NCBI GenBank assembly: GCA_964652835.1
Contig: CAZZCB010000002.1
Span: 584 to 64,583, forward strand
DNA from: an uncultured Candidatus Saccharibacteria bacterium
GTDB lineage: Bacteria > Patescibacteriota > Minisyncoccia > Phycocordibacterales > CSBR16-119
DNA: 64,000 bases
Direction of reading: 5' to 3'
Part shown: positions 1-64,000 of the stretch, one piece after another
How the letters are laid out: each line of letters begins with the position of its first letter
Numbering within the stretch: the first letter of the stretch is position 1
The notes under the pieces: model-generated
The model's database searches: none
Seen by the model: only the letters and a program-made list of their open reading frames with translations
What the model was told of the DNA's origin: nothing
Position numbers and translations under genes: made by a program

Positions 1-59
1 ATTTAGAAAATAGATTTAACAGAACTAAAAATAAATCAGTAGTTGATTTACAAAACGAC

Positions 60-602
60 ATGTCTGATGTTCAAGATCACATGAAATGGTTTTTACCTAA
101 CTCTGGTATCCAAAGAACATGGGGTAAAATAATCAAAATTTTACTTACCTTAAAATCTAATAAAAAAATCACAAATGATGAAATAAAAGAATTCCAAAGA
201 AAAGAATTTGGTAGGCTGAACAGTGATCACTGTAGACTTGAGTTTATGCCTCTTCCATGTCGGTCAACCAAGAAAAAAGATTGGTTTTATAATAAATTTG
301 AAATAGATTATCTTGAAACTAGAAAAAAATATATTGATAAAATAATGCCTTTGAGAATTAAGTTATTTCAAGATCTTATTAAAAAATATAGTCCCAAAAT
401 TATAATTTGCTATTCTTTTAGTTATTTAAAAAAATGGCAAGAAGTTGTTGGATGTGAGTTATTAGATAAATCAAATCTATATTATTGTAAAAATAATGGC
501 AGTAATTTCTTTGTCATACCTCATCCAACCGCTCATGGGATGACAAATAACGATTGGAACCAGATTATGCAAAATATTAAACGGATAAGTTTTTTATCTT
601 AA
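60..602 (+). CDS. Hypothetical protein. Possible uracil-DNA-glycosylase-superfamily-like fold; a C-terminal 'FFVIPHPTAH' resembles the UDG 'HPS' motif.
   Basis: Complete 180-aa ORF with AT-rich codon usage like its neighbours, followed by a hairpin terminator at 647-677. Motif resemblance only; no GE.PG motif. Confidence 0.4.
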   Translation: MSDVQDHMKWFLPNSGIQRTWGKIIKILLTLKSNKKITNDEIKEFQRKEFGRLNSDHCRLEFMPLPCRSTKKKDWFYNKFEIDYLETRKKYIDKIMPLRIKLFQDLIKKYSPKIIICYSFSYLKKWQEVVGCELLDKSNLYYCKNNGSNFFVIPHPTAHGMTNNDWNQIMQNIKRISFLS

Positions 603-646
603 AAAAACTTTAAGAAAGAGTAAAATAGATGTTTTGTAAAAAAATA

Positions 647-677
647 GAGCCCCGACGCACGGGGCTCTTTTGTTTTG
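647..677 (+). terminator. Rho-independent terminator, bidirectional (GAGCCCCG-acgca-CGGGGCTC followed by TTTTGTTTTG).
   Basis: Perfect 8-bp GC stem plus T-run on the + strand. The reverse strand reads hairpin plus TATTTTTTT, so it also serves the convergent gene 693..1436. Confidence 0.6.
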
Positions 678-692
678 TTTGTATTTCAACCG

Positions 693-1436
693 TTAGCGCA
701 AGGTTGGTCGTATTCTTGCGTGTGGCGGGTAAAGTCCGTAAAGAGCGAGTGTTCTGACGAGAAGTTTCTTTTCGTCCCAGCTCAACTCCACGAACTTGTA
801 ATAGGCGTCGGCATAGATAGGTTCTTTTGCTGCATACATCTTTCCTCCTCCATAACCCATCCATCCTTGCTCCATCTTCTGAACATCCCGGTGGCCAACC
901 ACCTTAGGAAGTTTGAAGTGTGGGTAGCCGTTGAAGTACACCTTGTCTCGACTGTGCTTGTCTCGTAAGAGGTTTTTCAATTCCTCTGACTCATCAACAA
1001 GCACTACTTTTCCTTTTGAGAATTCACCGAGATCAAATTCTTCTGGGCGGAATCGTTTCTTCAGCCCGTACTCTTTGAGGTTTCTCGAAAGGTCCCCCAA
1101 AGTCCGGAGCTTTTCCCAGTGGCCCATCCTTTCGATTAACCCTTGGGAAAGTTCGAGTTCGGTGAGAAGTATCTCTTCCGGATTTTCGACCGACGGAAGC
1201 TCCCCCAACCCTTTCTTCCTTTCGTAGAAGGTGGGGTATAGTTGCAGTCCGTAGGCATTCAAGCACCCTATTATGCTTGCGTATGTTACGGAGTGTTTCT
1301 GGAATCTATGATCCTCGAACAACTCCTGTTCCGAGTAGTTGTCGACGAGGTCTTGCAGGGTTTCCACACCCTCAAGATGTGCCAGACTTCGCTTAGCTGC
1401 GTTTGTTAGTCCGAGCTCTTGGTTCTTTATGTTCAT
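693..1436 (-). CDS. Hypothetical protein; compositionally distinct (higher GC) ORFan.
   Basis: 247-aa ORF with markedly higher GC than the flanks. No confident family match; 'VYFNGYPHF...VVGHRD' is loosely phosphoesterase-like. It has its own terminator. Confidence 0.5.
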   Translation of the reverse strand: MNIKNQELGLTNAAKRSLAHLEGVETLQDLVDNYSEQELFEDHRFQKHSVTYASIIGCLNAYGLQLYPTFYERKKGLGELPSVENPEEILLTELELSQGLIERMGHWEKLRTLGDLSRNLKEYGLKKRFRPEEFDLGEFSKGKVVLVDESEELKNLLRDKHSRDKVYFNGYPHFKLPKVVGHRDVQKMEQGWMGYGGGKMYAAKEPIYADAYYKFVELSWDEKKLLVRTLALYGLYPPHARIRPTLR

Positions 1437-1476
1437 GGTGTGTGCTTTTACGTGTATTCTATCATATAAAATTAAT

Positions 1477-1505
1477 TTGTCAAGTATAAAATAAAACAGT
1501 ATAAT
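1477..1505 (+). promoter_or_regulatory. Sigma70-like promoter TTGTCA-N17-TATAAT for uvrB. The -10 ends 6 nt before the ATG, so the transcript is probably leaderless.
   Basis: TTGTCA at 1477-1482, a 17-nt spacer, TATAAT at 1500-1505, ATG at 1512. Confidence 0.45.
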
Positions 1506-1511
1506 AGCCTT

Positions 1512-3536
1512 ATGAAGTTAAAACTCCAAAGTGAATACAAACCAGCCGGTGATCAGCCAGAGGCTATAAAAGGTCTCGTAGAAGGTCTCAAAAAAGGTAT
1601 GCGAAAGCAGACCTTATTAGGTGTGACTGGTTCTGGAAAAACTTTTACTGTTGCGAATGTTATCGAAAAAGTTCAAAAACCAACCCTTGTGATCGCTCAC
1701 AATAAAACTCTGGCCGCACAGCTTGCCAGCGAGTTTAAAGAATTTTTCCCAGAGAACGCTGTGCACTATTTCGTTTCTTACTACGACTACTATCAACCAG
1801 AAGCGTATATGGCGGCGAGCGATACTTATATAGAAAAAGATGCGCAGATAAACGAAGAGATAGATAGACTCCGCCACGCTTCGACGCAGTCACTCCTCAC
1901 GCGTGACGATGTGATCATCGTCGCTTCGGTTTCTTGTATTTACGGACTCGGTTCTCCTGAAGAATACAAACAAAGCAATATGATGCTCACAGTTGGAATG
2001 CAGATTGGCCGAAATGAACTGATGCGAAAGTTCATAAGTATTCACTATGAAAGAACAAATGCTGATTTGAATTCTGGGCAGTTTCGTGCTCTTGGAGGGA
2101 TGATTGAGATAATGCCGATCTCAGAAAACTATATGTACAGGATTAATTTTGCTGGCGAAGCTATTAGCGAGATTATAAAAATCGATCCCGTGTCTTCAAA
2201 GATAGAAGAAAAGCCAGAACATATTTTCGTTTTCCCGGCGAAGCACTTTTTAACAAATGACGACAAAAAAGAAAAAGCGATAAAATCTATCGAAGCGGAA
2301 TTAAAAGACCGGCTTAAAGTTTTAGAGAAAGAAGGAAAAATTCTCGAAGCTGAAAGATTAAAAAGAAGAACGCGTTATGACCTGGCTCTTATAAAAGAAG
2401 TTGGGTATTGTTCTGGTATTGAAAACTATTCGAGACACCTTTCAGGAAAAATGCCAGGCGAAGCTCCAGAAACTTTGCTTTCATATTTTCCTCATGATAA
2501 AGATGGTAAGCCAGAATTCCTAACTGTGATAGACGAATCACACGTGACCTTACCGCAGCTTGGCGCGATGTACGGAGGCGACGCTTCTCGAAAACAAAAT
2601 TTGGTTGAGTACGGTTTCAGACTTCCCTCAGCAAAAGACAACAGACCTCTTCGTCCAGAAGAATTCGACGCGCGCGTCGGTCAGGTTTTGTTTGTTTCTG
2701 CAACGCCGAGCGACAAAGAAAAAGAGCTAAGTGAGCAAATAGTCGAGCAAATAGTTCGCCCGACTGGACTTATCGATCCAATTCTAGAAATCCGTCCAGT
2801 GATAGAAGGAAAGAAATATAAAGGTCAGGTTCATGATTTTATTGACGAAGCAAAAGCTGAGATTAAAAAAGGTGGCAGGGTTATAGCTACGACTTTAACT
2901 AAAAAGATGGCCGAAGATTTGTCAGAGTATTTGAAAAATGAAGGAATAAAAGCTGAGTATGTTCACTCTGACATTAAAACAATAGAAAGAATAAAAATCC
3001 TAACACAGTTCCGAAAAGGGGAGTTCGATATTTTGGTTGGGGTAAACCTGCTTCGCGAAGGTCTTGATTTGCCTGAGGTAACGCTCATTGGAATACTCGA
3101 TGCTGACAAAGAAGGTTTCCTTCGCAGCGAAACTTCTCTAATCCAAACTATCGGACGTGCAGCGAGAAACGTAAACGGTCGCGTTGTTTTATATGCGGAC
3201 TCTATAACGAACTCGATGAAAAAAGCGATAGACGAAACAAACAGAAGAAGAGGCGTTCAAGAAGAATATAATAAAAAACATAAAATAACTCCGAAGACTA
3301 TTATCAAAAAAATCCAGGATATAACGCAGGCGATGGATTCGGATCATAAAAAGGCTGTAAAAAGAGAACTTGAGATTGATGAAAAAATCTTTGCGAAAAA
3401 TCCTAAAAAGCTGATCAAACTTAAAGAAAAACAAATGAATGAAGCTGTGAAGGAGCTCGATTTTGAGACTGCGGCCTTGCTTCGAGATGAGATTCGCGCG
3501 CTGAAGGAGAAGTTCGAGAATTTAAAAGAAGAGTAG
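1512..3536 (+). CDS. uvrB: Excinuclease ABC subunit B (UvrB).
   Basis: 674 aa. Walker A GSGKTFT, helicase motifs, and a C-terminal UvrB/UvrC interaction coiled coil ('ALLRDEIRALKEKFENL'). Confidence 0.95.
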   Translation: MKLKLQSEYKPAGDQPEAIKGLVEGLKKGMRKQTLLGVTGSGKTFTVANVIEKVQKPTLVIAHNKTLAAQLASEFKEFFPENAVHYFVSYYDYYQPEAYMAASDTYIEKDAQINEEIDRLRHASTQSLLTRDDVIIVASVSCIYGLGSPEEYKQSNMMLTVGMQIGRNELMRKFISIHYERTNADLNSGQFRALGGMIEIMPISENYMYRINFAGEAISEIIKIDPVSSKIEEKPEHIFVFPAKHFLTNDDKKEKAIKSIEAELKDRLKVLEKEGKILEAERLKRRTRYDLALIKEVGYCSGIENYSRHLSGKMPGEAPETLLSYFPHDKDGKPEFLTVIDESHVTLPQLGAMYGGDASRKQNLVEYGFRLPSAKDNRPLRPEEFDARVGQVLFVSATPSDKEKELSEQIVEQIVRPTGLIDPILEIRPVIEGKKYKGQVHDFIDEAKAEIKKGGRVIATTLTKKMAEDLSEYLKNEGIKAEYVHSDIKTIERIKILTQFRKGEFDILVGVNLLREGLDLPEVTLIGILDADKEGFLRSETSLIQTIGRAARNVNGRVVLYADSITNSMKKAIDETNRRRGVQEEYNKKHKITPKTIIKKIQDITQAMDSDHKKAVKRELEIDEKIFAKNPKKLIKLKEKQMNEAVKELDFETAALLRDEIRALKEKFENLKEE

Positions 3537-3549
3537 TGGGTATTAGAAA

Positions 3550-3577
3550 GGGCGTCGCTCCCGCGACGCCCTTTTTA
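3550..3577 (+). terminator. Rho-independent terminator after uvrB.
   Basis: GGGCGTCGC-tcc-CGCGACGCCC followed by TTTTT. Confidence 0.7.
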
Positions 3578-3801
3578 GATGCCTTAAGCATCAATTGTGT
3601 GTTCTCTCCAGTGAGAGCTACACGAATGTTTCCATACCGCACCGTATTATGTGCGATCTGATTCACCCCTCGCCAAAAACCTTTGGTTGAAGCTCACGAC
3701 TTTCCGGTTGAAGCCAACTGGATTGTTCGTTTTGCTTCTGTAGATCCAAAGGGCTACGCAACCGATCACAAGCCCTGCGCATGTGAAAATGAAACCGAGG
3801 C

Positions 3802-4023
3802 TCATTGTGTTCGGAATTTTACGCTTTTGATGTAATCACCGGCGCCTTCAAGAAGATCGCTCAGTCTGATGGAATATCTGATGTAAGCGGTCTTTAGGCG
3901 CTCTAACCTGGATTTCCTCCTTTTGTCACTTGGCGTGAGTAGCCAGTGAGCTACGAACGCAGTCCCCATAATGCCGAGCATTACGAAGGCTGTGTCAATG
4001 ATACCGAATTCTTCCATGGGCAA
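3802..4023 (-). CDS. Hypothetical small membrane protein.
   Basis: 73-aa ORF with one hydrophobic helix, in a higher-GC intergenic block between uvrB and uvrA. Confidence 0.25.
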   Translation of the reverse strand: MPMEEFGIIDTAFVMLGIMGTAFVAHWLLTPSDKRRKSRLERLKTAYIRYSIRLSDLLEGAGDYIKSVKFRTQ

Positions 4024-4218
4024 GCTGGTTTAGGTTGTTGGTAAAAAGAACAGTCGAGTGGATAGAGTAACCCAGAAATGATATTTTGGCAAGTGGGGAA
4101 AAATGCACTAAATATAATTACAAAAAAGGTCTTATCAGGAGCTCTTAATTGTGTTATAGTCTCTATATAAACCCCAAAGGAGTTCCGGAGGGGGATTTAT
4201 CGTATTTATATATATTCT

Positions 4219-6867
4219 ATGAAAAAACAAGAATTCGAAGCTGGGAAGATTGTGGTTAAGGGTGCAAAGACTCACAATCTTAAAAATGTAAGCGTTGAAA
4301 TGCCACGAAATAAAATGGTGGTTTTTACTGGTCTTTCTGGTTCTGGTAAATCTTCTCTTGCTTTCGATACTATTTTTGCTGAAGGCCAAAGAAGATACGT
4401 TGAATCTCTTTCTTCTTATGCACGTCAGTTTCTTTCTCAAATGCCAAAACCAGACGTGGATGAAATCACAGGACTTTCTCCGGCTATTTCTATCGACCAA
4501 AAATCACGTTCGAACAACCCGCGTTCAACTGTGGCGACAATAACAGAAATCTACGATTATCTGCGTGTTCTTTATGCGCGTGTTGCCAGACCTTACAGTC
4601 CGATTTCAGGAAAAGAAATTAAAAAACTTTCAAACCAAGAAATCTCAGAATTTGTAAAAAACAAAATTAGAAGTTTAAAAAACTCTCCAAATAAAAAAGC
4701 GGTGATGGGTGTGGAGTACACAGAAGATTCTGTGCATATTTTCTCTCCAGTTGTTCGTGGACGAAAAGGCGAGTATTACCAAATGCTTTACGATTTCCTT
4801 GGCAAAGGATATTCAAAAGTTCGTGTGGACGGAGCGATAAAAAACCTACGCGACTCTATCGATTTATCAAAAAACAAAAAACACGAAATAGATTTGCTTG
4901 TAGATTCTTTTTCTTTTGGCGAAGCGCTGAACAGTACAGAAGATTTTGATATGCGACTTTCAGAAGCCATCGAGCGGGCGATCACAGAGTCAGATGGATT
5001 TGTACGTATTGTTGTTTCTGATTTCCATAACAAAGAAGAGGACAGAGAAAATATTTTAATGTCAGCAAAACTTATTTGCCCTGACGACGGTTATACTTTT
5101 CCAGAAATAGAGCCAAGACTTTTTTCTTTCAACTCACCATACGGAGCGTGTCCAGACTGTAACGGACTAGGAACTAAAAACTTTTTTGGTGATGAAGTTT
5201 GTGATACTTGTCACGGCGACAGACTCCGAGAAGAAGCTCTAAATGTTTTCTTGGGCGACCGAGAAAAAGGGATGAACATAGTAAAGTTCACAAATCAGTC
5301 TATTAAAGAAGCATATGATTTTATTACAAAAATAAAATTTACTAAAAAAGAAAAAGAAATCTCTATTTCTGTTTTGAAAGAAATTGAAGACAGGCTTCTT
5401 TTTATGCTTAACGTGGGACTCGACTATTTAACTCTAAACAGAAAAGCAAACACTCTTTCTGGTGGAGAATCTCAACGTATCAGACTTGCTTCACAGCTGG
5501 GGTCTCGTCTCGTGGGCGCTCTTTACGTACTCGACGAGCCGACTATTGGTCTTCACCAAAGAGACAACGACAAACTAATAAAAACCTTAGAAGACCTAAG
5601 AGATCTTGGAAATACTATAATCGTGGTTGAACACGATGAAGATACTATTTACGCGTCTGACTATATTGTCGACATCGGTCCGAAAGCTGGAGTTCATGGC
5701 GGGGAGATCGTCGTAGCAGATTATCTTGATAAACTTTTATCAGGAAAAGAAAATAAAACAAACTCACGAACAATAGCGTATCTTCGGGAAGAAGAAATTA
5801 TTCCTCTGCCTGAAAGTCGAAGAGATGCGAATAAAGGCTGGATAAAAATAAAAGGTGGAAAAATCTTTAACATAAAAAATATAAATGTTGAGATTCCGCT
5901 CGGCCGGATGACAGCCATAACTGGAGTTTCAGGATCTGGAAAATCTTCTTTCCTTTACGAGATTTTGCATAAAAACCTCCAAGCTCGTTTTGAAAGAAAA
6001 TACAGAAGCGCAAAAACTTTTAACTGCGCCGAATTTTCTGGAACAGAAAATCTAACACGCGCGATACTTATCGATCAGTCACCGATAGGTAGAACTCCGC
6101 GTTCGAATATTGCTACTTATACAGGAGCTTGGAGTCATATTCGTGATATGTTCGCTGCGACAGACGAGGCACGTTTCCGTGGCTTTAAAGCAAATAGATT
6201 TTCTTTTAACGTAAAAGGTGGAAGATGTGAAGCCTGTGAAGGAAAAGGTCTTCAGTCTGTGGAGATGCACTTTTTGCCGACAGTTTATGTGACTTGTGAT
6301 GTTTGTAATGGAAAAAGATTCGACAAAGAAACTCTAAAAGTAAAATACAAAGGTAAAAATGTTTACGATGTTTTGCGAATGACAGTCGAAGAAGGTTTGG
6401 AATTTTTTAATGACATTCCAGCTATTTACGACAGACTTAAAACCCTGTCAGATGTCGGACTCGCATATGTCGAGATTGGTCAACCGGCGACGACTCTTTC
6501 TGGTGGAGAAGCTCAACGTGTAAAAATATCTTCAGAACTTTATCGCCCAATGACAGAGCGAACTATTTACCTACTAGACGAGCCGACGGTTGGACTTCAC
6601 TATGATGACGTGGCGAATTTGATTTCAGTTTTAGATAAATTGGTTTATAAAGGAAATACAGTTGTGGTTATCGAGCACAACTTGGATCTTATAAAAGTCG
6701 TTGACTATATAGTAGACCTTGGACCTGAGGGAGGTGAAAATGGTGGAAAAATTATGGCAAAGGGAACTCCAGAAGAAGTTGCCGATAATGAAAAATCTCA
6801 CACTGGAACATATCTTCGAAAAACTTTGATTAAAACAAAAAGAGCGATGAAAAAAATTTCGAAGTAA
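4219..6867 (+). CDS. uvrA: Excinuclease ABC subunit A (UvrA).
   Basis: 882 aa. Two ABC ATPase modules ([10 protein letters not shown] and GVSGSGKSS Walker A, LSGGE signatures) and CxxC zinc-finger pairs. Confidence 0.95.
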
Positions 6868-7019
6868 TTTTTAAAAGACCAGAATAATCTGACATTAATA
6901 AGTCAGATTTTCTTCCACCTCGGCGATTTTGTAAACAATCGCCTCCGGTGAGCCTTTTTAAAATTACTTCTAGGGGGTAAAAAAAGATTGTGTCCAGTTT
7001 ATAACAGTATAAGAAAGAT

Positions 7020-7058
7020 GAAAAAATAAAAAGAGAGCCCGACTACGTGTCGGGCTCT
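7020..7058 (-). terminator. Rho-independent terminator on the minus strand (AGAGCCCGAC-tacgt-GTCGGGCTCT then a T-run on the minus strand).
   Basis: Perfect 10-bp stem. The minus strand reads hairpin followed by TTTTTATTTTTT. Confidence 0.55.
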
Positions 7059-7324
7059 TGTAATCCACTATCGGAGTGGATAATGACATCGAAAGCGGAT
7101 GGCTCTCTCCATCCGTTCATCTCTATCTGAGTTGGATCATGCTCCATCGGCGCCTCGATTGGCGCAGTATTCACTTCTTTGTTGCTTCGTGTTAAAGAAG
7201 CAACCCAGAAGACAATGAATAGGATAAAAATGCACAGCAGAATCCACCCAAGAACTTTGTCTATTCGGTCAAAAGAGGGTAGTGCTTCCACTACTTCTTT
7301 TTGGTGGTTTTTTTCAGGGTTCAT
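7043..7324 (-). CDS. Hypothetical small membrane protein.
   Basis: 93-aa ORF with a TM helix (VLGWILLCIFILFIVFWVASL), followed by the minus-strand terminator. Its 3' end overlaps the hairpin. Confidence 0.35.
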   Translation of the reverse strand: MNPEKNHQKEVVEALPSFDRIDKVLGWILLCIFILFIVFWVASLTRSNKEVNTAPIEAPMEHDPTQIEMNGWREPSAFDVIIHSDSGLQEPDT

Positions 7325-7359
7325 GGCGAAGGGCTTTTACTTTATGCTATATTTATCCT

Positions 7360-8571
7360 GTGAAAAGTCAAGATTTACCGAAATTAACAGATGGCCCAGG
7401 TGTATACCTCTTTAAAGAAAAAGGGCAGATTTTGTATATTGGGAAAGCGACGTCTCTGCGTGACCGAGTAAAAAGCTACTTCGGAAAAGATTTGTTTAAC
7501 ACTCGCGGGCCTATGGTCCTAGATATGGTTACGAAATCAGATTCTTTAGAATTTTTCCAGACAGACTCTGTCTTAGAAGCTTTGATCCTCGAAGCAAATT
7601 TAATTAAAAAACATCAACCCGTCGCTAACACAAAAGAAAAGGACAATAAAAGTTTTTATGTTGTGGCAATTACCAAGGAAGATATTCCTAAGGTGATAAT
7701 TTTAAGAGAACGTGAACTAAAAACTATAAACTATAAACTAAAAACTACTTTTGGACCTTTTCCGAACGGTTCGGTAATACGTGAAGCACTGCGGATCATC
7801 CGCCGGATTTTTCCATTTCAAGATGAAAACTCTCTAAAGAAAGATCAAAAAGAATTTTACCGACAGCTGGGACTTTCGCCCGACTTTACAAAAAACGACT
7901 TTAAAAATACGTACGAAGAAAACATTGAAAATTTGATTTTATTTTTCAAAGGTAAAAAACGCGAAATAGTAAAAAAACTTGAAAAAGAAATGATGAGCCT
8001 TGCGAAAGAAGAAAAGTTTGAAATGGCAGACGCTTTAAAGAAAAAGATTTTTGCGTTAAACCATATAAAAGATGTTTCTTTAATCAAAAAAGAAAATACA
8101 GAAAACAGAGAAAAAGCTTTTCGTATTGAAGGCTACGACGTTTCTCATACTGGTGGAAGCGAGATGGTAGGTGTGATGACGGTGGTTACAAACGGCGTCA
8201 CGGAAAAATCAGAATACAGAAAATTTAAGATAAAAGGTTTTGATAAGTCTAACGACGTCGGTGCTCTTCGGGAAATTCTTCTTAGACGTTTTGCTCATAC
8301 TGAATGGGTCTACCCAAATATGATTGTTGTCGACGGGTCTGTGGCTCAAAAAAGAGCTACTGAAAAAGTGTTAAATGAAATCGGTGCTGCTATACCTGTT
8401 ATTGCTGTCGTGAAAGATGAACGCCATAAGCCGAAGGCACTTCTGGGTGGTAAAGACTATATAAAGGGTAGGGAAGACGCGATAGTTCTAGCAAACTCCG
8501 AAGCACATAGATTTTCTATTAAATACCATAAGGATCTCCGGGGAAAGAAGTTTCTTGGTATTAAAAAATAA
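7360..8571 (+). CDS. uvrC: Excinuclease ABC subunit C (UvrC), short form lacking the C-terminal HhH domain.
   Basis: GIY-YIG motif 'GPGVYLFKEKGQILYIGKATSLRDRVKSYF', RNaseH-like region 'RIEGYDVSHTGG', 'IVVDGS'. The ORF track opens at GTG 7282; the in-frame GTG at 7360 gives the usual ~12 aa before PGVY. Start uncertain. Confidence 0.8.
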   Translation: MKSQDLPKLTDGPGVYLFKEKGQILYIGKATSLRDRVKSYFGKDLFNTRGPMVLDMVTKSDSLEFFQTDSVLEALILEANLIKKHQPVANTKEKDNKSFYVVAITKEDIPKVIILRERELKTINYKLKTTFGPFPNGSVIREALRIIRRIFPFQDENSLKKDQKEFYRQLGLSPDFTKNDFKNTYEENIENLILFFKGKKREIVKKLEKEMMSLAKEEKFEMADALKKKIFALNHIKDVSLIKKENTENREKAFRIEGYDVSHTGGSEMVGVMTVVTNGVTEKSEYRKFKIKGFDKSNDVGALREILLRRFAHTEWVYPNMIVVDGSVAQKRATEKVLNEIGAAIPVIAVVKDERHKPKALLGGKDYIKGREDAIVLANSEAHRFSIKYHKDLRGKKFLGIKK

Positions 8572-8742
8572 TTTTCCACGTTTTGAACACGGTAAAAACG
8601 AAATCTCGTGTAAAATATAAACATGGATCCCAATAGAAGCCACGGTCGCTTTGGGTTATATAAAATATGAAAAAAGATTTCACTAAAATTAAAAATTTAA
8701 CCACGGTGAGTTGCGATATTGTCGCGACCTGCTTCTAACGGG

Positions 8743-9756
8743 ATGAATTTAAATTCTAAAATAAAAGTCGGTGTTATTCGTGGTGGAATCACTCCAGAAT
8801 ACTACATGTCGCTTGCGGCTGGTTCATACATCTTAAACCATATTCCAAAAGACAAATATCAACCTATCGATATTTTGATAACAAAAGATGGAACTTGGCA
8901 CAAACAAGGCGTGGCTATGGAGCCTCGTGATTTGAAAAAACATGTAGATGTTGTTTTCAATACTTTGTACGGTGTTTATGGTGAAGATGGGAAGCTTCAA
9001 GATTTTCTAGATGAAATCGGTGTGCCGTACGTCGGCTCTGATCCTTTTTCTTCTTCGATGACAGCAAACAAGAAAAAGAAAAAAGAAAGGTTAAACGATC
9101 TCGGAATCAAAACTCCAAAATATTTTATCTTACAAGGTCTTCTAAAAATGGAAGATGAAAAAGAGCAATTAGAATTCCTGCGTAAAAAAGCGATGGATAT
9201 TTTCAGAAAGATTCATCCACCTTGGATTGTAAAACCAGTTTTAGGATCTGCTTCCACCTTCACATATTTAGTTACAACTTTCACTGACCTTATCTACCTA
9301 CTAAACGACCTAGCGGACAAATTCGATGAAATAATCGTCGAAGAGTTTATTGAAGGAGCAGAAGTTGTCTCTGGTATTTTCAACGGACTTCGCGGAGAAG
9401 AAGAATACGTTCTTCCACCTTTTGAAATTCAAAAACCTGGAAAAATACTCGACTACGAAACTAGGTTTAATAAAAAGCACGCACTCCGGATGCTCGACAA
9501 AAAACTCGCAGAGCACAAAGACGCCATCGCAGATATTATGAAAACTTTGCACAAAGAGTTTAACCTGAGCGACTATTCGACAGCGAACCTGATACTTTCT
9601 CCGAAAGGCGGTATTTATGTTATTGAAGTCGACAGTCAGCCGATACTAGGTGAAGGGGAAATCCTGCCTTCTATGATGGAGGAAGTCGGATGTCCCGACC
9701 ATATTTGGATAGATCACTTAATCCAAAGAAGGATAAAAAGAGATGTTTTGGGCTAG
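8743..9756 (+). CDS. ddl: D-alanine--D-alanine ligase.
   Basis: 'KVGVIRGGITPEYYMSLAAG' matches the Ddl N-terminus (GGxSxEhxVSL). 'LYGVYGEDGKLQDFLDEIGVPYVGS' matches the central domain. ATP-grasp C-terminus. ATG at 8743 is preferred over the TTG at 8719. Confidence 0.85.
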   Translation: MNLNSKIKVGVIRGGITPEYYMSLAAGSYILNHIPKDKYQPIDILITKDGTWHKQGVAMEPRDLKKHVDVVFNTLYGVYGEDGKLQDFLDEIGVPYVGSDPFSSSMTANKKKKKERLNDLGIKTPKYFILQGLLKMEDEKEQLEFLRKKAMDIFRKIHPPWIVKPVLGSASTFTYLVTTFTDLIYLLNDLADKFDEIIVEEFIEGAEVVSGIFNGLRGEEEYVLPPFEIQKPGKILDYETRFNKKHALRMLDKKLAEHKDAIADIMKTLHKEFNLSDYSTANLILSPKGGIYVIEVDSQPILGEGEILPSMMEEVGCPDHIWIDHLIQRRIKRDVLG

Positions 9757-9814
9757 GTAAATACATTTTGCAAAAAAAACAAAATTGTGTACAATACTTG
9801 CCATGCCCATAAAA

Positions 9815-9887
9815 GGGCCTATAGCTCAGTTGGTAGAGCAGTCGCTTTGCAAGCGAAAGGTCAGGAGTTCGAATCTCCTTAGGTCCA
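9815..9887 (+). tRNA. tRNA-Ala (anticodon TGC).
   Basis: GGGCCTA acceptor stem, D-arm GCTCAGTTGGTAGAGC, anticodon loop TTTGCAA, T-arm GGAGTTCGAATCTCC. No encoded CCA. Confidence 0.9.
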
Positions 9888-9895
9888 CAACAAAA

Positions 9896-9932
9896 CAAAA
9901 AGCCATCTTGTATTTCAAGATGGCTTTTTGTT
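9896..9932 (+). terminator. Rho-independent terminator after the tRNA.
   Basis: AAAAAGCCATCTTG-tatttc-AAGATGGCTTTTTGTTTTG. Confidence 0.7.
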
Positions 9933-10065
9933 TTGTCTGTGGCCAGCAAAGCACACAAACTGCTTTGTGTGCGTGGAGATTCGAAAAGCGCAGGTATATT
10001 GCGAAGCAATACCGAGCTGGGGTCGAGAACACTTAGGCTTTTTCGAAAACCTGAGAAAAAGACTT

Positions 10066-10092
10066 AGTGATTCGTGACCGAATCTCCTTAGG
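10066..10092 (+). repeat. Direct repeat of the tRNA-Ala 3' end (att-like remnant).
   Basis: 'CCGAATCTCCTTAGGTTCAC' versus the tRNA 3' end 'TCGAATCTCCTTAGGTCCAC' (one mismatch). An inverted copy 'GGAGATTCGAA' also lies at about 9975-9986. Confidence 0.5.
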
Positions 10093-10160
10093 TTCACGCA
10101 CTATTGACATAATTAAAAAATAAGGTAATCTGTAAATCAGAAACCAGAAATCCATATTCC

Positions 10161-10385
10161 ATGCCACGCACACTCAAGACCGACAAATTCTTCTTGTATA
10201 AACCCACCAAAAGTGGACCTCGAAGGAACAGCATCTTCATTGGGGTTAACGATAAATTCGAAGGAGGGGTAAGTAATGTTAACCTCCAGGATCTGATCGA
10301 ATTCTTGGGAAAGAACAATATCGACCCTTCTGATGTTCCCATGGAAAGGTTCATGGCCTTCATATCAGTCAAGAAAAAATCGTAG
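10161..10385 (+). CDS. Hypothetical small protein.
   Basis: 74-aa ORF followed by two + strand hairpin terminators (about 10408-10450 and 10520-10555). A competing antisense ORF at 10094..10372 is not preferred because it lacks a terminator. Confidence 0.3.
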   Translation: MPRTLKTDKFFLYKPTKSGPRRNSIFIGVNDKFEGGVSNVNLQDLIEFLGKNNIDPSDVPMERFMAFISVKKKS

Positions 10386-10615
10386 TCAGTATGACCGCGA
10401 TAGCCGCCCGTAAGGAAATACCTTAACGGGTGTTTTCTTTTTATTCACTCAAAACTCCTTTTAAATATTGAAGCTCCGTAGCTAATCGGTTTATAAAATT
10501 AATATTAAAGTCCACCTTATCAAAATCCGCACCCGAAAGTGCGGATTTTGTATTTCTGTGTGCTTAGTTGACTTTCAGTCCCAGAAAATTAGAATGAAAT
10601 AAAACTCACTTAAAG

Positions 10616-10999
10616 ATGATAGTACAGAACAAAGAAATCTGGAGTCTTCTCTTGAAGAAGATAAACAAGAAGGGCGAAATGACGATTATCCGTTATTATC
10701 CATTCATAAGTGGACCGCTAGGGGAAGACTCATTCGTTGCCGAGGATGAAGTCAAAAAGCAGGGTGCAATTGGCGAAATTGATCCCGGTGCGTCAAAAGT
10801 GGTTAAGATGGTTGAGTTGATCCTTAGTCGGGCAACATCGCTCGCTGGTATGCCCCGGGATAATAAAACTTCGGTTATGTGTCAATTCCGAAAGCGAAGT
10901 GGCGAAGTTGTCACCGTGTACTTTTCCCACTACGAATCTCAGAGGGTTATCTCTGAAAGAATTCGTTCGTCATCTTTAGGGATTCCAGTTCCTTCCTAA
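10616..10999 (+). CDS. Hypothetical protein (higher-GC ORFan).
   Basis: 127-aa ORF followed by a GC-rich terminator GCCCCGAGCGC-acat-CGCGCTGGGGC plus T7 at about 11013-11050. Confidence 0.4.
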   Translation: MIVQNKEIWSLLLKKINKKGEMTIIRYYPFISGPLGEDSFVAEDEVKKQGAIGEIDPGASKVVKMVELILSRATSLAGMPRDNKTSVMCQFRKRSGEVVTVYFSHYESQRVISERIRSSSLGIPVPS

Positions 11000-11070
11000 G
11001 GCTCAGCCTTCCAAGTCCAAGCCCCGAGCGCACATCGCGCTGGGGCCTTTTTTTATGCTATATTTAATCA

Positions 11071-12180
11071 ATGACAAAAGAATCAATAATTTTCCTTCTA
11101 TCTGTTAGCGTGGTAACTCTTGGACTTTCATTTTTCACCGCTTTCCTTTATACCAAAGCTATTCCGATGAGCCCGTTACTTTCTCGCGGTATTCGTATCG
11201 CTGGATTTGTTTTTCCGTTTATTTTTGTTTTAGCGAACGCTCTCAGCCGTTTTTCAAATCTAGAGTTTGTAAAATGGATATATACTTTTATGAGTGTTGG
11301 TGCTGGGATAGCTTTTTATCTACTGCTCGGGGCTATTTTACTCGGGCTTCTGATGCTTCTTTATAAAATTTTCGGAAAAAGTCTGCCAGTATACGTATCT
11401 TGGATTGTTTTGATTACTTCAACAGCGCTTTCGATTTTAGGATTTATACAAGCCAGAGATATCAAAAAAGTTTCTTATGAAGTGGCGATAGAAAATCTTC
11501 CTCGAGGTTTTGAGAATAAAAAAGCAATACTTTTCTCTGACACTCACTACGGTTTGGTAAATAATAAAAGAGCTGTAAAAAGGTTAGTCAATAAAATAAA
11601 CGGAGAAAACCCCGACTTGGTTTTTATTGCTGGCGACCTCTTTGATGGACCTGATGTAAAAACTTCACCGATGACTGCTCTTTGGTCACAGATGTCTTTG
11701 AAGTATCCTGTTTTTTACGCACCAGGAAATCATGAAGAATACGGGAACTACGGTAAGTTTATAACATCAATAAAAGATGCTGGATTTTTTGTGCTTGAGG
11801 ATCAGGCTGCGACTTTCAACGGAGTAAATATTGTTGGTTTAAAATACAGAAGTAAAAATAAAGAGGCAGAGGTGGCTGAAGTTTTTGAGAATTTAAATAT
11901 TGAAAATGATTTTCCAACTTTTGTTATAAACCACCCGCCGACTTTTTTAGAAACTTTAGAAGTTAACGGCGCTGATCTAATGATGTCAGGCCACACTCAC
12001 AGAGGACAGTTTTGGCCGCTTAGATATATCACGAAAGCGATTTATGGAAAATATCATTACGGACTAAATACTTTTAAGGGTTTGCAAATCATAACAACAA
12101 GCGGAGTAGGCACAGCTGGTCCACCAGTAAGACTTTTCAATACCCCAGAGATTGTTGAAATAACTTTCAAGGCAAAATAG
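11071..12180 (+). CDS. Membrane-anchored metallophosphoesterase (calcineurin-like).
   Basis: Four N-terminal TM helices, then the motifs 'ILFSDTHYG', 'IAGDLFDG', 'GNHEEYG', 'NHPP' and 'GHTHRGQ'. Confidence 0.75.
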   Translation: MTKESIIFLLSVSVVTLGLSFFTAFLYTKAIPMSPLLSRGIRIAGFVFPFIFVLANALSRFSNLEFVKWIYTFMSVGAGIAFYLLLGAILLGLLMLLYKIFGKSLPVYVSWIVLITSTALSILGFIQARDIKKVSYEVAIENLPRGFENKKAILFSDTHYGLVNNKRAVKRLVNKINGENPDLVFIAGDLFDGPDVKTSPMTALWSQMSLKYPVFYAPGNHEEYGNYGKFITSIKDAGFFVLEDQAATFNGVNIVGLKYRSKNKEAEVAEVFENLNIENDFPTFVINHPPTFLETLEVNGADLMMSGHTHRGQFWPLRYITKAIYGKYHYGLNTFKGLQIITTSGVGTAGPPVRLFNTPEIVEITFKAK

Positions 12181-12221
12181 TATCTTGCCTTTTTTGAGTT
12201 GGCGTTGTATAATCTCGAAGA

Positions 12222-12443
12222 ATGTTTATATATATGGGGTCGTTGGCTACGGGTCGACATTCGAGCATTCCCCGCTCTTTAGCACTTGTCCGTTTTGGAC
12301 AAAAAGAAATCACCAAAAGCTTAGGTGATGAAATCAATGAAATGTTCAGAGAACTTTCTTCAGGTGAAGACAGCGAGCTGGATTATGACAGCGGTTTTAT
12401 TATCGAGACCGGAGGTGGAAAATTACCCGCAATATTAGAGTGA
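12222..12443 (+). CDS. Hypothetical small acidic protein (questionable).
   Basis: 73-aa ORF in a 430-bp intergenic block, followed by a strong 12-bp palindromic hairpin at about 12538-12575. Confidence 0.2.
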   Translation: MFIYMGSLATGRHSSIPRSLALVRFGQKEITKSLGDEINEMFRELSSGEDSELDYDSGFIIETGGGKLPAILE

Positions 12444-12634
12444 GTAATTTTGTTTTATTCCTAGGTGTAGACTTAAAATACTTAACCTGGAATTTGTCCG
12501 CAAGGACGAAAAAATAATAGTGAGCATATCGCTGTTATGAAAGACCGAAACCATATGGTTTCGGTCTTTCTCGTTTTGCTGTATTCCACAGTTTTCTGGC
12601 AGAAATATTGTTTTTTATTGGTATAATAAAAATA

Positions 12635-15553
12635 ATGAGGAAAAAAATATCTTTTTTAATTTTAACTATTCTAGCTGTCGGCAGTTTGTATTTCTTAGCT
12701 TTCCCTAAGGGGGATGAGGTTTTTGCGGGGGTTGGTTCAGTCATTGATGTTATTAAAATTGACTCAAGCACAACTAATGGCCCGACCACTTCGGCCGATG
12801 ATAATTACGGATACTCTGTAAGCAATATTGGCGATTTAAACAATGATGGAATTGATGATGTTGCTGTTGGCGCACCTGACGATGATGCCGGAGGATTTAG
12901 TCGAGGAGCGGTTCATATTCACTTTATGAACACAGACGGATCTATTGATTCTACAGTGGAAATAAACGACTTAACTGCGAATGGTCCCACACTTAGTAAT
13001 CTAGATCGTTACGGTACTTCTGTTACAGGTCTTGGCGATTTAAACAATGACGGCGTCATAGATATTGCCGTGGGAGCACCAAGAGATGACTCCGGAGGTG
13101 TTGACTTCGGTGCTTTCTATATTCACTTTATGAACACAGACGGATCTATTGATTCTACAGTGGAAATAAACGACTTAACTGCGAATGGTCCAGACTTTTC
13201 TGGGACGTGGCCTTATTTTGGTTCAAGTATTGACGGATCTGTGGATCTAAACGCAGATGGTGTGAATGATATTATTGTGGGCGCACCGCTTGATGATGAA
13301 AGTGGATTTAACTTCGGTGCTTTCTATATTCTATTTATGAACACGGATGGTTCTGTTGATTCGACTGTTAAAATAAACGACTTAACTACAAATGGTCCGG
13401 CCTTAGATGAAAGCTATTCTTATGGTGCGTCTGTTTCTTTTGTGGGTGACATAAATGATGACGGTGTTGTAGATATTGCAGTAGGGGCAGACAGTGACGG
13501 CTCTCTAGGCGCGGGTAGAGGGTCCATGTTTATTCACTTTATGAACATAGATGGCTCTATTGATTCTACTACCAAAATTAACGGTAACACCAGTAATGGA
13601 CCAACGCTTCTTAATAATGGTCTTTACGGTTCATCTATTAGAGGGATTGGGGATCTAAACGCAGATGGCGTGGAAGATATTGCTGTCGGGGCTCCCGGTG
13701 ACTCATTGTTGGGTGCCACATATTTACATTTTATGAATGAAGATGCTTCTATTTACAGGACATTTAAAATGACATCGGCAAACCAAGATGGACTGGTTCT
13801 GAGTTTAGGTGCCTCATATGGCTATTCCATTGCGCATTTGGGTGATTTTAATAGTGACGGCGTGGAAGATATTGCAGTTGGAGCTTTAAACGAAGAAGCC
13901 TTTTTTATCCATTTTCTGGAATTAACACCAGATGTTTTGGTTACTCAAACAGGATCAGATACTACTGTTTACGAATCAGGTCTGACAGACACAATCAATG
14001 TAGTGCTTGATTTCGTTTCCCCAAATGATCCCGTAACGGTTACGCTTGTAAGCAGTAGTCCAGATATGATTCTCGATCAAACAACTCTCGTTTTCGATAA
14101 TTTAAATTGGGATACTCCCCAAGCTGTTACCATATCTGCTGTAAATGATACCGAAGTGGAAGGAGCAGAGGTTGCAACCATTTCTTATATAGTTGAATCA
14201 GATGATGTTGCTTACGACGGTTACGCCATTTCTAACACATCTGTTAATATTGTAGACAATGATTCTGGTGTTCTCTATACTATTATTATGGATTATGGAA
14301 GTTATGATCTTTCTGAGGACGGAGATGTGAATATTGTAGACGTAGTTCTCTCGGGTGACCCAGGGGATGATGTTACTGTTACTCTTATCCCAGACGATCA
14401 GATTACACTAGATATTGAGGAATTATTTTTTACATCCGGAGACTGGGACCTTCCTCAGACAGTAACTATCACAGCAATCGACGACCTTGATGTTGAAGGT
14501 CTTCACGATGGTCTTATATCTTCAACTTCTTCTTCATTGAACCCAGATTTTAATAATCTTTCTATTGCCGATGTATCTCTTTTAATTCTAGATAACGATG
14601 TTGGTGTAGTTGTGACAGAAACAAATACCACTACTGAAGTCACAGAAGGGGGCGCCACAGACACTTTTAGTGTGGTGATGTCAACGCAGCCTACCGATGA
14701 CGTTGTGGTAACGATGTCTTCAGATGCGCAAATTTCTTTGGATGCAAATATTCTGACATTTACAACTCTAGATTGGGATACCTCGCAAGTGGTCACCGTA
14801 ACAGCCATAAACGACGCAGTTATAGAAGGTAACCACACTGGTCTTGTGGGATTTGCAGTCTCTTCTTTCGACGTAAACTACGATCTCTATTTATTAGAAG
14901 ATGTTACTGCATCTATAACAGATAACGACCCAGAACCTGAGCCAGATCCAGAGCCACAGGCTTCAGGGTCTTCAAGTAGTTCTGGTTTTATAATGCCTCA
15001 TATTCGCTTCAAGGACAAAATAAAGGACACAGATTTTCGGTTTGTAGATTTGGAAGCTTACGCGCCATACACCATAACTTACTTTGAAATATCAAACACT
15101 CCAGATTTCTTCATTAAAGAAACTTATCAAAGAGAATACACACAAAAAGATTTGTATTGGGATCTGTGTAAGGGTCTTTCCTCGTGCGTTTCTGGAGAAA
15201 AATTAGTTTACGCTCGTTTTTACAGCGACGTTGTCGGAGTTCGTGAAGATGTTATATCTATAAACTACAATCCAAAGCTTGAGTGTCCGTACTTTAAAGG
15301 ATTCCTGCGAAAAGGTTCAAAGACAAATGATCCATTAGAAGTGAAAAAAGCACAAGAATTCTTAAATAGGGAATTAAATATCAATCTAGACATAGACGGC
15401 ATTTTTGGAAAGTATACAGATAGGGCCGTTAGAGACTTCCAAGAAAAATATCCACAAGAAATCTTATTCCCATGGCAAGGGTTAACTAAATCAACAGGTT
15501 GGTGGTATATCACAACATCAAGATATGCAAATATTTTAATGGGATGTAAATAA
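12635..15553 (+). CDS. Large secreted FG-GAP/integrin-alpha-like repeat protein with Ig-like/Calx-like middle domains and a C-terminal peptidoglycan-binding-like module.
   Basis: Signal anchor MRKKISFLILTILAVGSLYF. At least 7 repeats of 'DLNNDGxxDxAVGAP.DD..G...GA..IHFMNTDGS'. A PEPEPDPEP linker, 'SGSSSSSG', then the C-terminal 'LEVKKAQEFLN...DGIFGKYTDRAVRDFQ' (PG_binding_1-like). Confidence 0.8.
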   Translation: MRKKISFLILTILAVGSLYFLAFPKGDEVFAGVGSVIDVIKIDSSTTNGPTTSADDNYGYSVSNIGDLNNDGIDDVAVGAPDDDAGGFSRGAVHIHFMNTDGSIDSTVEINDLTANGPTLSNLDRYGTSVTGLGDLNNDGVIDIAVGAPRDDSGGVDFGAFYIHFMNTDGSIDSTVEINDLTANGPDFSGTWPYFGSSIDGSVDLNADGVNDIIVGAPLDDESGFNFGAFYILFMNTDGSVDSTVKINDLTTNGPALDESYSYGASVSFVGDINDDGVVDIAVGADSDGSLGAGRGSMFIHFMNIDGSIDSTTKINGNTSNGPTLLNNGLYGSSIRGIGDLNADGVEDIAVGAPGDSLLGATYLHFMNEDASIYRTFKMTSANQDGLVLSLGASYGYSIAHLGDFNSDGVEDIAVGALNEEAFFIHFLELTPDVLVTQTGSDTTVYESGLTDTINVVLDFVSPNDPVTVTLVSSSPDMILDQTTLVFDNLNWDTPQAVTISAVNDTEVEGAEVATISYIVESDDVAYDGYAISNTSVNIVDNDSGVLYTIIMDYGSYDLSEDGDVNIVDVVLSGDPGDDVTVTLIPDDQITLDIEELFFTSGDWDLPQTVTITAIDDLDVEGLHDGLISSTSSSLNPDFNNLSIADVSLLILDNDVGVVVTETNTTTEVTEGGATDTFSVVMSTQPTDDVVVTMSSDAQISLDANILTFTTLDWDTSQVVTVTAINDAVIEGNHTGLVGFAVSSFDVNYDLYLLEDVTASITDNDPEPEPDPEPQASGSSSSSGFIMPHIRFKDKIKDTDFRFVDLEAYAPYTITYFEISNTPDFFIKETYQREYTQKDLYWDLCKGLSSCVSGEKLVYARFYSDVVGVREDVISINYNPKLECPYFKGFLRKGSKTNDPLEVKKAQEFLNRELNINLDIDGIFGKYTDRAVRDFQEKYPQEILFPWQGLTKSTGWWYITTSRYANILMGCK
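12917..13395 (+). repeat. Intragenic tandem repeats of about 204 bp, with two about-71-bp copies identical at the nucleotide level.
   Basis: 'ATTCACTTTATGAACACAGACGGATCTATTGATTCTACAGTGGAAATAAACGACTTAACTGCGAATGGTCC' occurs at about 12917-12987 and again at about 13121-13191. A diverged third copy is at about 13319-13395. Confidence 0.85.
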
Positions 15554-15556
15554 AAC

Positions 15557-15587
15557 AAAAGAGCCTGAAGGCTCTTTTGTTTTATTT
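15557..15587 (+). terminator. Rho-independent terminator.
   Basis: AAAGAGCC-tgaa-GGCTCTTT plus TGTTTTATTT. Confidence 0.65.
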
Positions 15588-15665
15588 GTGGATAACTAGA
15601 CACGAATATAAAAAATCATTGTTATAATAAAAACAATTATCAGTTAATTCTTAATTACTTTTATT

Positions 15666-17549
15666 ATGAATCAAAACAAAGAAGAGGGAGCTGTGGAGAT
15701 GAGCAAGGGGATGGTAGGTGTTGGGGTCGCTCTGGCACTTGCGCTAATTATTGGATTTTTTGTATATCCGAATATTCTTCATCAAAAAGGAGAACTTGCA
15801 CCAGACGCTCCAAAAAATTTGGCGGGTACAGCGGGAGATGGAATTCTTGATTTAACCTGGACTGCTCCAGCAGACGGAGGGTCTCCTATCACCTCATATA
15901 ATGTTAAATATGATGTTGTTGGTGGTGAAAATGAAACTATTGTTGATACTCGTACAAATAAAGCTTTCTATACTTTGACAGGGCTTACAAATGGTGAGAC
16001 TTATACGGTGTCTGTATCTGCGGTAAACGCAATAGGCGAGGGTCTGTATTCAGCTACGGCAGAATTTGGACTTGATGCGGTTGATGTGGGTGCGCCTCCA
16101 ACCGCCGCAACAAATCTTTCTGCTACAGGAGGTCAAAATAAAGTTAACTTAACCTGGGATGCTGCAGCAGAAAAAGGGTCTGCTATTACTGACTATATTG
16201 TTGGTTATAGAGTGAAAGAAAGTGGTCTTGATTACACAGAAATTTCTACCAAATCAACAAACACAGCATATTCAGTATTAGACCTTGCTGATGCTACTAT
16301 CTATGAGTTTGTTGTTTATGCTGTCAGTGATGCGGGAAATAGTGCGGCCTCTGCTGCTGCTACGGCTACCACTCTACCAGCTCTTGATCCTGGTGTAGAC
16401 CTTTCAATATCTACTGAGCCAACTGTTACCGTAACAAGTAACAGCGCGGAGATAACTTGGGGAACATCAAAATCAGCATCTTCTCAAGTTTACTACGGGG
16501 TAACAGACAGTATGGGGTCAATGACTGAAAAGATGAATACGACTCCGATGGTTAAAGGGCACACAGTAAGCCTCAGCTCCCTTGCTTCTTGTACGATCTA
16601 TGTTTACAAAGTTGCGTCTTTTGACTCTGAGGAAAATATGGTTGAAAGCACGGCTGGTGAATTCACCACTGCGGGCTGTAAAGGAGACGCTTCTGTGATA
16701 ACTTACTCAAAAGACAAAGCAACAGCAGATACTGGGGTTACAGTTACAGCTAAGGTTTCAGGAAGAGGTCTTACTGTTACAGTTCCAGCAGCGGTTGTTA
16801 CAGGATCAGACGTGGCAATCCAAGCACTAAAAGTTTCTAAAGATGAGGTTGTCGCAGAAATAGCGAAACCTGCTGGAAAAGAATGGATTGGTTCACCTTA
16901 CATCCTAAACGCTATCGAAAACGCATCCACAGAAGTAACATCTTTTGATAAGCCGGTAACAGTTTCTATAGATTACCAAAATGAAGATGTTGGAAATGTA
17001 GATCCAAATACGTTAAAGATTTGGCACTATGAAGATGGGGCGGGATGGAGAGAGTTATCTTCTTGTTCTACTTCGTTAAACGGTGTTGGTGGAACTGTGA
17101 CTTGTTCCACAACCTCATTCTCTGTGTTCGGTTTGTTTGGTGAAGAGGGTTCTGGTGGCGGTGATACTGGAGGTGGTGATAATGACCCCACGCCTTCTCC
17201 TTCAAGACCTTCTACTACAACAGGAAGTGTCCCTACAAATCCGATAGTTGTTAATCCTCCAATGGATAACAATGAATATAATTTTACAAAAAATCTATGG
17301 GTAGGAATTCGAGATATGGATGTAAAACTACTACAAAGATTTCTAAACCTAAAAGGATTCACTGTTTCAACAGACGGACCTGGATCAGCGGGGCAGGAAA
17401 CTGAATTCTTCGGAGCTAAAACAAAACAGGCTTTGATCAAGTTTCAAGAAGCTTACAAAGTAAATATTTTAACTCCGATAGGTCTTAATTTAGGAACAGG
17501 ATTCTTCGGGCCTCAGACAAGAAATTATATAAATTCAATGTCTAACTAA
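15666..17549 (+). CDS. Secreted fibronectin-III-repeat surface protein with a C-terminal peptidoglycan-binding-like module.
   Basis: N-terminal TM/signal. Two FN3-like units ('LDLTWTAPADGGSPITSYNVKYD', 'VNLTWDAAAEKGSAITDYIVGYR') and a PAP-N-like FN3 ('AEITWGTSKSASSQVYYG'). A Pro/Thr/Ser linker. C-terminal 'LLQRFLNLKGF...FGAKTKQALIKFQ'. Confidence 0.75.
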   Translation: MNQNKEEGAVEMSKGMVGVGVALALALIIGFFVYPNILHQKGELAPDAPKNLAGTAGDGILDLTWTAPADGGSPITSYNVKYDVVGGENETIVDTRTNKAFYTLTGLTNGETYTVSVSAVNAIGEGLYSATAEFGLDAVDVGAPPTAATNLSATGGQNKVNLTWDAAAEKGSAITDYIVGYRVKESGLDYTEISTKSTNTAYSVLDLADATIYEFVVYAVSDAGNSAASAAATATTLPALDPGVDLSISTEPTVTVTSNSAEITWGTSKSASSQVYYGVTDSMGSMTEKMNTTPMVKGHTVSLSSLASCTIYVYKVASFDSEENMVESTAGEFTTAGCKGDASVITYSKDKATADTGVTVTAKVSGRGLTVTVPAAVVTGSDVAIQALKVSKDEVVAEIAKPAGKEWIGSPYILNAIENASTEVTSFDKPVTVSIDYQNEDVGNVDPNTLKIWHYEDGAGWRELSSCSTSLNGVGGTVTCSTTSFSVFGLFGEEGSGGGDTGGGDNDPTPSPSRPSTTTGSVPTNPIVVNPPMDNNEYNFTKNLWVGIRDMDVKLLQRFLNLKGFTVSTDGPGSAGQETEFFGAKTKQALIKFQEAYKVNILTPIGLNLGTGFFGPQTRNYINSMSN

Positions 17550-17812
17550 ACCTAAAATAAGCTAAATAAAACAGGCACCTTTTTGACAAAGGTGCTTGTT
17601 TTAGTAATATATATAACGATATTTAGTAAGGTACTTGACAAATGGTATACATTTAGTGTATAATCCGTCATGTATAAAAACCCTAAAGAAAAAGTAATAA
17701 GGGTCAGCATTGTTCGTTCAGAGACACAATAAGAGACAAAAAGTCTTTTATAGGTGTCCTTTATCAGTTAGTTATTAGTAGAAAGCTTATTAGTTTTTAA
17801 AAGACATATTAT

Positions 17813-20806
17813 ATGAAGAAATTCAAGAAAAATATCTCAAAGACAATTTTCGCTTCATTCTTTGTTTTACAGTTTGTGGTATCGACAGCGTTCATGCCAC
17901 TTGCTGCTAACGCACAAGAAGTAGCGGCTGAAGAATCTTCGAAAGAAGAAGTCTCAGAGGCTCAAAAAGAGGAAGCGCCAGAGGTGACAGAAGAAGTTGT
18001 CTCAGACGTTAAAGAAGAAATTTTAATAGAAGACATAAAAGACTTAGAAGAGGTTGTCTCTGTCGAATCAACTACAGTTTCAGAAGAAATTGTCCTTGAT
18101 GAATCAGCGGCGCCTGTAAAAGAAACTGAAAGCCCTGTTTTCCAAACAGTAGGTGCTCTAGCTTCTGTAAAAGTTTGTAAGGTGATAATCGACTCAGAAG
18201 GAAATATCGTTTCTGACTGGTCAGCTTATCCTGGAGCAACTTTTTCTACAAATCTTAATTTTCAAGGGGCTCAGTACTCTTTTGAATTTTCAACATCTGG
18301 AGAAATAAATTACGCAGACGGGTATGCTTTCGCTGCTGTTTGTGATACCCAGGAATTTGCAATTGATACTTCAGTAGAAGGTCTTAAGTTTGTTAAATAT
18401 ACAGAAGAAGACCCTGCTGGACCATACTCTTGGGTAAGAAATTACTTCGAGGGTGACGCTCAAGGTGAAACTGGATTGTATAACAATCTTGGTGGGGCAA
18501 TGTTTGCGCCGTTCACATCAGAAGATACTGCTTATGACGGTCAATTCGAATTAAACGGAAATGATAGTGGTTTTGATACTACAACTCTTTTCCTTGTTAA
18601 CGAAGAAATAAAAACCGTTAACCCATCTTGTGATAAAGATTTAAATCTTATTACAAACGGAGGATTTGAAAATCCAAACGTTGGTGGAAACTGGAATATT
18701 TTCCAAGACGGAACATCTGGTCTTGGTTGGATGGTTGCTTGGGAAGGTTCTGCAGGAAATAATTCTGTAGCCAATCTTGAAATCCACGGAGGCGTGGCCG
18801 GATGGGAAGCTTCAGAAGGAAATCAATATGCAGAGCTTGACTCTGACTTTGATGGACCAACTGGCTCAATTCAAAATGAATCAGCATCAACTAGAATTTC
18901 ACAAGTATTAAACACTGTCCCTGGACAAACTTATGAAATATCTTTTGACTTTGCTGCTCGTCCTGGAACTGATTATGCTGACAATCGACTCGGACTATAT
19001 CTTGACGACGTTGCTTGGGATACAAGCTTTACGAGAACAAACGTTGACGGTACACAACCAAACTGGGTTACAATAACAAGAACTTTTACTGCTGTTAAAT
19101 CAACAACAATAATTTCTTTTGCTGACCTAGGTACTCCAGACTCTTTCGGAACTTTACTTGATAACGTTTCTGTAAAATGTATCGATGGAGGTCCAGTGGA
19201 TATAAATATTCCACCAAAAATAGTTGTTAACCCACTTGAAGTTTGTTTACCTCTAACTGCTACAACTTATGACTTCCTGGCAGGAGTTACAGGTGAAGAT
19301 GCAGAAGACGGAACAATTACTTTAACAGAGGCAAATTACACTCACAATATTATTTTTGGAACAGCTGGTACTTATACTATTAACTACACTGTAACTGATA
19401 GCGACGGCGCTACTGCGACTGACTCTCGAACAGTTTTTGTAAAAGAAAATTGCGGAGGTGAGCCAGAAGAATGTCCAGCAATCATTAGAGTTAGTGAAAA
19501 TGGAAGAGAAGGAATGGTAGAAGTTTCAAGACTTAACCCAAGATGGGTAAACTCAATCCCAGGAAGCTCTGCAGAATGGGTATGGAACAATGCTGCTATC
19601 CCAGTTTTCCCTGATCGACAAAACGGAGGAACATTCACAGTTACTGAAACATTTAATATTGTTGGTAACCCAGAAGCTTCTGAAATAAAGATCGCTGCTG
19701 ATAACGTGTACTCTGTGGTTGTAAACGGTAACACTGTTTACGGTAACCCAGCGCTAACACCAGCAGATATTGAAAACATTACATCTCCAGAGTCTCGATT
19801 CGGAGTTGTATACTCACACGCAATTCCAGCTAATTTACTAAACACTGGATCAAACACAATCGTAATACGAGCTGTTAATCAAGAGTGGCCACTAGTTCTA
19901 ACATCAGCAAATGTAGACACTAACCCAGCAGGATTAATGTATGCACTTACAGTAAACGAAGATTGTGATGACGGCGATGGTGGTGATGGAGGAGGAAGTG
20001 ACGATTTAACAGTCGTTGTTTCAGACTCTTGTGTTGAAAGAGGAACAGAAAACTTTGACTTTTTGTCAGGCATAACTGTTACTCACACACTTCTAAATGG
20101 TAATGTAACTCTTGTAGAAGGTGATAACGTAACAATTACAGAATCTGTTGACTTCAATGTAAACGGAAACTACACAGTAACTTACTCATTCAATATTCTA
20201 GGAGAACAAGTTTCAGAAGACCGAATAATCTCAATACAAGATGATTGTGGTAACGGTGGAGGCGGAGGAAATGGTGGAGGAGGTTCTTCTTCATCAGGTT
20301 CTCGAAGAAATTCTGACGGTGAAGTATTAGGTGCTACAAGTTGTGTTGCATTTACTACATACAACCGATCAGGAAACACAGGAGGAGAAATTAAAGCCCT
20401 ACAAACATTCCTAAACCTATACATGAACGCAGGATTAACAGTTGATGGAGTTTATGGAGCAACAACAGTACAAGCTGTTCACGATTTCCAAGCTTTCCAC
20501 TGGAAAGAAGTTATCGATCCATGGACACCACCACTTTCTCCTAACACTACAGGATGGCAATACAAGACAACAAGAATGACTATAAACGCTATTATTGATT
20601 GTCCAGAAGCCCCAGTATACCTAGAAGATCCAGGCGTGATGTACCAAGTACTAGAAGTAACAGACCAAAAAGAACTAACAACAGGCGAACTTGAAACAAT
20701 CTACAATTTACTAGCAGAGGCTCAGTCAGGAAATGTTCTTGGCGCTTCATCAGTAAATAGTATTGATTACTCAAATCCAAATTTTGACCTAATGTTCGGA
20801 AAATAA
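17813..20806 (+). CDS. Large secreted surface protein: acidic N-terminal region, a DUF642-like jelly-roll domain, Ig-like domains, and the C-terminal peptidoglycan-binding-like module. Paralog of 24159..26051.
   Basis: Signal peptide MKKFKKNISKTIFASFFVLQFVVSTAFMPLAANA. 'NGGFENP...GW...LEIHGG..GWEA.EG.QYAELDSD'. 'GGGGSSSSGSRRN' then 'GEIKALQTFLN...DGVYGATTVQAVHDFQ'. A strong terminator lies at 20860-20899. Confidence 0.8.
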   Translation: MKKFKKNISKTIFASFFVLQFVVSTAFMPLAANAQEVAAEESSKEEVSEAQKEEAPEVTEEVVSDVKEEILIEDIKDLEEVVSVESTTVSEEIVLDESAAPVKETESPVFQTVGALASVKVCKVIIDSEGNIVSDWSAYPGATFSTNLNFQGAQYSFEFSTSGEINYADGYAFAAVCDTQEFAIDTSVEGLKFVKYTEEDPAGPYSWVRNYFEGDAQGETGLYNNLGGAMFAPFTSEDTAYDGQFELNGNDSGFDTTTLFLVNEEIKTVNPSCDKDLNLITNGGFENPNVGGNWNIFQDGTSGLGWMVAWEGSAGNNSVANLEIHGGVAGWEASEGNQYAELDSDFDGPTGSIQNESASTRISQVLNTVPGQTYEISFDFAARPGTDYADNRLGLYLDDVAWDTSFTRTNVDGTQPNWVTITRTFTAVKSTTIISFADLGTPDSFGTLLDNVSVKCIDGGPVDINIPPKIVVNPLEVCLPLTATTYDFLAGVTGEDAEDGTITLTEANYTHNIIFGTAGTYTINYTVTDSDGATATDSRTVFVKENCGGEPEECPAIIRVSENGREGMVEVSRLNPRWVNSIPGSSAEWVWNNAAIPVFPDRQNGGTFTVTETFNIVGNPEASEIKIAADNVYSVVVNGNTVYGNPALTPADIENITSPESRFGVVYSHAIPANLLNTGSNTIVIRAVNQEWPLVLTSANVDTNPAGLMYALTVNEDCDDGDGGDGGGSDDLTVVVSDSCVERGTENFDFLSGITVTHTLLNGNVTLVEGDNVTITESVDFNVNGNYTVTYSFNILGEQVSEDRIISIQDDCGNGGGGGNGGGGSSSSGSRRNSDGEVLGATSCVAFTTYNRSGNTGGEIKALQTFLNLYMNAGLTVDGVYGATTVQAVHDFQAFHWKEVIDPWTPPLSPNTTGWQYKTTRMTINAIIDCPEAPVYLEDPGVMYQVLEVTDQKELTTGELETIYNLLAEAQSGNVLGASSVNSIDYSNPNFDLMFGK

Positions 20807-20955
20807 AACTAAACAAACAGAAGTAAGATTTGTTCTTGATGTAAAATGTACTTTATACAAAAGACCCGCCGGCGCTTGCGCCGGCGGGTCTTTTGTTTTC
20901 CACAAACTTTTAAAATATTTTTATTTTTTAATTGCTATAATATAAACAGATATTT

Positions 20956-21453
20956 ATGAAAAATAAAAGTTTTTCAAAAACCAAATTTAACATTGCTTGG
21001 GCTTCTATCGTCACTATCTTTATTGGCGCTGTTGTTTATGTACCAGCGCTCAAGTTTTCTCAAAAAGAAAAAGAAGTTGTTTACTATAGAGTTCCTGTTT
21101 TTGTTAACATGACGCCTTCTACTGAAAATGGAGGTCAGCCTACAAATTCAGAGTCAGAAAAAGAAGAACCTTTAATAAAAGTATCTAATTCTCGTATCAC
21201 TAAAGATTTAAAATTAGGTGACGTTGACGAAGAAGTTAAGCTCCTACAAGAGTATCTTAATGGTAGAGGATTTCTTGTTGCAGAGTCTGGACCTGGCTCA
21301 CCAGGTCAAGAGACGACAAGGTTCGGCGCCGGAACTCGCGACGCCCTGATAAAGTTCCAAGAAGCAAATGCGGAGCTTATCCTAAAACCTTTTGGTCTAA
21401 AAGAGGGAACAGGAGTGGTGGGTAAAATGACAAGAGATTTAATTAACTCATAA
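20956..21453 (+). CDS. Small membrane-anchored protein with a peptidoglycan-binding-like C-terminal module.
   Basis: N-terminal TM (IAWASIVTIFIGAVVYV). C-terminal 'VKLLQEYLNGRGFLVAESGPGSPGQETTRFGAGTRDALIKFQ' is nearly the same module as the 15666 gene's C-terminus. Confidence 0.6.
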   Translation: MKNKSFSKTKFNIAWASIVTIFIGAVVYVPALKFSQKEKEVVYYRVPVFVNMTPSTENGGQPTNSESEKEEPLIKVSNSRITKDLKLGDVDEEVKLLQEYLNGRGFLVAESGPGSPGQETTRFGAGTRDALIKFQEANAELILKPFGLKEGTGVVGKMTRDLINS

Positions 21454-21456
21454 TAT

Positions 21457-22824
21457 ATGAAAAAAATATTTACAGTGTTCTTACTAGCAGTGATTTATTT
21501 CGCTCCTTTTTCTGCTCGTGCAGAAAGCATTCCCCCTTCAGCTCCGCTTAATTTAGAGATTACAAACCTCGGAGATTTAACAGTCATGCTTTCTTGGGAT
21601 CCGCCGGCATCAGAAGGTGATTCACCAGTGGGTGGGTACATTATTTACTATGTAGAAAGGGTTTACGGTGATACTTTTATGATAGAGGGTCCAGTTACAA
21701 CTTTCACTACGGGAAAATTAAAGGCTGGAGCTTCTTATGACTTCTGGGTTGTTGCATATAACGCCTATGGGGAAGGTGACATATCAGAGAGAGTTAAAGT
21801 CGTGCCCACAGAAGACGTTACTGGGCCTGTTATAACAGTAGCTCCACAAGTTTCTTCTGTAACAGACAAAACTGCAAATATATATTGGGAAACAGACGAA
21901 TATGCTTCTACATATTTAAATTTTGATGTCCATGGAAATGGTCCACACAACTCAATAAATATTAAAGGTCTAAGTCTTACTCACGATGTTTCCTTAAGTG
22001 GTCTTTTGCCTTGTACTACTTATTTTTACAACGTTACGAGTTCTGATGCCGCTTCAAATACCGTAAGGTCGGATGTAAGTTCGTTCAAGACTAACGGATG
22101 CCTCGGCGCTATTTTAGATGAAATAGAAAGTAGTCTCGGTCTTCCAGTCGATTCGCTGTCTGTAAATTTTGAAAGAAGTGGTGTTGAGGTTTCTCTTCTT
22201 CCAGATTCTTTTGATCTAGAATCTATTTTCCAAATTAAAAAATTAAGCATAGCCGATGTCGATGCAAACGTCGGATGTCCAGCCGGAAACAAACCTATCG
22301 GAGGTCGGATCTACGATATAAAACTTCTAGAAGAATATGACAGACAAGCATCTCTTAAAAAACCAGCGACGGTAACAATGTCTTACGACCACTCAGAACT
22401 CTCTGGTGTTGATGAATCTTTGATCTCAATGTTCCACTACACAGACGAGTCAGGATGGGTAAAGCTTAACTCTTGTACCTTGGACAATGAAAGAGATGAG
22501 ATAACTTGTGAGACAGAGAGCTTTTCAAAATTTATGATTTCTTTTGGTGAAGAATATAAATGCAAGCCTCTTATGAAAAATCTTTCATTTGGAAGCTATC
22601 ATGTAGATGTATTTTCTCTTCAGGAATTTTTAAATAAAAATGGTTTTATGGATTCTTTTAAAGATTCTACTTTTAAGGGGGTAGAAGAGAAGAGGTTATT
22701 CGATGGAAAAACCGCCAAGGCTCTCCGCAGTTTCCAGGAAGCCTCTGGGATAAATGGAATAGAAAAAACACTCAGATTTCTGGGTCCAAAAACAAGAGAT
22801 TTTATAAATAACCAAAATAAATAG
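21457..22824 (+). CDS. Secreted FN3 / purple-acid-phosphatase-N-like repeat protein with a peptidoglycan-binding-like C-terminus.
   Basis: Signal peptide. 'LTVMLSWDPPASEGDSPVGGYIIYY' (FN3), 'ANIYWETDEYASTYLNFDVHG' (PAP-N-like). C-terminal 'LQEFLNKNGF...GKTAKALRSFQ'. Confidence 0.7.
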   Translation: MKKIFTVFLLAVIYFAPFSARAESIPPSAPLNLEITNLGDLTVMLSWDPPASEGDSPVGGYIIYYVERVYGDTFMIEGPVTTFTTGKLKAGASYDFWVVAYNAYGEGDISERVKVVPTEDVTGPVITVAPQVSSVTDKTANIYWETDEYASTYLNFDVHGNGPHNSINIKGLSLTHDVSLSGLLPCTTYFYNVTSSDAASNTVRSDVSSFKTNGCLGAILDEIESSLGLPVDSLSVNFERSGVEVSLLPDSFDLESIFQIKKLSIADVDANVGCPAGNKPIGGRIYDIKLLEEYDRQASLKKPATVTMSYDHSELSGVDESLISMFHYTDESGWVKLNSCTLDNERDEITCETESFSKFMISFGEEYKCKPLMKNLSFGSYHVDVFSLQEFLNKNGFMDSFKDSTFKGVEEKRLFDGKTAKALRSFQEASGINGIEKTLRFLGPKTRDFINNQNK

Positions 22825-22904
22825 TTAAATATCAAAAATATTGGTAAAATTAGTCTAGTGAACTAGGTACTTGATTTTTATTTTATTTATGTTATAATAT
22901 AGAG

Positions 22905-24044
22905 ATGAAAAAAAGCTTTAAAAAATACTTTATCCCAAACCAAGAAAACGACCATAAACCTCACTTTCTAAGAGAAAGGTCTGTTCTTGTTATTTTGGCT
23001 ATTGCCTCAATACTTTTATTCGCCTCAGTCATCGGTACTTACGTTGTTAAAAACTCAAAATTCTTAGCTGCTATACAATCAGCCTTTTTGGTTGATCTTG
23101 CAAACGAAGACAGGGCAGAGCAAGGTGCTGGCAAGCTTGTTATGAACGACGAACTTGTCTTAGCTGCTCAGTTAAAAGCAAATGATATGGCACAAAAAAG
23201 TTACTTTGCCCACACGAGCCCTGAAGGCTTAACTCCTTGGCATTGGTTCGGACAAGCTGGCTACGACTATATCTACGCTGGAGAAAACTTGGCTGTTAAC
23301 TTCAATAGATCTGAAGATGTTCAAAGAGCGTGGATGAATTCACCTCTACACCGAGCAAACATTTTGAATAATAGATATAAAGAAATCGGTATCGCTACTG
23401 CAGAAGGTATGTATAAGGGTGAAAAGACAACCTTCGTTGTTCAGATGTTCGGAACGCCGACTACTACAAATCTTAATACTACTCCCGCCCCTCAAACAGC
23501 GTCAGTAAATGATATTCCCGACGCAGAGGAGCCAGCAGAGCTCGTCGCTTCTGTTGATTTAAATCCAGAGGTGGAAGGAGAATCTATTGTAAAACCTGAA
23601 GTTAAAAAAGAAGCCCCGGTAGAATCTACGCCAGAGCCTTCTGTAAAAACTCAAACAAAAGTTGCGCAGATAGAAAAACCAACTCAGGCCGAAACTAAAA
23701 CAGAAGTTTCTACAGAGGTGTCTGGTCCTGAAAACATTTTCACTGAGACAACAAACCCTCTATACGAAGGTCAGAATGTCGCCGGAGCGGAAGACCCTCA
23801 AACTGAAGTAACTTATACAAATTGGTTTGAAAGATTTTTAGTGAATCCTGGAGATGCGGTAAACAAAGCTTATGTAATACTCTTCGTAATAATCCTATTT
23901 TCTATAATTCTGAAGATATTTATCGCGATAAATAAGCAACATCCAAAAAATATTGCTTACGGAGTATTGCTCCTAATCCTGGTTCTGATATTTATGTATA
24001 TCAACCAAGAGATATTCATACAGCCAGTAGTGGCATCAGTCTAA
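22905..24044 (+). CDS. CAP/SCP/PR-1 (YkwD-like) domain protein with an N-terminal TM, a Thr/Pro/Glu-rich linker and a C-terminal TM.
   Basis: 'LAAQLKANDMAQKSYFAHTSPEGLTPWHWFGQAGYDYIYAGENLAVNFNRSEDVQRAWMNSPLHRANIL' matches the CAP-domain consensus (GENIA...WMNSPGHRANIL). Confidence 0.75.
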   Translation: MKKSFKKYFIPNQENDHKPHFLRERSVLVILAIASILLFASVIGTYVVKNSKFLAAIQSAFLVDLANEDRAEQGAGKLVMNDELVLAAQLKANDMAQKSYFAHTSPEGLTPWHWFGQAGYDYIYAGENLAVNFNRSEDVQRAWMNSPLHRANILNNRYKEIGIATAEGMYKGEKTTFVVQMFGTPTTTNLNTTPAPQTASVNDIPDAEEPAELVASVDLNPEVEGESIVKPEVKKEAPVESTPEPSVKTQTKVAQIEKPTQAETKTEVSTEVSGPENIFTETTNPLYEGQNVAGAEDPQTEVTYTNWFERFLVNPGDAVNKAYVILFVIILFSIILKIFIAINKQHPKNIAYGVLLLILVLIFMYINQEIFIQPVVASV

Positions 24045-24158
24045 TAAAACAAAACAAAAAATACCGTATGTCAATACGGTATTTTTGTTGACAACATGAA
24101 AATATCAGAACATAATGATAAATAAGGAAGATTACTTTTAATAAAAGTTCTTAAGGGC

Positions 24159-26051
24159 ATGCAAATGTCATATTTATCATTTAATTTTATTAATATTATG
24201 AAAAGAAATATTTTAACTAAGGTTTTGAGTTTGTTTACTATATTTGCGATGACTTTTAACGTCGCTTTTGCAGCTAACGAAACTATTACTATTTGTCACG
24301 TTCCACCGGGAAATGAGGGAAATCCTCAAACTTTGAATATATCTATTAATGCTTGGGAAAACGCTCATGATTCTGGAACGGGCGAGCATTCAAACGATTA
24401 TGAAGGGCCATGTGATGGCGATGAAGAACCAGCACCCTTGGTTTGTGCGGAAAATCTAAGCATAGTAAATGGTGGTTTTGAAAACCCTTTAGTAGGGAAT
24501 GAATCAGGATGGCAACTTTTCCCAAACGGAACAGTTGATTTGGGCTGGACGGTTACTTGGGTTTCTCCAGATGGAAATGCTCCATCAGAGGCAAACCTAG
24601 AAATTCACGGCGGTGTTAATGGATGGGAAGCTTTAGAAGGAGGGCAATACGCAGAGCTTGGATCAGATTATGGAGACCCTGCAGGAGGATTAGCTGCGAC
24701 TAAAATTTCTCAAGAATTCGATACAATAGAAGGAGCCACTTATGAGATTGCTTACTCTTTTGCTGCAAGACCAAACACATCAGAAGATGAAAATATTTTA
24801 AAAGTTTACATAAATGGTGACGAAGTAGAGTCTCATGGGCCAGTTGCCGGAGGAGAATCTAATCTTTGGTCTACTTACTTTATTGAATTCGCAGCCACAG
24901 GAGACTCAACAGAAATTTCTTTTGAAGACGCGGGAACAGTAAATTCAGTCGGAACATTTCTAGATGATGTTTCTGTTATCTGTGTTTCTGATGCAGAAGT
25001 TCCAGAAGTATGTTTACCGATTGTTAGAATCAGTGAAAACGGAAGAGAAGGAATGGTAAAAGTTACAAAGGTTAACCCAAGATGGGTTCCTTCAATCGCC
25101 GGAACTAACGCTAAGTGGGTATGGAACAATGCATCAATACCAGTATTTCCAGACAGACAAGATGGTGGAGTGTTCACAGTTAATGAAACAATCAATATTG
25201 TAGGAAATCCACAAGACTCTGAAATCAAAATAGCTGCAGACAACGTATACTCTGTTGTTGTAAACGGTGACACTGTTTACGCTTACAGTGGTAACCCAGC
25301 TTTGACTCCAGGAGATATCGAAAATATTCCATCTACTGATTCTAAGTTTTCTGTTGTGCATGAACACACAATTCCAGCTAACTATTTAAACACAGGATTA
25401 AACACAATCAAGATAAGAGCTGTAAACCAAAAATGGACACCAGTTCTAACATCAGAAAGTACAGCTACAAACCCAGCAGGTTTAATGTATGCACTGACTA
25501 TTAATGAAGATTGTGATGGTGGGGGAGATCAAGAAAACGATGAACCAGCAGATGAACAACCAGAAGAAAATGACGAAAGTGAGCCAAACGATCCAGTTTC
25601 TGAAACTGAAGACGAATCTGTAAATATAGAAGAAGATAATAACCAAAATTCAGGAAGCTCTTCATCAGGCTCACGAGCCTCTGGAGGCGGAGCAGTTCTA
25701 GGAGCTTCTACAGAAGGAGAAGTTCTCGGAGCTTGTGTTCCTTTCGCTATGTATCACAAAAAAGGTGATGTTGGTGGGGAGGTTGCAAAAATCCAAGAAT
25801 TCTTAAATGAACAAATAAATGCAGGACTTACAGTTGACGGAGTTTATAACGAAGCAACTGAAAAAGCTGTTCACTCTTTCCAACAAAAATATTTCGAGCA
25901 AGTAATCTCACCTTGGGTTCCGTCATTTATGGCGAGAACAACAGGAAAGTGGTACAAGACAACTAGAATGATGGCAAACAAAATTATTGATTGTCCAGAA
26001 GCTCCAGTTTATCTTGAAGACCCAAAGATTATATACGAAGTTAAATGGTAA
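24159..26051 (+). CDS. Secreted surface protein with a DUF642-like jelly-roll domain, a conserved middle domain and a peptidoglycan-binding-like C-terminus. Paralog of 17813..20806.
   Basis: Signal anchor. 'NGGFENPLVGNESGWQLF...LEIHGGVNGWEALEGGQYAELGSD'. An about-170-aa block about 60% identical to the 17813 gene ('VRISENGREGMVKVTKVNPRWV...NPAGLMYALTINEDCD'). An acidic DE-rich linker, 'GSSSSGSRASGG', then 'EVAKIQEFLN...DGVYNEATEKAVHSFQ'. Confidence 0.8.
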   Translation: MQMSYLSFNFINIMKRNILTKVLSLFTIFAMTFNVAFAANETITICHVPPGNEGNPQTLNISINAWENAHDSGTGEHSNDYEGPCDGDEEPAPLVCAENLSIVNGGFENPLVGNESGWQLFPNGTVDLGWTVTWVSPDGNAPSEANLEIHGGVNGWEALEGGQYAELGSDYGDPAGGLAATKISQEFDTIEGATYEIAYSFAARPNTSEDENILKVYINGDEVESHGPVAGGESNLWSTYFIEFAATGDSTEISFEDAGTVNSVGTFLDDVSVICVSDAEVPEVCLPIVRISENGREGMVKVTKVNPRWVPSIAGTNAKWVWNNASIPVFPDRQDGGVFTVNETINIVGNPQDSEIKIAADNVYSVVVNGDTVYAYSGNPALTPGDIENIPSTDSKFSVVHEHTIPANYLNTGLNTIKIRAVNQKWTPVLTSESTATNPAGLMYALTINEDCDGGGDQENDEPADEQPEENDESEPNDPVSETEDESVNIEEDNNQNSGSSSSGSRASGGGAVLGASTEGEVLGACVPFAMYHKKGDVGGEVAKIQEFLNEQINAGLTVDGVYNEATEKAVHSFQQKYFEQVISPWVPSFMARTTGKWYKTTRMMANKIIDCPEAPVYLEDPKIIYEVKW

Positions 26052-26080
26052 AAACCTCAAAGTAACTAAAAAGTAATAGA

Positions 26081-26116
26081 AAAGCCCGGCGCGAAGCGCC
26101 GGGCTTTTCTATTTTG
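26081..26116 (+). terminator. Rho-independent terminator.
   Basis: AAAGCCCGGCGC-gaa-GCGCCGGGCTTTTCTATTTTG. Confidence 0.75.
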
Positions 26117-26148
26117 AAAACACCTCATTTTGCGGTATTATTTACCGT

Positions 26149-29112
26149 ATGGCAAAAGACTATAACCACAAAGAAATAGAACCGAAATGGCAGAAATTCT
26201 GGGAAGAAAATCACGTTTATAAAACAGAAGAAAATGGAAGTAAACCAAAACAATACATCTTAGATATGTTTCCATATCCTTCGGGGGCGGGACTTCACGT
26301 TGGCCACCCTCGCGGATACATCGGTTCTGACGTTCTTTCTCGTATGCGAAGAATGCAGGGCTTCAACGTTCTTCACCCGATGGGCTTTGACGCTTTCGGT
26401 CTTCCGGCTGAACAATACGCAATCCAAACTGGTGAGCATCCATCTGTTATCACAGAAAAAGCGATAGAGACATATAAAAAACAACTAAGCCTAATTGGTC
26501 TTTCGTATGATTGGTCTAGAGAAGTGGAGACGATAGATCCAGAGTACTACAAATGGACACAGTGGATTTTCCTAAAACTTTACGATTCTTATTTTGATGA
26601 AAAAGAAGGTAAAGCAAAACCTATCTCAGATCTTACCCTACGATTTGAAAAAGAAGACCCTTCTTGGAATTCAAAATCAGAAAAAGAAAAAGAGGATTTG
26701 CTGATGAATTACCGTTTGGCTTATGAAGGTTACAGTGAGGTGAACTGGTGTCCAGAGCTTGGCACAGTTTTGGCGAACGACGAAATAGTTGATGGTCCTG
26801 ACGGTAAACCTGTTTCAGAACGAGGCGGTTTTCCTGTTGAAAAGAAAAATATGCGTCAGTGGTTCCTGCGAATCACCGCGTACGCAGACAGACTTTTGTC
26901 TGGGCTTGAAACTGTATCTTGGCCAGAACACATAAAAGAAATTCAAAAGAACTGGATAGGGAAATCAGAAGGAGCTGAGATTGAATTTGCTTTTGCGGAA
27001 ACACCAGAGCATAAAATAAAAGTATTTACGACTCGCCCAGAAACTATTTTCGGTGCGACGTTTATTGCGGTGTCGGCCGGATATGCAAATGAGTGGCTTA
27101 AAAATGATTGGAACCCAAGCGATGAAATAAAAAACTATATTTCAAAAACTTTAAAAGAGAATGAAAACACCGACTTTAAAGAAAAAGAAAAAACTGGAGT
27201 TTGTGCTGACTTTGAAGTAGTAAATCCTGCGACAGGAGAAAATATTCCTGTTTGGATTACAAACTATGTTTTAGACGGAGTTGGAACTGGCGCGATAATG
27301 GCTGTTCCCGCACATGATGAAAGAGACTTTGAATTTGCAAAGAAGTTTGGGCTACAAATTAAACAAGTTATTGCACCAAGTTTTGTTGGGGATGGGATTA
27401 ACGCCCCGAGAGAGGGTGTTGAGACGATCGAAAGAAAAACCGTAACTGCTGTTATAAAAAATCCTAAAAATAACTTATATTTAGTTCTTAAAGAGAAAGA
27501 CAATAATGTTTTTGTTGGTGGCGGAGTAGACGACGGTGAAAGTGTAGAAGATGCTGTTAAAAGAGAGATTGTTGAAGAGACTGGATATAAAAATATTGAG
27601 ATAAAAACAAAAATGTTTGAGCATTTATTTGCTCATGGTTTTAGACATACAAAACAATTAAATCAAAAGACAGACGATACATTCTTCTTTATTGAGTTGT
27701 TAGACGAAGATAAAGTTGAAAGTGAAGCTGACACGGAAAGACATAATGTTTTGTGGGTCTCTGAGGGTGAAATAGATAAGGTTGTAACATGGGAGCACCA
27801 TAAATTTTTCTGGAATCTTTGGAAAAACGGAAAAATATTTGATGGAGAAGGTGTGCTGGTTAATTCAGCAGAATTTAATGGCCTAACGTCAGAAGAAGCA
27901 AAATCAAAAATCACAGAATTCGTGGGAGGGAAAATGGTTATGAAATACAAAATGCGTGATGCTATTTTTGCACGACAAAGATATTGGGGTGAGCCAATTC
28001 CACTTAAGCGTGTGGACGGTTTGATTAATCCTCTTTCTGAAAACGAGCTCCCACTAGAGCTTCCAAACGTTTCTTCATATAAACCGGCGGGGAATGGTGA
28101 ATCTCCACTTGCAGGCGTTTCTGAATGGGTAGAAAAAGGTTTTGAAACAAATACGATGCCTGGCTGGGCAGGATCTTCTTGGTATTTTTTGCGATATATG
28201 GATCCGAAAAACAGCCAAGCTTTTGCCGGAAAAGATGCGGTGAAATATTGGCAAGATGTGGACGTGTATGTTGGCGGCGCAGAACATGCGACAGGGCACC
28301 TTTTGTATTCACGTTTTTGGCATAAAGTTTTAAAAGATTTGGGATATGTTCCGACTGAAGAACCTTTTAAACTTTTGAAAAACCAAGGACTTATACTCGC
28401 AAGCGACGGAAGAAAAATGTCTAAGCGATGGGGAAATGTAGTGAACCCAGATGAGATGGTGGACCGTTTCGGTGCGGACTCTTTTAGACTTTATGAAATG
28501 TTTATCGGGCCTTTCGAACAATACACTTCTTGGAACACAGACGGACTTGTGGGAACAAGAAGATTTTTAGAACGTGTATGGAGAGCGAAAGAAAGAATCG
28601 GAGAAGAAAATAAAGAGGTTGATATTTTGGTAAATAAAACTATCAAGAAAATCACGGATGATATAGAAAATTTCAGATTTAATACTTCTGTTTCTTCGAT
28701 GATGATTTTGGTAAATAAAATGGAAGAAGCACCATCTTTTTCAAAAGAAAACTATTTAGATTTCCTAAAAATTCTTGCGCCATTTGCTCCGCATATGACA
28801 GAAGAACTTTGGCAAGAACTCGGAGAAGTTCGCGCCTTAAAGGATGCTGCGCGAACCGATTTTGCTAAATCGTCAATCCATCTTTCTGATTGGCCAAAAG
28901 CTGACGAATCAAAACTAAAAGATGAAAAAGTAAAAATAGCTGTTCAGGTAAACGGAAAAGTTCGCGACGAAATAGAAATCGCCCCTGACGCTTCTGAAGA
29001 AGAAGTTAACGATTTGGTTTTATCACGTCCTATTATTCAAGACTTCGTCCGTGAAGAAAAAATCAAAAAGTTTATTTACGTAAAAGGTAAGATAGTGAAC
29101 ATCGTTATCTAA
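26149..29112 (+). CDS. leuS: Leucyl-tRNA synthetase carrying a Nudix-hydrolase domain inserted in the CP1 editing domain.
   Basis: 'PYPSGAGLHVGHPRGY' (HIGH-class), editing motif 'TGAIMAVPAHDERDFEFA', 'KMSKRWGNV' (KMSKS). The inserted about-160 aa contain a canonical Nudix box 'GGGVDDGESVEDAVKREIVEETGY'. Confidence 0.93.
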   Translation: MAKDYNHKEIEPKWQKFWEENHVYKTEENGSKPKQYILDMFPYPSGAGLHVGHPRGYIGSDVLSRMRRMQGFNVLHPMGFDAFGLPAEQYAIQTGEHPSVITEKAIETYKKQLSLIGLSYDWSREVETIDPEYYKWTQWIFLKLYDSYFDEKEGKAKPISDLTLRFEKEDPSWNSKSEKEKEDLLMNYRLAYEGYSEVNWCPELGTVLANDEIVDGPDGKPVSERGGFPVEKKNMRQWFLRITAYADRLLSGLETVSWPEHIKEIQKNWIGKSEGAEIEFAFAETPEHKIKVFTTRPETIFGATFIAVSAGYANEWLKNDWNPSDEIKNYISKTLKENENTDFKEKEKTGVCADFEVVNPATGENIPVWITNYVLDGVGTGAIMAVPAHDERDFEFAKKFGLQIKQVIAPSFVGDGINAPREGVETIERKTVTAVIKNPKNNLYLVLKEKDNNVFVGGGVDDGESVEDAVKREIVEETGYKNIEIKTKMFEHLFAHGFRHTKQLNQKTDDTFFFIELLDEDKVESEADTERHNVLWVSEGEIDKVVTWEHHKFFWNLWKNGKIFDGEGVLVNSAEFNGLTSEEAKSKITEFVGGKMVMKYKMRDAIFARQRYWGEPIPLKRVDGLINPLSENELPLELPNVSSYKPAGNGESPLAGVSEWVEKGFETNTMPGWAGSSWYFLRYMDPKNSQAFAGKDAVKYWQDVDVYVGGAEHATGHLLYSRFWHKVLKDLGYVPTEEPFKLLKNQGLILASDGRKMSKRWGNVVNPDEMVDRFGADSFRLYEMFIGPFEQYTSWNTDGLVGTRRFLERVWRAKERIGEENKEVDILVNKTIKKITDDIENFRFNTSVSSMMILVNKMEEAPSFSKENYLDFLKILAPFAPHMTEELWQELGEVRALKDAARTDFAKSSIHLSDWPKADESKLKDEKVKIAVQVNGKVRDEIEIAPDASEEEVNDLVLSRPIIQDFVREEKIKKFIYVKGKIVNIVI

Positions 29113-29114
29113 TT

Positions 29115-30839
29115 ATGGTTAAAAAAGTTTTTAATTTATTAAACAGGGAATTCGGAAACATAAACCAGGCCGCGATTATTCTCGGAACTTTTACTTTGCT
29201 TTCGCAAATACTTGGTCTTGTGCGAGACAGAATGTTCGCGCACCAGCTCGGGCCCTCTGCTTCACTCGACGTCTACTACGCAGCTTTTAGAATACCTGAT
29301 TTTATTTTCGTTTCTGTTGCTTCACTCGCGTCTGTTACAGTGCTACTTCCTTTTCTGGTGGAAAAACTTGGCGTAAAAGAAGATGGCGAACTAAACGGAA
29401 ACAGCGCGAAAGCGAAGAAATTCTTAAACGACACTTTCACTGTTTTTCTTCTGGCGATGATTTTTGCATCAGTCCTTTGTCTTATTTTTATGCCGTCCCT
29501 CGTTAAGCTTGTGGCGCCAGGGTTCACTGGGCAGGAGCTAAAAGACCTCGTTTTACTTAGTAGGATCATGATTTTGTCGCCTATCTTTTTAGGGCTTTCG
29601 AACCTTTTCGGGTCCGTTACCCAGATGTTCAAAAAGTTCTTTGTTTTCGCTCTTTCTCCTCTTTTTTACAATATAGGTATAATCATGGGTGTTTTGGTCT
29701 TTTATCCTCTGTGGTGGCTTCCAGGGCTTGCATTTGGGGTTGTTTTGGGCGCTCTGATGCATATGCTTATACAATTCCCAGTTTTGGTAAAACACGACTT
29801 TTTACCGAAAATCTCTTGGAAAGTGAATTGGTCTGATTTAAAAGAGATGATCATAACTTCGCTTCCACGAACTATCGGGCTTTCGCTTTCGACTATCTCG
29901 CTCATCGCTATTGTGGCGATAGCTTCGCTGATCGGTGAAGGCGCGATTTCTATTTTTCAATTTTCTTTGAATCTTCAAAATGTGCCTCTCGGTATAATCG
30001 GTATTTCATATTCTGTTGCAGCGTTCCCTACACTTGCTCGTTTTTTCCGAAGTGAAAAGATGGACGAATTTGTTTCTTATATTGCTCTCGCTGCGCGTCA
30101 GATTATTTTCTGGTCGCTTCCGGTTATGTTTTTGTTTATCGTTCTCCGCGCACAGATTGTGCGTGTGATCTTAGGGACTGGGAACTTTACATGGGATGAC
30201 ACCAGACTTACCGCTGCGTCACTCGCTCTCTTTGCGATATCTATTTCTGCGCAAAGTTTGATACTTTTGTTTACTCGTGGATACTACGCAGCAGGGAATA
30301 CAAAAAAACCTCTTTCGATAAATATTTTCTCCACATTACTTACGATAGTTTCTGCATTTTATTTGGTTCATGTTTTTAAAACAAATGAAGTCTTTCAGTA
30401 TTTCTTTGAGTCGCTACTTCGAATCGAAGGTATTGCTCATTCAGAAATAGTGATGCTTCCTCTGGCGTATTCTTTAGGATCAATACTAAATGCATTTTTC
30501 CTTTGGATTTATTTCAGAACTGATTTTAAAGTTCGGGACAACAAAGATTCTTTCCTTATGAAATCTTTTTTCCAAAGTTTCGCCGGAGCTTTCTTTATGG
30601 GTTACGTCGCCTATGCATTCCTCGGCGTGTTTGATAATTTCTTAGATATAAATACTTTCTGGGGAATACTCGGACAAGGTTTCTTCTCTGGGGTTTTGGG
30701 AATTTGCTCTGGATACGTTGTGCTTAAAGTTTTGAAAAATGAACAGATAAATCAAATAGAAAATGCACTAAGCAAGAAACGTTTCTGGAAAACTCCTGTT
30801 ATTAAAAGTGGGGACAGTGATCTTCATCCCTTGAGTTAA
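29115..30839 (+). CDS. murJ: Lipid II flippase MurJ (MviN).
   Basis: 574 aa with about 14 TM helices. N-terminus 'AAIILGTFTLLSQILGLVRDRMFAHQLGPSASLDVYYAAFRIPDF' is typical of MurJ. Confidence 0.85.
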   Translation: MVKKVFNLLNREFGNINQAAIILGTFTLLSQILGLVRDRMFAHQLGPSASLDVYYAAFRIPDFIFVSVASLASVTVLLPFLVEKLGVKEDGELNGNSAKAKKFLNDTFTVFLLAMIFASVLCLIFMPSLVKLVAPGFTGQELKDLVLLSRIMILSPIFLGLSNLFGSVTQMFKKFFVFALSPLFYNIGIIMGVLVFYPLWWLPGLAFGVVLGALMHMLIQFPVLVKHDFLPKISWKVNWSDLKEMIITSLPRTIGLSLSTISLIAIVAIASLIGEGAISIFQFSLNLQNVPLGIIGISYSVAAFPTLARFFRSEKMDEFVSYIALAARQIIFWSLPVMFLFIVLRAQIVRVILGTGNFTWDDTRLTAASLALFAISISAQSLILLFTRGYYAAGNTKKPLSINIFSTLLTIVSAFYLVHVFKTNEVFQYFFESLLRIEGIAHSEIVMLPLAYSLGSILNAFFLWIYFRTDFKVRDNKDSFLMKSFFQSFAGAFFMGYVAYAFLGVFDNFLDINTFWGILGQGFFSGVLGICSGYVVLKVLKNEQINQIENALSKKRFWKTPVIKSGDSDLHPLS

Positions 30840-30933
30840 AATACAAAAGACGCTCCGTGGGAGCGTCTGCAGCTGGTCAGTGACCGAACGAAAGACCTAG
30901 GTCTTTAGTATGTAAAGTGTTCTAAAGAACTAT

Positions 30934-31245
30934 GTGCCGTGGTGGCGGGAAAGAGATGAGCTCTCGGCTGGCCTGAAACCCTTTAACTCTCCAGACATCC
31001 GTCGACTCATCTCCCCCCTCACCAACCGCAGACACTGTTTTTGGACCTGTTTTTATTATAGGGGATTGGGGTCCGCTCGTCAAGGGGTTTCTTTTCCCTT
31101 GAAGGAAAAGAAAGTGATGAACTCAGAAAGTCTATACTTTCCTCAAACAGCATCACTTTCTAAAGCAAATCAAATAAATTTCTTAACGATATATTTTAAG
31201 CGTCGAAATATTTTAGTTTTAAGTGCCAAAAACGTTGGAAAATAA
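30934..31245 (+). CDS. Hypothetical protein (higher-GC ORFan, questionable).
   Basis: 103-aa ORF in a compositionally distinct 400-bp block. No motif found. Confidence 0.2.
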   Translation: MPWWRERDELSAGLKPFNSPDIRRLISPLTNRRHCFWTCFYYRGLGSARQGVSFPLKEKKVMNSESLYFPQTASLSKANQINFLTIYFKRRNILVLSAKNVGK

Positions 31246-31257
31246 TAATTTTATAGA

Positions 31258-31290
31258 TTGACAGAATAGGTTTATATGTGGTAATATTTT
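31258..31290 (+). promoter_or_regulatory. Sigma70-like promoter TTGACA-N18-TAATAT upstream of the XRE regulator.
   Basis: TTGACAGAATAGGTTTATATGTGGTAATAT, about 20 nt upstream of the ATG at 31309. Confidence 0.45.
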
Positions 31291-31308
31291 TTTAGAAAAC
31301 TAACCAAC

Positions 31309-31590
31309 ATGAACATTGGAAAAACCATTACGTTGTTGCGCAGGTCTTATACTCCTAAGATGACGCAAGCTGAGTTGGCAAAAATTTCAGGCCTGACACA
31401 GGAATACATCTCAATGGTGGAGCATGGTAAGAAAAGCCCTGGATTCACAACCCTTCAGAAATTGTCGAAGGCTCTTAATGTTCCGATTTTCGTCCTCGTG
31501 TTGCTTTCAGAGCACGAATCACTAGATGAGTCTTGGAACGATTTACTGGGAGATGTTGTCTTAAAAATCAAGAAAAAAAACAAAGCTTGA
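31309..31590 (+). CDS. XRE-family helix-turn-helix transcriptional regulator.
   Basis: 'MTQAELAKISGLTQEYISMVEHGKKSPGFTTLQKLSKALNVPI' is a Cro/C1-type HTH. Confidence 0.75.
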   Translation: MNIGKTITLLRRSYTPKMTQAELAKISGLTQEYISMVEHGKKSPGFTTLQKLSKALNVPIFVLVLLSEHESLDESWNDLLGDVVLKIKKKNKA

Positions 31591-31615
31591 ATAGTTGAGA
31601 ACTAGCCGCCAAAAT

Positions 31616-31648
31616 GAAAGTCCCCGCGCATGTCGGGGCTTTTTCATT
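31616..31648 (+). terminator. Rho-independent terminator (AAAGTCCCCG-cgcatgt-CGGGGCTTTTT).
   Basis: GC stem plus T-run, followed by a second GC-rich 9-bp stem-loop at about 31672-31712 (CCCGCCTCG...CGAGGCGGG). Confidence 0.65.
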
Positions 31649-31757
31649 TACAAACTTTATTTTTTCTTTGGTTCCCGCCTCGACTCGCGGAGCTTGTCGA
31701 CGCGAGGCGGGTTGGTTCTTCTCCGCCTTCGCCAAGGGCTACGGACGGACTTTTGGA

Positions 31758-33935
31758 CTATTTTTTACTTTCTAATTTATGGGGATTATGATTCGGACAT
31801 TTTTTGTCAGAACATCTTTCAGGAATTGTCTTCGTCCCTTCCATCATCAGCTTTCCGCACATTGGGCACATGTTACCAGTTGGTTTTGTTTTGATTGCGT
31901 GTTTACAGTCTGGGTAGTTTGAGCAAGAGTAGAAGATTCCAAATCTTCCTTTTCGCTCTACCATCTCTCCATCTTTACATTCTGTACACTTCACGCCTGT
32001 TTTTCTTTTTGCCACTTCGGCTTCATCTTCTTTTATAAATTTACATTTTGGATATCGTGAGCAAGAGATAAACATTCCGAAACGTCCTTCACGAAGAACT
32101 AGTTTTCCTTGGTGTTTTTCTCCACAAGTCGGACACATTTCGCCGATTTCTTTTGGTGGTTCGAGCTCTTTTCCTTCTTCTGTTCGAGCTCCGACGCAGT
32201 TAGGGAAGTCAGAGCAACTCATAAATTTACCGTTTTTTGAAAGTTTGAAAACCATTGGTTTACCGCAAACAGGGCAAGGGAACTCTGCCGGCGCGTCTCC
32301 GATGTTTGTAATTTTTTCAATACTATCTTTTTCTTTCAGAGCTTTTGTAAATGGTCCGTAGAAATCAGAAAGAGTTTTTACATATGTCGCTTTTCCGATA
32401 GCTATTTCGTCTAAGTTTCCTTCCATTTCAGAAGTGAAAGAGTCAGAAATATAGTTTCCGAAATTGTTTTCTATGAAAGTAGAAACGACATCTCCTGTGT
32501 CTGTCGGCACCAGCGCGCGCGCTTCTTTTGTCACGTATCCTCGGTCGACAATAGTTTTAATAATAGAAGCATAAGTCGAAGGACGACCGATGTCTCTTTT
32601 TTCAAGTTCCTTGATCAGTCCAGCTTCTGTATATCTGCCTGGTGGAGCTGTTTCTTTTTCTTCCATGTTCGCTTTGATCAGCGCGAGCTCATCTTTTACA
32701 GAAAGTTTTGGAACTTCCACGTCTTCACCGCGAGAACGTGTATCCACCGCAAGCCAGCCCGGGAAAAGTATCCGAGATCCATTTATAGAAAAGTTTGGGA
32801 TTTTTTCTCCGCCTATATTTGCAGAAACTTTTGTTCGCAAAATCTTTGCAGGAGTCATCTGTGAAGCTATCGCTCTTTCCCAGATTAGAGTGTAGAGTCT
32901 TTTTTCGTCTTCTGTTGTGCCGAGGCTAGCGCGCATTGGGTTTGTTGGACGGATTGCTTCGTGCGCTTCTTGAGCGTTTTTAGATTTTTTAGAATATACG
33001 TTTGCGCGAGCGTACTCTTTTCCAAAATTTTTCTCTACGTACTCTAGCATTTGAGATTGCGCTGTTTTTGAAAGGTTCGTACTGTCTGTTCTCATATATG
33101 TGATCAGACCTTTTTCGTAAAGTTTTTGCGCGACGCCCATTGTTCTAGACGGGGCAAAGCCCAGACGCGTCGAGGCGACTTGTTGCATTGTTGAAGTTGT
33201 GAAAGGCGGTCTTGGCGCCCGGGCAGCCTCTGTTTCTTTTACGGCTGTTACAGACCAATTTCCTTTTTGTGTATTTTCGAAAATATCTTCAGCTTCTTTT
33301 TTATCCCAAATTTCTTTGTCACAAGTAAAAAGCATTTCATCCTTTTCTTTCTTAAGAAGCGCTGAAAGTATGTAGTATTTTTCTGGTACGAAACCTCTGA
33401 TTTCTCTTTCGCGTTCCATTATTATTCTTAGCGCAGGGGACTGAACTCGTCCAGCTGAAAGTCCATATCGAACTTTTTTCCAGATAAGTCCTGAAAGGTC
33501 ATAACCAAAAAGTCTGTCCAGAACTCTTCGAGCTTCTTGAGCGTTTTTTAAATTCATATCAACTTCCCGAGGGTGCTTTAAAGCTTCTTTTATCGCTGTC
33601 TCTGTGATCTCGTTAAAGACTATTCTCTTTGGGTTTTTTAGTCCTAAGGCTTCGGATAAGTGCCAAGCGATAGCTTCACCCTCGCGGTCGAGGTCGGTTG
33701 CCAGGACTACTTCGTCTGCGGTTTTCGCTATTTCTTTTAGTTCAGAAACAACCTTCTTTTTTAGAGGAGAGATTTCGTATGTTGGAGTAAAACTGTTTTT
33801 AATATCGACGGCTTTTTTGTTTGACTTTGGTAGGTCTCTGATATGCCCAACAGAAGCACGAACCACGTACTTGTTGTCTAGATATTTTTCTATTGTTTTC
33901 GCTTTTGAAGGCGACTCAACTATTAGTAGTTTCAT
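31758..33935 (-). CDS. topA: DNA topoisomerase I.
   Basis: TOPRIM N-terminus 'MKLLIVESPSKAKTIEKYL', active-site region 'ITYMRTDSTNLS', and four C-terminal C4 zinc ribbons (CPVCGK..., CPTCGE..., CTECKD..., CPMCGK...). Confidence 0.95.
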   Translation of the reverse strand: MKLLIVESPSKAKTIEKYLDNKYVVRASVGHIRDLPKSNKKAVDIKNSFTPTYEISPLKKKVVSELKEIAKTADEVVLATDLDREGEAIAWHLSEALGLKNPKRIVFNEITETAIKEALKHPREVDMNLKNAQEARRVLDRLFGYDLSGLIWKKVRYGLSAGRVQSPALRIIMEREREIRGFVPEKYYILSALLKKEKDEMLFTCDKEIWDKKEAEDIFENTQKGNWSVTAVKETEAARAPRPPFTTSTMQQVASTRLGFAPSRTMGVAQKLYEKGLITYMRTDSTNLSKTAQSQMLEYVEKNFGKEYARANVYSKKSKNAQEAHEAIRPTNPMRASLGTTEDEKRLYTLIWERAIASQMTPAKILRTKVSANIGGEKIPNFSINGSRILFPGWLAVDTRSRGEDVEVPKLSVKDELALIKANMEEKETAPPGRYTEAGLIKELEKRDIGRPSTYASIIKTIVDRGYVTKEARALVPTDTGDVVSTFIENNFGNYISDSFTSEMEGNLDEIAIGKATYVKTLSDFYGPFTKALKEKDSIEKITNIGDAPAEFPCPVCGKPMVFKLSKNGKFMSCSDFPNCVGARTEEGKELEPPKEIGEMCPTCGEKHQGKLVLREGRFGMFISCSRYPKCKFIKEDEAEVAKRKTGVKCTECKDGEMVERKGRFGIFYSCSNYPDCKHAIKTKPTGNMCPMCGKLMMEGTKTIPERCSDKKCPNHNPHKLESKK

Positions 33936-34007
33936 TATTTTGAAGTTTAATTAAAAGTGCTTTAAGCGCACAGCTTTCATAAGTAATACTACGAATTTTT
34001 AATTTAT

Positions 34008-34047
34008 GCAAATAGGGGAAAGAAAAAGCGCGGGGGACTCCCGCGCT
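34008..34047 (-). terminator. Rho-independent terminator on the minus strand (AGCGCGGG-agtc-CCCCGCGCT followed by TTTTTTCTTT).
   Basis: The minus strand reads GC hairpin followed by a T-run; it lies downstream of the ORF 34070..34402. Confidence 0.55.
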
Positions 34048-34069
34048 GTTCTTCAGTGCTTATGAGCGC

Positions 34070-34402
34070 TCATGGAGAAATCTCTACTCGCGCCCATGTC
34101 ATGTTTGCCCGAAGAGTTATGTTGGGTAGGATTGCTTTAGATCCTATCACCACGACGGTGATATTCCCCTTGTCCATTTGTTTGCCGATGACGTTCAAGA
34201 TATCACTTACCCCGTTAACTGGCTCTTCAATTGTGTCACCAGATTCATTCAACATAACCTTGGCAATATCAGAATCAGTTGCATCTATGAACACCATAGT
34301 TGTTCTGACATCTTTGGATATGTCGTTGATAAAATCCAGTAGCCTGCCGGATTCATGGGACTCTTCGTCAGATAGAACCAATGTGCTCGTTTCGTTTCTC
34401 AT
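34070..34402 (-). CDS. Hypothetical protein (higher-GC ORFan).
   Basis: 110-aa ORF. The minus strand is chosen over the overlapping + ORF because of the minus-strand terminator and the upstream TTGACT-N17-CAATAT. Confidence 0.35.
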   Translation of the reverse strand: MRNETSTLVLSDEESHESGRLLDFINDISKDVRTTMVFIDATDSDIAKVMLNESGDTIEEPVNGVSDILNVIGKQMDKGNITVVVIGSKAILPNITLRANMTWARVEISP

Positions 34403-34419
34403 GGTTGTGTTTTTCTAGA

Positions 34420-34482
34420 TATTGCACTTTTTGCGGGTTTAAGTCAAGCCCGCACCTTTCGAGTGCGGGCAGGCTTAAAATT
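34420..34482 (-). promoter_or_regulatory. Pair of mutually exclusive GC hairpins between dprA and the downstream gene; overlaps a TTGACT -35 element.
   Basis: GCGGG-tttaagtcaa-CCCGC and GCCCGCA-cctttcgag-TGCGGGC share the CCCGC segment. Confidence 0.3.
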
Positions 34483-35328
34483 TTATCTTCGATGAACTTT
34501 TCCGTCTACTTCTTTTATAAGTCCGCGGAGTTCGAGCATTGAGATTAAAATATTTACTTCTGAGATTGGTTTTTCGCAAAGCATCGCCAGTTCTTCTTTA
34601 GACTTTGGCTCGCTCAGTAGTTTGAAAATCAAATATTCTTCATCGGGTAAATCTATAACAATTTCTTTTGGCTCTTTTGGCGCAAGTCCTAAGGCCTCTA
34701 AAATATCTGCGCTTTTAAGAATCGGCACAGCGCCAAGACGCAGGAGTTCGTTCGTGCCTTTAGAAGTCGGCGAGCTGATATTCCCAGGCACAACCAAAAC
34801 CTCTCTATTATAGTCTGTTGCGAGTCTCGCCGTGGTTAAGGTTCCAGACTTTTCCTCGGCTTCTATTAATAGAACAGCGTCAGAGAGTCCGGCGCCTATT
34901 CTGTTTCTTTGGATAAAGCTCCAGTTTGTGGCTTTAAAGTCCGGCTCGAATTCTGAAAGTAAGCATCCGCCAGCTTCTAGGATTTTCCTTGAAAGACTAA
35001 AATTGCTTTTTGGATATAGAACTTTTGGATCAAGACCAGAGCCGGGAACGGCGACTGTTTTGAGTCCAGCTTTTATAGCGGACTGGTGTGCTATAGAGTC
35101 GATACCGAGAGCCATCCCAGAAACTATCACGATGGGGTAGCCGGCGAGCTTTTCTATTAGCTTTTCGCAGACCATTTTCCCGTAGGTGCTGTGTTTTCGT
35201 GAACCGACCACGGTCAAAAACTTCATTTCCTCGTCAGGGAAATTTCCTTGTATATAGAGTTTTTTCGGTGGCTCAGGTATTTCTTTTAGACGATATGGAA
35301 TATTGTTAAATTCTTCTATCGGATACAT
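34483..35328 (-). CDS. dprA: DNA processing protein A (DprA/Smf).
   Basis: Rossmann-like DprA core 'VVGSRKHSTYGKMVCEKL...IVSGMALGIDSIAHQSAIKAG...TVAVPGSGLD' and a C-terminal winged-helix region. Confidence 0.9.
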   Translation of the reverse strand: MYPIEEFNNIPYRLKEIPEPPKKLYIQGNFPDEEMKFLTVVGSRKHSTYGKMVCEKLIEKLAGYPIVIVSGMALGIDSIAHQSAIKAGLKTVAVPGSGLDPKVLYPKSNFSLSRKILEAGGCLLSEFEPDFKATNWSFIQRNRIGAGLSDAVLLIEAEEKSGTLTTARLATDYNREVLVVPGNISSPTSKGTNELLRLGAVPILKSADILEALGLAPKEPKEIVIDLPDEEYLIFKLLSEPKSKEELAMLCEKPISEVNILISMLELRGLIKEVDGKVHRR

Positions 35329-35366
35329 ACTTTCTAAATTGTATCATTTTTTGTATAATACCAAAT

Positions 35367-36629
35367 ATGTTAGATATCAAATTTATTCGCGAAAATAAAG
35401 ATATAGTAGATCTTGCTATAACTAAAAAGAAGGTAAAGCTTAATTTAGATGAGCTTATAAAGGCGGACGACGAGCGTCTTGTGGTTTTGGCAGAAGTTGA
35501 ACGTCTTCGGGCGAAGCAAAACTTGGTGAGCGAGCGTATGCCTCAGCTTAAGGATGAATCAGAAAAAGCCGAGCTTATTCGTCAAATGCAAATCTTAAAA
35601 GAGGATTTGAAAAAAGAAGAAGATAAATTAAAAGAGATTATGGATGTTTGGCGAGGGCTGATGCTACGGGTGCCAAACGTTCCCGATATTTCTGTTCCAG
35701 ACGGAGACAGCGATGCAGATAACAAAGAAGTAAAAGTTTGGGGAGAAAAACCAGAGTTCGATTTTAAACCAAAAGACCACGTTGAAATAATGACAAAGCT
35801 TGATATGGTGGATTTTGAACGTGGAACGAAAGTTCACGGATTTCGAGGTTACTTTTTGAAAAACGATGGAGCGATACTTTCAATGGCTATTTGGCGATAT
35901 GCGATGGACTTTTTCGGAAAGCGTGGATTTACTCCGATGATAGCGCCAGCTATCGCAAGAAAAGAGCATTTCTTTGGAACAGGACACTTGCCGGGTGACG
36001 CAGAAGATTTATTTGAAACTCAAGACGACGACTATTTATCTGGAACAGCTGAAGTGCCGGTTATGGGTTATTACTCAAACGAAGTTTTGACAAAAGCTGA
36101 TCTACCTAAAAAGTTTTTAGCATTTTCTCCTTGTTACCGAAGAGAAGCTGGAAGTCACGGAAAAGACACGAAAGGACTTATTCGTGTTCACGAGTTCTAT
36201 AAAGTAGAACAAGTTATTTTGTGCGAAGCGAGTCATGAAGAATCTGTAAAACTTCACGAATGGTTAAATAGAAATACAGAAGAATTTATCGAAAGTTTGA
36301 AAATCCCATATCATACAGTTATGAACTGTGGAGGAGATCTTGGTCTTGGTCAGGTTAAAAAATATGACATCGAACTTTGGGTTCCAGGTGAACAAAAATA
36401 CAGAGAAATTTCTTCTGCTTCATATTTCCACGATTTCCAAACACGAAGATTTAATATCAGATATAAAGACGAAGAAGGAAAGATCAGATTTGCGCACTCG
36501 CTGAACTGTACAGCTATACCAACTCCAAGAATCCTTGTTTCTTTGGTTGAAAATTTCCAGCTAGCTGACGGATCGATAAAAATCCCAGAAGTGCTTGTCC
36601 CATATTTAGGAAAAGATAAAATCTCTTAG
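35367..36629 (+). CDS. serS: Seryl-tRNA synthetase.
   Basis: N-terminal coiled coil. Class II motifs 'FRGYFLKNDGAILSMAIWRY', 'GTAEVPVMGYY' and 'FSPCYRREAGSHGKDTKGLIRVHEFYKVE'. Confidence 0.95.
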   Translation: MLDIKFIRENKDIVDLAITKKKVKLNLDELIKADDERLVVLAEVERLRAKQNLVSERMPQLKDESEKAELIRQMQILKEDLKKEEDKLKEIMDVWRGLMLRVPNVPDISVPDGDSDADNKEVKVWGEKPEFDFKPKDHVEIMTKLDMVDFERGTKVHGFRGYFLKNDGAILSMAIWRYAMDFFGKRGFTPMIAPAIARKEHFFGTGHLPGDAEDLFETQDDDYLSGTAEVPVMGYYSNEVLTKADLPKKFLAFSPCYRREAGSHGKDTKGLIRVHEFYKVEQVILCEASHEESVKLHEWLNRNTEEFIESLKIPYHTVMNCGGDLGLGQVKKYDIELWVPGEQKYREISSASYFHDFQTRRFNIRYKDEEGKIRFAHSLNCTAIPTPRILVSLVENFQLADGSIKIPEVLVPYLGKDKIS

Positions 36630-36634
36630 CGCTT

Positions 36635-37498
36635 ATGATGCGAGAGCGAATTACAAGTACGTCAAACGTAACAAAAGAACGTCGCAAGAAAACTTTTGTA
36701 AAAACCCTATGGATACTTTTGGCGTTTGTAGTTTTCTTGATCGGTCTTGCTTTTTTGTCGCATTTGGATGAACTTCTGATAAAAGATGTTTCTGTAACCG
36801 GAAATGAAATTTTAGAGCAGGAAGATATTAAAAAAGAAACGTTTAAAATTCTTTCGAAGAAAAGATTGCTTGTCTTCGCGGGTGAAAACAAACTTATTTA
36901 TTCAAAGAAAAATCTGGAAGAATCTTTAAAGAAAGCTTTTCCTCGGATTTTGAGTATAGAGACATCTCTTGAAGGTAAGACAATATTTTTTACAGTAGTG
37001 GAAAGAGAAAGGGCTCATCTTTGGTGTGGGGAAGAGCCTCCAACATATGACGATAGATCTCTTGAAAGAGAGTGTTACTTTTTAGACAACAGTGGATTTA
37101 TTTTCGATAAGTCTCCACAGTTTTCTTCTGGAGTGTATTTTACTTTTTATTCAAATATCGGAAGTGAAAATCCTATCGGTCAGCATATTTTAAATTTTGA
37201 TTTCTTAAAAGATGTAGAGTCTTTGATCACCGGTGTAAACGACCAAGGTTTTCCTGTGCACTCTTTGGTCGCCAAAGCAGATGGTCAATATGAACTTCTT
37301 TTTAATATGGCAACAGTTTCGAGGGACTATCCTAAGCTTCTTTTTACGTCTGATCAGACTATCGGCGAGGTTTACAACAAGTTCATGTCTATCGTAGAAG
37401 AAGATCCTTTCCGAACAGACTTTATTGAAAAACCAAACAGACTAGAGTATATTGATGCCAGATTCAAAAATAGAATCTTTTACAGGTTTACAGAGTAA
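36635..37498 (+). CDS. Cell-division protein FtsQ/DivIB-like (TM plus POTRA).
   Basis: N-terminal basic segment, a single TM (LWILLAFVVFLIGLAFL), 'IKDVSVTGNEILEQEDI' is POTRA-like. It sits beside other housekeeping genes. Confidence 0.5.
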   Translation: MMRERITSTSNVTKERRKKTFVKTLWILLAFVVFLIGLAFLSHLDELLIKDVSVTGNEILEQEDIKKETFKILSKKRLLVFAGENKLIYSKKNLEESLKKAFPRILSIETSLEGKTIFFTVVERERAHLWCGEEPPTYDDRSLERECYFLDNSGFIFDKSPQFSSGVYFTFYSNIGSENPIGQHILNFDFLKDVESLITGVNDQGFPVHSLVAKADGQYELLFNMATVSRDYPKLLFTSDQTIGEVYNKFMSIVEEDPFRTDFIEKPNRLEYIDARFKNRIFYRFTE

Positions 37499-37499
37499 A

Positions 37500-38567
37500 A
37501 TGTTTTTTAATTTATTTAAGAAAAAGAAAATACAATACGACAAAAACCTAAATGAAAGTATTCATTTGGGTTTTTGGGAAGATTTGGCTAAAAACAAAAA
37601 GCCTTTTTTTGTATTGGCTCCAATGGCTGACGTTACTGATATCGCTTTTAGAAAAGTTATTGCTAAATATTCACGTCACGGGCAGGTAGGCGGTGGCCCT
37701 GATGTTTTTTGGACTGAGTTCGTTTCTGCAGACGGACTGAATTCTCCTGGAAAAGACAAGCTTATGATAGATCTTGCTTTTGGGCCAAACCAAAAACCTA
37801 TCGTCGCGCAGATTTTCGGATCAAAAGAAGAAAATATGGAAGCTACTGCAAGGCTTTGCGTAGAGCTCGGTTTTGATGGGATAGATATAAATTTTGGTTG
37901 CCCAGACAAAGCGATAATGAAGCAAGGCTGTGGCGCTGGCGCAATACAAAATCCCGAGCATTCAATAAAAATAATACAGGCGGTCAAACGTGGCGCTGGG
38001 AATTTGCCCGTGTCTGTAAAAACAAGACTTGGTTTTAATAAAAATGAAATAGATACATGGATTCCCAAAATTCTATCTGCCGGTGTTTCAGCTCTGATAA
38101 TTCACGGACGAACAAAAAAAGATATGTCAAAAGTTCCAGCGAGATGGGATGATATCAAAAAGGTTGTAGATCTGGTTCGGGCGTCCGGGCTTAAAACTTT
38201 AGTTATTGGAAACGGAGACGTTTTAAATTTAGAAGACGGCGCGCAAAAAGCCGAGCAGTCAGGTGTGGATGGAGTTATGCTTGGGCGTGCAATTTTTGGG
38301 AATCCGTGGCTTTTCGATTCTTTGAAAAAAGAAGTTCCTGTAAGAGAGAAATTAGAAGTGATGCTCGAGCACACTAAAACTTTTGCAGAGTATTTGGGCG
38401 CACATAAAAATTTCAACATAATGAAAAAGCACTACAAGGCTTATGTGAACAATTTTCACGGAGCAAAAGAGCTTCGGATAAAGCTTATGGAATCTGAAAG
38501 TGTTGATGAGATAGAAAAATACACAAAAGATTTCCTTGACGAGCACGGTGATGTGTCCTATTTTTAA
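37500..38567 (+). CDS. dus: tRNA-dihydrouridine synthase (Dus family).
   Basis: 'FVLAPMADVTDIAFRKV', 'GFDGIDINFGCPDKAIMKQGCGAGAIQNP', 'VSVKTRLGF', and a C-terminal helical domain. The ATG at 37500 overlaps the upstream stop (TAAAATG). Confidence 0.85.
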   Translation: MFFNLFKKKKIQYDKNLNESIHLGFWEDLAKNKKPFFVLAPMADVTDIAFRKVIAKYSRHGQVGGGPDVFWTEFVSADGLNSPGKDKLMIDLAFGPNQKPIVAQIFGSKEENMEATARLCVELGFDGIDINFGCPDKAIMKQGCGAGAIQNPEHSIKIIQAVKRGAGNLPVSVKTRLGFNKNEIDTWIPKILSAGVSALIIHGRTKKDMSKVPARWDDIKKVVDLVRASGLKTLVIGNGDVLNLEDGAQKAEQSGVDGVMLGRAIFGNPWLFDSLKKEVPVREKLEVMLEHTKTFAEYLGAHKNFNIMKKHYKAYVNNFHGAKELRIKLMESESVDEIEKYTKDFLDEHGDVSYF

Positions 38568-38644
38568 TTTTCCTTTTAAAATTGTGTTAGTATAAATTTA
38601 TGTGGTCTTCGGATTGCATAATTATCAGTTTAATCAAAATAATT

Positions 38645-38761
38645 ATGGACAATACTAACGACAACACAATGCCAGAAGGAGAAATGCCAGAAGTAACTCC
38701 AGCAGAAGCACCAGCTACTGATGCTCCAGCTACACCAGCTGAAGAAACTCCAGCAATGTAA
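38645..38761 (+). CDS. Small acidic Pro/Ala/Thr/Glu-rich protein (38 aa), not in the ORF track.
   Basis: ATG...TAA translates to MDNTNDNTMPEGEMPEVTPAEAPATDAPATPAEETPAM. It is immediately followed by a strong terminator. Confidence 0.35.
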   Translation: MDNTNDNTMPEGEMPEVTPAEAPATDAPATPAEETPAM

Positions 38762-38774
38762 TTATTGCTGAAAA

Positions 38775-38815
38775 AAGAAAAAGGCCGGAGCCACAGGCTT
38801 CGGCCTTTTTCTTTT
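38775..38815 (+). terminator. Rho-independent terminator (AAAAAGGCCGGAGCC-aca-GGCTTCGGCCTTTTTCTTTT).
   Basis: Long GC stem plus T-run. Confidence 0.75.
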
Positions 38816-38864
38816 GATTGACTTTCCTTGCATAAATCTGTACATTCTGGGTTATAATTTAATT

Positions 38865-39293
38865 ATGTTAGAAAGTAACAAAAAGATTATAGGACGCCTA
38901 GAATATATAGACCTGCCAGACTTCGGTCTTTCATCTATTGTGGCAAAAATAGACACTGGTGCCTATAACGGCGCTATTCACACGACTCATGTTGTGGAGA
39001 AAGAGGTTGATGGCAAGAATGTCATAGAGTTTAGTCTTTTAGACCCTGACCACCCAGAATTCAAAGAAGACACTTATCAGGTAGATGACTTTCAAAAAAG
39101 ACTAGTTAAAAATTCAAACGGCGACTCAGAACTAAGATATGTTGTGCCAACTAAAATAATTTTAGCTGGAGAAGAGATAAAAGTTAAACTTAGTTTAAGT
39201 AATAGAAAAACACTAAAACATCCAGTTTTAATTGGAAGAAAAATTATTAGAAAACATTTTATTGTTGACGTAAACAAAAAATTCACTAAATAA
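38865..39293 (+). CDS. RimK-associated retropepsin-like aspartic protease (ATP-dependent zinc protease / DUF785 family).
   Basis: 'GRLEYIDLPDFGLSSIVAKIDTGAYNGAIH' contains the D-T-G-A aspartic-protease signature. The gene directly precedes rimK. Start taken at the internal ATG 38865, after the terminator. Confidence 0.65.
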   Translation: MLESNKKIIGRLEYIDLPDFGLSSIVAKIDTGAYNGAIHTTHVVEKEVDGKNVIEFSLLDPDHPEFKEDTYQVDDFQKRLVKNSNGDSELRYVVPTKIILAGEEIKVKLSLSNRKTLKHPVLIGRKIIRKHFIVDVNKKFTK

Positions 39294-39297
39294 AAAT

Positions 39298-40248
39298 ATG
39301 CGTATAGTTATTCTTTCAAGAAAACCAGATCTTTATTCGACAAAAAGACTTCTCGAGGCGGGTGTTAAATTAGGACACGAAGTTTCTATTATCGACCACA
39401 CAAAATGTAATCTTATAATGGAGAAAGCAAAGCCGGCTATTCGCGTGGGAAATGAATATATCAAAGACGTTGATATTATTATCCCAAGAATCGGTGCTTC
39501 TGTTACTGTTTACGGCGCAGCTGTTATTAGACAGTTTGACCTGATGGGTGTTCCATCGACACTGACTTCAACAGCGCTTATTCGTTCTCGCGACAAGCTT
39601 CGATCTCTTCAAATACTTTCAAAGTCAGGAGTAGGAATTCCCAAATCTGTTTTTGCTCGTCACCCAAAAGCTGACGACGTGAAAACAATGATAGCCGAAG
39701 CGGGTGGAACTCCAGTTATTTTAAAACTCCTAGAAGGAACTCACGGAACAGGTGTTATCAAAGCCGACTCCGTTTCTTCTGCAAAATCTGCGGTTGAAGC
39801 TTTTTCAGGAATTAAAAAAGATATTATTGTTCAAGAATTCATTGAAGAAGCAAAAGGAAAAGATATAAGAGCTTTTGTTGTTGACGGGGAAGTTGTGGGT
39901 GCGATGGAACGAAGCGGACAAGGTGACGAATTCCGTTCAAACCTTCACAAAGGAGGAATCGCTCGTCCAATAGATCTGACAATAAAAGAAAAAGCTGTTG
40001 CTGTGGAGGCTGCGAATTTACACGGACTTACAGTTGCCGGCGTGGACATGCTTATTTCTGCTCGTGGTCCGCTTATTATCGAGGTTAACTCGTCTCCTGG
40101 ACTTCAGGGTATCGAACGCGCAACAGGCGTTGATATTGCCGGGAAAATAATAGAAGCCTCTGTAAAGAAAATAAATAAAAAAATAAAAGACAAAGAAAAA
40201 TCAAAAGGTAAAAAGAAGAAGAAAAAGAAAGTAGATAATAATGAATAA
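39298..40248 (+). CDS. rimK: Ribosomal protein S6--L-glutamate ligase RimK (ATP-grasp).
   Basis: 'MRIVILSRKPDLYSTKRLLEAG', ATP-grasp motifs 'VILKLLEGTHGTGV' and 'AGVDMLISARGPLIIEVNSSPG'. Lys-rich tail. Confidence 0.85.
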   Translation: MRIVILSRKPDLYSTKRLLEAGVKLGHEVSIIDHTKCNLIMEKAKPAIRVGNEYIKDVDIIIPRIGASVTVYGAAVIRQFDLMGVPSTLTSTALIRSRDKLRSLQILSKSGVGIPKSVFARHPKADDVKTMIAEAGGTPVILKLLEGTHGTGVIKADSVSSAKSAVEAFSGIKKDIIVQEFIEEAKGKDIRAFVVDGEVVGAMERSGQGDEFRSNLHKGGIARPIDLTIKEKAVAVEAANLHGLTVAGVDMLISARGPLIIEVNSSPGLQGIERATGVDIAGKIIEASVKKINKKIKDKEKSKGKKKKKKKVDNNE

Positions 40249-40274
40249 AAAAAGAGCCTGCTTTCGCAGGCTCT
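40243..40274 (-). terminator. Rho-independent terminator on the minus strand, bidirectional (AGAGCCTGC-gaaa-GCAGGCTCT followed by TTTTTTTATT).
   Basis: Palindromic GC stem between the convergent rimK and the 40288..40818 gene. Confidence 0.6.
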
Positions 40275-40287
40275 TTACTTGTCAGTT

Positions 40288-40818
40288 CTAGTGTGACGTA
40301 TGAAGTCTTTTGATTACGAAGAACTTCTCCATGACGCAAACAGTCACAGTCCGCCCCCTCCTGGTTTTTAGCGCTTGGTGGTCGGAGGTAGGTATTACTC
40401 TCACTCTCTCGCCCCCATAAGTCCTTATAATAGAAGGCTTCAAATCATCACTCTTCTTTTGCATACCCCTAAATGCAATTCGTATTGATCTTTTTAGAGT
40501 GGAAGATATACCGACGCCACCAACTCGGCGGATCTTAAAGTCGGCGTATTCTTGATCAGACTCGTACAGACGAGCTTCATAGTGCAAGTAGAAACACGAA
40601 TCTGTCTCGCCCGTAATGGTTAACCGTAAATATTCTACGGAAACAGGGTAGTTGATCGCCAGAGAATCGCCAACCTCTTTTGCAAAGTTATTAGCGAATT
40701 CTTCAATCTGGTGAGTCTTAAGCGTGGACACCTCCATTTCTCTCACTACAACTATTTGGCTATTAGCTTTTGTGACAAAAGCCAAAGCAAGAACGAAAAA
40801 GAGCACCTTGGTTTTCAT
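40288..40818 (-). CDS. Hypothetical secreted protein (signal peptide; higher-GC ORFan).
   Basis: 176 aa. N-terminal 'MKTKVLFFVLALAFVTKANSQ' is a signal peptide. No recognised domain. Confidence 0.5.
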   Translation of the reverse strand: MKTKVLFFVLALAFVTKANSQIVVVREMEVSTLKTHQIEEFANNFAKEVGDSLAINYPVSVEYLRLTITGETDSCFYLHYEARLYESDQEYADFKIRRVGGVGISSTLKRSIRIAFRGMQKKSDDLKPSIIRTYGGERVRVIPTSDHQALKTRRGRTVTVCVMEKFFVIKRLHTSH

Positions 40819-40899
40819 CGTGTTGGGTTTTGAAATTTATCTCATATTGGAAGGCTTAAGTCAAACACTCATTTTTTAATTTTTTGGTATAATGTTTCC

Positions 40900-41928
40900 A
40901 TGTCAGAATTAGCATTATATAGAAAATACCGCCCGTCAGCTTTCGATGAAGTTTTAGGGCAAGATCATATTGTTAAAGTTTTAAAAGGGGCTTTAAAGCT
41001 CGGGAATATTTCTCACGCATATCTTTTTCATGGACCGCGTGGTACAGGAAAAACATCTATCGCTAGAATCGTAGCGAGCGAGCTCGGCACGAAAGACCAC
41101 GATATTTACGAAATCGACGCCGCTTCAAATAGAAAAATAGAAGATATTAGAGAAGTTCGGGATTCGGTCCGAACGATGCCTTTTGATTCAAAGTATAAAG
41201 TTTATATAATAGACGAAGTGCACATGCTTACAAAAGAGGCCTTCAATGCACTTCTTAAAACCTTAGAAGAACCGCCAGCTCACGTAATATTTATTTTAGC
41301 TACGACAGAGCTAGATAAAGTTCCTGACACTATCGTTTCTCGTTGTCAAACTTTTACTTTTCACAAACCAACCATTTCTATCTTAAAAGATTTAGTTATC
41401 TCTATTGCTAAAAAAGAAGGAGTGGCGATAGACAATGCTGGAGCTGAGCTAATCGCTCTGCTTGGTGACGGGTCTTTCCGAGACACGCAAAGTACTCTGC
41501 AAAAAGTAATGTCTTTTTCTAAAGATAAGAGCTTAAGTATAAAAGAAATAGAAGAAGTGACAGGTGCGCCGAGCAGTGAGTTGGTAAATGATTTCATCCT
41601 TTCTTTGGTGGAAGGAGATTTACAAAAAGGTTTTCAGGCTTTAAAAAACGCTGAAGAAAAAAATATCGACATAAACACTTATCTAAAACTTATTTTAATA
41701 AAATTAAGATTAGCACTTTTGATGCGCTATGCTCCAGAGATGAAAAAAATCTTAGAAGAAGAGATTATAGATTCTGATAAAGAATTCTTCAAAGAAATAC
41801 TAAAAGATAAAAAGGGAATAATTACTTCGAAAACATTAGAGACGTTGCTTGAAGCAGAAAAGCAAATAAAACACACTTTTGTTAAAAGTCTTCCCTTGGA
41901 AATGGCTTTAACTAAGATTATTTCTTAG
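40900..41928 (+). CDS. dnaX: DNA polymerase III subunit gamma/tau, short form.
   Basis: 'YRKYRPSAFDEVLGQDHIVKVL...HAYLFHGPRGTGKTSIARIVA', DExx box 'KVYIIDEVHMLT', SRC motif 'VSRCQTFTF'. Only domains I-III (342 aa). Confidence 0.8.
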   Translation: MSELALYRKYRPSAFDEVLGQDHIVKVLKGALKLGNISHAYLFHGPRGTGKTSIARIVASELGTKDHDIYEIDAASNRKIEDIREVRDSVRTMPFDSKYKVYIIDEVHMLTKEAFNALLKTLEEPPAHVIFILATTELDKVPDTIVSRCQTFTFHKPTISILKDLVISIAKKEGVAIDNAGAELIALLGDGSFRDTQSTLQKVMSFSKDKSLSIKEIEEVTGAPSSELVNDFILSLVEGDLQKGFQALKNAEEKNIDINTYLKLILIKLRLALLMRYAPEMKKILEEEIIDSDKEFFKEILKDKKGIITSKTLETLLEAEKQIKHTFVKSLPLEMALTKIIS

Positions 41929-42027
41929 TTTTCCACAAAATAAAGCTTTTATTACCCGGCTAATTTGTTATGGTTAGACTATAGGTATTTCAAATATTGA
42001 TTTTACTATTAAGAATAAAATATAAAA

Positions 42028-44223
42028 ATGTTTAAAAAAATAATATATATCCTAACTATCATCGCGCTCTTTGTATTTCAACCGAATACCATGAGCGCTT
42101 CGGTTGAAAATATCACCATCCTTAGTAAAAGCAATGACGGTGTTTTGGGAAACTCTCATTCATCCGACGGTATGTTGTCTAAGGATGGAAATTTTGTTGT
42201 ATTTATTTCGCAGGCTTCAAACTTGGTTGCCGGGGACACAAATGATTTAGCGGATGTGTTTGTATATGAAATAGAGACTGATACAGTTGAAAGAGTAAGT
42301 ATTAGTACTCTTGGTGTTGAATCAAATGGCGAATCTTTTGATGCAGACATGTCTGGAGATGGAAGATATGTTGTTTTTGTTTCTGGTGCTACAAATCTTG
42401 TACCCGGAGATACAAATGGTGATGATGATATTTTTATTTACGATAGAGATACTAACTCTATTGAGATCGTAAGTATTGGATTGGGTGACGAAAAAACATC
42501 CTCAGTATCCTCATCCTCAGATGGTGCATCAGCGATGCCATCAATATCTTTAAATGGAAGGTATGTTGTATTTGAATCTGTTGCCACTAACCTAATTGAA
42601 GGTGACACCAACGGTGAAAGTGATATTTTCATTAGAGATCTTCTGTTAGATACTACTGAAAGAGTTAGTATTACTAATGAAGGAAATGAGGCTGTTGGCT
42701 ATTCTGTCGCCCCAGCAATGTCAAGCGATGGAAGATATGTTTCTTTTTTATCAGAGGATAATACTCTCGTCTCCGGAGACACAAACGCTCTTTCAGATTA
42801 CTTTGTAAGAGATCTGTTGCTCAATACTACTGAAAGGGTAAATGTTAGTTCAGAAGAAGTAGAGTCAAACGGTTTATTGTCTACGGTTACAAGACATGGT
42901 ATTTCAAATGATGGAAGATATGCTGTATTTTCTTCTTTGGCCACAAATCTTGTACCTGGAGATACAAACGGAGTTGATGATATTTTTGTTCGCGATATAG
43001 AGATTGGTACGACAGAGAGAATAACACTAAGACCAGATGGAACTGAGGCTAGCGACACTACCACAACTTTCCCCTCAGGAATTTCATCTGATGGTAGATA
43101 TGTTTCTTTTTATTCTGGTTCACCACAGTTTGTTGAAGGGGACACAACGTCTGGCGAGTATAATTATGACGTTTTTGTTAGAGATTTATTGCTCGATACA
43201 ACTAGAAGAATTAGCTTATCTCAAGATGGAGAAGAGGGGAATGCTGGTTCATATGCATCCGTGGTGTCACTAACCGACGGGGGAAGGTATGCGGTATTCA
43301 ACTCAGGGGCAACCAACTTTGTGGAAAACGATATAAATGCCGTAGATGACGTTTTTCTTGTTGAGATATCAGATGAAGATGGAATATCGTCTGTTATTGA
43401 AAATGCGGCACCAAATACAGGAGATATAGATGAGAACGGGTACATTGATTCAATTGAGCAGAATGTTTCTTCTTTTGTTAATTCCGTTTCTGGAAATTAT
43501 ACTTCAGTTGTTACAACAGGCGATTGCTTCTATAATTCAAATCTTAATTCAGAGGCAGAATCAGAACTTGCATCAGAAGACGCAGAATACGACTATCCTT
43601 TGGGAATTATTTCTTTCGAAGTTAATTGTCGAGAAGCAGGTGAGACAGCAACAGTTTCTGTTTATTGTTTCTGTAATCAAACACCACTAGAAGGCTTGGT
43701 TGCTAGAAAATACGACCCAGATACTGGTGAATACACGACAATAGAATCTGCCGTTATCGAAGAAGTAACTATTGACGGTCAAAGAGCTTTGAAGATGACA
43801 TATGATGTTGTCGACGGTGGATCTTTAGATGAAGATGGTCTTGAAAATGGTACTATTATCGACCCAGTTGGATTTGCCAAGCCGGCTGCCGTCGTGCCGG
43901 CGAGTAGTTCTGGAAGTTCAAGTTCTTCTGGATCAAGACCAAGAATAAATTTAATTGCTCAAGCTCCAGTACAAAACACATCAAATGATGTTTGTGTAAA
44001 ATCTTCATTCAAAACTTTAATGAAAAAAGGTTCTAAGTTTGGTGAAGTTTCAAGACTACAAGAAGTTTTAAATGCTTCGGGCTTTAACTCTGGCATCGTT
44101 GATGGACTTTTCGGACCGATGACAGACCTAGCTGTAAAAGCTTTCCAAACAGAAAACAGCCTAGATTCTGATGGTATCGTTGGGCCGATGACGAGAGGGG
44201 TTTTGAATTTGAAGTGTTTGTAA
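42028..44223 (+). CDS. Secreted 7-bladed beta-propeller (PD40/TolB-like repeat) surface protein with a canonical C-terminal PG_binding_1 domain.
   Basis: Signal anchor. Seven about-48-aa repeats 'S.ATNLV.GDTN...DIFVRD....TERVS'. 'SSSGSSSSSGSRPR', then 'FGEVSRLQEVLNASGFNSGIVDGLFGPMTDLAVKAFQTENSLDSDGIVGPMTRGVL'. Confidence 0.75.
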   Translation: MFKKIIYILTIIALFVFQPNTMSASVENITILSKSNDGVLGNSHSSDGMLSKDGNFVVFISQASNLVAGDTNDLADVFVYEIETDTVERVSISTLGVESNGESFDADMSGDGRYVVFVSGATNLVPGDTNGDDDIFIYDRDTNSIEIVSIGLGDEKTSSVSSSSDGASAMPSISLNGRYVVFESVATNLIEGDTNGESDIFIRDLLLDTTERVSITNEGNEAVGYSVAPAMSSDGRYVSFLSEDNTLVSGDTNALSDYFVRDLLLNTTERVNVSSEEVESNGLLSTVTRHGISNDGRYAVFSSLATNLVPGDTNGVDDIFVRDIEIGTTERITLRPDGTEASDTTTTFPSGISSDGRYVSFYSGSPQFVEGDTTSGEYNYDVFVRDLLLDTTRRISLSQDGEEGNAGSYASVVSLTDGGRYAVFNSGATNFVENDINAVDDVFLVEISDEDGISSVIENAAPNTGDIDENGYIDSIEQNVSSFVNSVSGNYTSVVTTGDCFYNSNLNSEAESELASEDAEYDYPLGIISFEVNCREAGETATVSVYCFCNQTPLEGLVARKYDPDTGEYTTIESAVIEEVTIDGQRALKMTYDVVDGGSLDEDGLENGTIIDPVGFAKPAAVVPASSSGSSSSSGSRPRINLIAQAPVQNTSNDVCVKSSFKTLMKKGSKFGEVSRLQEVLNASGFNSGIVDGLFGPMTDLAVKAFQTENSLDSDGIVGPMTRGVLNLKCL

Positions 44224-44245
44224 GAAAGTAAAAGTTAGATTATAA

Positions 44246-44286
44246 AAAGCTCGGGGCGCGCTTCGCGCGCCCCAAGCTTTTTTATT
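44246..44286 (+). terminator. Rho-independent terminator (AGCTCGGGGCGCGC-ttc-GCGCGCCCCAAGCT followed by TTTTTT).
   Basis: 14-bp GC stem plus T-run. Confidence 0.8.
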
Positions 44287-44341
44287 TAAAATATGATATA
44301 AAAAATAAGGAAGCACAAAAATCACCAAAACACATAAGGCC

Positions 44342-44659
44342 ATGGTACAATACAAAATCAAGATCGAGCCTTCAGTACTTGCCGATTCAAAAGGCAAGAA
44401 AGATCTGGTACTGGTGGCGGTGGGTAAACATCAGATTTCTCGTGAAGGGGAGTGTCTTAGCCTTCGCACCAATTACCATGTTACAGTCATCGATGACGAG
44501 GGTTTGCGGTGCCCAGGTCAAACTCTTCGTGTCGATGTGCCACGCGAAGGTGGATACACCATTATCTTGGGGCATCCAGACGGAGCCTCGAGGGAGGTTA
44601 CAGACGAGGAGCTTTCAGGGTTGACCTTTGAGTTCGTCTCAAGCGAGGTGACACTTTGA
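44342..44659 (+). CDS. Hypothetical protein (higher-GC ORFan).
   Basis: 105-aa ORF followed by the terminator GAGCGCCAGA-tttc-TGGCGCTC plus T6 at about 44678-44710. Confidence 0.35.
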   Translation: MVQYKIKIEPSVLADSKGKKDLVLVAVGKHQISREGECLSLRTNYHVTVIDDEGLRCPGQTLRVDVPREGGYTIILGHPDGASREVTDEELSGLTFEFVSSEVTL

Positions 44660-44828
44660 GCACCAGATTATTTTCGGAGCGCCAGATTTCTGGCGCTCTT
44701 TTTTCTTGATTTTTTTGAAGTTTTAAGGCACAATAATACCCGTTATTAGTTTATAGCTAATACTTACGATCTTGCCGGAATATTAGATTTTTCTAAGGCC
44801 TGCGAGATTTAAACAGAGCAATTAATTT

Positions 44829-44899
44829 TGCCGGATCGTCTAATGGTAGGACTCTGGTTTTTGGTACCAGCTATCTAGGTTCGAGTCCTAGTCCGGCAG
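44829..44899 (+). tRNA. tRNA-Gln (anticodon TTG).
   Basis: Acceptor TGCCGGA/TCCGGCA, U8, D-arm GTC-TAATGGTA-GAC, anticodon stem CTGGT/ACCAG with loop TTTTGGT, T-arm CTAGGTTCGAGTCCTAG. Confidence 0.8.
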
Positions 44900-45104
44900 C
44901 AGCCAAGTGAGAGCTATCGAGACTCTTAAAATCGCTATATTTTCCAAAGCATTTTAAGAACGAGTCATGGGCACGAACCCTCCAAAGGGGGTGTCCTAGA
45001 CTCTTCAAGTTTCGGTAGAAATCAAAGGTAACTATTCCGCACATTGCATACCTGCTGAGAGCAGTATCCAGAACAGAAAGCCATCTGAGAAGGTGGTTTT
45101 TTGT

Positions 45105-45139
45105 TTGACTTGCACTATACCCCCTAGGGGTATATAATG
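45105..45139 (+). promoter_or_regulatory. csoR-cop promoter with an embedded CsoR-type operator (perfect IR TATACCCCC-TA-GGGGGTATA).
   Basis: -35 TTGACT/TTGCAC, -10 TATAAT at about 45133-45139. The 20-bp GC-tract inverted repeat at 45116-45135 sits in the spacer and overlaps the -10. It resembles known CsoR operators (ATACCC...GGGTAT). Confidence 0.6.
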
Positions 45140-45421
45140 CTAAGTATGAAATATATGGAAGATAAAAGTAAAGGAAAGATTATCCGTCGCCTCAAGCTTA
45201 TCGAGGGGCAGATTCGAGGCCTGCAAAAGATGATTGAAAGCGATACCTACTGTATTGACGTGATCACCCAAACCTCTGCGGTCAAGCAGGGACTTTCCAA
45301 TGTGGAAGACTTACTGCTCGAAAATCATCTTGGTGGATGCATCCTGAATCAGGTGAAAGCTGGACAGACTGAAAAGGCAAAGCAGGAAATTTTAAAAGTT
45401 TATAAGCTAAAGAGAAAATAA
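45137..45421 (+). CDS. csoR: CsoR/RcnR-family copper-sensing transcriptional repressor.
   Basis: '[52 protein letters not shown]' carries the conserved Cys...His...Cys metal ligands of the DUF156 family. Confidence 0.8.
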
Positions 45422-45425
45422 TTTT

Positions 45426-47720
45426 ATGCACACACAGACATATAACGTAAAAGGAATGCATTGTGCCTCATGCTCATCTGTTATTGAAAAAACATTTAAG
45501 AAAGTCGAGGGGGTGCATTCTGCGGAAGTGAACTATGGTACAGAAAGGGCGAAGGTTTCCTTTGATCCTTCAAAAACCAGTCCTCATGACCTCTCTAAGC
45601 ATATCGAACCTCTCGGGTATTCTCTTGAGGTTCCCGAGACAGCGAACGAGATGGGTATGTCCGAAAGCGAACATGCGGCACATCTAGGGCTCAACCAATC
45701 TAAGAAAGAAAAACTTGCTGAGGTTAGTGATATGCGAACGAAAGTTCTCTCTGCAATTCCGCTGGCAGTTTTTGCCGCTTTCGTTATGGGTTGGGATATT
45801 CTCGCTGAGTACAGCATCGTTCCTGCAATGAGTTATACGCTCAAGGAATTCTTTCATCATCTCCTTCCGATATTTGCCACTTATATCCTTTTCGTCGTAG
45901 GTAAGCCGTATCTTCTCGGCTTTTATAGGTTTCTTCGATACGGTAAAGCGAACATGGATACGCTTATCGGTATCGGTACGGTAGCCGCCTTTTTATACAG
46001 CTTCGCTGTCAGTGCACTTGAGGACGTTCTTAGTCCGTTTATTAATGTCGAGTACCAATACTACGACGTAACGATTGTTGTTATCACCTTTATTGCACTC
46101 GGTAAGTACCTTGAAGCAAAGTCTAAAATTAAGACAGGTGATGCAATCGAGAAGCTTCTCAACCTTCAGGCGAAGACCGCTCTTGTTGTTCGTGATGGGA
46201 AGGAAATCGAGATTTCAGTGAATGATGTTAAGCATGGCGATTTCATTATTGTTAAGCCAGGTGCAAAGATTCCTGTTGATGGCGTTATTACTGAAGGGGC
46301 ATCTTTTGTTGACGAATCGATGGTTACAGGGGAACCGATGCCTGCCCAGAAAAAGATTGGTGACAATGTCGTATCGGGAACAATAAATACAAGCGGATCG
46401 TTCACTTTTAAAGCCACAAAGGTCGGATCAGAAACTCTTTTGGCTCAGATCATAAAGATGGTTGAGGACGCACAAGGAAGCAAGGCTCCCATACAGGCAC
46501 TGGCAGACAAAATATCAGCAATTTTTGTGCCCATAGTTCTTGTAATTGCATTCCTTAGTCTCGGCACATGGCTTATTGTCGGGTCGCAATATCTCGGATT
46601 TTCTCAGGCACTTTCATTTGGTCTCGTATCTTTTGTAGGAATTCTAGTGATCGCCTGTCCGTGTGCACTCGGACTTGCTACTCCAACCGCAATCATTGTG
46701 GGAGTCGGCAAAGGTGCTAAGGAAGGTATCCTCATCAAAGATGCGGCTACTCTCGAAAAGCTTCATAAGGTAAACACTATCGTCGTTGATAAAACAGGCA
46801 CAATTACAAAAGGCAAGCCGACACTTGTCGACATACAAAACTTATCTAGCTTAAAAGATGATGAACTTGTTTCAATCCTTGCCTCACTTGAGAAGAAGTC
46901 AGAGCATCCGATCGCGCACGCAATCGTAAATTATGCACAGGAGAAAAATATCTCAATATCTGATGTTTTCAATTTTGAAGGAATACAAGGAAAGGGTCTC
47001 AAGGGTGAGATCGGTGACACTGAGTATTTTGCAGGAAACGCAAAACTTGTGAGTGACCTCAAGATTTCATTTGACGCTGGTAAGTTAGATAAGTTCACTT
47101 TGCAGGGAAAGACACCTGTGATTCTTGCAACCAAAGAGAAGGTTCTTGGTTTCGTAATGGTGGCAGATGAGATCAAAGAGGAGTCAGTAGATGCTATTAA
47201 AAACCTCCATGCACTCGGTATTAAAGTGGTTATGCTTACCGGTGATGATGAGAAAGCTGCAAAGTATATCGGATCACTCGTTGGTATCGACGATGTTGTA
47301 GCCCATGTATTGCCACAAGATAAGCTTGAGAAAATAAAGGAGTTACAATCGCAAGGTCGCATTGTTGCAATGGCGGGAGATGGCGTGAATGATGCCCCTG
47401 CACTTGCCCAAGCCGATGTGGGTATTGCCATGGGGACGGGTACTGACGTGGCGATCGAGTCAGCAGGCATTACCTTGCTTGGCGGTGATATTTCAAAGCT
47501 GGTTAAGGCCATTAAGCTTTCCAAGATAACCATGCGAGGAATCAAGCAAAATCTTTTTTGGGCATTCATCTACAATGTTGTCGGTATACCGCTTGCGGCA
47601 GGAGCTTTCTATCCAATCTTCGGTTGGCTTCTGAATCCCATCTTCGCTGGCTTTGCCATGGCGATGTCGTCGGTCTCCGTGGTATCAAATTCACTTCGAA
47701 TTAAAGCTAAGAAATTATAA
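45426..47720 (+). CDS. copA: Copper-translocating P1B-type ATPase.
   Basis: N-terminal HMA '[12 protein letters not shown]', TM 'CPC' motif '[11 protein letters not shown]', 'DKTGTIT', '[10 protein letters not shown]'. Confidence 0.95.
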
Positions 47721-47722
47721 GC

Positions 47723-48730
47723 ATGAAAACACACACATTACACGTATCGGGTACACATTGCGCATCTTGCAAAATCTTGATTGAGGATATTTTGAATGAG
47801 CAAGACTTCATACAAAACGTTCGGGTTGATTTAAAGAAGGAAATTGTAGAAGTAGAAACTAATAGTGAGGAGTCTCCTCTAAGATTGGCGGAGATATTGA
47901 CTGATAAAATAAAGTCCAACGGCTACGTGCTTTCAGTTGCAAAGACTGTCAAGGAAAAACAGGTAGATGATGTTATTTGGAAGGCGTTGCCAATCGGTCT
48001 AGGCATTCTCATCCTCTTTTTCTTGCTACAGAAATCAGGGATTCTTAATCTCGGAATCGGGGGACAGGTCACACCAATCACAAGTTTCATTATCGGTCTC
48101 ATCGCTTCGGTTTCAAGTTGTCTCGCTATAGTTGGAGGATTGGTTTTGTCTCTTTCGGCAAAGATATCTCAAGACAATGTTAGCGACACGAAAACATTCC
48201 TGTTATTTCACACAGGAAGAATTGTCAGTTTCGCGGTCTTAGGTGGTGTGCTTGGAGTTGTAGGAAGTGCTATTGGAATCAACTTTACGCTTACCGCAGT
48301 CTTGGGACTTTTAGCCGCACTCGTGATGTTGTTGCTAGGTCTGAATTTGGTCGGAGTTTTTGCGAAGAATAAAATCGCTTTGCCGTCTGGAATTTTCAAC
48401 TTCTTTAGAAGGATTGAACACAAGACTTTTACACCTCTCATCCTCGGCTTCGCCACGTTTTTCCTACCATGTGGCTTTACGCAGTCGATGCAGGTTTCGG
48501 CGTTAGGTAGTGGGTCTTTTGGTTCAGGAATGCTAATTATGCTCGCCTTTGCCCTTGGTACATTGCCGATGCTACTGCTCCTCTCATTTGGATCTGCATC
48601 CTTTGCACATGGAAAAAACGCGCCTTTATTTTTCAAATCTGCCGGTATTGTAGTAATCGGTCTTGGACTGTTTGCACTACTTGCAGGCTTGGCTGGACTG
48701 GGAATTATCAATCCATTATTTAATATATAA
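47723..48730 (+). CDS. HMA (heavy-metal-associated) domain fused to a DsbD_2/CcdA-like membrane thiol-transporter domain.
   Basis: N-terminal 'HVSGTHCASCKILIE' (HMA). Polytopic membrane domain with conserved Cys in TM segments ('SVSSCLAIVGG', 'FFLPCGFTQSMQ'). Confidence 0.6.
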   Translation: MKTHTLHVSGTHCASCKILIEDILNEQDFIQNVRVDLKKEIVEVETNSEESPLRLAEILTDKIKSNGYVLSVAKTVKEKQVDDVIWKALPIGLGILILFFLLQKSGILNLGIGGQVTPITSFIIGLIASVSSCLAIVGGLVLSLSAKISQDNVSDTKTFLLFHTGRIVSFAVLGGVLGVVGSAIGINFTLTAVLGLLAALVMLLLGLNLVGVFAKNKIALPSGIFNFFRRIEHKTFTPLILGFATFFLPCGFTQSMQVSALGSGSFGSGMLIMLAFALGTLPMLLLLSFGSASFAHGKNAPLFFKSAGIVVIGLGLFALLAGLAGLGIINPLFNI

Positions 48731-48737
48731 TTACTTT

Positions 48738-49139
48738 ATGAACAAAACCGCTTCAATCATTATTACTTTAGCCCTTGTGGTAGGTCTCGGCATCATATTT
48801 GTTGGTGGATCAAAGCAAAAAATATCTGATACCACTTCAATACAGCAAGCCCAAAACGTAGAGATACGAGATGGTGTTCAATATATAACGATTGATGCTA
48901 AGGGTGGATATTCTCCAAAAATATCTTCTGCCAAAGCAGATATTCCTACCAAGCTTGTCGTTAAAACAAACGGCACCTATGATTGCTCATCATCCTTGGT
49001 GATCAAATCTATTGGATACCAGAAAGTCCTAGCTCAAACTGGAGAAGAAGTTATTGATATAGGCACGCCCAAATCTGGAGTTCCACTTCAAGGAGTTTGT
49101 GGTATGGGAATGTATAACTTCTCGATCAGTTTTTCTTAA
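48738..49139 (+). CDS. Periplasmic cupredoxin-like (Met-rich) copper-binding protein.
   Basis: Signal anchor. 'YITIDAKGGYSPKISSAKADIPTKLVVKTNG...CGMGMY' resembles the cupredoxin_1-type domains found in cop operons. Confidence 0.5.
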   Translation: MNKTASIIITLALVVGLGIIFVGGSKQKISDTTSIQQAQNVEIRDGVQYITIDAKGGYSPKISSAKADIPTKLVVKTNGTYDCSSSLVIKSIGYQKVLAQTGEEVIDIGTPKSGVPLQGVCGMGMYNFSISFS

Positions 49140-49788
49140 GGCAAGTAGATTTGCTTTTCTTTAAGTAAAATCTTGCTCTTAAAACAAGTAAGCAGTTCTC
49201 GTTTCTCTTCGATTGATCCATCTTTCAAAATAAACTTGGCGTAGTCTCTGATGTCTACGTCTTTTATCTGTATCTGTTGTTTAGTATTCAAAACTGACTG
49301 ATTGAATCGTTTGATTCTTTCAACTTCATATTTGATTTTCTCTTTCATCCCAATCTCATTGATATTTACTTGATCAATCAACTTTTCAAATTGCTGTATT
49401 AATTCAATCTCGTTTATATACCCACACTTACAATTTTTATCTTTAGATCTAGTACATCCATAATAGATATGCCTATTTACTGATCCGTCTTTTAGCTTTT
49501 TAAATTTTTCATCGGCACAGATTCCTGATCCACAAAGTCCACAAGTCATCATTTTTGTAAAAGCGAATTCTTTTGGTTCCTGAGTTCTAAGAACTTGGCT
49601 TTTCGTTTGTTCTTGAACCATATCAAAAAGATCTTTATTAATTATCGGCTCATGTTTTCCTGTATAAAAGTTTCCGCTTTTTCGTGGATATTCAAAAACC
49701 CCATAATAAAATGGATTTTGAAGTATGAGATAAATATTACTAAGAGTAAGACCTTGGTTTAAGCAAGGATAGTCCTTGCTTAAAAATT
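49136..49788 (-). pseudogene. Truncated large serine recombinase (C-terminal recombinase plus zinc-ribbon part only; catalytic resolvase domain missing).
   Basis: The ORF-track 161 aa carries 'CGLCGS...RHIYYGCTRSKDKNCKCG' (recombinase zinc ribbon). In-frame translation upstream of its Met continues '...LILQNPFYYGVFEYPRKSGNFYTGKHEPIINKDLFDMVQ' (recombinase-domain consensus) up to a stop at about 49788. There is no start codon and no N-terminal Ser-catalytic domain. Confidence 0.7.
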
Positions 49789-49823
49789 GACGTCATTACC
49801 ACCGCTTGTTACAATTTAATTAT

Positions 49824-50222
49824 ATGAAAAAATATATTCACAATTTTCTTAAGGTTATACTTTCTTTAATTTTAATATTTCCTGTTTTAGGAATTCTCGG
49901 CATTTTCCCAGCGCCAACTCGCGAACTTTATAACACAGACCTAGCGTTTTCATTTATTCAAATACTCGGAGAGGCTGGGTATATAAATTACATAATGGCG
50001 CTCGTGTATTTAGCGGCGCTTTGGGCGCTATGGACACGCCGTGAAGCTCTTGCCGCACTTTTAATACTTCCAATTGTTGTGAACATAATCGGATTCCACG
50101 CTTTTCTCGATGGCGGGCTACTTACCGCTGGCGCTGTTTTAGCAAACGTATTTTTACTTCTCAATATTTATTTCCTTTGGAAAAATAGAGCACAGTACAA
50201 GAATTTGTTTAGTAAAAGCTAA
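49824..50222 (+). CDS. Hypothetical membrane protein (4 TM).
   Basis: Hydrophobic helices throughout; TTGACG-N17-TACAAT promoter just upstream. Confidence 0.45.
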   Translation: MKKYIHNFLKVILSLILIFPVLGILGIFPAPTRELYNTDLAFSFIQILGEAGYINYIMALVYLAALWALWTRREALAALLILPIVVNIIGFHAFLDGGLLTAGAVLANVFLLLNIYFLWKNRAQYKNLFSKS

Positions 50223-50264
50223 CACAAGATTTTTTAAAAAACCTAAAAATAATTAAACTGAAAG

Positions 50265-50543
50265 ATGTCACAATCAGAAAAACTTTGGTTTAAAAGAAAG
50301 CTTTACGGATGGGGCTGGACTCCGAGTTCTTGGCAAGGCTGGGCCGTCACATTTATTTATATTCCTATCGTCATTTTTCTTCTTCTTATCAGAGAAGAGT
50401 CTGTCCCGGGGAACCCTGATTCCGGCAGTAACTTTTTAGTGTTCGGATTACCGTTTACTGTACTAACAGCACTTTTCGTTTTTATTGCATATAAAAAAGG
50501 TGAGTCTCCAAAATGGCAATGGGGTAAAAAGAAAGAAGATTAA
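50265..50543 (+). CDS. Hypothetical small membrane protein (2 TM, Trp-rich N-terminus).
   Basis: 92-aa ORF; 'LYGWGWTPSSWQGWAVTFIYIPIVIFLLL'. Confidence 0.35.
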   Translation: MSQSEKLWFKRKLYGWGWTPSSWQGWAVTFIYIPIVIFLLLIREESVPGNPDSGSNFLVFGLPFTVLTALFVFIAYKKGESPKWQWGKKKED

Positions 50544-50595
50544 AATTAAGCTTAAGCCCTTTCAATTTTCCTAAAATAATGTAAAGTAAGTATCA

Positions 50596-52074
50596 ATGTC
50601 ACACGGAGAAGTCGTAATACGATTTGAAAAAGTATTTTTTGAATATGGACCAAATAAACCCATCTTAGAAGATGTGTCTTTTTCTGTGCGTCGGGGAATG
50701 AAGGTTACTGTGATGGGTCAAAACGGCGCAGGGAAAAGTACTCTCTTTTCTTTGATTACAGGCGAGTCTAGTCCTGAAGACGGAACTGTTCACCTGGCAA
50801 ATAAAGCAACTATCGCTCTTTCAAGACAGGTTATACCTCGGGATGAGCTTGATCTTAGCGTTCGAGATTTTTTCCAAAAAGTTTTTAAAGAAAAAATCTA
50901 CGACATCGATAGACGAATAGATGATATTTTAGAAGTTGTAAATCTAGAAGGTCATGAAAAGATTCACGACAAAACTATCAGGTCTTTTTCTGGTGGGCAA
51001 CAAGCGCGTCTTCTTTTGGCTTCTGCTCTTATTCAAGAGCCCGACATACTTTTACTCGATGAGCCAACAAACAACTTGGACAAAGCTGGCATCGCTCACC
51101 TAACAGACTTTTTGGTTAATTACAAAAAGACGGTGATAGTTATTTCTCACGACGCTCACTTCTTGAATGCTTTTACAGATGCAGTTCTTTATCTCGACGT
51201 TTACACAAGAAAGATAGAGCAGTACGTCGGAAACTATACAGACGTGCGGGATCAGATAGCAGCGCGGATGGAGCGTGAAAATAGAAAGAACGCACTTTTG
51301 GCAAAAGAGATCCAAGCGAAAAAAGATCAAGCAAACAAATTTGCGATGAAAGGAGGAAACCTTCGTGCTGTGGCGAAAAGAATGCGAGACCTTGCTGCGG
51401 ATCTTGAAGAAGAAAAAGTCGACGTGCGAAAAGAAGATAAAACTATAAAAAGTTTTACTATACCTTTCCAGGAAGATTTAAACGGAGATATTTTAGAACT
51501 TTCTTCTGTGTCTCTTCTTAAAAATGGTAAACCGACCACAAAAAAAGTAAACATCAAAGTAAGAAAAAACCACCACCTTTTGCTCGCTGGTCCAAACGGA
51601 ATAGGGAAAAGTACATTGCTTGAATCTCTGGCGCACGGAAGAGCAGAAGGCGGAAAGATTTTACCTGAGGCGAGAGTTGGTTACTACAGACAAGACTTCT
51701 CAACACTAGATTTTAACGACACTCCATATAAATCTCTTTCAAATGCGATGTTAAAGATTTTCGGCAGAGTAGATGAACAACAAATCAGAACTGTTCTCGC
51801 TGGATTTTTAGTAAATGGTGAAATGGTTCATACAAAAATTGGAAGTCTTTCAGAAGGGCAGAAAGGTTTGGTTGCTTTTGCTCAGCTTGTGATAGAGCGT
51901 CCAGGGCTTTTGATACTCGACGAGCCGACAAACCACATAAACTTCAGACACCTTCCAGTTATCGCGAAAGCGTTAGACGAATATCAAGGGGCGATGGTTT
52001 TAGTTTCTCACGTTCCAGAATTCGTAGATCAAATCAGAATTGACGAAGTTTTAGACTTAGGGAAGAAAATATAG
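50596..52074 (+). CDS. ABC-F family ATPase (two tandem ABC domains, no TMD).
   Basis: Walker A 'GQNGAGKST' and 'GPNGIGKST', signatures 'FSGGQQARLLL' and 'LSEGQKGLVAF', Walker B 'LLLDEPTNNLD' and 'LILDEPTNHIN', with an inter-domain linker. Confidence 0.85.
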   Translation: MSHGEVVIRFEKVFFEYGPNKPILEDVSFSVRRGMKVTVMGQNGAGKSTLFSLITGESSPEDGTVHLANKATIALSRQVIPRDELDLSVRDFFQKVFKEKIYDIDRRIDDILEVVNLEGHEKIHDKTIRSFSGGQQARLLLASALIQEPDILLLDEPTNNLDKAGIAHLTDFLVNYKKTVIVISHDAHFLNAFTDAVLYLDVYTRKIEQYVGNYTDVRDQIAARMERENRKNALLAKEIQAKKDQANKFAMKGGNLRAVAKRMRDLAADLEEEKVDVRKEDKTIKSFTIPFQEDLNGDILELSSVSLLKNGKPTTKKVNIKVRKNHHLLLAGPNGIGKSTLLESLAHGRAEGGKILPEARVGYYRQDFSTLDFNDTPYKSLSNAMLKIFGRVDEQQIRTVLAGFLVNGEMVHTKIGSLSEGQKGLVAFAQLVIERPGLLILDEPTNHINFRHLPVIAKALDEYQGAMVLVSHVPEFVDQIRIDEVLDLGKKI

Positions 52075-52149
52075 GTAAAAACAGCAATGCTAATAATGGC
52101 TTACTAGGTATTGACATTTAACCCGAAATGTGATAGTGTGCACGGGTAT

Positions 52150-53199
52150 ATGCCAAGAAAAAGATTAAAAATTTCTGTTTTAATTCCGGCTCACAACGAA
52201 GAAAAAATGATTTCTGCGTGTATTTTGTCGTGCTTAAAACAAACAAGGAAGCCTGATCAAATACTTGTCGTTGATGACGGCTCTACAGACGGTACTTCAG
52301 AAATACTAAAAAAATATAAAGATAAAATTACTCTAATACGCATACCAAAAGCGACTGGTAATAAAAGTAAGGCGCAAGAGCTAGGCATAAAGAAAGTCAC
52401 AGGTGATATTTTTATTGCAACAGATGGAGATACTATAATTGATAAAAACTTCATTAAGCTTGTAGAACAAGATTTTAAAAATGACAAAGACCTATCTGTG
52501 GTAGCGGGATATGTTAAAAGTACGAAATATAATTTTCTAACATCATTAAGAGAAATTGACTATACTATTGGTCAAGATATCTATAAAAGAGCCCAATCAA
52601 CTATTGGTTTCGTATTAGTGGTTCCTGGTTGCGCTGGTGTATTTAAGACTAGTCTTTTTAGAGACGGAACTATAAATTTTGAGCACGATACTTTAACTGA
52701 AGATTTGGACTTTACTTATAAGATCAATAAAGCTGGACTAAAAATTAAATTCAACAGAAGGGCTGTGGTCTACACTCAAGACCCAGATACTTTATCTTCA
52801 TACATTAATCAAATGAGAAGATGGTATGGTGGTGGATGGCAAAACCTGAAAAAACACTTTGATGTTTCTGTAACTAAACCAAGCGCGGCATTGATGTTGT
52901 CGATGTCTTATATTGAAGGATTCATGTCTCCACTTTTGTTTTTCGTGGTGCCATTTTTAAATATGGTTTTTTTCCTTAAGCTTCTAGTACTATATTTAGT
53001 TTCAAATATAGTAATGGGTATATATTCGAGTATTAAGAAAGGTAGAATAGATTTACTTTTATACTCACCGCTTGGTGTAATTCTGACATACATAAACGCT
53101 TATGTTTTTTTCGAACAATTTTTCAAAGAGATGATTCTAAATAAAAAGAGTATGAAATGGTTTCATCCCGAAAGAAGATCTGAAGTAATTAAAGTTTAA
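52150..53199 (+). CDS. Processive family-2 glycosyltransferase (cellulose/chitin-synthase-like) with C-terminal TM helices.
   Basis: 'ISVLIPAHNEE', 'LVVDDGSTDGT', 'DGDT', 'QMRRWYGG' (QxxRW), plus C-terminal TM segments. Confidence 0.8.
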   Translation: MPRKRLKISVLIPAHNEEKMISACILSCLKQTRKPDQILVVDDGSTDGTSEILKKYKDKITLIRIPKATGNKSKAQELGIKKVTGDIFIATDGDTIIDKNFIKLVEQDFKNDKDLSVVAGYVKSTKYNFLTSLREIDYTIGQDIYKRAQSTIGFVLVVPGCAGVFKTSLFRDGTINFEHDTLTEDLDFTYKINKAGLKIKFNRRAVVYTQDPDTLSSYINQMRRWYGGGWQNLKKHFDVSVTKPSAALMLSMSYIEGFMSPLLFFVVPFLNMVFFLKLLVLYLVSNIVMGIYSSIKKGRIDLLLYSPLGVILTYINAYVFFEQFFKEMILNKKSMKWFHPERRSEVIKV

Positions 53200-53209
53200 T
53201 TTATATTAT

Positions 53210-53476
53210 ATGGCACCAATAGGAGGAATTTCAATGATGTTAAGTTTTATTATAATAATGATTGAAATGCTTATTAAAAAAATAAGTAAGGTTTTTAATT
53301 TTAAAAAAATAAATTATAAACAAAGTAGAAGTTTAGGATCTTTCTATTCTGTATTTATAGTTATTATTTTTGTTACTACGATCGGTTTACAGGTGAGACT
53401 AATTATAATAGAGTCATTAAAAAATAATAATTTTATTGTTTTGGCGGAAATGTATAATACTTTGTCAAATAATTAA
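53210..53476 (+). CDS. Hypothetical small membrane protein (very AT-rich, questionable).
   Basis: 88-aa ORF with hydrophobic segments; extreme AT content. Confidence 0.2.
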   Translation: MAPIGGISMMLSFIIIMIEMLIKKISKVFNFKKINYKQSRSLGSFYSVFIVIIFVTTIGLQVRLIIIESLKNNNFIVLAEMYNTLSNN

Positions 53477-53523
53477 AAAGTCTGCTATAATAAAAACGAA
53501 GATTTATAATTATTTAAAAATAT

Positions 53524-53676
53524 TATGGCAAAAAGAATGAGTCAGGATGTGAAGCCTCAGAACGCAAATCCAAGAAAGACAAAAAAGCGTTTGGCTGTTA
53601 AAAAGGCAATGCTCGCAGCAAAGAAAGATAAAAAGATGAGTGTATATAAAAGAGAAAGAGCGGCAAAGAAAAAATA
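53524..53676 (+). CDS. Small lysine-rich basic protein (50 aa), not in the ORF track.
   Basis: Translates to MAKRMSQDVKPQNANPRKTKKRLAVKKAMLAAKKDKKMSVYKREKAAKKK. A second 21-aa MAKGQQRSNKEAKKPKKPKAK ORF at 53711-53776 has a similar upstream sequence and is followed by the terminator at 53784-53819. Confidence 0.3.
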
Positions 53677-53783
53677 AGATTTATTATTAAAATATTTTTT
53701 TAAAAAATATATGGCAAAGGGTCAACAAAGAAGTAATAAAGAAGCTAAGAAACCAAAAAAGCCAAAAGCAAAGTAGTGGATAA

Positions 53784-53819
53784 AAAGAGCGGGCGCCGAA
53801 AGGCGCCCGCTCTTTTTTA
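53784..53819 (+). terminator. Rho-independent terminator (AAAAAGAGCGGGCGCC-gaaa-GGCGCCCGCTCTTTTTT).
   Basis: Perfect long GC stem plus T-run. Confidence 0.8.
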
Positions 53820-53896
53820 CCTTGCTTTTTTACATAAACAAGTGTATGATGTCAATACTTATTAATAAATAGACTAGAAACGCTGGTCTTTCACAT

Positions 53897-54469
53897 ATGG
53901 CAGAATTTAAAAGAAGTGGTGGATACGGAGATAAAAATAGAGGCGGAGGCGGATTTAAAAGAGGTGGTGATAGACCATCATCTTTCGGAGGGCGACCTTC
54001 TTTTGGCTCTAAATTTGGAGGAAGAAGCGACGGACCAAAAACTATGCACAAAGCAATTTGCGCAGGTTGCGGAAAAACTTGTGAAGTTCCTTTTAAACCA
54101 AATGGACAAAAGCCAGTTTTCTGTAATGACTGTTTCGGAGATCAGCGAGATGAAAATAAAGGAGGTTCTGAAAACAAATACGAAAAGAGAAATTTCAGTG
54201 AGCCAAGATTTCCGAAAGCTGCTCGTCCAGAAAGAGACTATGTTAAGCCAGCTACTTTAGGTTCTGATTTAAAGAAAGAGATTGATTCTCTAAACGCCAA
54301 GCTTGATAAAATAATAGACATGATGAAGCAAGGTATCAAACCAAAGTCACCTGAAAAAGAAAGAGATATTCCAGCGCTTCTAGCTGACATTGAAAGCACA
54401 GAGGGAAAATCAAAAAAGAAATCAACTAAAAAAGTTTCTGCTAAAAAAGCTAGTAAGAAAAAGAAGTAA
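53897..54469 (+). CDS. Gly/Arg-rich (RGG-like) protein with a C4 zinc ribbon and a Lys-rich tail; putative nucleic-acid-binding protein.
   Basis: N-terminal 'GGYGDKNRGGGGFKRGGDRPSSFGGRPSFGSKFGGRSDG', 'CAGCGKTCEVPFKPNGQKPVFCNDCF' (CxxC...CxxC), C-terminal 'KSKKKSTKKVSAKKASKKKK'. Followed by the terminator at 54490-54526. Confidence 0.6.
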   Translation: MAEFKRSGGYGDKNRGGGGFKRGGDRPSSFGGRPSFGSKFGGRSDGPKTMHKAICAGCGKTCEVPFKPNGQKPVFCNDCFGDQRDENKGGSENKYEKRNFSEPRFPKAARPERDYVKPATLGSDLKKEIDSLNAKLDKIIDMMKQGIKPKSPEKERDIPALLADIESTEGKSKKKSTKKVSAKKASKKKK

Positions 54470-54539
54470 AATATAAATACGGAAAATATAAAGGCGCGCC
54501 CAGAGGGCGCGCCTTTATATTTTCTTGTATAATCAGGGA

Positions 54540-54800
54540 ATGAAATATTTCGTATACATCTTGGAGTGCAGTGATAAAACTCTGTACGTCGGCTCTACAA
54601 CAGATCTTGAAAAAAGACTTCACGCTCACAACAATCTAAAATCTGGCGCCCACTACACAAAAATACGTCGTCCAGTAAATCTTAAATACTGCCAGTGGTT
54701 TAAAACTTACGCAAAATCTAGAAGCCGGGAAGCCGAGCTTAAAAGACTTACTAGGGAAGAAAAGCTTCATCTTATTAAAAATCATAATATGGTAAAATAA
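54540..54800 (+). CDS. GIY-YIG nuclease-family protein (YhbQ/UPF0213-like).
   Basis: 'KYFVYILECSDKTLYVGSTTDLEKRLHAHN'. TATAAT at 54527-54532 lies 7 nt before the ATG, so the transcript is probably leaderless. Confidence 0.8.
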   Translation: MKYFVYILECSDKTLYVGSTTDLEKRLHAHNNLKSGAHYTKIRRPVNLKYCQWFKTYAKSRSREAELKRLTREEKLHLIKNHNMVK

Positions 54801-54804
54801 AGTT

Positions 54805-55200
54805 ATGAATACATATAACTGGTATCAAACTTTAATAAAGCCCTCTTTCGCTCCGCCGTCTTTTCTTTTCGGACCCGTCTGGACAGTTCTCTACATAATA
54901 ATAGCCTACACTTTTGGCACAGTTTTTTATAAACTTTTCAAAGGCCAGATTCCTTTTATTATCGCTCTGCCATTTTTTTTAAACTTAGTTTTTAACTTTG
55001 CTTTTACTCCGCTTCAGTTCGGTTTAAAAAACAATCTATTTGCGGCGATAGATATTGCTTTAGTTTTAGGAACACTCATCTGGGCGATGGTTGCTATTTG
55101 GCCATATGCAAAATGGATTGTTTACGCAAATATTCCATATCTTCTTTGGGTAACTTTCGCGACAGCTCTCCAGTTTACGATTACTTATTTAAATAGATAA
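54805..55200 (+). CDS. TspO/MBR-family (tryptophan-rich sensory) membrane protein, short.
   Basis: 'WYQTLIKPSFAPPSFLFGPVWTVLYIIIAY' matches the TspO N-terminal consensus; it has 4-5 TM. Confidence 0.75.
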   Translation: MNTYNWYQTLIKPSFAPPSFLFGPVWTVLYIIIAYTFGTVFYKLFKGQIPFIIALPFFLNLVFNFAFTPLQFGLKNNLFAAIDIALVLGTLIWAMVAIWPYAKWIVYANIPYLLWVTFATALQFTITYLNR

Positions 55201-55203
55201 ATT

Positions 55204-55740
55204 ATGAAAATTAAGGTAGCTTCAACAAATCCACAAAAAATACAAGCAGTAAAAGATCTATCTTTAGAATATGATTTCCTAAAAGATTCATTTATAGAAG
55301 GCGTTTCTGTTCCATCAGGTGTTAGTGATCAACCCAAGTCTTTAGATGAAACTATAACCGGTGCTAAAAATAGAGCAAAATCAGCTTTTGAAGATTGCGA
55401 ACTTAGTTTTGGTTTAGAAAGCGGGTTAATGAACGTTCCAGAAACTAAAAGTGGACAGATGGATGTTTGCGTATGTGCCATTTATGATGGAAAGGAATTT
55501 CATCTTGGTCTTTCTTCTGCCTTTGAAGCACCTAAAAGAGTCACAGAACTAATGGCTGAAGGTATGAATATGTCAGATGCTTGTTTTGAAGCTGGGCTAA
55601 CAGATGATAAAAATATTGGATCTTCAGAAGGTCTTATTGGTTTATTAACTAAAAATAAAATAACAAGACTTGAATACACAAAACAAGCTGTGGCAACCGC
55701 TTTAATTCATTTGGAAAACAGAGATCTTTTTAATTATTAA
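55204..55740 (+). CDS. Non-canonical purine NTP phosphatase (YjjX-like inosine/xanthosine triphosphatase).
   Basis: 'KIKVASTNPQKIQAVK...VSVPSGVSDQPKSLDETITGAKNRAK' parallels the YjjX sequence 'VVCATTNPAKI...[22 protein letters not shown]'. Confidence 0.7.
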   Translation: MKIKVASTNPQKIQAVKDLSLEYDFLKDSFIEGVSVPSGVSDQPKSLDETITGAKNRAKSAFEDCELSFGLESGLMNVPETKSGQMDVCVCAIYDGKEFHLGLSSAFEAPKRVTELMAEGMNMSDACFEAGLTDDKNIGSSEGLIGLLTKNKITRLEYTKQAVATALIHLENRDLFNY

Positions 55741-56996
55741 ACACCAGCATCTTTTCCTGCCACGTATCCGGTCGTCCAACAAAGCTGGAGACTGTATCCT
55801 CCTGACGGCCTGTCGACGTTTAAAACATCTCCGACGATATATAAATTATCAAAAAGGCGTGAACGCATTGTTTTAAAATCTACTTCCGAAAGATCAACTC
55901 CGCCCGAAGAAACGATAGCCTTCTCTTTTCCTAAAAGGTCCGACACCTGCATTTTCAAATGTTTAATATTTTGAACTAAAGATATTCTTCCTTCGCGAGT
56001 GACGCTGTTGTTAAAAGTTTCCCCTGGAACGCCTGCTTTTTCTAGGGTTACTTCTACTAGAGAATTAGGGATTAAAGTTCCCAGAGAATTTTTAATCATC
56101 TTTTTATTTTCTGTTTTGAAAAGCTCTTGGAGTTTTTCGTTAAGTGTTCCGTAGTTTTCTTTCGGTAGTAAATCAAGTTCAATAAAAACCTCACCGTATT
56201 TTAAAAGTTCACCGACGTCTTTGCTCATATTGAGTACTGTCGGACCAGAAATACCAAAATGCGTAAAAAGAATTTTACCTTTCTCTACTTTTTGTTTTTC
56301 GCCGTCTTGGAAAAGTGAAAGCTTGATATCTGTTAGCGTTACGCCAGATAGTTTTTTAACCCAAGAGTCTTTTATGGAAATAGGCACGAGTGACGCATCG
56401 CTATCTAAAACTTTATGACCTAAATCTTTCAGCCATTTAAATCCGTCACCCGTTGAGCCAGTTTCTGGACGAGACGTTCCGCCTGTAGCTACGATAAATT
56501 TCTTTGCTTTGATTTTTTCACCATTTTCTAAAATCGCCTGTGTCACTTGTCCACCTTCTTTTTCTAATTTTTTAACAGGAGAATTTGAAAGTATTTCTAC
56601 TTGATTTTCTTTTAGATTTTCTACTAAAACGTCCCATACAGACTGCGCACGCTCTGTGATAGGGAAGGCACGTTTTTCGTTTTCAACTTTTGTATCAAGA
56701 CCCTTTGAAAGGAAAAAGTCGAGTGACTCTTTTACACCAAACGTGCTAAAGGGTGAAAACAGAAAAGGCTCAGCTTCTTTGTATTTTGAAAGTAGTATGC
56801 GGGTGTCGAATTCAGCATTTGTTATGTTGCATCTACCACCACCAGTTATAAGAAGTTTCTTGCCTAAAGAGTCGTTCTTCTCTATAAGAAGAACTTTTAA
56901 TTTCTTGTTTTGGCTTTTTGCCGTGCCTGCGGACATCATCCCAGCTGGACCACCGCCGATAACAACCAAATCCCAGATAGTGTCTTTTGTGTTCAT
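55737..56996 (-). CDS. HI0933-like FAD-dependent oxidoreductase (YhiN/aminoacetone-oxidase family).
   Basis: 'WDLVVIGGGPAGMMSA' (FAD GxGxxG) and 'LLITGGGRCNITN' hallmark. Start taken at the internal Met (MNTKDTIWDL). Confidence 0.8.
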   Translation of the reverse strand: MNTKDTIWDLVVIGGGPAGMMSAGTAKSQNKKLKVLLIEKNDSLGKKLLITGGGRCNITNAEFDTRILLSKYKEAEPFLFSPFSTFGVKESLDFFLSKGLDTKVENEKRAFPITERAQSVWDVLVENLKENQVEILSNSPVKKLEKEGGQVTQAILENGEKIKAKKFIVATGGTSRPETGSTGDGFKWLKDLGHKVLDSDASLVPISIKDSWVKKLSGVTLTDIKLSLFQDGEKQKVEKGKILFTHFGISGPTVLNMSKDVGELLKYGEVFIELDLLPKENYGTLNEKLQELFKTENKKMIKNSLGTLIPNSLVEVTLEKAGVPGETFNNSVTREGRISLVQNIKHLKMQVSDLLGKEKAIVSSGGVDLSEVDFKTMRSRLFDNLYIVGDVLNVDRPSGGYSLQLCWTTGYVAGKDAGV

Positions 56997-57161
56997 ACAC
57001 CAGATGTTAACATAAAACTTTCGTTTTTGGTTTATGTTTTTGTTCTTAAAGAAGGGAAGAGGGCGTACGAAGCAATACCTTAAAAACTTTGACAAAAATA
57101 AACTTTGTTGTAATATGGTTTTTGGATTCGTTCACAAACCACCCTAATCAATTTGAGCAAC

Positions 57162-57566
57162 ATGAAGAAAGTGGCAGAAGAAGCGTTTTTTGTCGGACCT
57201 CGCACCTTGTGGAACGAAATCCTGGACTCAGGTAACTCTGAGACCAGGATTTCCGTTGGCAACAATAACCTTCGCACTGAATATTATATGCGAAGGACTT
57301 CACATCCGAAGAAGATGGAGTGTATTCACATACTTCACTTCCCGTGGAAAAAGCATTTGGCTGAAGCGGGCTTTACTTGTGGGGACACCTGCATTGTTTC
57401 GCTCATTGAGGTTTCTAATGTGGTCGACACCCAGAACTCATCGGCTGCGATAATGGTCACTTCATTCGACCAACTTCAGGCGTATGTTCTTATCGATAAC
57501 TCTGAACAGTTCATGGAGCTGTATAAGCAACTTCGTGAGAACATGCGAACTCAGGTCGTCGTCTGA
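57162..57566 (+). CDS. Hypothetical protein (higher-GC ORFan).
   Basis: About 134 aa, followed by the GC hairpin plus T8 terminator at about 57585-57625. Confidence 0.4.
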   Translation: MKKVAEEAFFVGPRTLWNEILDSGNSETRISVGNNNLRTEYYMRRTSHPKKMECIHILHFPWKKHLAEAGFTCGDTCIVSLIEVSNVVDTQNSSAAIMVTSFDQLQAYVLIDNSEQFMELYKQLRENMRTQVVV

Positions 57567-57669
57567 TCTACCATTTTCGCCCAAGCCGCACATTCCCAGA
57601 AGGGGGTGGGCGGCTTTTTTTTGTGGATATTACTTCGCATTTAAAAATATTTTCTATATACTTATATAT

Positions 57670-58701
57670 ATGGATACAAAAATACCACCAAAATATTTTT
57701 TCTTTACTTTACTTATTTTAGCAATAGCTTTTACTTTGGTTCTGTTTAGACCATTTTTAACAGTTATAATATTATCCGCTTCGCTTGCTTTAGTCTTCAG
57801 TCCTGTCTACAAGTGGCTTCAGTCTAAGATGACTTGGCAATCAGGCTGGCTTTCTTCAGTTCTCACGATTTTACTTTTTGTTGTGATACTTTGTGGACCA
57901 CTCTTTTTTGTAGGGAAGTTAATGTTTCAACAATCAACAGACCTCTATCAGTCCCTGACATCGACCTATGATTCAAATGAGTTCTTAGAAAATTTAGAAA
58001 TAAAGATAGCTGGTTTCTTGCCAGATAGTATTGATATAGACCTGAAACAAAAAATAGCTGACGCCGCTTCTTCTATATCTGAAAACCTGGGAACACTTTT
58101 TAGTTCAACCCTGAACACTATTTTTTCTTTCTTCTTGGTAATACTTTCGATGTTCTATTTCCTAAAAGACGGAGACAGATGGAAAAGAGCGATTATATTT
58201 TTAAGTCCGCTTCCAGATACGTATGATAAAAAAGTTATTGAGAGATTAAAAAGAGCGGTTAACGGTATTATCTTTGGTTATCTTTTTATTGGGTTTGCCC
58301 AAGGCGCGCTACTGGGTCTTGGTCTTGCGATTTTTGGAGTACCAAACGCCGTCCTGTTCGGAGTTATCGCTGCGATAGCATCTCTTGTGCCAATGTTCGG
58401 AACAGGTCTTGTTGCGATACCAGTTATTTTATTTTTGTTTGCTACTGGCGACACTGCTTCTGCTGTCGGTCTTTCTATTTGGGCTGGAGTTGTTGTAGGT
58501 GCATCAGACGAAGTTCTAAGACCTCTTGTTATCGGAAACCATTTAAATATTCCTCCACTACTAATACTCTTTGCAGTTTTAGGAGGACTAGCATTTTTAG
58601 GACCTATTGGAGTTTTGATTGGTCCTCTAACACTTAGCCTACTTCACGCTCTTGTTTCTATATACAGAGATGGTGAAAAGAAAGTTGACCTTAGTGTATA
58701 A
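57670..58701 (+). CDS. AI-2E family transporter (PerM/UPF0118 permease).
   Basis: 8 TM helices with the typical topology and conserved 'FFLVILSMFYFLKDG', 'GLVAIPVILFL', 'LRPLVIGNHLNIPPLL'. Start at the internal Met after the upstream terminator. Confidence 0.8.
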   Translation: MDTKIPPKYFFFTLLILAIAFTLVLFRPFLTVIILSASLALVFSPVYKWLQSKMTWQSGWLSSVLTILLFVVILCGPLFFVGKLMFQQSTDLYQSLTSTYDSNEFLENLEIKIAGFLPDSIDIDLKQKIADAASSISENLGTLFSSTLNTIFSFFLVILSMFYFLKDGDRWKRAIIFLSPLPDTYDKKVIERLKRAVNGIIFGYLFIGFAQGALLGLGLAIFGVPNAVLFGVIAAIASLVPMFGTGLVAIPVILFLFATGDTASAVGLSIWAGVVVGASDEVLRPLVIGNHLNIPPLLILFAVLGGLAFLGPIGVLIGPLTLSLLHALVSIYRDGEKKVDLSV

Positions 58702-58739
58702 TATTTTTTAATTTATTATTTATTAAATTTATTTTTAAT

Positions 58740-59276
58740 ATGGCAAAAATAGTTTTAGCAATATTGGTTTTAGGTGGGGCAGCATTTTTGATTTTTTCTG
58801 GAGGCAATAAAGACGATGTAAAAACTGAGGAAAACACACAAGAGTCACAGAGTGCGGATCAGGTAAATGTAGAATCAAAAGATTTTGAAGAGAAGACAAC
58901 TCTTTCAAGGCTTATGGGTAAAGGCGGAAACTATATGTGTACTTTTGTTCACAATACACAGATGGGCGAGTCGACAGGAACAGTTTATATTTCAAACAAA
59001 AAAATCAGAGGTGATTTTGTCAGCAAGGTTTCCGTCCCAGGCCTTCCAAATATGGGTGACATAACTACTCACATGATAAGCGACGGAGAATCTGTTTACA
59101 CTTGGTCATCAATGTCTGCCGAAGGTTATAAAGTTCCGGTGGCGCAGGAAGACAAGACAGTTGAGTCTTCAGCCAGCGTTCCAGTAGATCAAGAACTTGA
59201 TTATAAATGTGTTGGATGGACAGCCGATCAGTCAAAGTTTTCTTTGCCAACAAATATTACTTTTAAAACAATCTAA
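58740..59276 (+). CDS. Hypothetical secreted/membrane-anchored protein.
   Basis: N-terminal TM 'IVLAILVLGGAAFLIF', acidic linker, then a globular domain. Terminator at 59284-59313. Confidence 0.5.
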   Translation: MAKIVLAILVLGGAAFLIFSGGNKDDVKTEENTQESQSADQVNVESKDFEEKTTLSRLMGKGGNYMCTFVHNTQMGESTGTVYISNKKIRGDFVSKVSVPGLPNMGDITTHMISDGESVYTWSSMSAEGYKVPVAQEDKTVESSASVPVDQELDYKCVGWTADQSKFSLPTNITFKTI

Positions 59277-59818
59277 ACAGAAGAAAAGCCCGCGCGGAGC
59301 GCGGGCTTTTTGTATGCAATAAAGAACTCGGTGGTTGCTTGGTGTTTGGTTTCTACCATTTGATTATCGCTTGCCAGACGAGGTCTTGAACCTGTCTTAT
59401 TTGTGGCGTAGATTCTCTGGCTACTTTCTTTTTTATTGGCCTCAGTATTCCAACTCTTGGGCGTGTCGGAGTGATCACGTGTCTTCCGCTGTTTCTGCTT
59501 CTCATGGGACTTTGATTTTTTATATTCTATAACATAAAAAATAAAAAGTCATCTTATATTTTTTTAAAAAAATCATAAAAAATATTTTGAAAATATTTTT
59601 TATCTAAAATAAAAAATTAAAAATAAATTTATTTTTAAAAATAAAAAAAGTTTTGCACAGTTTTTTTATTTTGCTCTATGTTTTTTTTCAAATAAGAAGT
59701 AAAATTTTAGTAACGTTCACTTCAAACAATCTTTCCTTCAGGCTTTTGCAAAAGTTTTAAGGAGAACGTAGGTTGATATTATTATTAGTATTTAATCACG
59801 CAAGTGATCCAACTAACA

Positions 59819-59923
59819 TGGCAAAGAAAAAAGCTGCAAAAAAGAAAGTTGCTAAAAAAGTAGCAAAGAAGAAAGTTGCTAAAAAAGCAGCAAAGAAAAA
59901 AGTTGCAAAGAAGAAGCGATAAT
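59819..59923 (+). CDS. 34-aa Lys/Ala-rich repeat mini-protein (histone H1/Hc1-like tail or cationic amphipathic peptide).
   Basis: MAKKKAAKKKVAKKVAKKKVAKKAAKKKVAKKKR, preceded by an about-180-bp almost pure A/T tract and followed by the terminator at 59941-59977. Confidence 0.4.
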
Positions 59924-59940
59924 TTTATCCCACTTACACA

Positions 59941-59977
59941 AAACCCCGCATTTGCGGGGTTTTGTGTTTCTTTTTTA
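59941..59977 (+). terminator. Rho-independent terminator (AAAACCCCGC-attt-GCGGGGTTTTGTGTTTCTTTTTT).
   Basis: GC stem plus a long T-run. Confidence 0.75.
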
Positions 59978-60005
59978 CAAAGCTTTTGTTTGATATAATG
60001 GGCGC

Positions 60006-60494
60006 ATGGAAACATTTAAATTAATTAGAAATATATTTGTAGTTTTATTAGCGCTCGGTTTTACTTTTCTTTTACTTAGTTATTTAAAAAATAAAGAAGT
60101 AGTGCAGGCGCCAGAAGATTCTTCAGATAAAGGAAATGAAACAGAAGTATTTTCTCTGACAAGCTTAAAAGGAGTTGAAATATTTATTGATTCGCCAAAA
60201 GAAAACACTGTTGTCTCAAGTCCTCTTAAAATAACAGGAAAAGCTCCAGGGAATTGGTTTTTTGAAGCGAGCGCGCCAGTCACGATAACAAACTGGGACG
60301 GACTGATCATCGGCGAGTCATACATAACAGCAAAAGGCGAGTGGATGACTACAGACTACGTACCCTTTGAAGGAGACCTAGAGTTTACAAATACAGAATA
60401 TGGAGATTATGGATTCCTGATTTTGCGAAAAGACAATCCATCAGGACTTCCAGAAAATGACGATGCTGTAGAGTTTAAAGTTTTATTTAAATAA
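60006..60494 (+). CDS. Gmad2-type immunoglobulin-like domain protein, membrane-anchored.
   Basis: N-terminal TM. 'SPLKITGKAPGNWFFEASAPVTITNWDGLIIGESYITAKGEWMTTDYVPFEGDLEF' matches the Gmad2 Ig-like domain pattern. Confidence 0.55.
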   Translation: METFKLIRNIFVVLLALGFTFLLLSYLKNKEVVQAPEDSSDKGNETEVFSLTSLKGVEIFIDSPKENTVVSSPLKITGKAPGNWFFEASAPVTITNWDGLIIGESYITAKGEWMTTDYVPFEGDLEFTNTEYGDYGFLILRKDNPSGLPENDDAVEFKVLFK

Positions 60495-60512
60495 AAAAGA
60501 AAGAAGGCCCTG

Positions 60513-60917
60513 CTAAGGGTCTTCTCTGTTTCCCGTGCTTAAACCCGGATCCATCTTTTTGAGTGTGGTCCACGACTTTAATTTAAAGTCGTATTTATAT
60601 TTTGCGCCGGGCGTCTTCACTACGAAGAATTTGGGCCCGGCGCTTTCTATTCTCATCTTTTCTTTTCCCAGGTCGTAGTCCTTATTCAAAAGACATCCGT
60701 GTGTACTCTCGGTGTTGCTTGAGAGGATAAAGATGTCACCACCTTTGTTTTTTGGGCATTTTATATGGCGGAGTATCCCTTCGCCAGGGATTACGTACAA
60801 GCGCTCTTTGCTTTTAGGGCAGAAGCGCCCTTCTTCGGGTATTAAAAAGTCGCAGCTTTGAGCATTTGCCCAGGTTGTGATGCAAATCGTCGCGGAGAGT
60901 AGGAAGATGTTTTTCAT
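60513..60917 (-). CDS. Hypothetical secreted Cys-containing protein.
   Basis: Signal peptide 'MKNIFLLSATICITTWANA'. 134 aa; converges on the bidirectional hairpin at about 60505-60530. Confidence 0.45.
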   Translation of the reverse strand: MKNIFLLSATICITTWANAQSCDFLIPEEGRFCPKSKERLYVIPGEGILRHIKCPKNKGGDIFILSSNTESTHGCLLNKDYDLGKEKMRIESAGPKFFVVKTPGAKYKYDFKLKSWTTLKKMDPGLSTGNREDP

Positions 60918-61262
60918 CGGATTTAGTTTTAAGGTGCTCTAAGAAAATTATAAAATGAATCCACATTTTGACAAAAGGTTTTTAAACAGTTACAAATATA
61001 GAGAACCAAAACATCACTTACCTGATGATAGCTCTTACATTAAAACTAAACCCGGTTGCCGCCACAATCCTTTTCCTTGGATTGGTGGCTGGGGTATATA
61101 TTGGATTTTTTTGGTGGCTGATCACCAAAGATCGTCCACCAAAAAGCAGCGACAAGTAGAATAAGGCCACCTCAAGGGGTGGCCTTATTTCTTTTAATCT
61201 GTAGATAAAAAATTCCTAATTTGCTACAATTTAACTGTAGTTATTATTTATATCTTATAAAT

Positions 61263-61457
61263 ATGGGAAAAATTTTGAAAATAATCCTTTGGGTTTTGGC
61301 TGCGATTATCGTGATCTATCTAGCTTTTGGTAGAACAAACAAAGAAGTCGTGGCTCCAACACCAGAGATGACTGGTGGACCAGCTGGCGATCGAGCGTTC
61401 CTACAAACAGATTTAGAGACAAACGCAGGCGCATCATCAGACTCTTCTATACAGTAG
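61263..61457 (+). CDS. Hypothetical small membrane protein.
   Basis: 'MGKILKIILWVLAAIIVIYLAF' TM; terminator at about 61469-61505. Confidence 0.3.
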   Translation: MGKILKIILWVLAAIIVIYLAFGRTNKEVVAPTPEMTGGPAGDRAFLQTDLETNAGASSDSSIQ

Positions 61458-61532
61458 TATTAAGAAAAAATACACATTTTTTCAAAAAGTGTGTATTTTT
61501 TCTTTAAAGACTTAAATGCTATAATACATTTT

Positions 61533-62933
61533 ATGTTAGATGCAATATCAAAAAAAATAGATTTTAAAAAAAATAAATACATATTACTAGGAGCTGCTTT
61601 CGTACTGCTACTTATTACTATAATCGGCGGTAATAAAAAAGAAGATCCAAGTCTTATTAGAAGTGGTGTTACTAGAGGAGATGTAAATTCTGTAATCAGT
61701 CTTTCAGGGAAAGTTGAGTCATCAAACGACGTATCACTTCGTTTCAATACAAGCGGAACTATTTCAAATGTTTACGTACAGGAAGGTCAGGCGGTGAAAG
61801 AAGGAGACAGACTTATGAGTCTAGATAACAGGTCTTTAGAAGCAGACTTGCTTAAAGCTACGGCAAACCTAGAACTTCAAAGAGCTGAGACTCGTGTTTC
61901 TAATGCAGAGCTGGACAGAGCAGTAGAAAGCGCTTATATAGAACTTCTAAACAATGACCTTCAGGCATATCCAAAAGATGAAGATGAGGACTACGACGTT
62001 GTTGTCCCTGTTGTTTCTGGTTCTTACACTGGTAAAAAAGAAGGAGTCTATAATATAGACATCTACGGATCAGCTGCATCTTCTGGTATTTCTTTTAGAT
62101 ATTCTGGGCTTGAACCTCAAGATACTGAAACTGTAAATCTTTATTCTATTTCAAAGCTTGGTAACCTAGGGCTTTATCTTCAGTTTGATGCAGACAGTAA
62201 CTACAGAAGTACTGAGTGGATTATTCCTATTCCTAATACAAGAAGTTCAACATATGCGACAGTGCTAAACAATTACAAAGAAGCTTTGGCGAGTCGTGAT
62301 GCAGGTGACTCTTCAAACGTATCTATAGAAATATCAAATGCAAAAATAAAACAAGCACAGGCGGAAATCGCTAGAATACAAGCTGACATAAGTGAAAGAG
62401 TTCTGCGAGCACCTTTTGACGGAACTGTTTCTTTTATCGGTCCACAAAAAGGGGAAATAGCTAGCACGACAGAAACAGCTATTTCTCTGATTTCTCCAGA
62501 AAGCTATGAGATTAAAATCCAAATCCCAGAAGTGGACTTGTCTCAAATACAGCAAGGTCAAGTGGCTGATATTACTCTAGACGCTTATCCAGGAGAGAAA
62601 TTTACTGGTTATGTAGTATCTATAGACCCAGCAGAGACTATTGTAGATGGAGTTTCTGTTTACGAAGCTTCTGTGTATTTTAACGAACAGGATCCTAAAA
62701 TTAAATCTGGAATGACAGCCAGTGTAAATATTTTTAGCGGTAAAAAAGAAAACGTTCTAAAAATCGGTAAGCAGTTCATAGAAAAAGATGAGATGGGAGA
62801 ATTTGTTTTAGTCTATATGGACGGCGAGCAAGTTAAAACATACATCACGACTGGGTTTGTCGGAACAGACGGATATGTAGAAGTAACTAGTGGACTTTTG
62901 GAAACAGATATTATAATCAGTAAATTCGAGTAA
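61533..62933 (+). CDS. HlyD/MFP-family periplasmic adaptor (MacA-like).
   Basis: N-terminal TM, biotin-lipoyl-like 'VISLSGKVESSNDVSLRFNTSGTISNVYVQEGQAVKEGDRLMSLD', coiled coil, beta-barrel region. Confidence 0.75.
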   Translation: MLDAISKKIDFKKNKYILLGAAFVLLLITIIGGNKKEDPSLIRSGVTRGDVNSVISLSGKVESSNDVSLRFNTSGTISNVYVQEGQAVKEGDRLMSLDNRSLEADLLKATANLELQRAETRVSNAELDRAVESAYIELLNNDLQAYPKDEDEDYDVVVPVVSGSYTGKKEGVYNIDIYGSAASSGISFRYSGLEPQDTETVNLYSISKLGNLGLYLQFDADSNYRSTEWIIPIPNTRSSTYATVLNNYKEALASRDAGDSSNVSIEISNAKIKQAQAEIARIQADISERVLRAPFDGTVSFIGPQKGEIASTTETAISLISPESYEIKIQIPEVDLSQIQQGQVADITLDAYPGEKFTGYVVSIDPAETIVDGVSVYEASVYFNEQDPKIKSGMTASVNIFSGKKENVLKIGKQFIEKDEMGEFVLVYMDGEQVKTYITTGFVGTDGYVEVTSGLLETDIIISKFE

Positions 62934-62934
62934 T

Positions 62935-64000
62935 ATGTGGACTTCATTAAGAGTTGGATTTCTCCTAGGTGTGCGTCAAATCCAAAGAGCTTCTATCTGG
63001 ACTACTCTTTTAATTATTTTTATCATGACACTTACGTTTTTAAATCTCGTAGGTGTTTCTGGTATTTTAGTTGGACTAATAGAAGGTTCGGTTGAAGCGA
63101 ACAGAAATCAATATACTGGAAACGTTTTTATATCGACCCCTTCTGGTGATCCGTATATAAAAGATACAAATTCAATAATCCAAACCCTGGGAACGATAAA
63201 AGAAGTCGATAATTTTTCTTATCGATATATTGGTAATGCATCCGCGGAAGCAAATTACAAAACAAGAAGAGATCAAAATGAAGTTAAAGACACTGTTGGA
63301 GCTCAAGTTGCAGGTATAGACGCCGAAAGAGAAGACGATGTTACAAATTTATCTAAATATGTAGTAGAAGGTGAATATCTAACAAACGACGATACTGACA
63401 GTATTTTGATTGGTGCAAACTTGCTTCGCCAATATGCGGCGGACTTTGGAGAGGGTTTTTCAACTCTCGACGACGTCGGTCCTGGAGTAAAAATCCGAAT
63501 GACGTACGGAGATAAAACTAAAGAATACACAGTAAAAGGGGTTGTAGACAGTAAGGTTAACGAAACCTCGCTAAGAGTTTTCATGATAGATGGGGAGTTC
63601 GTCAGATTTTTTGATCGATCAAATCTAAATGTAAATGAAGTTGCTGTTGTTGCTAAAGACGGCGTGCCAGAAACTGTTCTTAAAAATATTATTGTTAGAA
63701 GTACTACTCCAGGTGTTGCGAAAATACAAACAGCTGAAGAATCTATACCTCAGTTTCTAAACGATATTAAACTCGCATTCGGTATTCTTGGAAACATCAT
63801 CGGAGGTATTGGTATTGTTGTGGCGTCAATCACTATATTTATTATTATTTTTATAAACGCCATCACACGTAGAAAGTACATTGGTATTTTAAAGGCAATC
63901 GGTACAAAAGCACGGTCTATTCAGTTCGCTTATGTTTTGCAATCAATCTTCTATGCATTTTCTGGATCGGTTGTTGGTGTGGCGGTGCTTTACGGAGTTC
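62935..64000 (+). CDS. ABC transporter permease, MacB/FtsX-like (partial; continues beyond the window).
   Basis: Open frame from the ATG at 62935 to the window end. N-terminal TM 'IWTTLLIIFIMTLTFLNLVGV', a large periplasmic domain, then the FtsX TMs ('FGILGNIIGGIGIVVASITIFIIIF'). Confidence 0.7.
   Translation, partial: MWTSLRVGFLLGVRQIQRASIWTTLLIIFIMTLTFLNLVGVSGILVGLIEGSVEANRNQYTGNVFISTPSGDPYIKDTNSIIQTLGTIKEVDNFSYRYIGNASAEANYKTRRDQNEVKDTVGAQVAGIDAEREDDVTNLSKYVVEGEYLTNDDTDSILIGANLLRQYAADFGEGFSTLDDVGPGVKIRMTYGDKTKEYTVKGVVDSKVNETSLRVFMIDGEFVRFFDRSNLNVNEVAVVAKDGVPETVLKNIIVRSTTPGVAKIQTAEESIPQFLNDIKLAFGILGNIIGGIGIVVASITIFIIIFINAITRRKYIGILKAIGTKARSIQFAYVLQSIFYAFSGSVVGVAVLYGV

What the first reader, a model, noticed from the sequence alone, without database searches (positions are those of the whole stretch)
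12635..26051. Tandem locus of seven secreted surface proteins sharing a C-terminal peptidoglycan-binding-like anchor and a Ser-rich SSSSGSR pre-anchor motif
Seven consecutive + strand genes, each with its own AT-rich promoter and most with their own terminator, encode secreted or anchored multi-domain proteins. They are 12635-15553 (FG-GAP), 15666-17549 (FN3), 17813-20806 (DUF642-like), 20956-21453, 21457-22824 (FN3/PAP-N), 22905-24044 (CAP/YkwD) and 24159-26051 (DUF642-like).

Six of them end in the same about-60-70-aa module, 'LQxFLN..G....DGxFG..T..AV..FQ'. This is the PG_binding_1 signature; some copies have an extended loop ('GPGSxGQET.FG'). An eighth member at 42028-44223 has the most canonical copy.

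In four members the anchor is preceded by a near-identical low-complexity motif followed by a Cys: GGGSSSSGSRRN, GSSSSGSRASGG, SSSSSGSRPRIN and SGSSSSSG. That looks like a shared processing, glycosylation or sorting signal rather than a random linker.

Integrin-like beta-propellers, FN3, CAP and carbohydrate-binding jelly-rolls, all wall-anchored, are exactly what one would expect for host or partner-cell attachment in an episymbiotic reduced-genome bacterium. I think this is the most likely candidate for the 'new system' in the window.
Basis: partly seen in the sequence, partly recalled or inferred. Interest (0 to 1): 0.8.

Follow-up and report, generated by a model that had tools for sequence, protein, structure and literature searches.

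The report
Peptidoglycan-anchored surface protein gene cluster

Summary
Seven + strand genes (12635-26051) plus one at 42028-44223 encode proteins with N-terminal signal peptides or membrane anchors. Seven of the eight carry a C-terminal PG_binding_1 module, supported by Pfam and by an AlphaFold model whose best PDB match is the SleB peptidoglycan-binding domain. The CAP protein lacks the module.

The SSSSGSR motif is real, is encoded by mixed Ser codons, and is conserved in orthologs of two unrelated families. G-x-V-L-G-[A/E/T]-S-T ... Cys. The VLG element is 39-fold enriched before such modules in 1.1 Mb of sequence, almost all from Patescibacteria MAGs. It occurs only with a Cys-flanked (probably disulfide-clamped) subtype of the module and lies in predicted disordered linker.

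A homolog elsewhere carries the same linker but ends in LAETG plus a membrane helix, with a sortase gene next door. This argues that the module anchors proteins to the cell's own wall.

The cluster is syntenic in relatives. Anchors are 87-99% identical, passengers 58-96%, and g5 is present or absent.

Overall this is a known kind of system (wall-anchored adhesin-like proteins of Patescibacteria) with an apparently undescribed linker motif whose function is unresolved.

The parts
12635..15553 (+). g1: signal peptide, FG-GAP beta-propeller, three repeated beta domains, Ser run, Ig-like 'YFEISNTPDF' domain and Cys-clamped PG_binding_1 module
   Evidence: The exact 972-aa product is on record. Orthologs in L004 and L007.
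14960..15001 (+). g1 boundary motif ASGSSSSSGFIMPH
   Evidence: Conserved as SSSSG[YF]I[ML]PH in L004 and L007, weaker in L017 and L018.
15284..15547 (+). g1 PG_binding_1 module, Cys884 to Cys971
   Evidence: Pfam 28.4 bits; alignment A2.
15666..17549 (+). g2: N-terminal membrane anchor, fn3 x2, Pur_ac_phosph_N-like domain, G/S/P-rich linker and PG_binding_1 of the 'GPGSxGQET' long-loop type without Cys
   Evidence: Orthologs carry SSGSIPK or SSGSRPT in the linker.
17277..17546 (+). g2 PG_binding_1 module (long-loop type)
   Evidence: Pfam 25.7 bits; coordinates.
17813..20806 (+). g3: signal peptide, acidic region, choice-of-anchor C/DUF642-like jelly roll, Ig-like domains, second beta domain, pre-anchor motif, Cys-clamped module and a 67-aa tail
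20273..20341 (+). g3 pre-anchor signature GGGGSSSSGSRRNSDGEVLGATS
   Evidence: Conserved in P0083, P0084, P0089, P0249 and P0250.
20342..20602 (+). g3 PG_binding_1 module, Cys844 to Cys930
   Evidence: Pfam 28.1 bits.
20726..20752 (+). Second copy of the VLG element (SGNVLGASS) in the g3 C-terminal tail
   Evidence: Conserved in P0083, P0084, P0249 and P0250.
20956..21453 (+). g4: 165-aa protein made of an N-terminal membrane helix, a short linker and a PG_binding_1 module (long-loop type)
   Evidence: Pfam 37.4 bits. Large family of similar proteins of about 160 aa. Conserved at this position in L004, L007, L009 and L014-L018.
21457..22824 (+). g5: signal peptide, fn3, Pur_ac_phosph_N-like domain and a degenerate PG_binding_1 module. 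Variable gene, absent from L004 and L007.
   Evidence: Partial ortholog in L016.
22905..24044 (+). g6: membrane-anchored CAP/YkwD-family protein (one N-terminal and two C-terminal helices) with no PG-binding module
   Evidence: Pfam CAP 64.4 bits; YkwD model 109 bits, below its cut-off. A CAP gene also sits beside the sortase-anchored DUF642 homolog in L072.
24159..26051 (+). g7: signal peptide, Cys/His-containing N-terminal element, DUF642/choice-of-anchor C jelly roll, second beta domain, acidic disordered linker, pre-anchor motif and Cys-clamped module
25650..25733 (+). g7 pre-anchor signature SGSSSSGSRASGGGAVLGASTEGEVLGA (two VLG copies)
   Evidence: pLDDT below 50 in both models. Conserved in P0081, P0082, P0085, P0086, P0189 and P0243.
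25734..25994 (+). g7 PG_binding_1 module, Cys526 to Cys612
   Evidence: Model pLDDT 72-90. Best PDB match is the SleB N-terminal domain, 6tci, TM 0.85.
42028..44223 (+). g8: signal peptide, PD40 beta-propeller, choice-of-anchor U domain (aa 519-617), Ser-run motif and canonical Cys-flanked PG_binding_1
   Evidence: Orthologs.
43903..43944 (+). g8 motif SSSGSSSSSGSRPR, shortly after the choice-of-anchor U domain
   Evidence: Kept as [GS]n-SGS[R/I]P[RKS] in 15 of 16 full-length orthologs at 49-90% identity.
43993..44217 (+). g8 PG_binding_1 module, Cys656 to Cys730
   Evidence: Pfam 53.6 bits, profile positions 4-57 of 57.

Best explanation
This is a chromosomal cluster of cell-envelope proteins in a Patescibacteria (Paceibacterota-like) bacterium that makes its own peptidoglycan. 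The cluster is conserved in relatives.

Proposed mechanism.
1. Each protein is exported by Sec (inferred from the N-terminal sequences).
2. It is then held at the cell's own wall non-covalently by a C-terminal PG_binding_1 domain. The fold is shown; binding is inferred from the family.
3. In g1, g3, g7 and g8 the domain belongs to a subtype, here seen almost only in Patescibacteria, that is bracketed by two cysteines. These probably form a disulfide tying its N- and C-termini together (inferred from strict co-occurrence).
4. A disordered G/S-rich stalk connects the anchor to outward-facing passenger domains: FG-GAP and PD40 propellers, FN3/Ig domains and CBM-like jelly rolls. These passengers diverge quickly between strains, as expected of adhesins or lectins exposed to partners, phages or predators.
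5. g4 (membrane helix plus PG-binding domain) most likely tethers membrane to wall.

At the passenger-anchor junction sits a conserved bipartite linear motif: [G/S]n-SGS[R/I], then one or two copies of G-x-V-L-G-[A/E/T]-S-T, then Cys. My best guess for the motif, at about 35%, is a recognition site for an enzyme that acts at the anchor junction. That would be proteolytic release of the passenger, as PPEP-1/ZmpI does upstream of sortase anchors, with or without O-glycosylation of the Ser run. The alternative is a passive spacer.
For: Anchor identity.
- Pfam PG_binding_1 matches in 7 of 8 proteins.
- AlphaFold model of g7 residues 495-630 has pLDDT 72-90 between the two Cys.
- The top Foldseek hits are all PG_binding_1 domains: SleB 6tci (TM 0.85, rmsd 1.9), SleC, phiKZ gp144, CtpB, 5tv7 and 1lbu.

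Anchoring to the cell's own wall.
- Ddl and MurJ flank the locus.
- g8 carries a choice-of-anchor U domain above the curated cut-off. g3 and g7 match choice-of-anchor C.
- Homolog P0095 has the same G/S-R...GEVLG...GEVLGES linker but ends in LAETG, a membrane helix and KRRNAKI. It is followed by a sortase gene and a CAP gene.

Disulfide clamp. Of 104 modules, 77 have both Cys, 23 have neither, 4 have only the N-side Cys (3 of them truncated) and 0 have only the C-side Cys.

The motif.
- It is conserved in g3/g7 orthologs and g8 orthologs.
- [VI]LG[AETVSD] occurs 69 times in 5,009 pre-anchor residues vs 17 times in 48,007 upstream residues of the same proteins.
- It is found in 55 of 78 Cys-type modules and 0 of 23 non-Cys modules, and 15 proteins have two copies.
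- 23 of 26 SGS[RI] hits lie 4-39 aa upstream of the module.
- It lies in disordered linker.

Diversifying passengers.
- Flanking Ddl, the metallophosphoesterase (MPE) and MurJ are 96-99% identical between strains. Passengers are 58-96% identical and anchors 87-99%.
- g5 is present or absent between strains.
- The g7 passenger resembles CBM4, CBM22 and CBM51.

Precedent for cleavage sites clustered directly upstream of a wall anchor: PMC4591827.
Against: - No binding, localisation or processing data exist for these proteins.
- Three PG_binding_1 matches fall below or just below Pfam's cut-off (g5 18.9, g7 22.9 vs 23; g3's DUF642 25.5 vs 27).
- Signal peptides were judged by eye.
- The enrichment statistics are not corrected for shared ancestry, and the related loci were fetched with a g7-type module pattern. 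As a result 20-36 of the 49 motif-bearing passengers fall in one g3/g7-like family.
- No candidate protease or glycosyltransferase is encoded in the cluster, and no sortase is in the window.
- In P0193 the VLG element precedes each of two tandem modules, and in g3 it also follows the module. Both fit a simple 'release the passenger' site poorly.
- The gap between the VLG element and the Cys is usually only 1-4 residues, so the element could be a structural cap of the domain that AlphaFold failed to place.
Confidence: 0.62

Rival explanations
1. The PG-binding modules target the peptidoglycan of a host or partner bacterium rather than the producer's own wall. The proteins would then act as bridging adhesins (g2 and g4 stay membrane-anchored) or as secreted factors that coat the host wall.
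For: - Patescibacteria are typically episymbionts.
- PG-binding-domain extracellular proteins are among the most highly expressed genes of Paceibacteria co-cultured with hosts and were proposed to mediate attachment (PMC10936435).
- g1, g3, g5, g7 and g8 have no retention device other than the module.
Against: - The sortase-anchored homolog with the same linker and the choice-of-anchor domains point to the module standing in for a self-wall anchor.
- The module is at the C-terminal end, behind the disordered stalk, like a wall anchor. The variable, lectin-like domains are at the far end.
- g4 has only about 45 residues between its membrane helix and the module.
- The hosts reported in PMC10936435 are archaea, which lack murein.
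Confidence: 0.15
2. The pre-anchor signature has no function of its own. It would be a flexible G/S spacer plus the N-terminal edge of the PG-binding domain, inherited with the anchor whenever the anchor cassette is shuffled between genes.
For: - The region is predicted disordered.
- The VLG element occurs only with one module subtype and usually 1-4 residues before its first Cys. This is what a domain-edge element would look like.
- Many carriers share g3/g7-like passengers.
Against: - The VLG element is kept while the neighbouring linker residues vary freely, and its distance to the Cys ranges from 1 to 15 residues.
- It is duplicated in 15 proteins.
- It also occurs after the module in g3.
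- It also occurs before a sortase signal (P0095) and in proteins with other C-terminal ends (L044, with a membrane helix; L055).
- The SGS[R/I]P element is conserved in g8 orthologs at about 50% identity, directly after an unrelated domain and without any VLG.
Confidence: 0.25
3. The proteins are wall-modifying enzymes, with the PG-binding domain serving its usual role of directing a catalytic domain to peptidoglycan.
For: PG_binding_1 is best known from lytic enzymes, L,D-transpeptidases and proteases (hits). PMC10936435 calls such proteins 'extracellular enzymes'.
Against: No catalytic family was detected by Pfam or NCBIfam in g1-g5, g7 or g8. Only propellers, FN3/Ig domains and CBM-like jelly rolls were found. 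The only enzyme-like family in the cluster, CAP (g6), lacks the module.
Confidence: 0.05

Closest known systems
PG_binding_1 (PF01471) domains of SleB, SleC, phiKZ gp144, CtpB and Zn DD-peptidase
   Same: Same helical fold (TM 0.85 to SleB 6tci) and the sequence signature LQxxLN...DGxFGxxTxxAVxxFQ. Expected non-covalent binding to peptidoglycan.
   Different: - Here the domain is the C-terminal anchor of non-enzymatic adhesin-like proteins.
- The g1/g3/g7 subtype has an added 'PW...TGW/YxYKTT...N...C' extension and a flanking Cys pair.
- The g2/g4 subtype has a 'GPGSxGQET' loop insertion.
Sortase/LPXTG (LAXTG) cell-wall sorting and the NCBIfam 'choice-of-anchor' domain families
   Same: - Same overall layout: signal peptide, then passenger, then low-complexity stalk, then C-terminal wall anchor.
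- g8 passes the choice-of-anchor U model. g3 and g7 match choice-of-anchor C.
- A homolog uses LAETG plus a neighbouring sortase behind the same linker.
   Different: None of the window's proteins has an LPXTG-like motif, a C-terminal hydrophobic helix or a basic tail, and the window has no sortase gene. Anchoring would be non-covalent.
PPEP-1/ZmpI substrates CD2831 and CD3246 of Clostridioides difficile
   Same: Short motifs, often repeated, confined to the segment directly upstream of the wall anchor. In C. difficile they are protease sites that release the adhesin (PMC4591827).
   Different: The motif sequence differs (Pro-Pro sites vs GxVLGAST). No protease is known or encoded nearby, cleavage has not been shown, and the anchor type differs.
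Non-covalent wall-binding modules of Gram-positive surface proteins (LysM, GW, CWB2, SLH)
   Same: A repertoire of surface proteins shares one wall-binding module while the functional domains vary, and the genes are clustered.
   Different: The fold is different. There is usually a single module rather than tandem repeats, and a conserved pre-anchor motif is present.
PG-binding-domain extracellular proteins of Paceibacteria (Kuroda et al. 2024, PMC10936435)
   Same: Same phylum. Extracellular proteins with PG-binding, Ig-like and PKD domains, highly expressed and proposed to mediate host attachment.
   Different: I did not compare the sequences of those proteins. In the passages I read, that paper does not describe the gene cluster, the Cys clamp or the pre-anchor motif.

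Membership tests
PG_binding_1 (PF01471) | Sequence match at or above the Pfam gathering score of 23 bits | tested here: met
   g1 28.4, g2 25.7, g3 28.1, g4 37.4 and g8 53.6 bits. g7 is marginal at 22.9 and g5 sub-threshold at 18.9. All seven align to each other.
PG_binding_1 (PF01471) | Compact helical fold of solved PG-binding domains | tested here: met
   In the g7 module model, residues 526-612 have pLDDT 72-90. Foldseek gives SleB N-terminal domain 6tci with TM 0.85, rmsd 1.9 A and probability 1.0, and the other top hits are also PG_binding_1 domains. E-values are weak (0.012) because the domain is small.
PG_binding_1 (PF01471) | Binds peptidoglycan | not testable with these tools
   Needs pull-down of the module with purified sacculi.
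Sortase-dependent LPXTG surface proteins | C-terminal LPXTG-like motif, hydrophobic helix and basic tail | tested here: not met
   None in g1-g8. A regex scan of all ORFs in the fetched loci found none. Only homolog P0095 has one.
Sortase-dependent LPXTG surface proteins | Sortase gene in the genome or neighbourhood | tested here: not met
   No sortase among the window's ORFs of 100 aa or more. The rest of the genome was not available.
Choice-of-anchor U (NF041766) | Score above the curated cut-off of 32 bits, with the domain placed just before the anchor | tested here: met
   g8 scores 58.8 bits over residues 519-617, just upstream of the Ser-run motif at residues 626-639.
Choice-of-anchor C (TIGR04362) / DUF642 (PF04862) | Score above the curated cut-off (120 bits for TIGR04362, 27 bits for PF04862) | tested here: inconclusive
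   TIGR04362 gives 62-63 bits over the full model length but below its cut-off. PF04862 gives 29.5 for g7 (met) and 25.5 for g3 (not met). The fold is a CBM-like jelly roll.
FG-GAP / integrin-alpha-type beta-propeller (PF01839) | Multiple FG-GAP repeats above the cut-off | tested here: met
   g1 scores 96.9 bits with 6 stretches. I did not model the propeller fold itself.
CAP / YkwD (PF00188, TIGR02909) | CAP domain above the cut-off | tested here: met
   g6 scores 64.4 bits on Pfam CAP against a cut-off of 21.1. The YkwD subfamily model gives 109 bits, below its cut-off of 171.
Bacterial lipoprotein (lipobox) | L-[AS]-[GA]-C at the end of an N-terminal signal peptide | tested here: not met
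   'LGAC' in g7 resembles a lipobox but lies about 520 residues into the protein with no preceding hydrophobic segment. In most relatives the Cys is 3-4 residues further on.
PPEP-1-type sheddase substrates | Experimentally mapped cleavage at repeated motifs upstream of the anchor, and a cognate protease | not testable with these tools
   Only the positional analogy is shown. No protease was identified.

The most novel reading that the evidence does not exclude
The bipartite signature ([G/S]n-SGS[R/I](P), then one or two copies of GxVLG[A/E/T]ST, directly before a disulfide-clamped PG-binding domain, a sortase signal or a membrane anchor) would be an undescribed sorting or processing signal widespread in Patescibacteria. 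A dedicated, still unknown enzyme would read it. That enzyme could be a sheddase that releases adhesins, or a transpeptidase that uses the PG-binding domain as a targeting and leaving group to fix passengers covalently to the wall.
Probability: 0.25. Interest if true: 0.7.

Novelty: new variant of a known kind. Interest (0 to 1): 0.45.

Why it matters
Patescibacteria make up a large share of bacterial diversity. Most are thought to live attached to other cells, and how they build and display their attachment surface is largely unknown.

This cluster gives a concrete, conserved set of candidate surface proteins. It also gives a clear rule for finding more of them: a Cys-clamped PG_binding_1 module preceded by GxVLGAST and an SGS[R/I] run. 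Finally, it gives a natural experiment, the swap between a PG-binding domain and a sortase signal behind the same linker, which says where the proteins sit.

If the linker motif is a processing or modification site, it would point to a wall-sorting or adhesin-release step in this phylum that can be tested by proteomics on existing co-cultures. If it is only a spacer, the finding remains an ordinary, though well-defined, surface-protein repertoire.

Tried and rejected
- A profile search with all seven modules returned almost only g4-like proteins of about 160 aa, so it said nothing about the motif.
- In the exhaustive profile search, the top of the list was dominated by proteins with many tandem PG-binding repeats. 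Only about 20 single-module hits were useful.
- DNA microsatellite or phase-variation reading of the Ser run: rejected because the Ser codons are mixed.
- Lipobox reading of 'VLGAC': rejected on position and on variable spacing.
- A search for further LPXTG-type proteins with the motif found only P0095.
- A hmmalign-based test of the Cys pair failed because local alignments were truncated. I replaced it with a window-based count.
- Single-linkage clustering of passengers at loose thresholds merged nearly everything. Stricter coverage gave 14-23 families.
- Literature searches for the motif strings, and for PG_binding_1 in Patescibacteria, found no description of it. This covers only the held library.
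- Rfam found no RNA element in or near the locus.

Full report
**1. What is in the window**

- g1 (12635-15553): six FG-GAP stretches.
- g2 (15666-17549): two fn3 domains and a purple-acid-phosphatase-N-like domain.
- g3 (17813-20806): Ig-like domains and a DUF642-like jelly roll.
- g4 (20956-21453): only a PG-binding domain.
- g5 (21457-22824): fn3 and a purple-acid-phosphatase-N-like domain.
- g6 (22905-24044): a CAP/YkwD domain.
- g7 (24159-26051): DUF642.
- g8 (42028-44223): PD40 repeats.

PG_binding_1 is detected in all except g6. The scores are 18.9-53.6 bits, and g5 and g7 fall under the 23-bit cut-off. The seven modules align with each other. A profile built from them finds no eighth copy in the six-frame translation of the window.

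All eight proteins begin with a hydrophobic segment. Five look like cleavable signal peptides (g1, g3, g5, g7, g8) and three like signal anchors (g2, g4, g6). I judged this by eye.

g8 carries a 'choice-of-anchor U' domain above the cut-off, just upstream of its Ser run. g3 and g7 match 'choice-of-anchor C' over the full model length, although below its cut-off.

**2. The organism and the setting**

The locus lies between a membrane metallophosphoesterase (MPE) and LeuRS/MurJ. UvrABC, Ddl, TopA, DprA, SerRS and other housekeeping genes are nearby. The cell therefore makes peptidoglycan.

A scan of one genome per species with the module alignment returned 63 loci. Nearly all come from MAGs titled Paceibacterota, Parcubacteria, Patescibacteria or (in third-party assemblies) Saccharibacteria. 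The closest ones (L009, L010, L013, L014) are syntenic with the window. Phylum-level assignment to Patescibacteria is well supported; I leave the class open.

**3. The anchor**

An AlphaFold model of g7 residues 495-630, built on a 47-sequence alignment, folds only between Cys526 and Cys612 (pLDDT 72-90). Everything before and after is below 50.

Foldseek against the PDB returns solved PG_binding_1 domains as its top hits. The best is the SleB N-terminal domain 6tci (TM 0.85 on the target, rmsd 1.9 A). SleC, phiKZ gp144, CtpB, 5tv7 and 1lbu follow.

Two subtypes exist in the window. g2, g4 and (in degenerate form) g5 have a 'GPGSxGQET' loop insertion and no cysteines. g1, g3 and g7 have a 'PW...TG[WY]xYKTT...N...C' extension, and g8 a shorter canonical form. 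All four of these are bracketed by a Cys pair.

I examined 104 modules from 1.1 Mb of related sequence. Both cysteines are present in 77 and neither in 23. Only the first is present in 4 (three truncated genes plus g5), and only the second in none. That pattern is what a disulfide joining the two ends of the domain would give. It is not proof, and the count is not corrected for shared ancestry.

**4. The pre-anchor signature**

It is encoded by mixed Ser codons, so selection acts on the protein rather than on a DNA repeat.

Orthologs keep it.
- The g3/g7 family shows [G/S]n-SSSGSR(R) followed by G-E-V-L-G-A-(x)0-2-C down to about 40% overall identity.
- In 15 of 16 full-length g8 orthologs at 49-90% identity, the choice-of-anchor U domain is followed by [G/S]n-SGS[R/I]-P-[RKS] while the next 15-25 residues vary freely.
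- g2 orthologs carry SSGSIPK or SSGSRPT in the same place.
- g1 orthologs carry SSSSG[YF]I[ML]PH.

In the related loci, 55 of 101 first modules have [VI]LG[AETVSD] 24-42 residues upstream of the conserved Gln of 'LQxFLN'. The within-protein contrast is 69 hits in 5,009 pre-anchor residues against 17 in 48,007 residues further upstream, a 39-fold difference. The stricter form G.[VI]LG[AETVSD][STAD] occurs 56 times in module-bearing ORFs and 4 times in 364,000 other residues, and one of those four is a frameshifted homolog.

The element accompanies only the Cys-type module: 55 of 78 against 0 of 23. It is duplicated in 15 proteins and lies 1-15 residues before the first Cys, most often 3. Both AlphaFold runs leave it unstructured.

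Motif carriers have at least 14-23 distinguishable passenger families. However, a g3/g7-like family dominates, partly because the loci were retrieved with a g7-type pattern.

**5. Where the anchor points**

The most informative relative is P0095, which also has a DUF642/choice-of-anchor C domain. Its C-terminus reads ...GGGGGGGSSHRSGSVAGGEVLGDGIGGAGEVLGES-LAETG-(membrane helix)-KRRNAKI. The next gene on its contig is a sortase (79 bits), and two genes further on is a CAP protein. This is the same DUF642-CAP pairing as g6/g7.

The same passenger and the same linker are therefore found with either a covalent self-wall sorting signal or the PG-binding module. Together with the choice-of-anchor domains and the organism's own murein genes, this favours anchoring to the producer's wall over binding to a host wall.

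The VLG element also occurs ahead of a C-terminal membrane anchor (L044), ahead of an acidic coiled coil (L055), and after the module in the g3 subfamily. It behaves like a junction motif rather than a strict part of the domain.

**6. Evolution of the cluster**

The gene order MPE-g1-g2-g3-g4-(g5)-g6-g7-LeuRS-MurJ recurs in L004 and L007, and in part in L009 and L014-L018.
- g5 is missing from L004 and L007.
- Flanking Ddl, MPE and MurJ are 96-99% identical to the window.
- g1 is 61-96% identical, g2 77-84% and g7 70-72%.
- Split by region, the anchors are 87-99% identical and the passengers 58-96%.
- g3 homologs range from 606 to 1,810 residues.

A stable anchor with fast-changing, size-variable outer domains is the usual signature of exposed surface proteins. 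The full-length g7 model shows two jelly rolls whose best PDB matches are carbohydrate-binding modules CBM4, CBM22 and CBM51.

**7. Mechanism, and what is shown versus inferred**

Shown:
- the domain content and the anchor fold;
- the co-occurrence of the Cys pair;
- the conservation, position, enrichment and predicted disorder of the motif;
- the swap between PG-binding module and sortase signal;
- the conserved synteny and the asymmetric divergence.

Inferred: Sec export, non-covalent binding to the cell's own peptidoglycan, the disulfide, and the adhesin or lectin role.

For the motif I favour a recognition site for an enzyme that acts at the anchor junction, at about 35%. The closest precedent is C. 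difficile. There, six or seven ZmpI/PPEP-1 cleavage sites are confined to the segment directly upstream of the sortase motif of CD2831 and CD3246, and they control release of the adhesins (PMC4591827). O-glycosylation of the Ser run is compatible with this. A passive spacer or domain edge (about 25%) and host-wall targeting of the module (about 15%) remain open. An enzymatic role for the proteins themselves is unlikely.

**8. Comparison with what is known, and novelty**

Surface proteins with FN3, integrin-like and lectin-like domains are routinely proposed as host-interaction factors in Patescibacteria (PMC13059738). Extracellular proteins with PG-binding domains are reported among the most highly expressed genes of Paceibacteria (PMC10936435). 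The cluster is therefore a new example of a known kind.

As far as the held library shows, three things have not been described. The first is the bipartite pre-anchor signature. The second is its exclusive association with a Cys-bracketed, extended PG_binding_1 subtype. The third is the natural anchor swap behind the same linker. These make it a variant worth a modest follow-up, not a new system.

Noticed in passing
window 26149-29112 (+), residues 429-550: The LeuRS gene carries a NUDIX hydrolase domain (Pfam 53.1 bits) inserted right after the editing domain. The L004 ortholog (1,014 aa) has it too, while the L007 ortholog (869 aa) lacks it. This explains why LeuRS is only 79-82% identical while its neighbours are 96-99%.
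   Followed up: partly
window 21457-22824 (+): g5 is a presence/absence gene. It is missing from the otherwise syntenic L004 and L007, where g4 is followed by the CAP gene after about 90 bp. A partial ortholog exists in L016.
   Followed up: partly
window 24282-24410 (+), g7 residues about 42-85; also P0081, L009, L011: A small Cys/His element, 'CHVPPGNEGNPQTLNI..AWENAH....H..DYEGPC', recurs in g7-family proteins. It sits at the N-terminus in some and just before the linker in others ('NPQTMTLPEGAANAHLNNHDGDYPGEC'). No family match. The model has low confidence there.
   Followed up: no
window 15002-15283 (+), g1 residues 790-883; also L017, L018, L028, L032, L033, L042: A beta domain of about 90 aa marked by '[YF][YF]EISNTPDF ... 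VYARF/VYVKYR' sits directly before the anchor in g1. A similar one ('ELANTPDFA...KTVYVKYR') sits before the anchor in unrelated Patescibacteria proteins. Pfam does not detect it.
   Followed up: no
window 22905-24044 (+) and L072 6919-7968: A membrane-anchored CAP/YkwD protein is paired with DUF642 surface proteins both here and beside the sortase-anchored homolog. It is more conserved between strains (92-97%) than its neighbours. Its role is unknown. It is the only enzyme-like family in the cluster.
   Followed up: partly
window 45426-49621: Copper-handling block made of a P-type ATPase with an HMA domain, an HMA-DsbD_2 membrane protein and a cupredoxin-like protein. It is followed on the - strand by a 161-aa ORF with only a recombinase zinc-ribbon domain, possibly a remnant of a mobile element.
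   Followed up: no
window 52001-54000: Lowest G+C in the window (0.315 against about 0.39), around a family-2 glycosyltransferase gene (52111-53199).
   Followed up: no
window 12181-12634, hairpin 12539-12570: A 450-bp gap upstream of g1 has a 14-bp-stem hairpin just before the start codon. L004 has a 75-aa ORF called in the equivalent gap. No Rfam match.
   Followed up: no
window 26075-26113: A perfect 18-bp-stem palindromic hairpin lies between g7 and LeuRS. It is likely a bidirectional terminator that closes the cluster.
   Followed up: no

Follow-up and report, generated by a model that had tools for sequence, protein, structure and literature searches.

The stretch of DNA analysed here (the window, 64,000 nucleotides) comes from a Patescibacteria (Paceibacterota-like) bacterium and carries a gene encoding a secreted, wall-associated protein of 972 aa; NCBI lists an identical protein, encoded on a 92-kb contig. 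The gene is placed in a cluster of surface-protein genes. The protein begins with a hydrophobic signal/anchor, followed by an FG-GAP beta-propeller of six units and then by three ~110-aa internal repeats; a Pro/Glu linker leads to the PG_binding_1 domain at the C terminus. Pfam FG-GAP (PF01839) scores 96.9 bits (cut-off 22.1) in 5 stretches, and PG_binding_1 (PF01471) scores 28.4 bits on the full-length protein and 30.0 bits on a C-terminal fragment (cut-off 23). The peptidoglycan-binding tail is thus a Pfam prediction, and the domain content suggests a surface or adhesin role. The features of the gene are as follows.

12635..15553, + strand: gene for the 972-aa secreted, wall-associated protein (ORF; Pfam FG-GAP and PG_binding_1)
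12725..12760, + strand: N-terminal beta-strand, aa 31-42, SVIDVIKIDSS..., AF2 strand E2-13, resembling blade strand D
12800..13003, + strand: FG-GAP unit 1 (blade 1), from the in-register repeat families D1-D3, codon alignment and an HMM domain at aa 56-123
13004..13210, + strand: FG-GAP unit 2 (blade 2), from repeat families, codon alignment and HMM
13211..13921, + strand: FG-GAP units 3-6, starting at 13211, 13415, 13619 and 13811, from repeat families, codon alignment and HMM
14930..14956, + strand: Pro-Glu linker repeat with a 12-nt period (TRF; alignment gap at window position 14932)
15338..15451, + strand: predicted PG_binding_1 domain, aa 902-939 (Pfam)

An earlier note on this DNA had described further, diverged copies of a ~68-aa FG-GAP array, and six units of ~68 aa were indeed found; unit 6 is truncated and is without strand D. 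The cation-loop motif D-x(1,2)-[ND]-x-D-G-x(1,2)-D has six matches, at aa 67, 135, 204, 272, 340 and 404, and each propeller unit bears a predicted Ca2+-motif loop (DxDxDG-like). The N-terminal strand is a partial unit with which the family consensus also begins. The three middle repeats (13922-14930) gave no significant match in Pfam or PDB sequence searches; by eye they are Calx-beta-like in appearance, and we have left them unnamed.

AF2 modelled the six-unit head with a pLDDT of 92 and a pTM of 0.91 as 24 strands, arranged as 6 blades of 4. The head is predicted to be a closed six-bladed FG-GAP (integrin-alpha-type) beta-propeller, and in the model the N-terminal strand supplies what the truncated sixth blade lacks, so that the ring is closed ('velcro' closure). 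Foldseek searches with the six-unit model returned integrin alpha propellers (E 5.5e-20, probability 1.0), with a TM-score to integrin alpha head domains of only ~0.6. The likeness to the integrin alpha-type propeller (PF01839; bacterial examples in PMC3192720) extends from these best Foldseek matches to the FG-GAP repeats and the DxNxDGxxD loop of each unit. On the other hand, the present protein has six blades and an N-terminal closing strand instead of seven blades, and it differs further in its bacterial context, its PG_binding_1 tail and the absence of a beta-subunit partner.

Units 1 and 2 contain an exact direct repeat of 73 nt (12915-12987 = 13119-13191), in frame, with 204 nt (68 codons) from start to start and a unique spacer of 131 nt between the copies. 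The two identical segments of ~71 bp reported earlier are therefore present and slightly longer, and their 204-nt spacing is the start-to-start distance. Both copies encode the peptide (Y/H)-IHFMNTDGSIDSTVEINDLTANGP. There is no other exact repeat of at least 25 nt in the whole 64-kb window, and none of 100 dinucleotide shuffles gave any match, even when 3 mismatches were tolerated. The tract copies and their relatives in unit 3 are listed below.

12915..12987, + strand: copy 1 of the probable conversion tract, 73 nt (exact match to 13119-13191; 22/22 degenerate codons identical)
13119..13191, + strand: copy 2 of the probable conversion tract, 73 nt, at the equivalent position in blade 2 (exact match, codon comparison)
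13326..13398, + strand: unit-3 homologue of the tract, diverged (61/73 positions identical; 6 of 18 shared degenerate codons differ synonymously)
13104..13124 (= 13311-13331), + strand: exact match of 21 nt between units 2 and 3 (longest-exact-repeat list, offset 207)

In blade 1, copy 1 encodes the stretch from the end of strand C through an NTDG turn and strand D to the loop that follows; the AF2 strands beneath the tract are E62-69 and E75-81 for copy 1 and E130-137 and E143-149 for copy 2. No other part of the blade is as well conserved across units as this segment, and the encoded peptide is near the family consensus RGAVHIHFMNTDGSVDSTVEINDxTxNGP (40 homologues). Unit 3 matches the tract at 84% of positions in the equivalent segment, and unit 4 at 73%. 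Since the 21-nt match to unit 3 (gene positions 470 and 677) adjoins copy 2 and overlaps its start by 6 nt, unit 2 looks like a mosaic, with a unit-3-like upstream part and a unit-1-like downstream part.

The identity of units 1 and 2 is sharply bounded. The 73 identical nt make up 36% of the 204-nt unit; in the codon alignment the units are identical at 76/131 positions (58%) outside the tract, and a run of 73/73 exceeds what such flanks would lead one to expect. When mismatch positions were permuted 200,000 times, 0 permutations gave a run of 73, the longest being 52. Degenerate codons are identical in 22/22 cases within the tract and in 12/26 outside it (Fisher p = 2e-5), so that synonymous differences have been erased completely within the tract but are near saturation beyond it. 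Homogenisation confined in this way bears out the earlier claim of a DNA-level event over and above protein conservation. Units 1 and 2 are also older than the tract: in four syntenic orthologues (50-58% protein identity) each has its counterpart at the corresponding position, and the longest exact repeats within those genes reach only 18-30 nt. Because of the synonymous codon identity (22/22 against 12/26) and the 58% flanks, we consider the tract, quite probably, to be a partial-unit intragenic gene-conversion tract between blades 1 and 2, the mechanism being one that we infer.

Several other accounts of the tract were weighed. Diversity-generating retroelements are frequent in Patescibacteria, and the template and variable repeats of such an element, or a structured or regulatory RNA, would need repeats of about this size; we rejected both readings as vanishingly improbable, since the copies are identical with no adenine differences (those of unit 3 are not adenine-specific) and lie in frame inside one gene, a Pfam scan of 34 of the 41 window ORFs of at least 150 aa revealed no reverse transcriptase, Rfam had no match in the window, and the tract RNA folds no better than its shuffles (z = -0.64).

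Repeats can be mis-handled in short-read metagenome assembly, and the identity could in principle have arisen in assembly or polishing, with the reads of one copy correcting the other. However, both copies, with identical sequence and ends, occur in four assemblies, namely the window (NCBI) and L001-L003 (JGI 3300055001 and two ENA MEGAHIT assemblies). The latter three, assembled independently, represent a sister lineage that is 96% identical to the window over this gene, with 116 SNPs. What is more, the 73-nt repeat is shorter than both the read length and the final k (119). The concordance of the four assemblies excludes, for the identity itself, the artefact that the earlier note had named as its refutation, and we regard this origin as extremely improbable.

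The idea that an entire FG-GAP unit was recently duplicated in tandem and later diverged outside the tract would agree with a period of one unit (204 nt) and with the adjacency of units 1 and 2. The flanks, at 58% identity and 12/26 codons, are nevertheless near-saturated and no closer than those of other unit pairs, and in the orthologues at 50-58%, which likewise have six units altogether, units 1 and 2 are already distinct and sit in corresponding positions. Judged by these alignments, the duplication is effectively refuted and highly improbable; with just 36% of the unit identical, the "very recent duplication" proposed earlier does not hold either.

Purifying selection on a consensus peptide, combined with the codon bias of a genome with 39% GC, would dispense with any DNA-level event, and the tract does encode a peptide close to the family consensus in the best conserved segment of the unit. 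Yet where other unit pairs agree in amino acid within this segment, they share just 10-12 of 15-18 codons. The observed 22/22 has a probability of ~4e-8 at the outside-tract rate of 0.46 and still of ~4e-5 at the ~0.63 rate of the other unit pairs, which makes selection and codon bias a very unlikely explanation.

Gene conversion, the reading we prefer, would thus postdate the units themselves, but its further history is less distinct. The earlier note had spoken of ongoing conversion; conversion is probable, but the data do not show it to be ongoing, as the two lineages have the same tract with the same ends. The simplest account of a tract common to both is a single event, followed by inheritance or exchange. 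In two lineages with identical tracts, one old event and repeated events look alike. The 146 nt of tract contain 0 inter-lineage SNPs against ~3.6 expected from the 24 SNPs in the remaining 976 nt of the propeller region (Poisson probability ~0.03). This is only marginally unusual, and as the two lineages are mosaic we draw nothing from it about ongoing conversion. Compared by eye with the orthologous units, the tract peptide agrees at ~19/24 positions with unit 2 and at ~16/24 with unit 1, a slight difference that is a weak guide to donor and recipient.

The sister lineage shows two in-frame length differences in this gene. The first is in the Pro-Glu linker, which is longer by one repeat unit (+12 nt, PEPE) in the sister lineage. 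The second is found in L004 (ENA ERZ27249646, a MEGAHIT contig), which has a single tract copy and lacks exactly 204 nt between the tracts; its protein, P0123, lacks exactly 68 aa.

12915..13118, + strand: segment absent from L004, 204 nt = 68 codons (protein and DNA alignments)

Every register of the deletion within the tract is equivalent. The DNA alignment of L004 with L001-L003 has one 204-column gap and 0 SNPs over 2727 nt. A "1 gap" reported by BLAST between L004 and L001 was rejected as a second difference, being an alignment-edge effect, and a neighbouring gene of 624 aa against 635 aa reflects a difference in the called start. The deletion is seen in one short-read MEGAHIT contig, whose end lies ~550 nt from the junction. 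Recombination or template switching between the two tracts would be expected to yield just such a product, and L004 could be either a real allele or a collapse of the repeat by the assembler. The five-unit variant was modelled by AF2 with similar confidence (pLDDT 91), so the modelling gives no sign that the loss of a blade would be harmful; Foldseek again matched the five-blade model to integrin alpha, a match from which ring closure is not readable.

The wider family was examined for unit number and for comparable tracts. The unit number is six in all five orthologous lineages examined. Among 123 homologues the unit-run lengths peak at 6 (73 runs), 12 (27) and 18 (4), with 6 runs of 5 and 13 runs of 7. 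The fixed six units and the 6/12/18 modes fit a closed six-bladed propeller and not an extensible stalk. Of the 18 other family loci that were fetched (L005-L022), 11 contain exact in-register tracts, 33-85 nt long and situated in differing blade segments. Partial homogenisation between blades is habitual in this propeller family, and the feature described here is real but ordinary. A search of JGI metagenome contigs for the exact 73-nt tract had no match, and a protein-based scan of the JGI metagenome collection and GTDB genomes returned distant relatives only (39-60% identity), none from the window's lineage.

These data bear on whether the gene is a true contingency locus, in which blade number is usefully varied to alter the binding or antigenicity of an episymbiont surface protein. 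In-frame identical DNA repeats are present (73 nt, 204-nt period), L004 has a one-unit deletion allele, the PEPE linker provides a second in-frame length polymorphism, the gene lies among surface-protein genes, and the five-unit form folds confidently in AF2; VCBS-type propellers may, moreover, vary in blade number among close relatives (PMC9218822). Against this, unit number is not evolutionarily free, six being found in 5/5 orthologous lineages and as the mode of the family, and the tract occupies only 2/6 blades, unlike classical identical-repeat arrays. Repeat-number variants amount to 1/5 assemblies (L004, on an identical background, where assembler collapse is possible), and expansion alleles to 0/5. 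We therefore think a contingency locus quite unlikely. Of the size-variation hotspot claimed earlier for a surface protein little is left beyond the L004 deletion, itself possibly a collapse; the proposed in-frame expansion and contraction retains a valid substrate geometry and this single one-unit, 204-nt contraction, with no expansion allele seen. One-blade variants would mostly be transient or deleterious and would not constitute a programmed variation system. That the five-blade form is a real circulating variant, that the propeller tolerates or benefits from the loss of a blade and that the episymbiont so varies a surface receptor seems to us unlikely.

Repeat-mediated size variation is familiar from Gram-positive surface proteins such as the group B streptococcal alpha C protein and the staphylococcal Sdr/Clf proteins, whose long arrays string together identical modules that are tolerated independently of one another and are often polymorphic in copy number. 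The present gene is like them in having nucleotide-identical in-frame repeats in a wall-associated protein, with deletion or expansion by recombination or slippage possible; unlike them, it has two short tracts within a closed toroidal domain of conserved unit number. A further parallel lies in the locally repetitive propellers of the VCBS / FG-GAP supercluster, in which adjacent blades reach up to 100% local identity in an otherwise differentiated propeller and blade number can differ among close relatives (Pereira & Lupas 2022, PMC9218822). The local blade identity and a DNA-level process recurring across lineages are common to both. Here, however, 73/204 nt are identical, a partial conversion and not a whole-blade amplification, and the blade count is kept at six in the orthologues.

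The following sequence of events would account for these observations. Blades 1 and 2 are old units, conserved in position. By a short non-reciprocal transfer (intragenic gene conversion), 73 nt of one blade would have been overwritten with the sequence of the other, over the outer strands C-D and the next loop, the part of the blade best conserved in the family. This would have occurred after the split from the 50-58% orthologues, and the sister lineage has the same ends. Partial homogenisation may be habitual in the family because the blades remain similar enough for pairing. As a by-product, conversion would leave a direct repeat (73 nt, period 204 nt) on which RecA-independent template switching or slippage, or unequal crossing-over, could remove or add one blade in frame. 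RecA-independent deletions between close direct repeats of <200 bp are documented in E. coli assays with 101-bp repeats (PMC7145654). The repeats described here are likewise <200 bp and a few hundred bp apart, a geometry from which, by analogy, precise loss of one repeat plus spacer and sometimes expansion might be expected; the mechanism is carried over from E. coli, and for the L004 deletion, as for the conversion, it is a putative one.

The tract is a clean, small case of concerted evolution between the blades of a repetitive beta-propeller, in which a conversion tract creates the substrate for in-frame one-blade indels. Blade-to-blade tracts are common in the family, and the sole notable consequence of this one is a possible one-blade deletion in one public assembly. 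If the five-blade allele is not real, it is a warning that intragenic repeats of 73 nt can leave short-read metagenome assemblies and protein databases with collapsed gene models. If it is real, it would provide those who study propeller evolution with a natural transition from six to five blades in a genetic background that is otherwise identical, and with a population-level snapshot of blade number changed by recombination on a conversion tract. It would also be a hint of surface-protein variation in Patescibacteria.

The FG-GAP gene encodes a protein of 972 aa and carries an exact direct repeat of 73 nt, 12915-12987 being identical to 13119-13191. Both copies lie in frame within the gene and code for (H/Y)-IHFMNTDGSIDSTVEINDLTANGP; they start 204 nt (68 codons) apart and are separated by a unique spacer of 131 nt. 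The earlier note had correctly described nucleotide-identical FG-GAP repeats, the true length being 73 nt and not about 71. No other exact repeat of at least 25 nt is present in the 64-kb window, and shuffled sequence gave no match to such a repeat even with up to 3 mismatches. By repeat-finder and codon-aware alignment the gene contains six successive units of about 68 aa, and the tract is found in units 1 and 2.

12635-15553, + strand: FG-GAP gene
12800, 13004, 13211, 13415, 13619 and 13811, + strand: starts of the six FG-GAP units, the last one truncated

In the rest of their length, units 1 and 2 match at 76 of 131 positions (58%), which makes this pair no closer than other unit pairs (43-63%). 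Of the degenerate residues common to both units, 22 of 22 inside the tract use the same codon versus 12 of 26 outside (Fisher p = 2e-5), and only 10-12 of 15-18 degenerate codons are identical in the same blade segment of other unit pairs. Permuting the mismatch positions 200,000 times gave runs of 52 at most, never 73. The tract peptide is near the family consensus, so the segment is under strong protein constraint. Such constraint does not account for the total lack of synonymous differences, and the identity is a DNA-level event. Readings of the tract as an RNA element or a DGR were rejected because no RNA structure was detected in it (z = -0.64), an Rfam scan of the window returned two tRNAs and nothing else, and there was no reverse transcriptase in the 34 scanned of the 41 window ORFs of at least 150 aa.

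The comparison covered four syntenic orthologues whose proteins are 50-58% identical to the FG-GAP protein and whose loci have a common gene order (Ddl, metallophosphoesterase, FG-GAP gene, fn3 protein, Ig-like protein). All four have six units, and their distinct units 1 and 2 positionally match those of the window, which speaks against a recent duplication. The intragenic exact repeats of the orthologues reach only 18-30 nt at the longest. The units are therefore old, and homogenisation in the lineage of the window touched no more than 36% of one unit. Gene conversion, on the other hand, is borne out by the full synonymous identity of the tract and its diverged flanks. A 21-nt exact stretch common to units 2 and 3 (13104-13124 and 13311-13331) adjoins tract copy 2 at its start, so that unit 2 looks like a mosaic built from several small transfers.

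The 90%-identity protein cluster has three additional members, whose DNA came from four assemblies, one of JGI and three of ENA (sister-lineage contigs L001-L004). Between this lineage and the window the FG-GAP gene has 116 SNPs (96.0% identity). Over the alignable 20 kb the identity runs from 79% to 99% in a mosaic pattern, with neighbouring genes at 75-99%, which suggests inter-lineage recombination. Both copies of the tract are present in three of these contigs, with the same sequence and ends as in the window. The identity, reproduced by independent pipelines and in a second lineage, is therefore not the assembly artefact that the earlier note had considered. Relative to L001, the signal/anchor region has 19 SNPs within 52 nt (window 12667-12718) and SNPs are also dense in the C-terminal part (14957-15430), while the gene core is 97-99% identical. 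The Pro-Glu linker (14930-14956) is a repeat of 12-nt period to which the sister lineage adds one unit (+12 nt, PEPE) in all four contigs, a second in-frame length polymorphism of the gene. The public gene starts differ, P0121 and P0123 having a 27-aa upstream extension and P0122 being 14 aa shorter, so some of the length differences in the cluster are annotation noise and not biology. A gene for DprA (DNA-processing protein A) at 34483-35328 (- strand) is consistent with a capacity for natural transformation and recombination in a small genome.

L001 7731-7811 and L004 192-272: start-call differences between public gene calls

The fourth contig, L004 (ENA ERZ27249646, MEGAHIT k119, 8370 nt), has only one copy of the tract; 204 nt are missing between the tract positions, and its product, P0123, lacks exactly 68 residues. 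Over 2727 nt of the FG-GAP gene it matches L001-L003 without a single SNP, and it is identical across the remaining 7.8 kb. Exactly such a product is expected when the two tracts recombine or a template switch occurs between them. Whether this is a deletion genuinely carried or one made by the assembler is about even. The final k of 119 exceeds the repeat length, so a junction k-mer must stem either from reads or from a contig built at an earlier k, which favors a real allele. The contig is short, however, its end lies about 550 nt from the junction, and, reasoning on the assembler only, loss of the 131-nt spacer by pruning under low coverage at small k could make the join. Of the in-frame size change proposed earlier, contraction is thus geometrically possible and has this one, possibly collapsed, record; no expansion allele was seen.

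A hydrophobic signal or anchor forms the N-terminus; Pfam detects FG-GAP repeats (96.9 bits) and, at the C-terminus, a PG_binding_1 domain. AlphaFold2, given residues 30-445 and 40 aligned homologues, modeled the head (pLDDT 92, pTM 0.91) with 24 strands in six four-stranded blades, the truncated sixth being completed by an N-terminal strand. On this model the tract runs from the end of strand C through the NTDG turn and strand D to include the loop that follows. The best Foldseek matches are integrin alpha head propellers (E 5e-20), a likeness that reaches a TM of only about 0.6. Ahead of the Pro/Glu linker lie three internal repeats, each of about 110 aa (13922-14930, + strand; motif L.F....NWD.PQ.VT..A..D...EG), which have no significant sequence match in Pfam or PDB and by eye look like Calx-beta-like sandwich domains. 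Judged from its domains, the protein likely serves as a wall-anchored, Ca2+-dependent binding head.

The gene is first in a co-oriented cluster of at least seven secreted-protein genes that is syntenic in the orthologous loci. Five of the cluster proteins end in PG_binding_1 (FG-GAP, first fn3, Ig-like/DUF642, small PG-binding and second DUF642), and a further PD40/PG_binding_1 protein is encoded at 42028-44223 (+ strand). A 20-nt AT-rich motif with TATAAT (ATTGKTATAATAAAAAYAAT) precedes the FG-GAP gene (12617-12636) and the next gene (15618-15637), a match count attained by no shuffle (expected 0.05). Its TATAAT is only 8 nt upstream of the FG-GAP ATG (12635), a spacing that may mean a leaderless mRNA or a true start at another position. 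The leucyl-tRNA synthetase (26149-29112, + strand) has a NUDIX hydrolase domain inserted after the editing domain (aa 429-550, E 4e-14), as do most of the full-length homologues listed (Patescibacteria/Paceibacterota), some close relatives lacking it. Judged by its LeuRS homologues, the organism belongs to Patescibacteria, close to Paceibacterota, and the nearest FG-GAP relatives among GTDB genomes are in Moraniibacteriota and other Patescibacteria.

12635-26051, + strand: secreted-protein cluster, in the order FG-GAP, fn3, Ig-like/DUF642, small PG-binding protein, fn3, CAP, DUF642

An HMM of the FG-GAP unit, run over 123 homologues, found runs of 6 (73 runs), 12 (27) and 18 (4) units versus 5 (6 runs, including the L004 product) and 7 (13). 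Together with the six units of every orthologue, this comparative evidence says that six blades are the rule in the family, and the size-variation hotspot suggested previously is not supported as a programmed feature. A closed toroid differs from an extensible stalk. AlphaFold2 folds the five-unit variant with confidence (pLDDT 91, 20 strands), although this model loses the N-terminal closing strand and is no gauge of stability or ring closure. In E. coli, RecA-independent deletion between closely spaced direct repeats (<200 bp) is well studied (PMC7145654). One-blade deletions in the FG-GAP gene are mechanistically easy, with no sign that they are frequent, tolerated or used.

Among 18 further loci of the propeller family (L005-L022), from genomes and metagenomes, 11 have in-register exact blade-to-blade tracts of 33-85 nt, for example 85 nt in L018, 63 in L007, 59 in L005, 58 in L016 and three of 55 in L011.

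L018, 3038-3122 and 3245-3329: tract pair
L007, 5382-5444 and 5793-5855: tract pair

These five loci come from unrelated MAGs and metagenomes, and their tracts involve various blade segments; sites in the family include the FMNTDGS...STVEIN segment, the GDLNNDG...VGA cation loop and inter-blade loops. The blade conversion tract is a further case of an already known kind of feature, and its interest depends chiefly on the five-blade allele being real. Partial blade-to-blade homogenisation is thus habitual in the six-blade FG-GAP family, matching the behavior of repetitive propellers, which show local near-identity and changes of blade number in VCBS and FG-GAP lineages (PMC9218822).

Follow-up and report, generated by a model that had tools for sequence, protein, structure and literature searches.

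Two paralogous modular surface proteins of a Candidatus Saccharibacteria bacterium share a probable CBM67-like lectin module

We analyzed a window of 64,000 nucleotides from an uncultured Candidatus Saccharibacteria bacterium and identified within it two genes, here called A and B, encoding modular surface proteins. Both ORFs are present on the plus strand at the coordinates that the earlier note had given. The neighboring genes from 12608 to 26051 all code for wall-anchored proteins, and the locus lies among cell-wall genes (Ddl, MurJ). The earlier note also described A and B as flanking a gene for a CAP-domain protein. B does directly follow the CAP gene, but two genes (20956-21453 and 21457-22824) part it from A, so the wording is loose. 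The CAP-domain gene is a conserved neighbor of CBM67-like-domain proteins on contigs L008, L081, L086 and L087. Sites matching the sigma-70 consensus precede A and B; the total count of such sites is no higher than in shuffled sequence. The features of the locus are as follows.

17635..17664, plus strand: candidate sigma-70-like promoter ahead of gene A (12/12), consensus match only
17813..20806, plus strand: gene A, 997 aa, modular surface protein (Pfam)
18164..18628, plus strand: N-terminal domain of A, aa ~118-272, sequence "VKVCKVIIDSEGN...", with homologous copies in the L008 orthologues
18629..19180, plus strand: DUF642 / choice-of-anchor-C jelly roll of A (block 1), aa 273-456, C273/C456 (PF04862, TIGR04362)
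19244..19453, plus strand: Ig-like module of A (Bact_surface_Ig-like), aa 478-547, C478/C547 (PF16403, 43.7 bits)
19466..19972, plus strand: CBM67-like lectin module of A (block 2), aa 552-720, C554/C718 (profile and fold comparisons)
20030..20248, plus strand: Big_3 Ig-like module of A, aa 740-812, C740/C812 (27.8 bits for PF07523 when this region is scanned by itself)
20342..20602, plus strand: PG_binding_1-type wall anchor of A (block 3), aa 844-930, C844/C930 (PF01471, 28.1 bits)
22905..24044, plus strand: gene for a CAP/SCP-domain membrane protein (PF00188, 64.4 bits)
24088..24116, plus strand: candidate sigma-70-like promoter ahead of gene B (11/12), consensus match only
24159..26051, plus strand: gene B, 630 aa, modular surface protein (Pfam, BLASTP against A)
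24444..24983, plus strand: DUF642 / choice-of-anchor-C jelly roll of B, aa 96-275, C96/C275 (PF04862, TIGR04362)
25005..25520, plus strand: CBM67-like lectin module of B, aa 283-454, C285/C452 (alignment with A and the family)
25734..25994, plus strand: PG_binding_1-type wall anchor of B, aa 526-612, C526/C612 (PF01471, 22.9 bits)
26075..26113, no strand assigned: terminator-like strong GC-rich hairpin in the space separating gene B from leuS, with a stem of 18 bp

Protein A consists of a signal peptide, an acidic low-complexity region, an unassigned N-terminal domain, the DUF642-like, Ig-like and CBM67-like modules, a second Ig-like module (Big_3), a Gly/Ser linker, the PG_binding_1 anchor and a C-terminal tail. 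The exact protein recurs on a Logan contig. Protein B is shorter, with a signal peptide, a small Cys/His motif, the DUF642-like and CBM67-like modules, an acidic linker and the anchor. A pair of cysteines, which probably forms a disulfide staple, brackets every module of both proteins. A hidden catalytic domain was looked for in the N-terminal domain of A, which has no Pfam match at E<=10 and no sequence match in the PDB.

The earlier note proposed a paralogous pair with three common blocks, and pairwise alignment bears this out. The two proteins match each other in BLASTP at 330 bits (E=2e-105, far beyond chance), the blocks are collinear, and all of the motifs quoted in that note are present. 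In local alignments, 92/194 residues are identical in block 1 (A273-465 / B96-280; 47%), 128/174 in block 2 (A551-722 / B283-457; 74%) and 73/134 in block 3 (A820-955 / B495-628; 54%). The identity of the middle block had been put at about 60% and is thus higher than supposed. This block also contains gene-conversion tracts between the paralogues (Fisher p=7e-21).

Block 1 had been recognized as a DUF642-like jelly roll. In profile searches, PF04862 scores 29.5 bits in B, above the cut-off of 27, and 25.5 bits in A, just below it. TIGR04362 matches both proteins over its full length with E~1e-17 (A, E=6e-17, positions 1-157 of 157; B, E=3e-17), at 62-63 bits compared with a cut-off of 120. Block 1 appears homologous to the DUF642/choice-of-anchor-C superfamily, though divergent. 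Block 3 matches PF01471 (PG_binding_1; gathering cut-off 23) at 28.1 bits in A and, borderline, at 22.9 bits in B. Alignment with six other anchors of the window yields the pattern 'LQxxLN ... T..AV..FQ ... TR..IN', which is common to these anchors and to a canonical full-length PG_binding_1 copy at 42028-44223 (53.6 bits). The anchors of A and B carry an insertion before the last helix, which in A reads 'KTTRMTINAII'. The suggestion of a C-terminal anchor holds, but that of an additional KTTRM tail does not: in the anchor alignment the stretch 'KTTRM..N.IIDC' forms the final PG_binding_1 helix, and it is rejected as a separate element. Both proteins have the tail 'PEAPVYLEDP' after the anchor.

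The middle block matches no Pfam or NCBIfam model at threshold, which agrees with the first half of the earlier statement that it has no nameable family and may be a novel binding domain. A word-index homologue search, with a single module or with a 40-sequence profile, returned one fragment, P0001. An exhaustive HMM search overturned the orphan impression that the word-index search alone would have left. In the PDB the 40-sequence family profile matches two characterized members, the Pleurotus ostreatus lectin POL (E=1.4e-14) and SaRha78A domain D (3w5m, residues 134-231; E=1.7e-11). A single family member matches 3w5m at E=2.2e-7, and profile-profile comparison of the family with CBM67/POL by hhalign gives 97.9%. 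The window copy alone reaches only E=1e-4 by pairwise BLASTP and has no match by phmmer over the whole PDB. AlphaFold2 with a three-sequence alignment gave a pLDDT of 48.7 and a usable model was obtained only from the 40-sequence alignment; in the fold search its jelly roll is closest to CBM67 structures. Profile-sequence, profile-profile and fold comparisons all point to CBM67/POL. By these comparisons the middle block is a divergent CBM67-like lectin member with a galactose-binding-domain-like fold, and the second half of the earlier statement, that of a novel domain, falls away.

Searched as a single sequence against Pfam, the window module has at best a weak match to PF14683 (PL4 domain III, 'CBM-like'), with 17.5 bits in A and 13.1 bits in B over a partial region (gathering score 27). 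This is the commonest sub-threshold match in the family (24/40 members), and the likeness is at the superfamily level only. PA14 (PF07691) has no match to the window copies at E<=10 and weak matches in 4/40 family members; real PA14 domains sit elsewhere in some family proteins, as distinct modules. PA14, the GH2 N-terminal domain (GH2_N), GH78 Bac_rhamnosid_N and PL4 domain III are rejected as the family of the module, because none reaches its Pfam gathering score and all of these galactose-binding-domain-like modules rank below CBM67/POL in the sequence and fold searches. The earlier note allowed for a fit to a described family such as PA14; the profile and fold searches do find one, and it is CBM67-like. 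'CBM67-like' has been listed as a lectin class without an InterPro entry (PMC11186620). Neither Pfam nor InterPro has a model for the class, so that routine annotation misses it. No paper joining CBM67 to Patescibacteria or CPR was found among the ten best-ranked of 713 literature matches.

CBM67-like lectins with solved structures bind L-rhamnose or Gal/GalNAc/GlcNAc-type sugars via a Ca2+ ion, which a D-D/D-N motif and a loop hold in place. The putative site residues are D630, N631, N689, N704 and P705 in A and D361, N362, N423, N438 and P439 in B, giving the motif D-N ... N ... N-P-A-G. D630-N631 and D361-N362 align with D179-N180 of SaRha78A and with the D-D pair of POL, the role of which has been described (PMC11512411). 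The aligned D-N, N and P residues are invariant in 40/40 family members, and the ten invariant positions of the family include Trp, Gly and Pro. N689 (A) and N423 (B) align with N228 of SaRha78A, and P705 and P439 with P233, both of which presumably act at its Ca2+/sugar site. The module is thus predicted to bind a terminal glycan sugar in a Ca2+-dependent manner. It differs from the CBM67 of SaRha78A in the loop from the conserved Asn to N-P-A-G (14 residues compared with four), in extra loops (A591-601 and A644-662), in the bracketing Cys pair, and in lying outside any enzyme. Pfam and NCBIfam reveal no catalytic domain in either protein, and the label used for POL, 'CBM67-like lectin domain', therefore suits the module better than CBM proper. 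POL (PDB 6KBJ, 6T0Q, 6T1D) and the shiitake lectin 'Shictin', both CBM67-like tandem-repeat fungal lectins, are close to the module.

The module is found in this lineage and in its sister L081, and is missing from both genes in the syntenic relatives L007-L009. In other family proteins it is combined with modules of adhesin type (PA14, Ig and DUF4114). It is a self-contained, Cys-bracketed cassette that is gained and lost, and gene conversion keeps the paralogue copies alike.

Membership in a known sugar-binding family makes the middle block a probable adhesion module. We consider A and B to be old paralogous, Sec-secreted, peptidoglycan-tethered, modular lectin-like adhesins, with a probability of roughly 0.6. 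A Sec-type signal peptide would export both proteins, and the C-terminal three-helix PG_binding_1 domain would hold them non-covalently on the cell's own peptidoglycan. The low-complexity Gly/Ser or acidic linker would form a stalk, displaying two jelly-roll modules of sugar-binding type, DUF642/choice-of-anchor-C and CBM67-like, whose target may be extracellular polysaccharide or the glycans on the surface of a host or partner cell. Modular adhesins of monoderm bacteria, with Ig, Cna-B or lectin modules, have the same layout of signal peptide, exchangeable beta-sandwiches, low-complexity stalk and C-terminal wall-binding domain. However, they use LPXTG, LysM or SH3b anchors, whereas A and B have a PG_binding_1 domain with an insertion and no LPXTG or sortase, and each of their modules lies between two paired cysteines.

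It is unlikely that A and B are instead envelope structural proteins whose modules bind the cell's own wall glycopolymers, such as secondary cell-wall polymers or S-layer glycans, in addition to the PG_binding_1 tether. Monoderm bacteria commonly have rhamnose-bearing wall polymers, and the wall-anchored neighbors and the position among Ddl and MurJ agree with such a role. However, the proteins already have a dedicated wall anchor, and the module is dispensable in the L007-L009 orthologues and shuffled with adhesin-type modules, so variable outward-facing specificity fits better than a core structural function. Decidedly unlikely is the capture of environmental polysaccharide (rhamnose-rich pectin or bacterial EPS) as a nutrient, with the modules acting as classical CBMs in trans with secreted enzymes. 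The rhamnosidase in which CBM67 was defined acts on rhamnose-containing polymers (PMC4690510). DUF642 is by its Pfam name a plant-cell-wall-associated family, but Pfam detects no glycoside hydrolase or lyase domain in A, B or the adjacent genes. CPR genomes are moreover generally poor in such enzymes.

The middle block might also be a ligand-free beta-sandwich spacer, with residues conserved for folding or metal-dependent stability only. Galactose-binding-domain-like domains in large surface proteins are often structural, and invariant Trp, Gly and Pro are typical of a fold core. We give this little credence, as the invariant polar D-N, N and N align with Ca2+/sugar-site residues of CBM67 and POL, and simple spacers in these proteins are Ig-like modules that are freely gained and lost. 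That the block represents a novel binding domain with no kinship to any described family is very improbable: the missing Pfam and NCBIfam models and the single word-index match would suit it, but the agreement on CBM67/POL and the existing lectin class stand against it.

Little has been learned about how ultra-small CPR/Patescibacteria recognize and attach to their hosts. With the domain named as a CBM67-like, probably Ca2+-dependent lectin, two 'hypothetical' proteins and about 360 related protein clusters become adhesin candidates that can be tested and that have a defined site motif. It is possible, though rather doubtful, that the module is a host-recognition cassette of CPR episymbionts, working with the CAP protein, whose sugar specificity helps to set which hosts can be attached. 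A Cys-stapled lectin unit would then be inserted into and lost from peptidoglycan-tethered surface proteins, with gene conversion homogenizing its copies, in a role similar to that of phage receptor-binding modules. The Cys-bracketed modules, their gain and loss, and the conversion between paralogues form a small, clear case of surface-repertoire diversification. The L081 orthologue of A lacks the Big_3 module, and in a four-sequence alignment the gap relative to A covers this module and spans from linker to linker.

Genes A and B of the window encode paralogous modular surface proteins that share a DUF642-like jelly roll (block 1), a middle block (block 2, the module) and a C-terminal anchor (block 3).

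Features of the A/B locus
17635-17664: promoter-like site upstream of A, near-consensus (12/12; consensus match only)
17813-20806, + strand: gene A, ORF of 997 aa
22905-24044: CAP gene, directly upstream of B
24088-24116: promoter-like site upstream of B, near-consensus (11/12; consensus match only)
24159-26051, + strand: gene B, ORF of 630 aa
26075-26113: strong hairpin 3' of B

That both are real ORFs sharing three blocks is confirmed by BLASTP (330 bits, E=2e-105) and by alignment of each block. Identity is 47% in block 1 (A273-465 vs B96-280), 54% in block 3 (A820-955 vs B495-628) and 74% in block 2 (A551-722 vs B283-457; 128/174), higher than the 60% or so estimated in an earlier note. 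The pair had also been described as flanking the CAP gene. B does follow it directly, but A lies three genes upstream, separated from it by a small PG_binding_1 protein and an fn3 protein. We read both N-termini (basic-hydrophobic-AxA) as signal-peptide-like. The nearest relatives of the adjacent LeuRS are in CPR/Patescibacteria MAGs labelled Paceibacterota or 'Saccharibacteria', with best-segment identities of 82% to contig L007 and 76% to L008 and L009. The window also encodes Ddl and MurJ, and the cell therefore makes peptidoglycan.

The DUF642-like reading of block 1 is upheld by matches to Pfam DUF642 (B 29.5 bits, A 25.5 bits; cut-off 27) and to the whole NCBIfam model TIGR04362, 'choice-of-anchor C' (62–63 bits, E~1e-17; model cut-off 120). 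Block 3 is a PG_binding_1 domain (Pfam; A 28.1 bits, B 22.9 bits). Of the seven genes spanning 12608-26051, five have this C-terminal domain above the Pfam cut-off; just under it are B, at 22.9 bits, and, at 18.9 bits, the fn3 protein (21457-22824). A further protein so anchored lies at 42028-44223. The CAP protein has membrane helices at its C-terminus instead. While the anchor noted earlier stands, its supposed 'KTTRM' tail does not: in an alignment of the window's seven C-terminal anchors, 'KTTRM..N.II' is the last-helix motif of the anchor family ('GPxTRxxIN'), displaced in A and B by an insertion ('PW.P....TTGW.Y'). The only tail peculiar to A and B is a stretch of ~15 aa, 'PEAPVYLEDP...'. 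Several of the window's PG_binding_1 anchors have an insertion before the last helix. The secreted proteins clustered at 12608-26051 and 42028-44223 combine FG-GAP, fn3/purple-acid-phosphatase-N-like, DUF642 and PD40 domains with C-terminal PG_binding_1, an ending that appears to be a general wall-anchoring device of the lineage.

Searched alone, the window module matches nothing above threshold in Pfam (sub-threshold PF14683, 17.5 bits) and nothing among PDB sequences, and a word-index homologue search returned one fragment. The middle block has relatives and is not an orphan: an HMM search run exhaustively over 1.84 billion representatives yielded 362 proteins with E<=1e-3, of which 65 had E<=1e-10, the best 150 holding 212 domain copies, often two or three in tandem. 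A Pfam scan of 20 family proteins places PG_binding_1 at the C-terminus of 16 and DUF642 in six, and others carry PA14, SpaA, DUF4114, Big_9 or fn3; the region homologous to the module reaches the gathering score of a Pfam family in none of the 20. Ten positions are invariant in a 40-sequence family alignment, A2 (W38, P69, D79, N80, N87, G128, N130, N138, N153 and P154), and all are kept in both window copies. One family protein of 429 aa (P0044; DUF642 and CBM67-like, without PG_binding_1) lies on an unrelated metagenome contig (L085 758-5307), where type IV pilus/T2SS genes (T2SSE, T2SSF, N_methyl pilin) follow it immediately downstream.

Used as a profile, A2 matches the Pleurotus ostreatus lectin POL (6kbj, 6t0q, 6t1d; E=1.4e-14) and also SaRha78A, a rhamnosidase from Streptomyces avermitilis (3w5m; E=1.7e-11), over residues 134-231, which we take to be its CBM67 module (domain D). 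With a single family member as query only 3w5m matched (residues 123-237, E=2.2e-7); hhalign of A2 to the SaRha78A segment gave a probability of 97.9% (E=3.3e-13). The invariant D-N corresponds to D179-N180 of SaRha78A and to the POL 'DD', N138 corresponds to N228, and N-P-A-G to G232-P233-A-G. Fujimoto et al. in 2013 reportedly identified N228 and the carbonyl of P233 as Ca2+ ligands. AlphaFold2 with A2 as its alignment predicts a confident beta-sandwich (pLDDT 87, pTM 0.86). Because long loops of low confidence (pLDDT 62-68) surround the predicted ligand site, sugar specificity is not predictable.

The CBM67 of SaRha78A is a Ca2+-dependent rhamnose-binding module (PMC4690510), and a D-D pair forms the Ca2+/sugar site of POL-type lectins (PMC11512411). 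A 2024 review describes a 'CBM67-like' lectin class, found in bacteria, archaea and fungi, whose ligands are Gal, GalNAc, GlcNAc and L-Rha and which has no defined InterPro family (PMC11186620); this explains why neither Pfam nor the earlier note could put a name to the block. The module belongs to this known family as a new, divergent bacterial member. The reading of A and B as DUF642-like surface paralogues holds; that of a possible novel binding domain gives way to the profile and hhalign matches. Since Pfam and NCBIfam detect no catalytic domain in A or B, we prefer the label 'CBM67-like lectin domain' to CBM in the strict CAZy sense. The top-ranked results of a literature search gave no description of such a module in PG_binding_1-anchored CPR surface proteins.

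The A orthologues of the window and of its sister genome L081 are 94-99% identical in nucleotides in blocks 1 and 3 and 82% in the module, with differences highest at aa 541-690. At aa 569-592 the L081 A is 96% identical to both B genes and the window A 69-76%; aa 633-648 form a converse tract in which window A resembles window B. A single A orthologue stands apart from the other A and both B genes, which agree, at 65/489 module sites and at 10/882 sites of the flanking blocks (Fisher p=7e-21). Sites that support orthology make up 17-28% of the flanks but 5% of the module. Gene conversion, recurring between the two paralogues, accounts for the much greater similarity of block 2. The DUF642 block of the B orthologues (window 24444-24998 vs L081 14759-16549) has 58% amino acid identity, compared with 95% for the A orthologues there; the outer domain of B evolves much faster or has been replaced.

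The module is a cassette that is also gained and lost. The whole locus is syntenic in L008, with orthologues of the fn3 protein, A, the small anchor protein, CAP, B and leuS, but its A orthologue has extra Ig-like repeats at the module's position and its B orthologue an unrelated domain in the middle. The A2 HMM finds no module copy in L007, L008 or L009 and exactly two in the 64-kb window. Both A and B orthologues of L081 carry it; on L087, a contig more distantly related, the corresponding CAP-to-leuS locus holds three copies, and in L086 the CAP gene adjoins a protein with three. A cysteine pair encloses every recognisable module (A: C273/C456, C478/C547, C554/C718, C740/C812 and C844/C930; B: C46/C85, C96/C275, C285/C452 and C526/C612), with six pairs in A, four in B and no cysteine unpaired. 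The Big_3 module (C740-C812) is absent from the L081 A orthologue, the gap running from linker to linker. We infer disulfide-stapled, exchangeable modules with adjacent termini, whose gain or loss would leave the neighbouring modules intact. Cysteine bracketing also occurs at the anchor of the FG-GAP protein (12608-15553).

Beyond the observed architecture, family assignment and cassette dynamics, we propose that A and B would be exported by Sec and tethered non-covalently to the cell's own peptidoglycan by PG_binding_1, with a Gly/Ser or acidic region as a flexible stalk and two lectin-type jelly rolls displayed outward. The CBM67-like module would bind a terminal sugar in a Ca2+-dependent manner and so let the cell adhere to host or partner-cell glycans; more speculatively, it may be a swappable cassette for host recognition. 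It is less likely that the modules bind the producer's own wall polymers, that the proteins capture polysaccharide or that the middle block is an inert spacer, because A and B already carry a dedicated anchor, relatives dispense with the module, and the polar residues under conservation line up with the ligand site.

A CAP/SCP-domain membrane protein directly adjoins a CBM67-like-domain protein in the window, L081, L086 and L087, a recurrent pairing that hints at a functional link. The L086 pair is not beside leuS, and L008 retains the CAP gene with the module absent.

CAP/SCP genes
Window: 22905-24044
L081: 13497-14639
L086: 11576-12805
L087: 1352-2461
L008: 6190-7281

The N-terminal domain of A (aa ~118-272, 18164-18628, ~155 aa; 'VKVCKVIIDSEGN...LFLVNEE') matches no Pfam family, even with the limit at E<=10, and no sequence in the PDB; L008 orthologues hold related copies of two kinds. 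B has a small Cys/His-rich motif at aa 41-87 (24279-24419; 'ETITICHVPPGNEGNPQTLNISINAWENAH...YEGPCDG') with no Pfam match. In the L008 B orthologue (7402-9921) it lies near the C-terminal linker rather than the N-terminus, and this difference in position indicates that it has been shuffled. The LeuRS of L008 (795 aa) lacks a NUDIX domain. That of the window (26149-29112) contains a NUDIX hydrolase domain (PF00293, 53 bits) as an insertion at aa 429-550, closely following the editing domain (aa 267-411), and NUDIX is also present in the L081 and L087 orthologues, in L087 apparently twice.
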